A stretch of DNA of 64,000 bases from Lingula anatina (Eukaryota > Animalia > Brachiopoda): positions 1,550,001-1,614,000 of the forward strand of contig CM120649.1 of the NCBI GenBank assembly GCA_051362555.1, given 5' to 3'. Below, in pieces: positions 1-64,000 of the stretch (position 1 is its first letter; each line of letters begins with the position of its first letter). Below the pieces are notes generated by a model. The model saw nothing but the letters and a program-made list of their open reading frames with translations, was not told where the DNA came from and searched no databases. The position numbers and the translations under genes are program-made.

Positions 1-53
1 ATCTTATAGATAATTACTTTATTTCCTCAAATTGATAAAACAGACTGAAATGT

Positions 54-545
54 CCAGCAGGCACACAACGTTGATTCAACGTTGAATCAATGTTGATTCT
101 CAACATTGAATTTATATTTGAAAACGGAAGTTTGTGTCAACGTTGAAAAGTCAACGTTGAATCAACGTTGAAAAGTCAACATTACATCAACCTTGAAAAG
201 TCAACGTTGAATCAACGTTGGCAATTCAACGTTGAATCATGATTGATAGTTCAACATTGTTTCAACATTAGAAATCTCAATTAATGTTGATTATATGTTG
301 ATTTAGCATTGATTATAACTTGATTTAACATTAAATAAAAGTTGAGACAAATAGCATTTTCAATGTCTTTATTTTGTCACTGCATAAAAGGAAAAATGCT
401 GCTAATTTAAGTAGTTAAAATATACATAGTTTACAACAATAAGCAATAATAAATAAAAAACTAAGAACAACACTTTTTTTTTTACAAAACAAAGCTGCAC
501 ATCGAATCTGAACTAACACAAAAATTGTTATTAATTATGCATGTA

Positions 546-578
<33 letters not shown>

Positions 579-885
579 AAAGAGATTTTTGCACACCTTA
601 ACCTAAATTATACTATACATTGTTATTTTTTAAGTAAATTATAATTCAAACATATCATTAATAATCATAATCACTATAGTTCTGTAATAAATAAATCTTG
701 AATAATGAATGAAAAAACATTGTTTTTTAGATGAAGGAGAGTTCATTATAACAAAATTATAAATAACCATGCAGTAACTGTTTCAATTAAACTTGCATGC
801 TGTCTACATACATGCAAACTCTGAAAAATGAATTATGTATACCCCATAGATATAGATGTACAATAAAAAGACAATTACATGTGCA

Positions 886-937
<52 letters not shown>

Positions 938-2625
938 AGTATATTGTTGATGCTTTTGTATAAAATTACATCATGAATAAAATCACTCAATGAGTTGAAC
1001 CAGTTTGGAACACTTGTGCCTTTTTCATATCCATATCACTAAGAAATGATACATCAGGCTCCTTGACAAGATAATAATAATTAAAAGAATTAACAATGCA
1101 ACAAGTACATCTAACAAATTAACAACAGCTCATTTAAATGTCAGGTAAAAACACAACATCCCTTCCTTTGTTAAAGAGAAACTGTCCTTTCAAATATATG
1201 CTAATTGACAGTTCAGTCTTTAAATTGTCTTTTCAAACATTTGCAGAATAACATATGAACTCCAACTATAATTATTCTAACCACATTGAAAATTTTCAAA
1301 TCTAATCAACTCATATCAAACCCCATGTCTCATATCAAACCCCATGTCCCTTTCACTACTACAAATTCCACATGGTCTCTTCCTTTGCCTCCCTTTAAGT
1401 CACATTCAAATGCTCCCTTCACTTTAAAGGTTTCTCAGACGTGTCTGAATAATACTGTTTGTTTTGTGGTCCTCCACAAGAGCCTGAGATGCATTTTTTT
1501 TCTTGGATTGCAGCATTCCACATGTATTTTCATCAATGATATTACAATATGCGCCTGAATCTGGTAATACAGCTAGTACACTGAGATTAATGCCGCCTAT
1601 CTCTATTTCCACCAAGTCTCAGTGTATATTGCATTGGTTACCCCACACCAAATGTATATGCACTCCTGGAATATCATGTTCATAACTGTCATATACATGA
1701 ATATTAGTTTCAGTTTTGCAGACTTGTTGCACGTTCCATGTTTTCTCAGTCGGGGTGGTTTCTACTTCGTTTTTTCATGTCTGAACTCGTGGTGTTTAGA
1801 CTGAGTTGGTTTGTCAAATGACTTCGGTTTTTAACATACTCACAGTTTCTGGAGTTACACTTTCATTTAAAGCGTCTATGTGTATCCATGTTTCACACTG
1901 CAGTATGTTTGGGAGAGTCGTGAAAATATCTTGTACACATGAATGCAACATCAGCGCGCGTCTCTTCTGACATGTATTTTTTAATCTTCTGTCTTTGTTC
2001 ATTATTCATTTCGTCCGTTGGTTCTGAAACGATCAAACCTTTTCCGTCAGCGGCTTCTTGTTAGTCTTAACTATAGTCTGTCTAGCCAGCGTGACCCGTA
2101 TTTCTCCGGACTTCTGTACGGTTCGAATTTCGTAATTTCACGTTTTTCCTCCATTTTCTCAAAGAAAGTTGGCTCGCAGTTTTGCACTAGAGTTAATCCT
2201 CGTCTCCAGTGTTGATGCCTTCGAATTATATCGCATCACGAATCAAATCAATCAACGAATTGTATCAGTTTGATACGCCTGTGCTTTTTCATATCCATAA
2301 CTCTAAAAAACGCTACATCCGGGTACTTGACCGGCTTATCATAAAAAGCGGAGTTTTAAAATAGCGGAACGAGTACGTAACTTTAAAAAGTTAACAGTTC
2401 ATTCAAATGTCAATTAAGTCCAATTTAACAAATAGTGCACTGATGAGGGGACTTTGAAGAAAAGAGAGAAAGAGAGATAAATCAAAATTGATCAAATGAC
2501 ATTAGTTTAATGCATTCAATAAAAAAAAAAATAGACAAAAATTAAATAATTAAAATAATAAAATAAATAAAAAATAAAATAAATGACAACACCACATATT
2601 GGCTTGATGGCAGTATATATATATA

Positions 2626-2676
<51 letters not shown>

Positions 2677-3282
2677 TTTTTCTTACAGACACAGATTTGT
2701 CTGTATAGGCTTCAAATAGCTGTCACCTGCAGTTTGTTGTCGCGGTCAGCATGCATACTGTCTCAAATTGAAATGCAAAAACTGAATCCATGTTGAATCA
2801 ACATCTTGAATTAATTTAATTTAATTTAATTAAATTGAAATGCCAAGGTTGAATCAATGTTAAAAGCTGACCAGAAAATCAACTCAATCTTACTTCAAAC
2901 TTGAATCAATGTTGAAATGTCAACGTTGAATTTATTGTCGTTGAATCAAAGTTGAATCAATGTTGAAATGTCAACGTTGAATTTGTTGTTGTTGAATCAA
3001 AGTTGAATCAATGTTGATATGCCAACGTTGAATTTGTTGTCGTTGAATCAACGTTGAATCAAAGTTGAAATGTCAACGTTGAATTTGTTGTCATTAAATC
3101 AATGTTGAGTCAACGTTGAAATGCCAACGTTGAATTTGTTGTCATTGAATCAATGTTGAATCAACGTTGAAATGCCAACATTGAATTATGGTCGTTGAAT
3201 CAACGTTGATTCAACGTTTATCAACGTCTCAACATAAATTCAACGTTGATTCAACGTTGAATCAACGTTGTGTGCCTGCTGG
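54..3282. mobile_element. Non-autonomous TIR DNA transposon (CMC/EnSpm-like) with subterminal TCAACGTTGA arrays
   Basis: Terminal inverted repeat ccagcaggcacacaacgttgattcaacgttgaatcaa (54-) and ttgattcaacgttgaatcaacgttgtgtgcctgctgg (-3282). Many tcaacgttga palindromic subrepeats at ~60-330 and ~2780-3280. No transposase ORF and no clean TSD, so the superfamily is inferred from the terminal style only. Confidence 0.75.
1330..2215 (-). mobile_element. Degenerate Gypsy LTR-retrotransposon fragment (LTR end, PBS, gag, aspartyl protease)
   Basis: Minus strand reads ...tcaaca-c-tggagacgagga (LTR end plus PBS-like TGGxGACGAGG, 2197-2215), then gag-like QKRRALMLHSCVQDIFTTLP (ORF 1814-2002) and retropepsin-like IEIGGINLSVLAVLPDSGAYCNII (ORF 1424-1615). 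Frames are broken. Confidence 0.65.
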
Positions 3283-3870
3283 CGCGTCATTAGAGACGAT
3301 TGGCGATGCGCTGAAATTGCGCAAATCGGCAAATAAGGTAACAACCGATCTACCTTAAGTAGCCTATGTACGGTACCAAGAGCTACGTTAGGCACACCAG
3401 TGACATAGGCCTACTACCCCACACTGGTCATTTTAAACTATTTTTAAATTAATTGGCAATTTATTATTAATGGTAACTTGTGGCTTCAGATCCACGTGTA
3501 GGCCTATTAATTTTCGGTTTGGAGTCACACATATGTAATTGCAATATCAGATTAGGGAATCAGAAAGGCAATAGTGCAGTGACATGCACTGCACTGACAT
3601 TCACAAACGCAGTTTGAAGCAATTTATATGTCTTTAAAAAGTTTGCAAATTTCTCGTTTATGAATGAGGATCGAAAATGGTAGAGGTACACATGAACTCT
3701 CTGGCCACAAGGTGCCCTAGTAGTTAGTGGTCTGTTATAAAATAATTGTAGGCCTATCCCTCATAACTAAATGCCCCACATTATTTAAGAAGCCCCTGAT
3801 ATTAAAGTGCATGGTAAAAGTGTTACAGAATTTGTGTTAAAATTAACACAAAACACAACAATGTGTAGAT

Positions 3871-4960
3871 CAATCTTAGGCTAGTCAAAAAGGATTCATT
3901 TATGCTAGATCCTGGAATTTAATTTACCTGTTGACTGTTTCGTCTGTTCACTCTGACAGACTTGGTCACACCTGTTCAGGTGAATGTGAACAGGTAATTA
4001 TCTCAGTCTTGATGATGACTTGTTAGTCCCTCTCGCCCCCTCCCCCCAGGGTGGGTTTGAGAATTTCTTCATACACATGGGACAGCTTGTGTGCTCCTTC
4101 ATCTCTGTTCATGGTGCCATAAAAAAAAAAGCATTGAAACAATGTAATTACCCAAAATGGACAATAAGGAAGGTGAAACATCAAATGAAAGGGAAAAGAT
4201 CAGGAAGTAAGATATCAAAAAATAAGAAAGACCAGAAAGTGGAAAGACCCAAAGGACAAGTTACAATCATCAAACTGAAGCTCATTGTTTCAAGATTTAC
4301 AGAGATGTATCATCGTTGCTCATTATAGCACCATAAATGACTGCCATCCTTTCAAATAAAAGATGTGCACACGAGGCTAGTGGGCCCCCTTCACTTGGGG
4401 CTTTTAAAACGAAAATTTATTAAACTCAGAAACTTTCTTGTACATCCAAAAACTAGAGTAGACGACAGGAAGAAGTGTGCAGTATAATGTCAAGTCGGGT
4501 GTGGGAGCTGTGACAGAGTTTATGTGGGAAAGACGGGAAGAAAATTAGAAACAAGACTAGCGGAACACAAGAAAGATGTAAAGGAATATGTAAGTGAGGG
4601 AGTTAACACTAAATCCAAACACTCTATGTCGACAGGAGTTCTACACAAATCTGCCATCACAGATCATATGTCAGATAACAACTACAGCAAACGCAAAGTT
4701 TTGGAATCAATCTAGATAAGAAGGAAGAAACACACCATGAACAGAGATGAAGGAGCACACAAGCTGTACCATGTGTATGACGACATTCTAAAACCCACCC
4801 TGGGGGGAGGGGGCGAGAGGAACTAACACGTTATTATCAAGACTGAGATAATTACCTGTTCACCTTCTGTCAGAGTGAACAGACGAAACAGTCAACAGGT
4901 AAATCAAATGTCAGGATCTAGCTTAAATTAAACTTTTCTGACTATCAAAACTAAGATCCA
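3871..4960 (+). mobile_element. Penelope-like retroelement 3' relic (GIY-YIG endonuclease) flanked by inverted pseudo-LTR copies
   Basis: SCDRVYVGKTGRKLETRLAEHK...SAITDH (GIY-YIG, ~4505-4680) and ALKQCNYPKW upstream. 3871-4017 is an inverted copy of 4830-4960, the typical Penelope arrangement. Confidence 0.8.
3926..3995 (-). ncRNA. Degenerate minimal type I hammerhead ribozyme in the Penelope pLTR (second copy 4854-4900, + strand)
   Basis: Minus strand: acctgtt (stem I)...tgaccaa (decayed CUGANGA) gtctgt-cagagtga-acagac (stem II) gaaa cag tc aacaggt (stem I'). The core is mutated here and deleted in the right copy. Confidence 0.5.
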
Positions 4961-5026
4961 ATGAAATTATTTTCACAAATCTTAGGCTACATGGACAACA
5001 TGTTAACTTTTTTGCACCAAAAAAAA

Positions 5027-5103
<77 letters not shown>

Positions 5104-5762
5104 ATTCTGATTAGATAGCAATAGCCTCATGCATAAACTTTTCTTAGACTGACCACTGAATGGATGGATTGTATAATAAGAAGATATAGACACACAATTT
5201 GATGACAGACAACCATGACTTAGTCAAGGTGTTGCCTAACCGCCGTCAAGGTGGATTGACATTAAAAACCCAAAGTTTGTACATATATTTTAACTTCATG
5301 GACCTCACAAATAATAAAAAATTAAAGTAAGCTGCCTTTCCAGGACCGCGTCATTCAGTATATGCTTTGTAAACAGTAACAATGGAAAAACCCACATGAG
5401 GAGAATAATTTATATTTGGCAAATGACTTAATGGAAATTTTTACTTCCTCTCTAAGGTCATATTTTATAAAGTTAACATGAGGTAAAAAGTGGATGTATG
5501 TCCAGATAAAAGAAAAGATATGTATTTTGATATCTGGATACATGGAAGATTTCAAAGCGTAAAAACCTATAATTACAGGTAACTCATGATTTTCAGTATT
5601 CAGGATTTTTTTTTCACATCAAAAAAAGTGTGTTTTACCTGGACAGGTGCCAAACTTGTGCTCGAGGCAGACAACAAAAAACATATTCCTTGACATTTTT
5701 GGAATTCCAATAAGATACGTTTAGTCAGTGGCGAGAAACGGAGACATCAACTATAGAAAAAC

Positions 5763-5824
<62 letters not shown>

Positions 5825-5974
5825 CATAGGACCCTGCGAATGTTTTTACGTATGCTCCAAGGCCATTTTTTTACAAACTCTAGCTAACGTGAAGTAAGAA
5901 GTGGATGCATGTTCAGGTAAAAGAAAAAAAATTATATATACTTTGTATAAAAGTTTTTGATGATCGGACAGTCC

Positions 5975-6460
5975 TCCTTTTGGCATAGTGTACATATAAA
6001 ACCGGCGCAAAGTATAGGAACTTTCATTTGTCTTCATCTGTCATAACAAATGATGGATTTTGTGTCCTTAAAAGTACATGTTATGCAATAATGTTTTAAA
6101 TAGTTCATCTCTTCTACAAGCAAGAGTGATAAGTTCACACGTTTCTAGTGCCTCATCATATGACAGATCTGGGAATATAATCTTACATGCTCTCATCTAT
6201 ATCACATATGTGACTTTCCAAGCTCATATCACTATTAATCCTACCCCTTAGAAGGCAGCGGACCCCACTCTCTCAATCCTTTGATTATCTACTAATAAGG
6301 TTTTAGTTTTATGTTTTGTTTTTTTTTTTTTTTTTTGGAAAGATCAAATATGATCTCTTTGGTCTTGGTAGTATTTATTGTTAGTTCATTAGCATGGGAC
6401 CAGAGAGTGAGTTCTGTTGTTGCTTCAGGGAGATTGTCCTGAAGTTCGGTATCCCCGTAG
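5975..6460 (-). mobile_element. Decayed CR1/L2-group LINE ORF2 3' fragment
   Basis: Minus-strand LTLWSHANELTINTTKTKEIIFD (RT thumb NxxKTKE motif) and FPDLSYDEALETCELITLACRRDEL. Confidence 0.6.
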
Positions 6461-7298
6461 CTATTTAATTTAAACCTTATAAACCTCAAAAGTAACAAAT
6501 AAAAGCAAACTGCCTTTTCAGGGTCGCTCTATTAAGTGTTTGCTATGTAAACAGTCACAATGGAAAAACCTACATGAGGAGAATGATTTATATTTGGCAC
6601 ATGACTTAATGGAAATTGTTACTTCCTCTCTAAGGTCATATTTTATAAAGTTAATATGAGGGTATGTTGATAACTGGATACATGGAAGATTTCAAAGCGT
6701 AAAAAACCTATAATTAGGTAACTCATGATTTTCAGTATTCAGGTTTTTTTCATATCAAAAAAGTGTGTTTTACCCGGACAGGTGCCAAACCTATGCCCAT
6801 GCAGACAGACAACAAAAGACCAAATCCATGACATTTTTGGAGATACAACAAGACACCTTTTGTCAATGCCGAGAAACAGAAACATCAACAATAGAAAACC
6901 CCACACAAAAAGAAAAATCTATATTTGTCACAGGACTCAGTTAATTTTACAAACTCTAGTTATGTTGAAGTAAGAAGTGGATGCATATACAAGTAAATGA
7001 AAAAATAGATATACATTGTTGATTACTGGATATATGGAACATTTTGTAAATTTTACTTAACTCAAGGGTTTCACTATTAAGGTGATTTTTGCACATCAGA
7101 AGTGTCTTTTACCTGGACAGATGCCAAACCTACACTGTAGTACAGTGGACCTATGTTTTTCATAGTACTTAAGGTGGTATTTCTTTAACAACTGATCAGT
7201 GTTTAAATGCAGGTAAAGTTTTCCTGTTCCACAGATATGCATCTGAAGCAGTCTATAAAAATAAGTGGTAATTACTAACATATACATGTATAATACTA

Positions 7299-7391
<93 letters not shown>

Positions 7392-8615
7392 GATGATGGA
7401 TGTTCTCCATTCCACTCCATTAGAACATATCAAAACTCAGAACTAAGCAAAAAATGGAAGTGGGGTGCAGATTTAACAGCTATAAACGGGGTGGATGACA
7501 AACGTCCAAACAAATACAAGTTCATATTTTAAATCAAGTCAATATTATCAACCAATGTTAAGCCTATATTTTAAATAAATATTTGTGCAATATATTTTAA
7601 AATGACATTTAATTTTCAGATCTAAGAACTTGAAGCCAACAAGCTGGGGTCAACTGAAAAGCAACACCTACATCGTAAAGGAAATGTGAATTTGCTTCTT
7701 GGTGAGTAAAATAAAATAATGCCTAACGCTTGTCATTTTAATTGCATCACATACATGTTGCTTACTGCATGGATGGATGGAGGCCGTCCTGGGTATTTTA
7801 CATTGGCGTGCCTCCATTTTTCTGTCAGAAGTCAAAATTTAGAGACTGGATCAACAGTGATAATATGAAAGGCTGTCAGAAAATATCTCTGGATCCACCC
7901 TTGCTATATTATATATTTATATGAGTATTCTCCGCGCTAAACAGCTACTTTCTTCAAACAATGCAATGCTGCAATAATAATGACTGCAGGGGAGGCGCTG
8001 CCTAAGTATGTACCAAACCCAGGTTAGGCAAACTAGTGTCATACTACCCCACACTGGTCATATTAGACCAGTGTGGCAAATTTAACTGGTAATTTGTTAT
8101 TAATGATCACTTGTAGATAGAAAGCCACGTCTATGAATTGACTGTCATGGAGCAACAGTTATGTAATTCCAATTGCAGTTTTAATGAGAGAACCAAAGTG
8201 GCGATACTGCTGCCAGGCATTTAGAAACACATTGTCAGACATGTACAAAGCACACGTACTGACATGCACTGACAAACACACTTTGAACCAAAATAGGGAA
8301 TGATGTCTTCAAGGAGTTTGCAATTCTTTCGTTCATGAATGAGGATCGAGGTATGGTAGAAGTACGCATGTACTCTCTGACCACAAGGTAATCTAGTAGT
8401 TACAATTTAGTCTGTTACAAAATAATTGTATTCCCCGTAATTAAATTTTCCATACTATTTAAGAAGCATCTGATATCATAATGAGTGGTAAAAGTGTTGC
8501 AGCAGTTTAAAATTAAAACAAAACAGCAATTTGAAAATACATCCTAGGCCCCTAGGATATTACATTAAAGATTTAACTTCTAAGATATTACATTAAAGAT
8601 TTAACTTCTTTAACC

Positions 8616-8682
<67 letters not shown>

Positions 8683-9586
8683 TAACAATAGCGTCATGCA
8701 TAAGCTATTCTTAAATTAAGAATTGCAGGTGTATTCTTTAATAATAAGATTTTGATTACTGACAGTCATGACTGGATGACATGACAGTAACTCCCCAGAG
8801 TTTGCACACGTATTTACACTTTTAATCCTCAAAGATAACAACAAAAGCAGTTTGCCTTTCCACTTAGCATTCAATAATATGTAAACAACAATAATGGAAA
8901 ACCCACACAAAACGAAACATCTGTAATTGGCACAGGACTCGGGGATGTTTTTTACGTCCACTCCAAGGTCATATCTTAACGTGAAGTAAGAACTGGATGT
9001 TTGTACAGGTGAAAGAAAAACACTGTATACATTGTTGATTGCTGGATATATGGAATATTATTGGAGTATTAAAACGTAATCTTACTCAAGTAAGAGTTTC
9101 ACTATGAAGCTTTTTTTTACGTCAAAAAAGTGTCTTTAACCTAAACAGGTGCCAATTCTACAATGTAGTACAGTGTACCTGCATTTCTCACTGTACATAC
9201 GGAATTATACTTACATAACTGGTCACTGTCTAGATGTAGGTAAATTCTTCCTTACCAAAAGATAAACATATTTAGTAGTCTGTAGTATTTAGTGATAATT
9301 ACTATGTGTACCTTATATAGTATACAGTTGAAACCATCTTGTAAATCGAGGTCACCCATTCCATACAATAAAAACATTCCCGAAATAAGGAAACAAACCA
9401 ATTTCCGGCGCAGCGTTTTATAGAAATAAAATGGGTGGATGATTCTGAAAAATACAGACACATATTTCATCGCTACTTAAACATGAATATTTTAATATTC
9501 ATGCTTGAATCAATAAAAATCAATACCATGCTTTTATTCTAAAAGAATACTTGAGCATTCCATCTGAATTCACATTTCCTTTTCAG

Positions 9587-9724
9587 ATCAAAGCCCTGTC
9601 ATTAAGAAGGTCATCAGTGAAACCTCAGCGGAGGTCAGTTGGGACATCTCAGAGGCAGCAAACTTGGGTCTCCTGAAAAACTGCCTTATAAAAAATCTGA
9701 ATTTCAAGCAGAGAGGAATTTCTG
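9587..9724 (+). other. Putative non-coding 5'-UTR exon of HEPN-STAND copy 1
   Basis: tttcag| acceptor and ctg|gtgaga donor; homologous to 39348-39494. Splicing to 17746 gives an in-frame TGA before the ATG, so it is non-coding. Confidence 0.45.
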
Positions 9725-10452
9725 GTGAGAAGAGAAAAAATATGCCAATCCTACACTTGGACTTTATCTTGGTCTGCTTTACTAAATTCACTAGTATTTT
9801 CATGCTTGACAGTCATTTTCTTCAAGCAGTGCAATACTGTATTGTGACTACAGGGTCAGAGAGGTGCAGCCTCTTCCTAAGTATGTACCAACAGCTAAAG
9901 TAAAGTCACCACTCCCATTGGCCCAAAAGACAAACCTTGCAATATTCTTTGGTGTAAACTTTTATTGCTTAAATGCATTACTTAGGCCGTGAGAAGCAGT
10001 ATTAGTATGGTTGCTACTTCACAGGAATTTAACATTTTTCAATATGGCCGTCAATTTATGAGGAAAATCAGAAAAACGACCAGAAGTCACCGGGTATTCT
10101 TTATTAAAAGCTTTTATCCTTTCAGAATAGCACAGCAGGACTAGTGAACACACTTAAGTGAGAAAAAATTAGAAAAAATGTCCTTCAAAACATTTGACAG
10201 AAAGTGATAAAAGCTGCAAAATTATTTCTTTTTTTTTTTTTTTTTGCATTTTTATCATATCTGCTTTTTATTATTTTATATATTTATGTTCATTATGATT
10301 ATTGTCAGTCATTACCTTAGACTCATAATAAGCGTTCTGACAGTTCATTAACTGGCGGAGAGTTGCAGAGTCTATTTGCCCCTTCCAATAAGTTGAATAC
10401 TTTTTATATATGATTCACTAAGGTTTGTTTCAGTTAAAAGACTTGAAGTCTT

Positions 10453-10665
10453 AGACTGCATTCCCACAGATTAAGATTGATCCATCTTTAATCGACCTAA
10501 CTCCCTGGGGGTTCACGCTAAATTGCTGTCAGCCGAGCGCGCACGGAAGTTAATTACCCCCTCACAGCTTTAAGTAATCAGACATTTAAGCGGGCTAAGC
10601 TGACAATAATCTAGTGAGACTGTCCACGGGGACAGATCAATCTAAAATTTATGGGAATGCAGTCT
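10453..10665. mobile_element. MITE (agactgcattccca...tgggaatgcagtct)
   Basis: Terminal inverted repeats. A related partial copy lies in reverse orientation at ~52715-52868. Confidence 0.6.
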
Positions 10666-11202
10666 TATAGCTGTTTCAATGCCTTTTCCATTAAGTTTTG
10701 TTTTTTTATAAAAATGTCTTACTGAAATGTAATATATGATCGCAATTTCCATTAGTCAAGATGATTGGTGCAAAAATTGCTCAGAAGGTGGAAAAAGCAT
10801 GAATTTTGCACAAATGTTCTTTGGACTATGCTGATTATTTTCAAGGGCAGTGCCAAAAATTTCAAACCATTGCTTAGCAACCGTTGCTAAGGAAGTGAAT
10901 TACCTCAGTAACAAGCTAATTTGACTTTAGATGTGTTTCAGTTTCAATGTTTCAGGACATCAGAACTATCACATTGCCAACATGAGAAAGAAAGATAAAA
11001 ATTCACAAAAATGTACAAAAGAAAAAGGATTCAGACTACCTTTCTAGCTCAGGCTGCATCTTAGTCCTATATTTCTTTTTTGTAAGTTTAAGAAGAGTGA
11101 AGGCTGCTTTACACTGGACGGCGTCCTTCCTGCGTCCTTTCTGCCATCAAAAATGTGGCCAGGACGCTCAACGGTTGCCAAAGCAATTAAATCGTTTCTA
11201 AG

Positions 11203-11416
11203 ACCCCCTTTACACTGGACGGCGTCCTTTCTGCAGTACGGTCCCATTTGAGAGTTAAAAAATTATAATACTTTACGTGCCGACAACTGGCCGATCATTG
11301 AACATTCATTCTGTTACAAAATCAATGCTCGTGTCTCCTTATTAAGACCACAGCGATGCCAAATTTCATGGTCGCAGAAAGGACGCAGAAAGGACGCCGT
11401 CTAGTGTAAAGGGGGT
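11203..11416. mobile_element. PIF/Harbinger-like MITE
   Basis: accccctttacactggacggcgtcctttctgc ... gcagaaaggacgccgtctagtgtaaagggggt. A further half copy is at ~11101 and an inverted gagcatgttcaaaaca pair at 11499-11662. Confidence 0.6.
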
Positions 11417-12172
11417 ATCAAGAACGCACAGTGATCGCTAAGATCGCACAAAGAACGTTCAGGCATCGCCAATGACACCATGGACGCCGTGAAGTTTTGA
11501 GCATGTTCAAAACAAGCGCAGAGAGAACGAAGAAGAAGGATGTCCAGGCACCGAAAACGATAAAGTATGACTGACACAACATAGAATCTTTGAATCCGTT
11601 TTCAGTTAACGCATTCAGGTAACGCATCCTCCATCGCGTTCTCTCTTGTTTTGAACATGCTCAACATGGCCGTTTAAACCAATAAAAATTGTTTTCTTAA
11701 ATAACCCACACCCCACCCCACCGAACGTCATATTAGCATGTTTCCGAATAAAAACAATATACCATAGAAAGTAATTTAGAGGCCAAAAGAGAGACAGCCA
11801 AGGGTATGTTTCGGTACAGTATGACTATTAAAAATTGTAGGTTAAATATAAAGAGAGGCCATCAATAAACACACAAATTCCTACAGCATGACACAGTTGA
11901 CCATGTGCGGATTCGATTGACAGCGCAGGTTTACATATATGGCAAATACCCTTAGATAAGGAGTTTTTCCTGTTGCTTTTGGTTCAACCCATATATTTTA
12001 TTTTGCGCCTTTTATCTCTTATGCAACTATTATGTTATGAAATAACGATCTGAAATAAAAAAAAAAAGATTTCAAGATGAGTCTTTCTTTTGATATACTT
12101 TATCATGTTTTGTGATTATCTAGCTTGGTCGGTTAAGAAGATATATAACTCTCATAATGACGTAATGACATA

Positions 12173-12447
12173 TGTTAAGCCTCTCTTTAGGTCCTCAAAT
12201 CAAATTCGGTACCTTGGTTCTTAACTGTTTACAAGAAGCTCTGTTCTGGCCCTACACCTGTAAATGTCTATCATGACGTGTTTAAACGTGTTCCCCAAAC
12301 GTGTCCTTGGCTGACTCTGTTATGTTCTCCAATTTTTCAGGTTTAAAACTTTTAGAGGCTACCAAAAAACATATGTAATTGAATGTTAGAAAGAAATGCA
12401 AAACAATTATTAGGATTCCCCTTAGGGGAATACTATTGTTTTTGGTC

Positions 12448-12479
<32 letters not shown>

Positions 12480-13604
12480 ATTATTATTATTATTATTATT
12501 ATTATAGCCATTTGGCCTAAAGTATAAACCATATGGCTAAGGGCCTTGTGGCTAATGATACTGAGCTAAATCCCCAGATATTGACCTACTTTTATGAAAG
12601 TAGGTTAAGGTCGCCAATGGCCAAACCGGCTCAAAACAGGTTTGTTTCCGAGATCTCAAAAACCGGAAGGCCCAGAGCCCTGATGTTAGTGGCAAATGAT
12701 GCCCTATATATTTATCTAATGTAAGCCATTTCAGAGTATCAGTTAGAACAACGACAGGATTTGTTCTAGGGTATGATACTCCGAAATGCGATCTGACACA
12801 CACCTTGAAAACGGGTAGTGTGGTCCAATATACCGGTTAATTCAGGATAATTATGTACCTATAATTATAATTATGAGTCTGGTAGTTGAGTAGGCCTGAA
12901 AGTAGTGATACTAGTAAAATCCTGCAATAATTTTTTAAAGTATCAAATTTTATTAGATGTTTGAATATAAAAAATGTTATAAAGACATGAAAGAAGCAGA
13001 GTGAGCATATATGGTCGGAGTTTTGTCGGAGAGGGATATTTCTCGAGTTCAACTCACTGCCCTGTGAAGCCATATTTTTGTGGCCTGAGATATTGTATCC
13101 ATTACTTTGTGACCTGACCTGCCAAAAGCAAGTCTGCGCGCTCTTTTCATCTTTCGGATCTCTCACATTAATCAAGAATCAGAGTATCAATTACAAGTGC
13201 TCGGGTGGGGTGGAGCATGAAGGGAATGAATAATTATGAGCAGTATCCTTGGGACACAATGTTACTCTGCAATTAATCTCTTTCAATTTATACTGTGAAA
13301 TATCATCCAACTATAGCCCGTTGATCTCGCAAATCAACAAAATGGACGTTAATTGGGTTGCTAAACTGCAAATAATTAACCCCCTCCCCTCCTCCGAACT
13401 TCATACTGGCAGGATGCAAATGAAGACTATACCGCAGAAAAAGTTTCGGGCCTAAAAGAGAGCCAGCTAAGGACACGTTTTGGGAACACGTTTGTATACG
13501 TCATGATGGACATTTATAGGTGTAGGACCAGAGCAGAGTCTCTTGTAAACAGTTTAGAACCAAGGGACCGAATTTGATTTGAGGACCAGAAGAGAGGCGT
13601 AACA
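12173..13604. mobile_element. TGT..ACA element with ~145-bp TIRs and a probable 6-bp TSD
   Basis: tgttaagcctctctttaggtcctcaaatcaaattcgg.. pairs with ..ccgaatttgatttgaggaccagaagagaggcgtaaca. Flanks are gacata / gacgta (one mismatch). No ORF. Confidence 0.7.
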
Positions 13605-13855
13605 GACGTATAGCATGCTTCAACTATGGGGCTCATGGGAGTGGCAATTGATCTCCCGGGAGATGATACCGTCTGTCACCATCTGTTGGATGTCAAATAA
13701 GCAGTTATTTACAGTTTAGGATGATAGCTAAAAAATCTCAATGAACATAAATAGGAAAGGCAGATATGCTTTCAATTAGACTAAACATGAAAAAAAAACG
13801 AGCTAGTTTAACAGCCTTTTTAAATTTCTCCTATATGTTTTGATGGCTATTTTGG

Positions 13856-13910
<55 letters not shown>

Positions 13911-26297: not shown

Positions 26298-27340
26298 ATG
26301 AATTACGGTTATGACTCATTCTTTTCAATGGTAAAAAATGTTAATTTTACAGTTACTCCATTTTTTAAGTCATAAATTCTTGAAACATCCTTTGAGTGGT
26401 AGCAACAAAATTGAGGCACAGGCACCCTGATAGTTTTATTATAAACAGTAAAAGCATCTCAAATGCTACACAGTTATTTTTTAATGATTCCAAAAACTGT
26501 GCATCTGTAACATTAACCATTTTACTCTATTGAAAAGATTGCACCATTATTGGATATAACCCAGGGTCTTTATGAAGTTTACTTTTAAAGGTAGTCACAA
26601 TGTCTTTAATACTACTGGACGTGGTATTATTAAGAGGCAAATTATAATGTCACTGAAATATTAAAACGCTATGTTATATGTTTTTAATTTGTTTGTAGTG
26701 TATCTTCCAGAATATCTTAACAAAGCATATCAAATATTGTTGGATTGAAAGATAAATTCCATAATATTGCACTTGCCAGAATTGAATGTACCAAGTTAAA
26801 TAGCTAATGATGAGTTATTTTATCCTCATTGTACTGTTATTGAATATCAGTGATGTGAACAATTGTTAGTGTTGCACTAGGCATTTGTTAACATTGTGAT
26901 GTAATGAAACTAATAATAAATTCATAAAGTAAAACAAAAGGGTTGTTGTTGTGCATTTTCTAAAACTACCCTCCCCTGCTTGTTAATCAGTGTCATCAAA
27001 TCCACAGTTTAAGTCAGTCATCATAGAATCTGTGCATATCTGCGGTGTAAATTCCCTTTAAGACCAAATTACTATGTCAAATGTATAATTTTAAGACATA
27101 ATTAGCTTATTAAGCTATGACAAAGGCAAGGGTGGTGCAATAAATAAGATGTAATGCATGTATTCACTGTTCATTAAAAGAGAAATGTCACACTTGAAAA
27201 AAATTGCCACGTACACACACATACACACACAAGCGCGCACGTACACACACACAAACGCACTGTTAGTACTAATTAAACTTACCTACATATCCATCAGGAT
27301 CCCTTCCATCCAGCTTGTCGGCGATAGTTTACCTTACCCC

Positions 27341-28734
27341 TGTGGCAGGAGTGCACGTCCCAGTAACGCAAGTCCGCCCGGAATGCAAGTCCTAGGGCAT
27401 GCAATGCTAGGAATGGAAGTCCTAGGGCATACGTTACTAGGATTTAATGTCCGTAGGACAAAGGCTCCCAAGTAATCTAAGTCCTACGTGTAGTAATGCA
27501 CGTCCTAATGGGACGTGCGTTCCTGACATTTTAGTTACGCATGTCCTATATAGTTTACACCAAGAAATTACATGAATAAATAGATATAGAGACATACTAG
27601 TTTTAAAGATATAATAAATGTTTGCTTTATTCTATTAATATGACATTTTATCTTTATATTTTACAATGTTTTCCGATAGGCAGTGAAGAAACAAAAACAA
27701 TTTATTTATTTTATGTGTATTTTACATCAAGAATACGCAAAATTTGACGTGTTAACGCATATTTTTGGCGTACTCCTCCCTCAGTGCACAATATGTATGA
27801 GCCTGGTTTGCCCGATATTTTTTTTTTAAACAAAATAAGTCACCATCCAAAGGCATCCCTTATTTTCATCCTGTGAGGTATATGTACAGTGTATATTATT
27901 TCATGTCCTTTTCTACTGGGGTGTACCTTTTGTGTCAAAATTCTTATTTTCTCTCCCTCTCTCTCTTTTTCAAAATCTTATTCCTAAGAGAAATATCACT
28001 TTACACAAAACGCGGGATTTCCGTTCTTAGATTTTTAATTCGGTTTACACTCGCTGAAATTGAAAAATAACCTCAAACTCGATGGAAATTTGCTCTTGGA
28101 AAGTATGGGCTGAGATAAAGATAAATCAAGACAGTTTAGAAATTGAAAATTGCAATATAAAAATATATTGCAATATGTATATAATGTTCTGTAATGACCC
28201 TTTGCTATTTTGGGGCTTTGATACTTAAAAAACAAAACAAAACAGTTGTAAATGTAATGAGTACGGAATTTCGAACACATATTAGACATTTAAAACACCA
28301 TTAAACATTTTGCTACAAGTAAGATATCGGGGTAAGAGGGGTGGGTGGGTAAGGTCAAGTCAAAGGTAGGTCTCGAACCCATAGATGCAATAGAACGACC
28401 TATGATATCTTACCATGTGGTCTTGCACGCTAACCACTACACAGACGAGCTGAAATTGCAATCCCCTCATTTTTTTGTCTGACATATGGCTCACCAGAAG
28501 GATTTCATATGCATTTATAGTTTTATCATTTAACAGTATTATTGCCTAGGACTTTCAAATGGCCAGACTTTTATTTCTGTCATAACATGAATAAAAGTCC
28601 AACAGTAATACAAGTCCTACCTACTCTAATTATGAGCCAGGAACTTAAGTCCCTGTAGGACTACTATTCCTAAGTAATGTTAGTCCTACGGACAACCATT
28701 ACCAGGTTCCTGGGGGACTTGGATTACTGTTACA
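27341..28734. mobile_element. Unclassified element with a hairpin module at each end
   Basis: 27341-27528: tgtggcaggagtgcacgtccca..tgggacgtgcgttcctgaca. 28600-28734: aacagtaatacaagtcc..ggacttggattactgttaca. Inserted in a C run. Confidence 0.5.
28365..28450 (-). mobile_element. tRNA-derived SINE-like head (Pol III A/B boxes)
   Basis: Minus strand tgtgtagtggtt (A-box-like) ... ggttcgagacc (B box GGTTCGANNCC). No full cloverleaf. Confidence 0.4.
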
Positions 28735-30037
28735 CCCCCTCCTTTTCTGTTGCACTCTTCCGAAGCAGATTTTTACCTGCAGCACATATATAAGCTGGGC
28801 AGTTTTACTATTCAGTCCACTCCTATTTCAGTGACTTAACAACATCAATTTTTCCATTTTTTTATTCAACATTTTTGTACAGTTTTTTACGTCATATTGA
28901 ATAATTATGACACGGTCCAACATGAAAGTTGTAAAAAACAAAGCGTCAGAGTTTAAATCTTTTGAATTCCTTGATGTGAATGTCTCCACCCGGAAAGATA
29001 TGCTGCATTTGATTCTGATATACCGTCCACCCTACTCAAAGAGGCACAAGTACACCGTATCTAGCTTCGTAGACGAATTTTCCAAGCTTTTAATATCCAC
29101 ATGGATAACGAGATATGCAGCGATGTTAGGAGGTTTAAGGACCTGATTGAATCAATGGGTTTGACTCAACACATCAGAACAGCCACCCACTCAAAGGGTC
29201 ATATCCTAGACTTAGTGCTGACTCGCACCGACTTCTGCCTTCAAAGTTTTACTTTAGACCACAGCCTTCCTTCAGACCATGCTGCAATCCACTTCGTGGC
29301 AGACCTTGTACGCCCGGAACCTTCAAAAAGAGTCATCCAACGTAGAGATATCTCGAAACGTGATCCAGTAATCCTAAATGATGCGTTTAAACATGTTTTT
29401 GAGGATGCAGAACAGACCACAGATCCAAGTACCTTAGTAGATCTGTATAATACGTCTATATCCAAGATCATGGAAGATATTGCACCAATGCAGACCAGAG
29501 TCAAGTTGGTGAAACAGAGGGCTGAATGGTTTACATCTGAACTCAGCGAAGAAAGGAAAAAGATCAGGAAGCTTGAACGTCAGTGGTGCAACTCAAAATT
29601 GGAAATACACCGGGAATTATTCAAAACTGCCAGAGCTAACTATCACACCCTCCTTGAAAAGCAAAAAACTGTACACCATCGGACCTGTATTGAAGGTGCT
29701 GATCAAAGGGAACTCTTTAGGATTGTGGACAAGATTTCAGAATCTAAGTCAAGCCAGCTAAGTGTGCTTCCTGACATGGAAATGTCAACACTTCCTCTAG
29801 TTTTTGCAGATTTCTTCACAAACCGGATCAAGGATATTCGTAAGGACTTAACTCAAAATGCTACCACAGGATCCTCAGAATCAGATCCATTACCAAGTGA
29901 ATTTCAAGACAGGTGTGCCAGTCAGGGTGGTGGGGCCCAACTGAGCAATTTCCTACCGGTCTCAGAGAAGGATATTATCTCTGTTATAAAGGGGATTAAT
30001 TCTAAGTTTTGTGCTCTGGATCCCATGCCAACATATA

Positions 30038-33000
30038 CAGTGGTCGGAATAATTTTGTTTCCGTTGTACACCGGTGTAACATCGTTCGAAATGGTTTAAT
30101 CCCTATCTTGTGAATAGAAGGGGGCGGACAAACAATGGAGGGCCGTATAAATCCCTTCAAAATTCGAACGCACAAACACAATAGCTTAGGTGGAATAACA
30201 CAATACTTAATACGAGTGAACCCCATGACGCCGGTTTCTGTGGCCCAGCGCGAGCGTGACAATACGCTGTAACTAGGTGTAATCAACAGCAGGATACATC
30301 AGCCAGAAGGTCCCTATTGTTTGTTGCGGCGATAGGATTATAGCTTGAAGAGGCTAAACCCATGCTAAGGCGTGCCACGCGAAGCGAACTGTCCTTTTGT
30401 TCACTAGTTTGGCACGCACAGCTGGTTTTTAGTGTTGCTAACAAACTGCTAGCTAAATTTGTTATCAGTTATTTCATCCTATATGAAATTTCCGCAGTCA
30501 AAAATTGAACTAATTATTGTTTGTTTGGTTGAAATGCATGAGCGTCAGCATCAATCTGTCTCAAAAAATTCCTACTGCATTAATTTATAAATGTATAATT
30601 CATTTATGTACTTACGTTTTAATTTGAAATATCTGCATTCAAGCGTTCAAGTATTTATAAAACATGAATGATAATGAAAGAGGAATAAGGAAATAACATA
30701 TTACTTATATTATGCTTATATTATAATATTGAAATTAAATGAGGTTCATTGACATAGGCGCAATGACAATCCAACTACAACGTGCAACAGGGGGATTCTG
30801 GCTGTATGATCATACAATATACGAAAGTACGGTCAATTAAAAGTGTAAATCATCAGTTAAAGAGGAGGGGGTCTTACTATAGCTCGCTATCTATTGTTAA
30901 ACCCGACTGTTATTATCTCTCGAACAAGCTTAAAGCATGCCTATACAATTACTGTGTCTCCGGCTGCCGTTCAGAAACACTATGTCGAACATATTTTGCT
31001 ACAGTGAGAAACATGGTACACTAGCGACTTGTTTTAGATCACTCAAGAAAGGATGCATACGTGCCACACCAGAGGAAAAACAATCAAGTATGCATCTGAT
31101 CCTTTAATAGTAATTGCACAGTGCATGTTACTAGACCTTTGTCCTAACTCAGTAGTTAGGAATAGGATGTTTGGATAAAAAGCTTCTATTCAACTCGCTT
31201 AGACCTAGGGCGTGATGCTATCATCCGATGAAACACGTAACTGAACCCTCTACCTGTACCTGAAGTCCCTTTAGCTGAAACAAAAACTGCCCCTTGAACA
31301 TGTCCATTTTTTAATCGTCAAATGATTTGTGATTTCATTGAACGTCTTTGATCGAAAGCTTTCAAGTGACAATAACCGAACCGTGTGTTGATTATATATT
31401 AAAGCGTAATTAAGTTTATTCAACATGATCTATTTTGTAAACGATACTTGCCAAGATTGAGCTTGGATTGATCACCGTCACTATTTAGCTACTCGCCTAT
31501 AATGCGTGCTGAACGACAGACAACTTAAAAATATTATCTGTGTAACTGTGCAAATGAACGCATTTAGTTAAAATATAACGAAGCCGGCATTTAATCCATC
31601 GAACATATTTATATTTGTTCTTTTAAACCCAGTGTAAGGTTAACGCAAAATCAAAGCAAGCCTTGCAGACTGGTTTTGTTTAAACTGTCGTGCATCAAGT
31701 AAATCTAAGTAAAGCCTGTTTCTACTTCGCAGTGTTCATCCCAGCCATAAAACTGCATGAAGGATAACAAGACTCCGTAGACCTGTTCTTCAGGTTTCCA
31801 GGAGTCCCGTGTAACACAATAATATCGAAGGCCTGAGAGTAATACATATATGAGGCCGTGTATGAAAGATTTAACAAATTAGAAATTCAAGAATTTATAC
31901 ATGCTTGGTACATGCACATCACTTAATAAGTCATTTCACAAAAATCGCATCTAATATTGTTTAGATTAACCTTTACTTTTATCGATCTCATCCCATTGCC
32001 TTAACCACCTAAAAGAAATATAGTGAACATGAGGAAAAGTAACACGTTTACATGCAGGCGAAGGAGTTAAACTTCAATATTAATCGCGAACAATATCAAC
32101 AGCGACTAAAGGCCGTTGTCTGTCTTTCACACTTTTACACAATCACACGAAGGTTTAATAAAGGGAGTCGCGACGCGATATCTATCTCTTTCATTCGAAC
32201 AAGCAAAGGGCTGACCCGAAGTAAGCTTTCTATACTAATGTCCTTTTTATTGTATATTGTAATTACTCTACTTGCTCGCCTCCATTGTCTTGTAAAAGTG
32301 ACAAAGAAAGTGTTGTATTCACACACGAGTTGAAAGAACTTTGCATAACTCCTTTGCCTTAAGTTGCATTATGTCTTTCTCAAGGTTATAATCAGTGTGA
32401 AGAGGGTGTCTTGCCTCATTTAAAAAGGGTGTTGTTCTTCATACTGGTTGTTGCTTAACTTATGCTAATCTTAAACTTTTATGTACCAATATGGTTTTAA
32501 TAAATCGCCAAAATTATGAATTTAATGAACATTGTGTATCACACGTTTTGATACGATTTAAATAAATGGACGAGGAGGATTACGGTATTAGGTTCTATTT
32601 ACCTCTGGCTTTAACTTCGCCCTGCTATATAAATGAACAAATGTTGCAGATCGTAACAAAAAACTTTCTTATAGTGTTTTATGACATATATGATTTACAC
32701 ATTTGATAGTGAAACACTCCTCGACTTTAACGAATCACCTGACGTAAACTGTCTACCCGCGCTCCCCGAAAAAACTGTTTCTTTTAATATTGAAATGAAT
32801 TGCTTTTAAGGCAAAGAAGTCCATTAAACCCTTTAGTCTCAACATCATTGTACAGCATGTTGTAATCGATATTTAAAAAAGTTAATTTTGTACTTCGCTT
32901 TCATCGAGGATACCTCAAGTTGAGGTTACAATTACATCGCTCGCCTATGCTACTGGAATATATATTTAAGGACAAATTAAGCTTTGTAAAGTCCCTATTG

Positions 33001-34428
33001 TCACACACCATAGATACTTTATTTTGTCTTGAATGAAAAAATAGCCTCAATTTATCGTTTTGTGCTTAAACCTTTCATTACTTGAAGCAAGATCTGTACT
33101 ATAGCTACCAAGACGTACATGCATCAAGTTGGGTCTGCTGGGGGAGGGGAGCATTTAAATGATAAACGAGGAAGTCTACCTGCAAAAGCAGCAGCAGTGG
33201 TTTAAATAATCGCTATCTAGACTCCTTTTTCTTTGACAGCAACATAAAAAGTGTTTAGGGAGAAAGTCACACAAAGACCCGACGTTGTTTTGTCTTCAGC
33301 ATTTCCTCTTCCTTGTTATCTGCAATTACTATCGTCAATTAATGAAATCGAGAAAGCAATTAAGTGACGGCACATTGAATATAGTCACTAGGTGCATTTC
33401 ACTGAGTGTTTACAAGATCTAGCGACACATTTTATCGCCACACGTTCTAGTTTAGAAAATTAAACAGTTACTCTGGCGGCTCTCCGTCATTGCTATGAAT
33501 CTGACATCGAATTTAGTCCAAAATATTAGTAAATTCAGATTTATTAGCTAAAACGTAAATTGCGCTAATTTGTCAGATAATCAAAAATGCCGGTGATCCA
33601 CGCGGAGGGTACGCTTTCCTGAAGGTAGCGGCGACGAACGGCGACGATATTTTTCTGAATAGTGAACCTTTATTAGTTACGAAAAGCCCCCTTTTCAACA
33701 GGCACGTTTTATTAATTACTTCATGTCACAAAGTTAATTTATACAGGCAAAACTTTATTCAAGGAAATAGTTTCACGAAATGAACGAGAGTAAAATATAA
33801 GTCGGCACAAATATAAGGCATACAACAATGAGTAATGTTATGGATCATGTTATGGGCCATGTCGGATTATAATGGCATACATGTACCTTGATGCAAAACA
33901 GTCTATCGTTTCTTCCACCGCGAGTTCCTTTATTTAATGTAATGTATTACTCATTACCCGTTTTATTTGACACTCTCTCTTTTTATCTCCCTTCCCCTTT
34001 CTCTTGTTAGAAGGAGGGTAAATAATTAAGCACTCAAAATCTGCACCACCAAACTTCAGAAAAACATAAGTCGACGAACCAGTGGGCTGATCCACAACAT
34101 CCGACACAGCAGAATGAATCAAATAACAGCTAGCACAAATTTATATGCAGTTAGCTATAGTGTCACTACATACATAATCAGCTGCACGCGCGAAGCTGTT
34201 GAACAAAAGGATAGTTCGCTACGGGAGACCGTTTGTTTACATAAGTACTCTAAGGGGGCGTGGCTACCCAGGCGACCAGGGGATTAGGCTAGTTACTATA
34301 TGCCGTCAACAATCGTTTAGCGACCTATCATTATACACTCTCTCTATTGTATTTTCCACCGCATTAATCGCAGTGTAATCTTCAAATGGTCCACGGGGTA
34401 AATGTACACATTCTTAATCCAAGTACGG
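30038..34428. mobile_element. 4.4-kb non-coding DNA element with TA TSD inserted in the LINE
   Basis: Removing it plus one TA restores aca tat ata gtg aaa gag. Ends are cagtggtcggaataa / ttaatccaagtacgg. A diverged subterminal inverted match pairs 30376-30425 with 34180-34230. Confidence 0.8.
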
Positions 34429-34630
34429 TATAGTGAAAGAGTGTATTAGTGTGTTATCTCCAGTTCTCCTGAGATAAGTAAATCTGTCTTTCTCAACAGG
34501 TATCTTTCCATCAAACTGCAAAACTGCAATTGTTAGACCATTACTTAAAAAGCAAGGGCTGTGTAAAAATGTCCTGAAAAACTATAGACCAATATCAAAT
34601 CTACCCTTTTTAGGTAAATTTCTTGAAAAA

Positions 34631-35938
34631 ATGGCATGTTCCCAACTAAGCAGCTATCTATCTGAAAATAAACTCTTTGGGAAATTCCAGTCTGCCTATA
34701 GAGAAGGCCACAGCACTGAGACAGCTCTACTTCGAGTCCACAACGACATAATGCTTGCCCTGGATAAACAAAGAGATGTCATTTTAGTTCTTCTAGACCT
34801 CTCAGTGGCTTCCGATACCATAGATCATAATATTCTTCTTCACAGGTTGCAGCATCGTTTTAGAGTGAATGGACTTGCACTTAGTTGGTTTACCTCTTAC
34901 CTGAAAAACAGAACACAAAGGGTTTCAATAGAGTCGGTTTTATCTCAGCCAGTTAACTTGGAGTACGGTGTCCCACAAGGGTCTGTGTTAGGTCCGATCC
35001 TATTCTCATTATACATGTTACCTGTAGAAGATATCATACTAAAGCATGGTCTGAACACTGTTATTTTTGCAGATGACACACAAGTATATATTACATGCAA
35101 GAGCAGCCAGTCTGCAACAATCACTTCTATGGAGACTTGTCTTGCAGAGATTCGAGAATGGATGAAAGTGAACATGTTGGCTTTAAATGATAGTAAGACT
35201 GAGTTGATATGGTTTACATCAAGGTTCAAGGCAAATAGAAAAAATGTAGCAATTGCCAACATTTGCATAGGAGATGTTCTTATAAAACCACCTAGTTCTG
35301 TAAAAGATCTGGGAGTTACCCTCGATGAAAATGGCACTATAAGCAAGCGTGCATCTGAAGTGTGTAAATCAGCATCTTATGCACTATGGCGCATTAGAAA
35401 AATAAGGAAAGTGTTAGATAACAAAACCACTGAAAAATTAGTACATGCATTTATATCATCAAGATTAGATTACTGCAATAGTCTCCTCTTTGGTATTTGT
35501 GACTATCAGATTAAAAAGTTACAAGTTATTCAAAACTCAGCTGCAAGACTGGTTTGTCAAATTAAGTACAATAGTACACACCATATCACTCCCATTCTGA
35601 AAGAATTACACTGGCTGCCTGTCAAGCAGGGGATTGATTTTAAAGTACTCTGTATTATTTTTAAGGCGATCCATTCACAAGGACCATTATATTTATCTGA
35701 TCTTATCTGTTTTAACTTACCACGGCAGTCCACACGTTTTAATACTGAGAATGATTTTATTTTAGAACATTCTGTTTTAGAGAAGGGGTGCCTAAAAAGT
35801 TATGGAGATCGTGCTTTTATAATCTACGCCCCAAAAGTGTGGAATGGTCTACCAAATTTTATTAGGAAAACAGAAGACTTTGACAATTTTAAATCTCTTT
35901 TAAAGACCCACTTTTTTAATTCTGTCTATATCTCTTAG
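34631..35938 (+). CDS. LINE reverse transcriptase ORF2 segment (L2-like)
   Basis: 435-aa ORF with the RT motifs listed for the LINE. Confidence 0.85.
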
Positions 35939-36810
35939 ATTTTATTTTAATATATATATATGTTTTTTTTTTAATAAGATTGATTTTTAGTAGTGTAAAT
36001 TTTAAATGGTTTCCAATGAGAGTTTATGATTAAAATATTGTAGTCATTTTAATGATTTTAGTATATTAGCCACTATTGTAAGGCGCCTTGAGATAGAATG
36101 TAAGGCGCCATATAAGAATCTTATTATTATTATTATTATTATTAATTATTTTTTTTAAATTTCATTCCGCTCTTGTTGTTTTTTCATCTTCAAAAATATC
36201 CTTAACACAGCTCAAACCTATCATTGATATAAATACTAATTTTAAAAGCCTTCTCAGGACTGCTGGTCCACTCCAGGATTTTCTTTGCCCAGTACATTCT
36301 GAGGAATCCATGCATCTTGCCCTCCTTTACCATTTGTAGCCAGGAAAATGAGACCAAGTACTCGGGAATTCATCTGTTAATACATCAAGGATAATTCGTA
36401 TTGTCGATTTTCAGCCCTCTTCATTATTGATAGTGATTTTATAATTGTATTTTACTTTTCAACTGAGTCACTCAACTAAAGAAAATATGTATTCCATGCA
36501 ATGCCCAACCAGGCAAATGTCCTGCAAAATACAGTTTAAAATGTTATAATGCACTCCTTCCATAATCTTTTCATAAAAATGCCGATATTTTAATTTCTTG
36601 ATTTTTCCTCAAACAGAATGATGTATGCATTTTAAATAGTTTATCAATAAATTCATTTTATTTGTTATTACTTTATCTAAAATTTGGTGTATCAATGGGA
36701 AATTTGTTTAATGCCCGAACAAAAAAGAAAATTAAATACATGTAGCCTAGGTTCCTATATTCAGCGAAAAGGTCCAGCAATTAAGAGAAAGTAAAGATAA
36801 ACTTTAGGCT

Positions 36811-37152
36811 AGGATGGTACATCAGGCCAACACAGTACCCAAGTACCAGACTCGGCACCAAATGACCCTAAATTCACCGGTATATAAAACCACACTATCC
36901 ATTTTCAAGGTGCATCAGTACGTGCTTCCAAGTATTAGATGTGACCGCACTCTTGGCTAGTACTCGATGTGATAGTGATGATTCTCAGCGGGGTTGGAAA
37001 GTAGTGGATCTCATCTCAAAATTTGTTCAGGGGTATGATTCTGTGAAATGCGTACTCAAACACACCTTGAAAATGGGAAGCGTGGTTCGATCTGAATTCG
37101 CAATCATTCGGTGTTGGGTCTGGTACTTGGGTAGGTCTGGTACACCTTTCCT
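36811..37152. mobile_element. Diverged MITE
   Basis: tacccaagtaccagac..accacactatccattttcaaggtg pairs with caccttgaaaatgggaagcgtggt..gtctggtacttgggta. A related piece lies at ~12770-12835. Confidence 0.5.
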
Positions 37153-37551
37153 TTCATCGGCAAAGCTCATGCTTAAATTAAAAAGCACTGTTTATGTAAT
37201 ATTATGTAATGCCATCTGTCTGTGTGCATGTTATGAATTCATTATATTTTCTGTATTTTGAAGAAAGAAATAAAAATAAGAAGAGTTTCCATTTTAATTT
37301 TTACGGATAAGAACAATTACAAAATACCCTGTAACATAAGTCAACGTGATTACACTAAATGAGAATAAAAGTATATTTATTAAAATCCACTAACAGAAAG
37401 TATATATATACAGAGCATATATATGTTCCACTATATGTCATCATAACATAAAAAATGACTATGAAAATATTCCTAGTAATTATTTTCTAAAAGTTAAGTT
37501 GCAAAGCTTTTTGAAAAGGTTTGTCTGCTTGCTACTGTATGTGCATTGCTA

Positions 37552-37825
37552 CCCTCTACCAGGGCGACTGATAGATTTTTACAGATATTCACAGATATGT
37601 CTCTAGCTAGATAGATGGTCATTTAGGGCTCAACTCACCCTGTTGAGAAATCTCAAGGCTGATTACATGGCTGGTAATTGTTTGCATAACTGCTCAGGCA
37701 CTGCCACTTAGCAGGTCCAGTCTAATAAGTCATTCACACTAGCACTTTTGACCGCGGTCAAACTATCTAGCTAGAGACATATCTGTGAATATCTGTAAAA
37801 ATCTATCAGTCGCCCTGGTAGAGGG
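37552..37825. mobile_element. Young MITE, ~63-bp perfect TIRs, TA TSD, just downstream of the photolyase stop
   Basis: ta|ccctctaccagggcgactgatagatt...ctagctagatag and ctatctagctag...cagtcgccctggtagaggg|ta. Confidence 0.85.
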
Positions 37826-38150
37826 TATGGGCATGCAGTGGTTATATACTAGTAATATGAAACTGTCTAAACTGAATTGGTTTGTTTTTAACTAACTGTA
37901 GGCTCCTCATCAAGAAGTTACATTTGATTCTCTCATGTATAAAAACAAGAATATCAAGTTTTCTTCCAATCAAAAATAAGCCTACAGAAAGGGATAGAAT
38001 TTTAATATACAAGGTATGAGGTCTTGAATCCTTGATATTCAAACTTCCCAAAATTGATCAACTGCCTTTTGTATCAGAGAACTCCATGATCCATATTTAT
38101 CATATGTTACCCAAATGTCTGTTCTTTAAAAATGAACATGGCTACAGATA

Positions 38151-41100
38151 TCAGTGCTTCTTTCCTTCATATTTTCTGACGAAAGCTGGGACATCAAATT
38201 TCCTTTTGCATCCTTGATAATTCATGAAGCGTATCTTTCCAAACACAGGTCTCTCTCCCCATCCCTGGTCATGAATACCACATATGCTCCACATACAACC
38301 TGCAAAAATCAACATCAGATTTGTAATTGAATTGTTGAGGATATACAGTAATTCATTAAGATGAAATTATTAGCATTATGTCATGAACTTGATTGGCTAT
38401 ATAAATAACATGAAGAATAAGTATGATGACCATATGGGTCAACAAGTGTAAATCCCCCCACCACCATCACCACCACCACTTTCTTTTAGTGTGAACGTGT
38501 AGTGATTGAACCCAGTAATGAGCTAGCTGTGTAAACCAAAATCAAAATCCAGGTCAACAGGATGGGAGAGGGTGTTAATCTATCCAGATTCATTACACAT
38601 ACTCACACAGAGACACACAAACACACACTGATGCACACGCACAAACAAATTCACTGACACCCATTCACACACACATACACACACAGACACTGACACACAT
38701 ATGCACTTACATATTCACTGAGAAAGTCCCACTGACACACACAACAACAACAACAACAACACACTGACACTTGCTGAGATCATGACAGTCACAATATTTA
38801 CTAAAACAGGCTAGAGTCTGCACATGTAATAATTAACATTTTTTACCTCAATAATGACAACAAAAGCAGTCTGCTTTTCCAAGGGTTGCATTAAGCATTC
38901 ACTGTGTAAACAAAAACCATGATAAACTCCACACAGAAAGATAAAGCTATGTTTAGCACAGTGCTTTGCAACTTCAGGACTTTAGACTTAACGCCCTCTC
39001 CTCACATGAAGTAGGAAGTCGATCCATAAACAGGTAAAAGAAATATAAAATATTATATATTGTTGATTACTGGATACATGGAAACTTTTGGAGCATTAAA
39101 ACTTTTACCTAACTGAAGATTCTCAGTATTAAGTTTTTTTTTTCTAAATGCCAAAAGTGTCTTTTACCTGGACAGGTATACCTGCTACTCAATGTACTTA
39201 TGACATCTACTTAGTACACAGCTAACCAATTATTTCTACAGGTAAGAGAATTCTTCCTCACCAGTAGAAAAGCACGTTGAGCAGTCTTTATCAATTAACA
39301 AGAGGTAATTACTATGTATCCATAATATTCCTTTATATCATTTTCAGAACAAAGCTTTGTCATTATGAAGATCACTGGCACCTGAAACCTCAGAGGAGGT
39401 CAGTTGGGACATCTCAGAGGCAGCAACCTTGGGTCACCTGAAAAACTGCCTCATAAAAAATCTGAATATCAAGCAGAGACAAACTCGCTCCAAGGTGAGT
39501 AAATATGAAATAATGCCTGAGTGTCCAACGTCCTAAATATATGACATTGGAGTTTGGTCTGCTTTACTAACTGCCTTACGGTTTTGTGACTACAGGGTCA
39601 GAGAGGGGCAGTCACTTCCTAGGTATGTACCAATAGCTAGGTTTGCCATATCAGTGATATAATACCACATAGTCTGAGAGATAGTTTCAGGAGGGTCCCA
39701 ATGTGTACTTTCAATACCCATGAAAGCCACTTTCACTTCCCAGAGAGGCGTGAAACCTTCACCTCATAAAGCGTGATTTATGAAGCACCGCATTTTTGTG
39801 ACTAGTGAATGTGGGTTTTAATTTTCTGTCCTTTGTGAAATGAAGTCATCAATGACTCGTAATTTTCAGGAAATTGATATGCATTATCATTGAGATAAAT
39901 AAAGGTTTATTTACTGTGATTTGTGAATTGATGATTTTATTTCCCAGGAACTGTGATCACTACTCCCCCATGGAACCCTAAAAAAATTCGACCAGTGCAA
40001 TCAATACGACTAAAAAAATATATATTTTCTATAACTTTTTTGTCTAGGCTCAAACATTTAGACCAAACGTCATAATTCATGAGACAGGATTTTTTACTTG
40101 TTCTGATGGTTCGACCATATTGCAGCCAAGACTTGGTACATTTTCAAGCCAGTGGAATAGATGCTGCATGCCTCGGCCATTTGTCAATTATTGTGCTTTC
40201 AACAGCTCTCGTCAATGAGGAAGAAACAATTAACTGACGCTCTTATCTGGAAGTGGGACGTACAGTTTGTCCTAATTTAGCAGAATTGCATGCGCTGATT
40301 GATTTGTCTGGCCCGTGACTTGGCAGGGTGGGGTGGTGGTGCATTTTGAAGAATAAAAAAGGTCTGCTCGCGGCTAAACCAAAGTGGGTCCACAGTTGGA
40401 TATTTCGTAAAACACCTTCATATAGACCTAATAGCATTTGCTAGCAATAAAAAAGTTTGAGAACAATAACTAATCTATTTCAAGTTCAATTGAAATATAT
40501 GCAGATGGGGATACGTTCTTGAAGTCAAATATCACGAGATCCTATGTTTACTACAATCATTCGACCAAAAGATCGGTAGGATTGACCGTCCAGACTTCTT
40601 GGCGCCAAACACCATGTGCTGTCAAATTCTGATGAACATGTGTGAGCTTTTCACCTACATGGAAAATTGATTTGTCAACCATAAAAATGACGTCTTCCTC
40701 GTCTCCTTTTAAGAAAATTATCTATATGACAGTGAGAGAGGCATGAAATATTGATATTATTTAGTGTAATTCGTGAAAAAATACCCATTCCTGTGACCCC
40801 CTCTCCCCCAATAGGACCGTCTTCAATAACATGTGGTTTGCACTAGGCATACTGGAGCAGACCAGATCAGAACAGTCTCTCATTTTTGTGTTTGCCTGAT
40901 TCTAACAAATTATGAATGCACCTGTTTTGTGAAAATTATGGCAATTAAATGCTTATTTTAGGTTCAGGCTGTATAAGTGTTTTTTTTTTTAATATGCACA
41001 GGGACTTGTGCACAACTAGATTCTTTGAGATTAATTAATTAATCTTGGTTGAATTGTTTGGCATATTACCATATGTTACAGGTTTCTACCACCTCTCATT

Positions 41101-44100
41101 TGTTTTTCTCCTTGTTATTTTCATGAGACATGCTTGAAATGGTAGTCTGATATTATTAATTGTCTCTTATTACCATATTCACATATAACTTTTATATTAT
41201 TTATAAAATATTTCAATAATTATTGATTTCAGAGGCGAAACAATGGCATTATCAAAACCTTTCCTCAAACCTCAAATGGATGAGGAACAAGAGAATTATC
41301 TTCGCATGAGAGTGTTTCTGGAGCGTGCTACAGATGTTCTTAGAGATGTACTGACTAGCGAATTACAAAAAGCTTATCCAGGGGACTTTGACCCTTCCAC
41401 AGGAATATTGTATAATGTTCTGAACATCCCAGCTGTAGCAAAAAACTTACTTCAGTTAAGTAGGAGAAATGTTCTGAATGCAAGCCAAAAGCAGATTTTG
41501 TATCCAGCTGGGGCCCCTTCCTCAACTGCAAAAACAAATGATTTTGATGTTACCTTGACTGTCCTGCTATTACGCAATATAACCACACTGAATCCAAGCG
41601 CCCAATGGGACAAGCCTCTCAGCACTGACCTGTCCACAGAAGCTGACATTGGTCGAGTGAAGACATATCGTAACAAACATATGCATAGTGTGGCCAGGCT
41701 TCCAGCAGCAACATTTCAAAGTGACTTTGAGGGTCTCAAGACAGTACTGCTACGCCTGTCAAACATTTATACAGACCAAGACTATGACAGGGTACTCATT
41801 GATCCAATACAAACCTCAGGTATACAATTTTGAAATTAAAAAAGAAAACTTTTACAAAGATTAAATTATATTGGCTGCATATAATTGCTTACATTTATTT
41901 TTAATTAAAAATATTCAGTTTTCTTGCTAATGAATTGATACATAGCATAGGTGATTTATTTCCACAGAGAAAATGTTTAACTGTTTCCAGCACAAGAACT
42001 ATCAAGAAAATGATTACTGATTAATGATTACACACAATGAAAATAATAATAATAATAATAAAACAAATGAATTATTAAGACGAGTATTTTTTTTTTTTTT
42101 TTTTTTGGGGGGGGGGGGGGGGATGATTTCAATACCAGATGAAAGCTTAATTGGTTCTCTTATTTTGGCCAGGATGAATTTTGGAAAAAAGGAATTCTAG
42201 AAGAAATCTAATATGGTATATAAAATGTTTCTTGTTTATATTGTTATGCTGAAATAAGTACCAATGTTCCAATATTATTTATTCAAAATACTTATTCCGT
42301 TCAAATTAAGTTAAATATTGTATACATTGTTTCAGGAGTACCTACCACTTGTCAGCTCATGTCCATGAACCTCCCTAGAAAAGACAGTAACTTTTGTGGA
42401 CGAGAGGATTTGCTGACAGAGATCCAACAAGATGTAGAGAACTCAGAGATTGTGCTCCTGACAGGGATGGGTGGTATTGGCAAGACCAGCATTGCTGTAG
42501 AGATGGGGCATCGCATGAGTGAAGAAGGTAGAGATGTTTTCTTTCTAGACATGAGGCAGGTTAAAAATCTAGATTCTTTTCAGTTATCACTGGTGCAACA
42601 CTACAATCCTAAGATGTTTTTGAAAGAAATATATGGCGATTATCAAAACTTATTTCAAAAGGCTCTTTCTGAGATAAACTCGTCAACTGTGGTTATTTTT
42701 GACAGCATTGATCATTTTATAAGAGCTAAGAAAGCAGAACAGTTTTTACAATTATGTCAGGATATGTTGAAAGCATCAAAGCACATCTCATTAGTTTGTA
42801 CAAGTCGCCAATCATTTGACCTCACATCTGTGAAAGTAAACGAAAAAGCAATATCCCATCTTGATGTTAAATCATCAACTTGGCTACTATCAGGTGGGGC
42901 TTCTGCCCCCCAAACAGAAGAACAGGCTAAAATCTTGGAAGAAGTAGCTGCTAGATGTGGGTACTGTCCTCTTGCCTTGAAATTACTAGCACCTCAAATA
43001 AAAAAGAAAGGAGGTTTGCGAATGCAAGAGAAAATAGACAGAAAGGGTGTTCTTGAAGTAGCAGATACATCTGAATTTGAAGGAATGAAGTCAACTTTTG
43101 AAATATCATTTGAAGCATTGTCTAGTAGTGAAAAAGATATGTTCTGCAATCTTTACATATTCCCAGTGTCGTTTCATTTGACTGATGTTTCAAACATTCT
43201 CCAAAAAGAAGAGGGTGAATGTGAAGACATTCTTGATAGTCTTACATCCAAGTCCCTTGTAAACCAAGTGAGTGATCAGGTTTATGATCTACATCCCCTG
43301 TTAAAGGCTTTTTCTGATTCCCAAGCAAAACAAATTCCAGATAAAATACCAAAGATGGAAATTTCATACTGCAAATATTATGGTGAAAGGGCAGCTTTAC
43401 TGGTAGTAATATTTGAATCCACAGTTCCAAAATTTGCAAATGAAAGAGCAGAAATCATACTTCCACATTTGTTGTACAGTGGAAAACTTTTGCTAAAACA
43501 TCTAAGCCAATACCTTCAAAATGAATCAACAAGCACTACTGCACTAGTCAAGGATGTTGACATAGATTATGATGATTTCATACTAAGGCTTCTGGCCATA
43601 ACCAATGTATTGAGACAAATGTATTTGTTAAATGAGCCTCTGTACCTATTAAAAGAGTTAGCAAATGTTCTAAAAACAAAACAAAACGTGCTTCCTAACA
43701 GAAAAACCAGAATGCACTTATCTTCAGTATATCACAGTATTGGGACAGTTTTGTTTGTGATGGGTAAGTATGACGCTGCATTGGAATACCACAAGAAAAG
43801 TTTTGAAATATGTAAAAAGCTGCTTGGCACCCAGCACACTCAAACCGCTGGAACATACAGCAATATTGGTCTTGTGCTACATGAGATGGGTAAGTTTAAT
43901 GACGCATTAACATATCAAAATAAAGGTCTTGAAATACAAGAAAAGGTGCTCGGTACCAACCACCCTTGTACTGCTTTACCATACAGCAACTATGGAAATC
44001 TGCTACATGACATGGGAAAGTATGATGATGCATTGACATATTACTGGAAAGGTCTTGCAATTCAAGAACTGCTGCTGGGCACCAATCACACTGAAACTGC

Positions 44101-47100
44101 TGGCTCATACAGCAATATTGGTCTTGTGCTATATGCCATGGGTAAGTTTAATGATGCATTAACATATCAAAAGAAAGGTCTTGAAATACAAGAAAATGTG
44201 CTAGGTACCAACCACCCTGAAACTGCTGACTCATACAGCAATATTGGTCTTGTGCTACATGCCATGGGTAAGTATGATGATGCATTGACATATCACATGA
44301 AAGGTCTTGAAATACATGAAAAGTTGCTAGGTACCAACCACCCTAAAACTGCTGACTCATACGGCAATATTGCTAGTGTACTATGTTACATAGGTAAGTA
44401 TGATGATGCATTAACATATCAAATGAAAGGTCTTGAAATACATGAAAAGGTACTAGGTACCAATCACCCTAAAACTGCTGACTCATACACCAACTATGGT
44501 GCTCTGCTACGTAAAATGGGCAAGTTTAATGATGCTCTGACATATCACATGAAAGGTCTTGCAATTCAAGAACAGCTGCTAGGTACCAATCACCCTCGTA
44601 CTGCAGCCTTATACGGCAGAATTGGTGTCCTGCTTCATAGCATGGGTAAGTATGATGAGGCATTGACATATCATATGAAATGTCTTGCAATTCAAGAACA
44701 GCTGCTAGGCAACAATCACACTAAAACTGCTGGCTCATACAATAGTATTGGTCTTGTACTACGTAGCATGGGTAAGTATGATGATGCATTGACATATCAC
44801 ATGAAAGGTCTTGCAATTCAAGAACAGCTGCTAGGCACCAATCACACTGAAACTGCTGGTTCACACAGCAATATTGGTATTGTGCTACATGACATGGGTA
44901 AGTATGATGATGCATTGACATATCAAAAGAAAGGTCTTAAAGTACTTGAAGAGGTGCTTGGCACCAAACACACTAAAACTACTCAGTTATACTTCAACCT
45001 TAGTATTTTACTACTTGACATGGGTGAGAATGCAGAGTCTCTTAAATATATGAAGAAGGCACTTGATACATATGAAACACATTGTGGTGTCAAGCATGAA
45101 AAAACGGCTTCATGTTACCTAGTTATTGGGAAAACGTTTGTAGCTGTGAGGTTGTACAGAGATGGAGTTCTTTATTTGAAGAAATGTGTATCAGTTCAAG
45201 AAGAGTTACTTGGTCTGACTCACCCCAGTACAATAGATACATGTAAAAAGATTGGTGCCGTTCTTATACAGATGGGTCAATTTGCAGAAGCAATTGAGTA
45301 TTTCGAAAAAATTAACTGGAACATTGTCATTGACAGAATCGTGTACTTTTATCCACCCTCACCCTAAACTCGACGTGGAATTTGGAATGATGTATATATG
45401 AAAAACAATAGGGACCCAAGCAGGAATCAAATATTTAAGCATAATGTATATACAAACATTCAGTTAAAGAAAATATGTATCTGATGGAAATCATCTGGGA
45501 AAATCCCTTAAATGACCTGTTACATCAACATATAACTGAGCTGAAGTTATGCTAAGATACATATACCTTGTTATGTGTATACATGTTCATGTCTGCTTTC
45601 AACAGTTTAACAGCCCTGAACCTGTACAATACCAGCTTGATTATATGTAAATATGTGTATGAGTGTGTGCATTTGTTTGTGGGTGTAAGAAAGAGTAATT
45701 CCTTTTTTTTTACTGAAAGATAAGGAAAATTGTATCAGACTGCCATTTTAAACCATGTCTCATCAAAATAACAAAGGGGTGGGAACAATTTGTTACATTG
45801 ATCAAGTGCTTTGATGACTTTCCATTCCTGAATATCAATATATTTTAGAGCAAATAGCTGTACAGAAATAATTAGGGTAGCATTTGATGAATATTTTACT
45901 ATTCAAAGCATAGAAATATATCATTTCTCCCACAGTTGGTGCTTTGAACAAGATGATAATATGTATTGCATGTGTATTTCAATTACTTGCTCACCTGTAT
46001 TTTCATAAGCTTCTGTGCTTTCAACCTTTTGTTCAAAGTGCCAGTCATGGGATAAGTCAGATACAACTACTGGTTGTCCACTGTACACGACATACAAAAG
46101 CACACATTTTATCTGGGCTGCGCCTTGGCATACGTACACTTTTATATGTCGAATACAGCGGAGGACTATGTAGTAACTAGTGTAAAATGTAAACTTGTTT
46201 TTTTTTCAAAGCATAAAGGCATTGTTTGTCATATAAGTGAACTCTGGATTTCAACGAAGTTTTACATAGTTTTAGCAGCACGTTCTGTCAAAGAACTGAA
46301 ATAGTGAAGGACTATATCGCTATTTCCCATCATTTGGGTTAACTGACTTTAGAACTCTTTGCTGCAACTTGAAATCCATTATCTTATATATTGTATATCA
46401 GATAATTCATATAACGGTGTCTTTATGATGTGTATATTGAAGGATAGTCATCATAATGTCTCAAATACAACTGGTTGTGGTATTATTAAGAGACAAATTA
46501 TTATGCATGTATTCATGGAAATATCAAAAACCCATGTTACATGTTTTAATTTGTTCACAGTGCGTATTCCAGAATATTTTAAAAAGATATTTTTCTATTA
46601 CTGTCAGTTGGAGAGTGATAAAGAGAGAAATCCATTATACAGTATATAATGTGATGTAACTAGATGTAGGAAGTTAAATTGCCATTAATGATGAGTTATT
46701 ATAGCCTCATTGTACTGTTATTATCTACTAGTATAAGTGGTCTGAACTATGGTAGTGTTGCACTAGACAACTGTTAACATTGCGATGTAATAAAACTAAT
46801 AATAAATTCTTAAAGTAAAACAAAAGTGTTGTTGGGTATTTCTTAAAATTACTCTCCCCTGTTTGCTTCATGTTAATCACTGTCAAAAAATCCAAGGGTG
46901 TATTTCTTTTAACTACTCTCAAGTGTTTGTTAATGTTTTAACATATTAATCAAAATAAACATAAAAAAATCATTATGTTAAAAGTCAATCAGAACTGAAT
47001 ATGTGACTCAGAATCAACATTTGTGGTGTTACATATAAAAGGAAAAACTTCCCCTTAGGACCAATATCTCTGCCAAATGTACTCTTTTAATACATCATTA

Positions 47101-50100
47101 GTTTATCTAGCCATGTCAAAGGCAATGGAGGCACAATGTATAAGAAATAACGCATGTATTTGCATTGCTCATTAAGAGAGAAATGGTACACATGCAAAAA
47201 CGAATTGGAAATGCACACAAACACACACACACACACATACATACATACACACAATCACACGTACACACATACACATTTGTACTAATTAAACTTACCTACA
47301 TATCCATTAGGATCCCTTCCGTCCAGCTCATACCTATCATTGAGATAAATACTAATTTTCAAAGCCTCCTCAGGACTGCTGGTCCACTCCAGGATTTTCT
47401 TTGCCCAGTACATTCTGAGGAATCCATGCATCTTGCCCTCTTTTACCATTTGAAGCTGGGAAAATTAAGAGGGGTTCACTATTATTTTTGCAGTATAATA
47501 GTGACAAAGCATCTTGAAATGATTAAAGATTTTTTGAAAAATGACGTCATTAAGTGAATTTGTACAGTTTTTCCATAGAACTGCCACATTTATATATTAA
47601 ATATCTGAAATGCCAAAATGAATCACACTTGATTCACAATGGAGAAAACATTAGTTAACTAAAATTTTCATTAAAATAATTGACTTATTATAGCTTATTA
47701 TAAGACAACACATTGAATGAATCATAATAGCTTGCTCTGCAAGCTGCATATTATGTAATATTCAGCACAGTGACCACACACCAGGCAAAAATACACCTGC
47801 TTTGTATGCAGTTGAGTGTGACCAAAATATTTAAACAAGTAAATCTGTTTAAGATGTGATTTATTTTATTTTTATATTTATGCATGGCCTAAGGGGAGAA
47901 ATCAACCCCTTCCTCCAGCAACCCCCCCCCCTCCCACTCCACCCCCAACACACACACACAAGTTTAAACCATGTTAATCATTTGTTCAGGAAGCAGGTGG
48001 TTAAAAGGGAAGTCCCCCCCCCCCCCCCCCCCCATGCATGCCATGAAAAATCTATAGACGTAATCTTCATAACATGCACAATTTCAGAATCAACAAAATG
48101 AAGGGAAATTTAAAATATATTTCCGGGTGACCTAGTTATACCTGTGCTGCATTCCAGAGATCGTCATGTGTTTTCCCTTCCTCCAACTGTTTACATGTGT
48201 AAACGTACTCGCGCTTGTCACTGGCATGTTTTCGTAACGTCTCCTTGGCCCAGACATATGCACCTGATGGCATTAAAATCAAGGGCATGCAACGAACATT
48301 ATACTATTTATTTTTGAAATAAAATCTTTTTAAATCTTCCACTATTCCTTAACATACCAAAAGTTGAGAACTATCACCCAGTTTTTGTGTTTTTTAGCGT
48401 CAAGATTCTGGGTCATTTTTGCAATGGATACACAGACTGATTAATTTCACTAATGTAGTCAAAAATTATAAACTTTTCAAAAAAATATAAATTCAGAACT
48501 CAGAAAAATGGATCAACCATGCTTACTTTCAAACACATCTGAAAAAATAACATTATTCAATTTTTGACAAATCTACAATAAATTCATCCCTGCGGAGTTC
48601 AAAAATGGCCCATTTACTCACACTCTATGGAGTCATAGTTCTCCACATAGTAACAAAAATTATCCGACAATTCTCTCCTTATGATGGATTCCTCCAGGAA
48701 AGCATCTCCTCCCTCTTTGAACTTGGACTTGAACTGTTTGACTACCAGGGCACACCTCTGGGCTGACACCTGGCCTGGTTAGAGGAATATTAAAACTGAT
48801 AAATATACTGATTAGAACTTTTTTTTCTTCAGTCAACAGATAATATATATTGATATAGTTTTTAACTCAAATATTTCGATGTCTAACAGATCATCTTCAT
48901 CAGGGAAAGAGGCTATCCAGGTGAATAGCCACTGCTTGGAAGATATGCTGCCCCCCCCTCCCCCCCCCCCCCCCCCCCCAATATATACTGATATAGTTTT
49001 TAACTCAAATATTTCGATGTCTAACAGATCATCTTCATCAGGGAAAGAGGCTATCCAGGTGAATAGCCACTGCTTGGAAGATATGCTGCCCCCCCCCCCC
49101 CCCAATATATATTGATATAGTTTTTAACTCAAATATTTCGATGTCTAACAGATCATCCCCATCAGGGAAAGAGGCTATCCAGGTGAATAGCCACTGCTTG
49201 GAAGATATACTCCCCCCCCCCCACACACACACACACACACACACACCTATTGTCTTAGCTGTTGACTGAAGAAAATATATTCTTATAACATAACACAGCT
49301 GAGGAATTTCTTCTCTGATAAACATTTTATTTTACTATACTTCTATATAAATATATACTATAACCTGGTAATAGGAGGCATTGCACTCTTCTGATAAATA
49401 TATAAATATGAAATAAAGTCATAACAGATTTATATTGTATTAGCATAGAAATTTGTTTTGCCAAGAGCATATTGAATGACATGGGCAATCATGGAGTTTT
49501 TTGAATTTTTTGTCTCTAGCCTTCTCGTACAGTGTGCCACTCTTACCTGAACAACAAGCTTAAATGAATGGCTTCTAGGTAGAGGGGAACATACTATAAG
49601 CACGGAATAAAATCATAAATCTAAAAATTTAAGATCCTTTCATTTTTCTACATTTGAACAATGAACATACAAGAACCCTGTAACACCTGCGTACCAAAGT
49701 GAATCCAGGGGGAGAGATTACTGCAGGCGTTTTTATTGGGGTTGTTTCTGTCCGCGTTGAAGAACTTCAGGCGCTCCTTGCAGAATGTCTCCAGCGTTCT
49801 CAGCCCTGCTGTGGTTCCCGGCGACGCCCACTTCACCTCCGTCACCGTCCGGTCAATCTGTAGCGATGCCTTGGCAGCCGACCAGTCAACTGGCTGAAAT
49901 ATCATTAATGAATTCATATACATTTTACTTAAGTATCTATTAGAAAATTTTCACTGGAACTCTTGACCATATGGTCTAACTGCCAGGGTGCCCTGCAGGG
50001 TGCTCACCTCAATATAAAAATAATACCTACTTTGTCCTTCCTATGCACTCAGCATGTAATAACATTACAGAGGACAGATAATGTGAATGATAACTATACA

Positions 50101-50899
50101 CTCAGCATATATTATTATAGAGGATGCTCTCTAGGAATGATAAGTATGACCACATTTGCTACTGCCATGATTTTGTGCTCCTCAGGGAGGTGAGCTTATT
50201 CCAGAATTAACAGATCTACATAAACCAGGCATACCTTGTAAACCTAATTTTTGAAAACGCCTTACCTCAGCCTTGGTCTTGGCAGCGTAAGGGTGCCGTA
50301 TGACAGGAGGGAACTCTGTGAGGTACTCCGGCAGTTTACTCTGTATTTTATTTCTGATTGTTCTGGCACCATACTCTCTCTTATCAGAGGCTTCCCAACA
50401 GGGCACGATGTTATGGGCATCCACCTGGGAGAACAGAGAAACAGAATTTATTGGGAAAGTCATCTTAAAACACTAGACTGTCAAATTCCTAACTGTTTAC
50501 TGGTAAAACAGGGAACAATGTTATGGGCATCCACCTTGGAGAACAGAGAAACAGAATTTATTGGGAAAGTCATCTTAAAACACCAGACTGTCAAATTCCT
50601 AACTGTTTACTGGTAAAATGTCATTTTATGTCAAAACAAGAGAACACTTCAAGAGCTCAGACTAAGGACAAAAACAATATAAATATTTAATTAAAAATGT
50701 TAGGGGAAACTTAGATTCAGTTAAAATAGCAATCATTTTTTCTAGCTCTCTGAAGACAAAAAAGGAATGTACTTTAACATGGAGTTTTTCAACCAGCCAC
50801 CACTCTCAAATAAGTTAACTCTATGTCATTAAGAGTGAAAAGCAACTCTAAAATACAATAATAATAATAATAATAATAATAATGCTCATACTGCTACTG

Positions 50900-50931
<32 letters not shown>

Positions 50932-64000: not shown

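What the first reader, a model, noticed from the sequence alone, without database searches (positions are those of the whole stretch)
38151..47455. The immune-like gene is nested antisense inside the last intron of CPD photolyase
Seen: photolyase exon 10 (47296-47455, ..[10 protein letters not shown]) has its only available continuation, [13 protein letters not shown].., at 38151-38299. That makes an 8996-bp intron, whereas all other introns are under 1 kb. The whole HEPN-STAND-TPR copy 2, including its putative UTR exon, lies in it on the opposite strand. Inference: convergent transcription could couple or anti-correlate a light/UV-repair gene and a toxic RNase sensor. Alternatively the intron is just a safe harbour for a rapidly turning-over NLR family.
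Basis: partly seen in the sequence, partly recalled or inferred. Interest (0 to 1): 0.78.

Follow-up and report, generated by a model that had tools for sequence, protein, structure and literature searches.

The report
Immune-like gene inside photolyase's last intron
An immune-receptor-like gene lies backwards inside the 9-kb last intron of a lamp-shell DNA-repair (photolyase) gene, RNA reads show that intron being spliced out, and a neighbouring duplicate that likely kept working outside the intron suggests an ordinary tolerated nesting rather than a regulatory link.

Summary
Observation confirmed. The class II CPD photolyase (minus strand, 526 aa, 8 differences from a Lingula anatina RefSeq protein) has an 8,996-bp last intron; its other coding introns are 358-920 bp. 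27 stranded RNA reads from 17 starts splice it in one step. A HEPN_DZIP3-STAND-TPR gene (inferred 1,202 aa, Rx4H motif intact) lies antisense inside it.

So the nesting predates a local duplication. Copy 1, now outside the photolyase transcript, shows purifying selection (dN/dS 0.22-0.32 in HEPN and STAND, no internal stop, one untested frameshift), so the intron position seems not to be required.

Coupling is untested: immune-gene reads appear only in 2 unstranded runs of 6. Antisense nesting is common in animals, and HEPN_DZIP3 immune-like genes are known. One oddity remains: the dead exon is more conserved than its flanks, which could mean two ancient alleles were placed in tandem.

The parts
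47296..53028 (-).
   Evidence: Open frame and GT-AG sites; 8 of 526 residues differ from L. anatina XP_013382193; 38 RNA reads join 47455 to 48142
38300..47295 (-). Last photolyase intron, 8,996 bp, host of immune-like gene copy 2
   Evidence: 27 reads from 17 starts in X11 skip it, ends CT..AC
38151..38299 (-). Last photolyase exon with stop codon; AATAAA at about 38006
   Evidence: Matches 3umv 437-477; RNA depth; poly(A) motif scan
39348..39494 (+). Putative non-coding exon of copy 2 (AG acceptor and GT donor; not the proven first exon)
   Evidence: 87% identical to 9574-9714 over 145 nt; low read depth in X17 and X18 only
41233..41819 (+). Copy 2 HEPN_DZIP3 exon (ATG at 41243, 192 aa, R143-N-K-H-M-H148)
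   Evidence: PF18738 103 bits, cut-off 27; R and H both kept in 68 of 74 aligned relatives
42336..45367 (+). Copy 2 STAND NTPase plus helical linker plus 42-aa TPR array, open frame to the stop
   Evidence: ORF; TPR_12, TPR_10 above cut-off, NB-ARC 22.5 bits under cut-off 23.5; 10 repeats found by pattern
36208..36339 (-). Dead duplicate of photolyase exon 10, 5' part; acceptor reads GG instead of AG
   Evidence: 94% identical to 47324-47465 over 142 nt; RNA reads laid here carry the live exon's letters
27316..36207 (.). 8,892-bp nest of repeats splitting the dead exon, flanked by a 5-bp direct repeat; holds a LINE-like element itself interrupted by about 4.4 kb
   Evidence: Ends; RVT_1 108 bits in 34478-35935; an X2 contig skips 30042-34435
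27283..27315 (-). Dead duplicate of photolyase exon 10, 3' part with its donor site
   Evidence: 2 differences in 39 nt against 47290-47328
22317..25208 (+). Copy 1 STAND-TPR exon, one TPR repeat shorter than copy 2, with a one-base frameshift in a T run at 22599-22606 (real or assembly error: untested)
   Evidence: X2 holds exact pieces 23285-24227 and 24698-25069
17746..18332 (+). Copy 1 HEPN_DZIP3 exon (ATG at 17756, R-N-N-H-M-H)
   Evidence: PF18738 104 bits; 88% identical to copy 2, dS 0.265, dN/dS 0.22
9587..9724 (+). Copy 1 putative non-coding exon; homology to the copy 2 block runs out near 8800 (equivalent to about 38800), before the place of a last photolyase exon

Best explanation
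A HEPN-STAND-TPR gene, predicted to be an immune sensor with an RNase effector, lies antisense in the spliced last intron of photolyase and is likely a tolerated passenger there rather than a regulatory partner. Shown: the 8,996-bp intron is spliced in one step; the inner gene has an open frame and intact motifs; a local duplication copied the gene together with photolyase exon 10; that exon copy is dead and unused in the reads. Inferred: a member of this dispersed, fast-changing family landed in the intron before the duplication; the antisense orientation keeps its splice and poly(A) signals mostly invisible to photolyase processing; the duplicate kept functioning outside the host transcript, so the nested position is not needed. 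Predicted from family knowledge, untested: the variable TPR array binds a foreign ligand, the STAND domain swaps ADP for ATP and oligomerises, and paired HEPN domains cut RNA.
For: Junction reads. Duplicated block 8797-27315 plus 36208-36349 matches 38813-47465; an X1 DNA contig runs from exon-10-like sequence into 36400, so the duplicate's edge also exists in short-read contigs. Copy 1 versus copy 2: dN/dS 0.22 (HEPN), 0.32 (STAND, both pieces). Copy 1 has 0 internal stops in about 1,150 codons; a simple simulation expects 11.7 at 0.075 neutral changes per site and 6.5 at 0.04, the level seen in the dead exon (P of zero 0.0025; 0.036 at 0.02). No X12 depth over copy 1 at 23067-25067 and almost none in X11 at 36400-36800, so copy 1 is outside the photolyase transcript in those runs. 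Eleven Lingula relatives were found (9, 2); their longest-contig sizes all differ from the three photolyase scaffolds. In Drosophila nearly 10% of genes are in nested pairs, 71% on opposite strands, with inner genes faster evolving and less co-expressed with their hosts (PMC3814207 abstract; PMC5174743 passages). TPR repeats are more alike within copy 2 (0.79) than between copies (0.70), as in fungal NLR-like genes (PMC4986451 passages).
Against: The nested copy is compact and open, while the outside copy has introns swollen to about 8.0 and 4.0 kb (versus 1.7 and 0.5 kb) and a frameshift; this could mean the nested position helps. In 6 RNA runs the pattern leans to mutual exclusion: photolyase high and immune gene absent in X11 and X12, immune-gene reads with low photolyase in X17 and X18. 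The dead exon differs at only 8 of 159 nt, fewer than a simple duplicate-and-die history predicts (P 0.06 to under 0.001 by assumed age). The HEPN model (pLDDT 96) had no Foldseek match at E 0.001 or better. The same intron in other species could not be examined.
Confidence: 0.72

Rival explanations
1. Two deeply diverged alleles of the same photolyase intron, each carrying its own version of the immune gene under long balancing selection, were later placed in tandem by unequal exchange. Exon 10 stayed alike because it was live on both haplotypes until then. This changes the history, not the passenger role.
For: Dead exon: 5 non-synonymous and 3 synonymous changes in 159 nt, against non-coding divergence 0.22-0.29 in four flanking blocks and immune-gene dS 0.15-0.27. 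High identity is confined to the exon and its splice signals. No Lingula database protein is over 85% identical to either copy in the HEPN and STAND parts compared. RefSeq holds two partial photolyase models, one ending exactly at this donor on a 2,839-bp scaffold. Pearl oyster HEPN_DZIP3 genes differ between haplotypes (PMC9646362 passages).
Against: Later gene conversion from the live exon 11 kb away explains the same counts; synonymous changes (3 of 29 sites) are at or below the deep-split expectation (P 0.03-0.37); one of them is shared with live alleles in RNA reads. No single-copy or empty haplotype was seen among the listed joints of X1 or X2 (10 joints were not shown).
Confidence: 0.17
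2. The nesting is selected as a regulatory device: convergent transcription makes light-repair and immune-sensor expression mutually exclusive, or UV and light cues that open the locus prime the sensor.
For: Convergent layout (sequence); the nested copy is the compact, open one; read pattern in 6 runs is compatible with exclusion; transcriptional interference is reported for nested Drosophila genes (PMC5174743 passages).
Against: The outside duplicate stayed under selection; relatives are dispersed; X17 and X18 hold reads of both genes at similar low depth; runs differ in study, individual and library; in the cited work interference is a cost of nesting, not a function; a mammalian study reports no expression divergence (PMC8467205, search listing only).
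Confidence: 0.08
3. The layout is an assembly artefact: a misjoin makes the long intron, or two haplotypes were laid in tandem as a false duplication.
For: The animal is polymorphic (many fixed differences in RNA reads); no listed contig spans the whole stretch; X1 and X2 may come from the assembled animal.
Against: RNA reads join the two exons as assembled; an X1 contig crosses the duplicate's edge at 36349/36350 and continues to 36400; the second exon 10 has a lost acceptor and an 8.9-kb insertion, so it is not a live allele; X1 and X2 hold exact pieces of both blocks.
Confidence: 0.03

Closest known systems
Nested protein-coding gene pairs of animals (Drosophila: PMC3814207, PMC5174743)
   Same: Inner gene wholly in a host intron, opposite strand, inner gene fast-evolving, host conserved.
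   Different: The inner gene has introns and is large (about 6 kb); the host's other introns are short; a later duplication carried a host exon along with it.
DZIP3/hRUL138-like HEPN proteins (PF18738; PMC3710099, PMC9646362)
   Same: N-terminal HEPN_DZIP3 with Rx4H and N after R, fused to an NTPase and C-terminal repeats; lineage-specific expansion.
   Different: The NTPase hits NB-ARC, AAA and nSTAND profiles weakly; NACHT is not among the 25 best Pfam hits shown; repeats are 42-aa TPRs, not LRRs.
Lingula anatina LOC106161156 (XP_013393483, P0001) and its paralogs
   Same: Same architecture; 82-85% identical in HEPN and 81-84% in STAND; groups with both window copies at 100/99-100 support.
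   Different: On a 319-kb scaffold that is not one of the three with an annotated photolyase; not a near-identical ortholog of either copy.
Fungal NB-ARC/NACHT-TPR NLR-like proteins (PMC4986451)
   Same: Effector-NTPase-TPR layout, internally similar repeats, repeat-number difference between copies, a few highly variable repeat positions.
   Different: Internal identity (0.79 at DNA level) is under that paper's 85% protein cut-off; no selection test was run here; HEPN effector; animal host.
Class II CPD photolyase (rice 3umv; L. anatina XP_013382193)
   Same: Contiguous match across the junction; 98.5% identical to the Lingula protein with the same C terminus.
   Different: Only the size and content of the last intron.

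Membership tests
Class II CPD photolyase | Full-length open frame with photolyase domains, collinear with solved class II enzymes | tested here: met
Class II CPD photolyase | Light-driven repair of pyrimidine dimers | not testable with these tools
   Needs an enzyme assay
Nested gene pair | Host intron is really spliced | tested here: met
   27 reads, 17 starts; 15 more reads in X12
Nested gene pair | All known exons of the inner gene lie in that intron, on the other strand | tested here: met
   39348-45367 on plus inside 38300-47295; strand from frame and splice signals, not from stranded reads
Nested gene pair | Transcription start and end of the inner gene lie inside the intron | tested here: inconclusive
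   No RNA depth at 38405-38805 or 38408-39074 in any of 6 runs; AATAAA at 46789-46954; ends not mapped
Nested gene pair | Inner gene is transcribed | tested here: inconclusive
   Depth of about 1-4 in X17 and up to about 7 in X18, both unstranded, mostly copy-2-like letters but not assignable to this locus; no splice join of the inner gene listed
DZIP3/hRUL138-like HEPN | PF18738 above curated cut-off | tested here: met
   103 and 104 bits against 27
DZIP3/hRUL138-like HEPN | Rx4-6H motif | tested here: met
   R143-H148 in both copies and 68 of 74 aligned rows
DZIP3/hRUL138-like HEPN | HEPN fold | tested here: inconclusive
   All-helical model, pLDDT 96; no Foldseek hit at E 0.001; the two best TM-scores among rows shown are AbiF (0.44) and Csm6 (0.38) at E above 1
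DZIP3/hRUL138-like HEPN | RNase activity | not testable with these tools
   Called putative in the passages read of PMC9646362
NLR-like STAND receptor | Effector-NTPase-repeat architecture | tested here: met
NLR-like STAND receptor | NB-ARC or NACHT profile above cut-off | tested here: inconclusive
   NB-ARC 22.5 bits against 23.5; relative P0065 passes at 27.4; P-loop, acidic strand, GxP-like and DLHP motifs present (labels recalled)
Canonical NLR (NACHT or NB-ARC with LRR) | Leucine-rich repeats | tested here: not met
   The C-terminal array is TPR; no LRR among the 25 best of 45 Pfam families shown
Co-regulated sense-antisense pair | Exon-on-exon overlap | tested here: not met
   No predicted exon of either gene overlaps the other
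Co-regulated sense-antisense pair | Linked expression in the same samples | tested here: inconclusive
   6 of 9 RNA runs laid, 6-26% of each read, confounded by study and individual

The most novel reading that the evidence does not exclude
The last intron of an essential DNA-repair gene is a long-lived balanced immune locus: haplotypes carry HEPN-STAND-TPR alleles about 20% diverged at silent sites, and this genome has captured two of them in tandem, with the second allele's host exon left behind as a dead marker.
Probability: 0.17. Interest if true: 0.6.

Novelty: new member of a known kind. Interest (0 to 1): 0.3.

Why it matters
As best explained it is a clean but ordinary case of gene nesting. 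Its use is as a natural experiment: sister copies of one immune-like gene inside and just outside a host intron let one test whether nesting changes expression or decay. It also warns annotators that the photolyase needs a 9-kb intron and that a dead exon 10 lies downstream. If the two copies are captured ancient alleles, it would show plant-style balanced receptor polymorphism sheltered inside a housekeeping gene of a brachiopod.

Tried and rejected
Alternative last exon in the window: none by tblastn or blastn. Second copy of the last exon left of copy 1: none in 1-9600; it may be lost or lie beyond the window. Whole-genome search: no genome is held for this window, so the genomic places of paralogs and the same intron in relatives stay open. 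Near-identical database ortholog of either copy: none among proteins of 554-1766 aa or 30-553 aa with STAND sequence, best 77% over 470 aa; HEPN-only short models were not searched by name. Frameshift of copy 1: reads and the contig laid there carry copy-2 letters at 6 neighbouring sites, so they do not test it. Copy number from contig depth: rejected, the tool says depth is no copy number and contig letters are mosaics of both copies. Pfam gave no hit for the two short terminal photolyase exons alone. The structural comparison with the second aligner did not run, so the HEPN fold stays unconfirmed. Earlier scan findings: 0 by place, sequence and words. Literature: 0 papers for photolyase + nested gene + intron; 3 for Lingula + photolyase, none on this by title or abstract start; searches listed nothing on this locus. 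The pearl oyster supplement, which may hold counts for Lingula, could not be read.
Full report
Observation. The photolyase lies on the minus strand in ten coding exons from 53028 to 38151. Joined at GT-AG sites they give an open 526-aa frame; the introns are 449, 439, 497, 580, 372, 920, 358, 686 and 8,996 bp (one search was a first try with boundaries off by one or two bases). The exon at 47455-47296 matches rice class II photolyase 3umv residues 383-435 and the exon at 38299-38151 matches 437-477. No other copy of the last exon is in the window. Exon 4 hit a Lingula anatina photolyase at 98%, and the whole protein differs from the full-length RefSeq model XP_013382193 at 8 of 526 residues, with the same C terminus. 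The window is therefore from Lingula or a very close relative (inference).

RNA test. Nine RNA runs with the same species label were listed; none is on record as a holder. Six were laid, 6-26% of each run being read. In X11, 27 reads from 17 starts skip exactly 8,996 bases with CT..AC ends and 38 reads join the previous exon, all with the first mate on plus, as expected for a minus-strand RNA in a stranded library; X14 and X17 did not reach the listing threshold for this joint. In X12, 15 reads link the last exon to exon-10 sequence.

The inner gene. On the plus strand inside the intron lie a putative non-coding exon (39348-39494), a 192-aa HEPN exon and a 1,009-aa STAND-TPR exon, joined by a split Gly codon into an inferred 1,202-aa protein. 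PF18738 scores 103 bits (cut-off 27); TPR families score far above cut-off; NB-ARC scores 22.5, just under 23.5. The Rx4H motif is intact in both window copies and in 68 of 74 aligned rows, which were the two window exons, P0066 and 71 of the 150 listed hits, picked for short length. The model is confident (pLDDT 96) but Foldseek found no match at E 0.001; AbiF and Csm6 appear only as weak rows. Reads on this gene were seen in X17 and X18 (unstranded, depth about 1-7 per bin), none in X11 and X12, and one or two in X14 and X15. They carry mostly copy-2 letters but also letters of copy 1, so they show expression of the family, not of this locus. The RNA comes from other individuals, with fixed differences even in photolyase exons, so a diverged or missing immune allele could also explain a blank.

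A self-comparison shows that 8797-27315 plus 36208-36349 repeats 38813-47465 in the same order. The repeat includes the non-coding exon, both coding exons, the downstream flank and a second copy of photolyase exon 10. That copy has GG in place of the acceptor AG and is split by 8,892 bp flanked by a 5-bp direct repeat; the insert holds a reverse transcriptase frame. RNA reads that land on it carry the live exon's letters at all four listed sites (37 of 37, 39 of 39, 40 of 40 and 40 of 40 reads in X12) and run on into exon 9, so it is not used in these reads. An X1 contig runs from exon-10-like sequence into position 36400, and X2 holds exact pieces of copy 1, so the duplication is not only in the assembly; X1 and X2 may still be the assembled animal. 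Because both immune copies have exon 10's donor side on their 3' flank, the nesting is older than the duplication (inference).

Age and selection. Copy 1 and copy 2 differ by dS 0.265 in HEPN and 0.15-0.185 in STAND, with dN/dS 0.22 and 0.32; the linker before the repeats reaches 0.75. Four non-coding blocks differ by 0.22-0.29 and the non-coding exon by 0.115. Copy 1 has no internal stop. A simple equal-rate simulation expects 11.7 stops at 0.075 neutral changes per site and 6.5 at 0.04, the non-synonymous level of the dead exon (chance of none 0.0025; 0.036 at 0.02). So copy 1 likely stayed under selection after its host exon died, that is, outside any working photolyase intron. Against this, it has one extra base in a T run that shifts the frame, untested by the reads, and much longer, repeat-filled introns.

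Family context. The STAND search gave 9 Lingula relatives among 48 hits and 2 shorter ones. The closest, P0001, is 81-85% identical to both copies in HEPN and STAND and groups with them at full support; the copy 1 plus copy 2 fork has 87/86 in the STAND tree and is unresolved in the HEPN tree. By longest-contig size none of the 11 shares a scaffold with the three RefSeq photolyase models; that assembly is fragmented, so this is weak. TPR repeats are more alike within copy 2 (0.79) than between copies (0.70), copy 1 is one repeat shorter, and a few repeat positions take up to 6 residues in 9 repeats.

Mechanism. The best reading is a tolerated passenger: a member of a dispersed, fast-changing receptor-like family sits antisense in the intron, where its processing signals face away from the host, and the host splices round it. 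Six AATAAA motifs on the photolyase strand inside the intron do not prevent full-length splicing in X11. Ligand sensing by the TPR array, nucleotide-driven oligomerisation and RNA cleavage by paired HEPN domains follow from family knowledge (partly recalled) and were not tested. Regulatory coupling is possible but has no positive test: the read pattern fits exclusion yet is confounded, and both genes have reads in X17 and X18.

Unexplained. The dead exon differs at 8 of 159 nt (5 non-synonymous, 3 synonymous). If it died at the duplication, 14-27 changes are expected for total divergence of 0.15-0.29 (P 0.06 to under 0.001). Either it was converted later from the live exon, or it stayed functional for much of the time, as it would if the two blocks were long-diverged alleles later set in tandem. 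RefSeq has a partial photolyase model ending exactly at this donor on a 2,839-bp scaffold, so the intron's content on that haplotype is unknown and could be P0001.

Comparison with the known. Nearly 10% of Drosophila genes are in nested pairs, and inner genes evolve faster and are less co-expressed with hosts (PMC3814207, abstract and opening text); 71.3% are on opposite strands (PMC5174743, passages). DZIP3-like HEPN domains fused to TPR, NACHT and other immune domains are listed in PMC3710099 (passages) and are expanded and haplotype-variable in pearl oyster (PMC9646362, passages; its supplement could not be read). Concerted evolution of TPR repeats is described for fungal NLR-like genes (PMC4986451, passages). 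PMC8195603 was read in passages and gave only general context. Searches found no paper on this locus, but the library lacks most subscription papers. The scan's earlier findings held nothing.

Verdict. Real, correctly located, and a new member of two known kinds (nested gene pair; HEPN-STAND-TPR receptor-like gene). The duplication with a dead host exon argues for the passenger reading and lowers the interest to about 0.3; the captured-allele reading stays open at about 0.17.

Noticed in passing
window 3362-9328: Several degenerate direct copies of the region upstream of the immune gene's non-coding exon (matches to 38796-39328 at 5255-5946, 6473-6783, 6880-7120, 8812-9318), with an exon-like piece near 7620-7703; suggests repeated small duplications of the promoter region.
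   Followed up: partly
window 51582-51680 and 50507-50618: Short tandem copies of the end of photolyase coding exon 3 (with its donor) and of the start of coding exon 5 (with its acceptor) lie in the neighbouring introns, 91% and 96% identical; possible decoy splice sites.
   Followed up: partly
window 18457-21378: An element with 806-bp inverted ends at 95% identity sits in the second intron of copy 1.
   Followed up: no
window 56022-56970: Array of about six 161-bp repeats, with a related single piece at 17390-17608.
   Followed up: no
window 59550-60880, plus strand: Exons of another gene facing away from photolyase; the frame at 59550-59918 looks like a BRICHOS/ITM2-type protein (label recalled, not tested).
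   Followed up: no
window 37550-37827: Palindromic repeat just past the photolyase 3' end, with reads on both strands in all six RNA runs and very deep DNA contigs; a common small mobile element.
   Followed up: partly
window 38151-48263: RNA from other animals under the same species label differs at several photolyase exon sites in all reads (for example 36 of 36 at 47315 and 47321), pointing to strong population or cryptic-species divergence.
   Followed up: no
window 3882-4944: Element with 235-bp inverted ends at 83% identity interrupting one of the upstream copies.
   Followed up: no

Follow-up and report, generated by a model that had tools for sequence, protein, structure and literature searches.

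A spliced HEPN-NB-ARC-TPR gene of the brachiopod Lingula anatina encodes an NLR-like STAND protein with a predicted RNase effector

Introduction

Few immune gene classes of corals and bivalves have expanded as strongly as the HEPN-headed NLR-like genes. The DZIP3-type HEPN family, shared with HEPN-NACHT proteins, was defined in PMC3710099; an RNase effector role was put in print for these domains in 2013 (PMC3710099) and 2022 (PMC9646362), with degradation of viral or transposon RNA suggested for HEPNs of the HEPN-NACHT kind (PMC9646362) and some HEPN domains described as non-catalytic (PMC3710099). Bivalve and cnidarian HEPN-NACHT NLR-like proteins carry an N-terminal Rx4-6H HEPN on a STAND protein, and an RNase effector role has been proposed for them too (PMC9646362, PMC8260672). 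In corals, genes combining a DZIP3-like HEPN, NB-ARC, and TPR are listed under orthogroup OG0000193 (PMC10236652, Additional file 17), this three-part architecture being present in eight among the first 32 of the 323 HEPN rows. Fungal NB-ARC-TPR NLRs with high internal conservation (HIC) have 42-aa units of high repeat identity and variable number with hypervariable positions (PMC13449251), and bacterial Avs proteins, which join an enzymatic effector to a STAND module and a TPR sensor, are activated through ligand-driven oligomerisation (PMC13581612).

Here, we describe a gene at 41243..45367 of a 64-kb stretch of Lingula anatina DNA (the window, meaning the whole stretch analysed), which unites HEPN, NB-ARC, and TPR in one protein, the effector-STAND-repeat sensor arrangement of NLR-like proteins. 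The coral and bivalve records (PMC10236652, PMC9646362) agree with the original prediction that DZIP3-type HEPN-STAND fusions had been noted in invertebrates, and the full layout, already catalogued in corals, is not new. Added here are the predicted HEPN homodimer, evidence that HEPN and NB-ARC evolve under purifying selection, and the fungal-NLR-like behaviour of the TPR array.

Results

The original prediction joined two open reading frames into one protein of about 1202 aa through a phase-1 intron, and this structure holds: splicing 41819 to 42336 yields 3609 nt encoding 1202 aa in an open frame with a single terminal stop and canonical GT-AG borders (Table 1), and the RefSeq homolog P0001 runs uninterrupted through the position of the 516-nt intron. 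Among four RNA runs chosen by species label, two of which (X1 and X4) cover the coding region scantly, runs X7 and X9 each contained four reads spanning the junction with the 516 nt skipped. Because no read in the four runs was at least 99% alike to the gene, these junction reads derive from other alleles or paralogs; the anticipated junction is thus crossed by eight reads that demonstrate splicing in related copies, not specifically in this one.

Table 1. Features of the gene and its tandem paralog (positions within the window)
Feature	Position	Strand	Remarks
Coding exon 1	41243..41819	+	entire DZIP3-type HEPN domain; 192 codons + 1 nt
HEPN motif R143-N-K-H-M-H148 (Rx4H)	41669..41686	+	kept across homologs
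Phase-1 GT-AG intron, 516 nt	41820..42335	+	GTATAC...TTTCAG; junction reads from related copies
Coding exon 2	42336..45367	+	NB-ARC (NBD, HD1, WHD), helical linker, TPR array, stop
Walker A GMGGIGKT	42464..42487	+	aa 236
Walker B VVIFDSID	42689..42712	+	aa 311; Ser follows first Asp
Sensor-1-like CTSR	42797..42808	+	Arg invariant in 47 rows
GxP (GLPL-like) motif GYCPLAL	42959..42979	+	aa 401
MHD-position motif LHP	43289..43297	+	aa 511
13 TPR units, each 42 aa (126 nt)	43718..45355	+	repeat analysis
TPR units 2-10, highly alike	43844-44977	+	groove positions hypervariable; unit comparison
Tandem paralog exon 1 (HEPN, RNNHMH)	17756..18332	+	88% aa identical
Tandem paralog exon 2 (NB-ARC + 12 TPR units)	22317..25208	+	frame shifted at 22599-22606

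As anticipated, the N-terminal domain is a DZIP3-type HEPN with an RNKHMH motif, scoring 103.3 bits against Pfam HEPN_DZIP3 (PF18738; cut-off 27). Of 156 non-gap homolog rows (26-85% identity), 152 have the motif Arg, 148 the Asn, and 151 the His. Rx4-6H is retained in 147/158 homologs; of the 11 NB-ARC-TPR relatives in Lingula that bear a HEPN, 10 retain it, the His being lost in P0011. The modelled domain is all-helical (pLDDT 95.8). In structure it comes closest to the RNase Csm6 (Z 7.0; rmsd 3.8; 115 aligned), and AbiF ranks fourth (Z 6.3). Z stayed below 8 throughout, with unrelated helical bundles within 1 Z unit, Foldseek gave no match at E<=0.001, a sequence search against the PDB gave none at E<=10, and RNase L/Ire1 KEN domains were absent among the best 50 structural matches listed. 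The proposed HEPN fold thus gains from the helical model and its top match and loses from the low Z and the empty Foldseek search, and the likeness of the model to HEPN RNases is moderate. Close relatives of the domain are joined to CARD-NACHT, Roc-COR, and IIGP GTPase switches, consistent with a portable effector.

Dimer modelling, which the original prediction had named as a check, gave a homodimer score of 0.39 versus 0.00 for the best of three controls, with at least 93% of contacts agreeing between runs, a partner pLDDT of at least 85, and a large interface (163-180 contacts) for the isolated domain. The mark set for this score was passed by 21/30 solved pairs and 0/23 single chains in a microbial benchmark and by 17/29 pairs (animals, 7/16) and 0/30 single chains in a eukaryotic one; as just 1/7 eukaryotic pairs without a solved relative passed, the predicted HEPN homodimer may reflect memory of HEPN dimers. 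The named interface residues do not include R143, N144, or H148, so a composite active site is unsupported by this model. Since the isolated domain is predicted to pair with itself, activation may mean that an autoinhibition is lifted, and not that the domains are forced into dimers.

The Walker A, Walker B, sensor-1 Arg, GxP, and MHD-position His of the NB-ARC/STAND module are all present, in order, with an NBD-HD1-WHD fold. Residues 1-586 of exon 2 were modelled at pLDDT 90.4, with the STAND-TPR protein 6mfv (E 3.4e-13) and Apaf-1 1z6t (E 1e-10) as the best fold matches, and the fold is predicted to be Apaf-1-like. The module proposed earlier is therefore supported by its motifs and fold, but its Pfam NB-ARC score (22.5 bits) lies just below the cut-off of 23.5, which the Lingula relative P0011 clears (28 bits). 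Between the two window paralogs, dN/dS was 0.24 in HEPN, 0.33-0.34 in NB-ARC, and 0.78 in the helical linker, and the first two domains are thus under purifying selection.

The 13 TPR units were recovered as predicted, and Pfam TPR_12 scored 557.9 bits on the spliced protein. By our own calculation, not T-REKS, repeat similarity to the consensus was 0.775 for units 2-10, 0.716 for units 1-11, and 0.654 for all 13, which is borderline against the HIC threshold of 0.7. The ligand-groove positions of TPR units are 2, 5, 9, 12, 13, 33, and 34 (PMC1261162), a set confirmed in that source only after our variability table had been inspected; the five most variable positions in 58 units of nine Lingula proteins were 9, 2, 13, 12, and 5. 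Groove positions in this gene had a pN of 0.458 versus 0.132 at other positions (pS 0.230), giving a pN/pS of 1.99 (bootstrap 1.35-3.11) and a dN/dS of about 2.6, the counts being pairwise among recombining repeats and not independent. Random seven-position sets matched this signal in 1/200000 draws, and in 80/200000 when drawn from variable positions only. The signal was absent in the tandem paralog (pN 0.287 vs 0.233; dN/dS 0.50), which has 12 units instead of 13. These comparisons suggest that the repeats were turned over following duplication and that the array behaves in a fungal-NLR-like manner, with amino acid change concentrated at the groove positions of this gene, indicating which TPR residues likely set specificity.

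Two copies lie within the window. The HEPN exon of the paralog carries RNNHMH, as the original prediction stated, and one additional T in the T8 run of its second exon, whether real or an assembly slip, shifts the frame, a point which that prediction had not raised. The closest relatives are 12 Lingula anatina RefSeq proteins (P0001, P0002, P0005-P0013, and P0066), which indicates a brachiopod family expansion; the HEPN is present in 11 of them, and their automatic annotations read "uncharacterized," "nephrocystin-3-like," or "TPR protein 28-like." P0001 (LOC106161156) has the same layout, with 85% identity in HEPN and 84% in NB-ARC, whereas its TPR core is only 61% identical and its length exceeds that of the present protein by 83 aa (about two units). 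Beyond Lingula, NB-ARC searches retrieved mostly distant proteins of 20-27% identity, unnamed or bacterial-named, with no coral protein among the named matches. Atlas look-alikes fell mostly in cnidarian clusters, which we take as a lead only. Gene transfer is not inferred from the bacterial-named matches, because the search was word-limited and without a tree and because of these cnidarian look-alikes, and a bacterial contaminant is rejected in view of the spliceosomal intron, the poly(A) RNA reads, and the Lingula homologs.

Discussion

We consider it probable that this spliced brachiopod gene encodes an NLR-like STAND protein in which the fast-changing TPR array is the likely sensor of a target inside the cell, with the HEPN as a predicted dimeric RNase effector. 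By analogy with Apaf-1, Avs, and fungal NLRs, an ADP-bound NB-ARC and the TPR array would hold the HEPN inactive at rest; a ligand would then bind the variable TPR groove, and nucleotide exchange with oligomerisation would free or align HEPN pairs. The paired R-x4-H sites might then cut RNA, be it host tRNA, rRNA, or mRNA or the RNA of an invader, leading to a translation stop or cell death, while TPR repeat turnover would renew recognition specificity. The RNase switch of the original prediction is thus the most likely mechanism, to which the retained R, N, and H, the dimer prediction, the Apaf-1/STAND fold, and the diversifying groove all point, although each of its steps is argued by analogy.

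The large interface predicted for the isolated HEPN and its top match to Csm6 would also suit a catalytic HEPN in a standing dimer that, like Csm6, is switched on by a conformational change, or an RNA regulator of narrow range acting, e.g., against transposon or specific host RNAs; for such domains, degradation of viral or transposon RNA is suggested in PMC9646362. In neither case would the protein be an oligomerising, cell-killing sensor. We regard this as unlikely, since the STAND switch motifs are all kept, the top fold matches are oligomerising STAND proteins, and the diversification of the groove accords with a foreign ligand that keeps changing. The HEPN could instead be a non-catalytic head for RNA binding or protein interaction, the receptor signaling via other proteins, as the non-catalytic HEPNs known from the literature, the His lost in one of 11 Lingula relatives, and the moderate fold match to active RNases would allow; the near-complete retention of the motif residues in divergent homologs and the purifying selection on the domain make this quite improbable. 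That the copy is silent or decaying in a birth-and-death family, as the frameshifted neighbor and the lack of nearly identical reads in the four RNA runs might suggest, is very improbable given its intact frame, canonical splice sites, low dN/dS against the paralog, and the transcription and splicing of close copies.

The preferred reading, a TPR-gated STAND protein with a predicted RNase head, would have a wider meaning. We tentatively propose, as a possibility, an adaptor-free, single-protein immune switch of animals that runs from a self-reshuffling fungal-type TPR sensor through an Apaf-1-like ATPase to an RNase, with no second messenger. If so, invertebrates would gain a shutdown resembling that by RNase L, with a specificity that is refreshed as the repeats turn over. 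The HEPN, encoded on one exon, would then serve as a portable kill module, which Lingula has coupled to switches of the NB-ARC, NACHT, Roc-COR, and IIGP types. Should HEPN-headed genes in general be ligand-gated RNases, invertebrates would own an Avs-like effector arm without an adaptor. Its two exons, one of which holds the HEPN, together with the intact motif and the dimer prediction, make this gene a good test candidate. A survey of the literature by title and abstract opening found no experiments on NLRs with a DZIP3-type HEPN, in line with the earlier view that such a switch was experimentally uncharacterised in animals. The Lingula immune-gene survey of Gerdol in 2018 (doi 10.1016/j.dci.2017.12.021) may already describe the Lingula HEPN-NB-ARC-TPR family.

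Compared with known systems, the Lingula gene has NB-ARC where the bivalve and cnidarian proteins have NACHT with LRR, WD40, or TPR sensors, and HEPN where the effectors named for fungal NB-ARC-TPR NLRs are PNP-UDP, SesB, and HET types (PMC9646362, PMC8260672, PMC13449251). Its HEPN, whose dimer is predicted, resembles the dimeric Csm6, AbiF, and Cas13 in its modelled all-helical fold and in Rx4H, but at 9-12% identity and Z 5-7, and the protein has no CARF domain or guide RNA. It is not a canonical animal NLR, which combines NACHT and LRR, as it has a TPR array and an Apaf-1-like NB-ARC fold. The Avs-like architecture claimed earlier is borne out in the effector-STAND-TPR plan; in fold, the likeness is distant, Avs5 9jap and Avs3 8dgc ranking below Apaf-1 and plant NLRs, and the Lingula gene is an intron-bearing animal gene. 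The protein may work like Avs without being classed as one, and the gene is a further member of a known architecture, with a predicted RNase role for its HEPN.

Gene structure and transcription

As the original prediction had proposed, the two ORFs were found to form one spliced protein: in silico removal of a 516-nt, phase-1 intron (GTATAC...TTTCAG) gave an open joined frame of 1202 aa with a single stop at its end. Independently of RNA, P0001, a 1285-aa RefSeq protein from Lingula anatina (LOC106161156), ran unbroken across the exon junction with the same layout. Reads from four of the nine listed RNA runs (X1, X4, X7, and X9) were aligned, and the predicted junction was crossed by 516-nt GT..AG skips in four reads each of X7 and X9, with four further junction reads in X7 derived from a more divergent copy. 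Both exons were covered in X7 and X9, with zero depth in the two wholly intronic bins (repeats in part of the intron were skipped), and the coding region was barely covered in X1 and X4. Because no aligned read in these four runs was at least 99% alike to the gene, the reads indicate transcription and splicing of close alleles or paralogs, not of the study copy. A splice acceptor, TTTCAG, just 5′ of the ATG and 12 X9 reads ending loosely at 41230 together point to a likely untranslated 5′ exon outside the aligned stretch. The 3′ flanks of the gene and its tandem paralog were ~73% alike for ~2 kb, and reads covered the start of this flank, suggesting a long 3′ UTR. The gene is real and was correctly described at first reading.

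Coordinates of the gene, its tandem paralog, and other features of the window
Feature	Position	Strand	Basis or detail
Study-gene ORFs	41207-41833; 42224-45367	+	ORF listing
Study-gene start	ATG 41243	+	Splicing in silico
Study-gene splice sites	Donor after 41819; acceptor before 42336	+	Splicing in silico
5′ splice acceptor	41227-41242		TTTCAG
3′ flank	45368-47300		First AATAAA at 46789
Tandem paralog	17756-25208	+	
Paralog T8 run	22599-22606		One extra T
Paralog intron insertion	18457-21378		~2.9 kb, foldback-like
Inverted arms of insertion	18457-19228; 20613-21378		~770 nt, 92-97% complementary
LINE-like retrotransposon	29065-35938		In pieces
LINE-like upstream ORF	29065-30099		Pfam: no match
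LINE-like RT ORF	34478-35938		RVT_1, 108 bits (Pfam)
Tandem repeat	56022-56970		161 nt, 5.9 copies, 93% matches
ORF	59550-59918		Pfam: no match

The LINE-like element lay between the gene and its paralog, and its upstream ORF is presumably endonuclease-like. The first half of the ORF beginning at 59550 resembled a coding exon of another gene.

HEPN domain and predicted dimer

Exon 1 encoded the entire HEPN domain, and its Pfam HEPN_DZIP3 match (103.3 bits) confirmed the proposed DZIP3-type assignment; the predicted model was all-helical (pLDDT, 95.8). The motif R143-N144-x3-H148 belonged to a conserved pattern, with Rx4H in 58 and Rx5H in 89 of 158 homologs (R without H, 5; no R, 4; gapped, 2), among which D102 and R138 were likewise nearly invariant. 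In a structure search, Csm6 ranked top (Z, 7.0), with an rmsd of 3.8 over 115 aligned residues, while AbiF was in fourth place (Z, 6.3). These matches fit a HEPN fold, yet the Z values lie within the chance range of helical bundles, and Foldseek with the HEPN model returned zero matches at E<=0.001. Similarity of DZIP3 HEPN structures to Cas13an and AbiD/F HEPNs is described in PMC12165695.

Co-folding of two copies of residues 10-192 gave a dimer score of 0.39 (best control, 0.00), with at least 93% of contacts common to runs and a partner pLDDT of at least 85. In calibration, 21 of 30 microbial pairs scored at this mark or higher, compared with none of the 23 single chains. Among eukaryotic pairs, 17 of 29 did so, but just one of the seven where a solved relative was absent. 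The top contacts joined helices 14-39 and 132-146 to residues 152-189 of the other chain; judged from contacts rather than coordinates, the dimer may be a C-terminal helix swap hinged just past H148. The catalytic residues were not named among the predicted interface residues, so a composite site at the dimer would be hypothetical.

NB-ARC and TPR modules

Exon 2 carried Walker A, Walker B (DSID), sensor-1 TSR, GxP, and LHP motifs in order. Its model (pLDDT, 90.4) came closest to 6mfv, a STAND-TPR protein (E, 3.4e-13), and to Apaf-1 in the ADP-bound state (E, 1e-10), with Avs5 and Avs3 ranking lower. The proposed NB-ARC/STAND module is supported by motifs and fold, whereas its Pfam NB-ARC score, 22.5 bits, fell just below the cut-off of 23.5. 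C-terminal to it, the thirteen expected TPR units were counted, each of 42 aa.

Lingula family and tandem paralog

The NB-ARC-TPR part was common to 12 Lingula anatina proteins, 11 of which had the HEPN, with Rx4H kept in 10 of these 11. Close HEPN relatives (46-55% identical) were fused to CARD-NACHT (P0003), Roc-COR (P0210), IIGP GTPase (P0068), and CARD (P0069), with intact motifs in the first three; more distant relatives were partnered with NACHT-LRR, NACHT-WD40, nSTAND3-ankyrin, and B-box/NHL proteins. The tandem paralog had 12 TPR units and a 3984-nt intron at the same position. Its frame was shifted by the extra T, between Walker A and Walker B; as 876 codons remained open beyond it, with dN/dS like that upstream, either the paralog became a pseudogene very recently or the extra T is an assembly error.

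Selection and repeat turnover

Comparison of gene and paralog gave dN/dS values of 0.24 for the HEPN, 0.33-0.34 for the NB-ARC, and 0.78 for the helical linker, with identity declining from 88-90% to a TPR-core value of 53%. Silent-site difference was 3.4% between units 4 and 5 of the study gene, 29% for the closest cross-gene unit pair, and 13-22% in non-repeat regions; by this measure, the TPR repeats turned over after duplication. Within units 2-10, amino-acid change clustered at TPR positions 2, 5, 9, 12, 13, 33, and 34, the concave ligand face according to PMC1261162. There, pN was 0.458 versus 0.132 elsewhere (pS, 0.230) and corrected dN/dS was 2.57 versus 0.53, these being pairwise counts among recombining repeats and hence not independent. 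Random 7-position sets equalled the signal in 1/200000 draws, or 80/200000 from variable positions only, for a groove set confirmed in that source only after the variability table had been seen. Across 58 units of nine Lingula proteins (P0009, P0011, and P0013 had too few units), positions 9, 2, 13, 12, and 5 varied most. The paralog gave no groove signal across six units (dN/dS, 0.50).

Proposed mechanism and comparison with known systems

By analogy, the protein is probably a ligand-gated switch, the likeliest of the readings considered: the variable TPR groove would bind a target, the NB-ARC would swap ADP for ATP and then oligomerise, and paired HEPN domains would cut RNA, with the activation steps taken over from Apaf-1 and Avs7 (PMC13581612). 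Among the rivals, a protein that is already a dimer at rest, or one that regulates a narrow set of RNAs, seems unlikely. Less likely again is a non-catalytic HEPN head. A silent copy, set beside spliced reads from close copies and an open frame, is the least probable.

The layout is already known, and the gene is a further case. PMC3710099 describes animal DZIP3/hRUL138 HEPNs fused to TPR, NACHT, DEATH, and LRR; for HEPN-NACHT proteins in a related family, CXorf38, it suggests an output like that of RNase L. Pearl oyster has >50 HEPN-NACHT genes, with Rx4-6H kept in 194 of 202 HEPN proteins (PMC9646362), and HEPN is the commonest NACHT partner in anthozoans (PMC8260672). The PMC10236652 supplement has 323 HEPN rows, and the exact HEPN, NB-ARC, and TPR layout occurs in 8 of the first 32. 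No experimental study of a DZIP3-type HEPN NLR was found in the literature searched, which took in few subscription journals. What is new here is the predicted HEPN dimer, together with evidence that the presumed TPR sensor diversifies and reshuffles its repeats. The gene's TPR variation pattern is similar to that of fungal high-internal-conservation NLRs, which also occur in animals according to PMC13449251, and its repeat similarity straddles the threshold of 0.7 given there.
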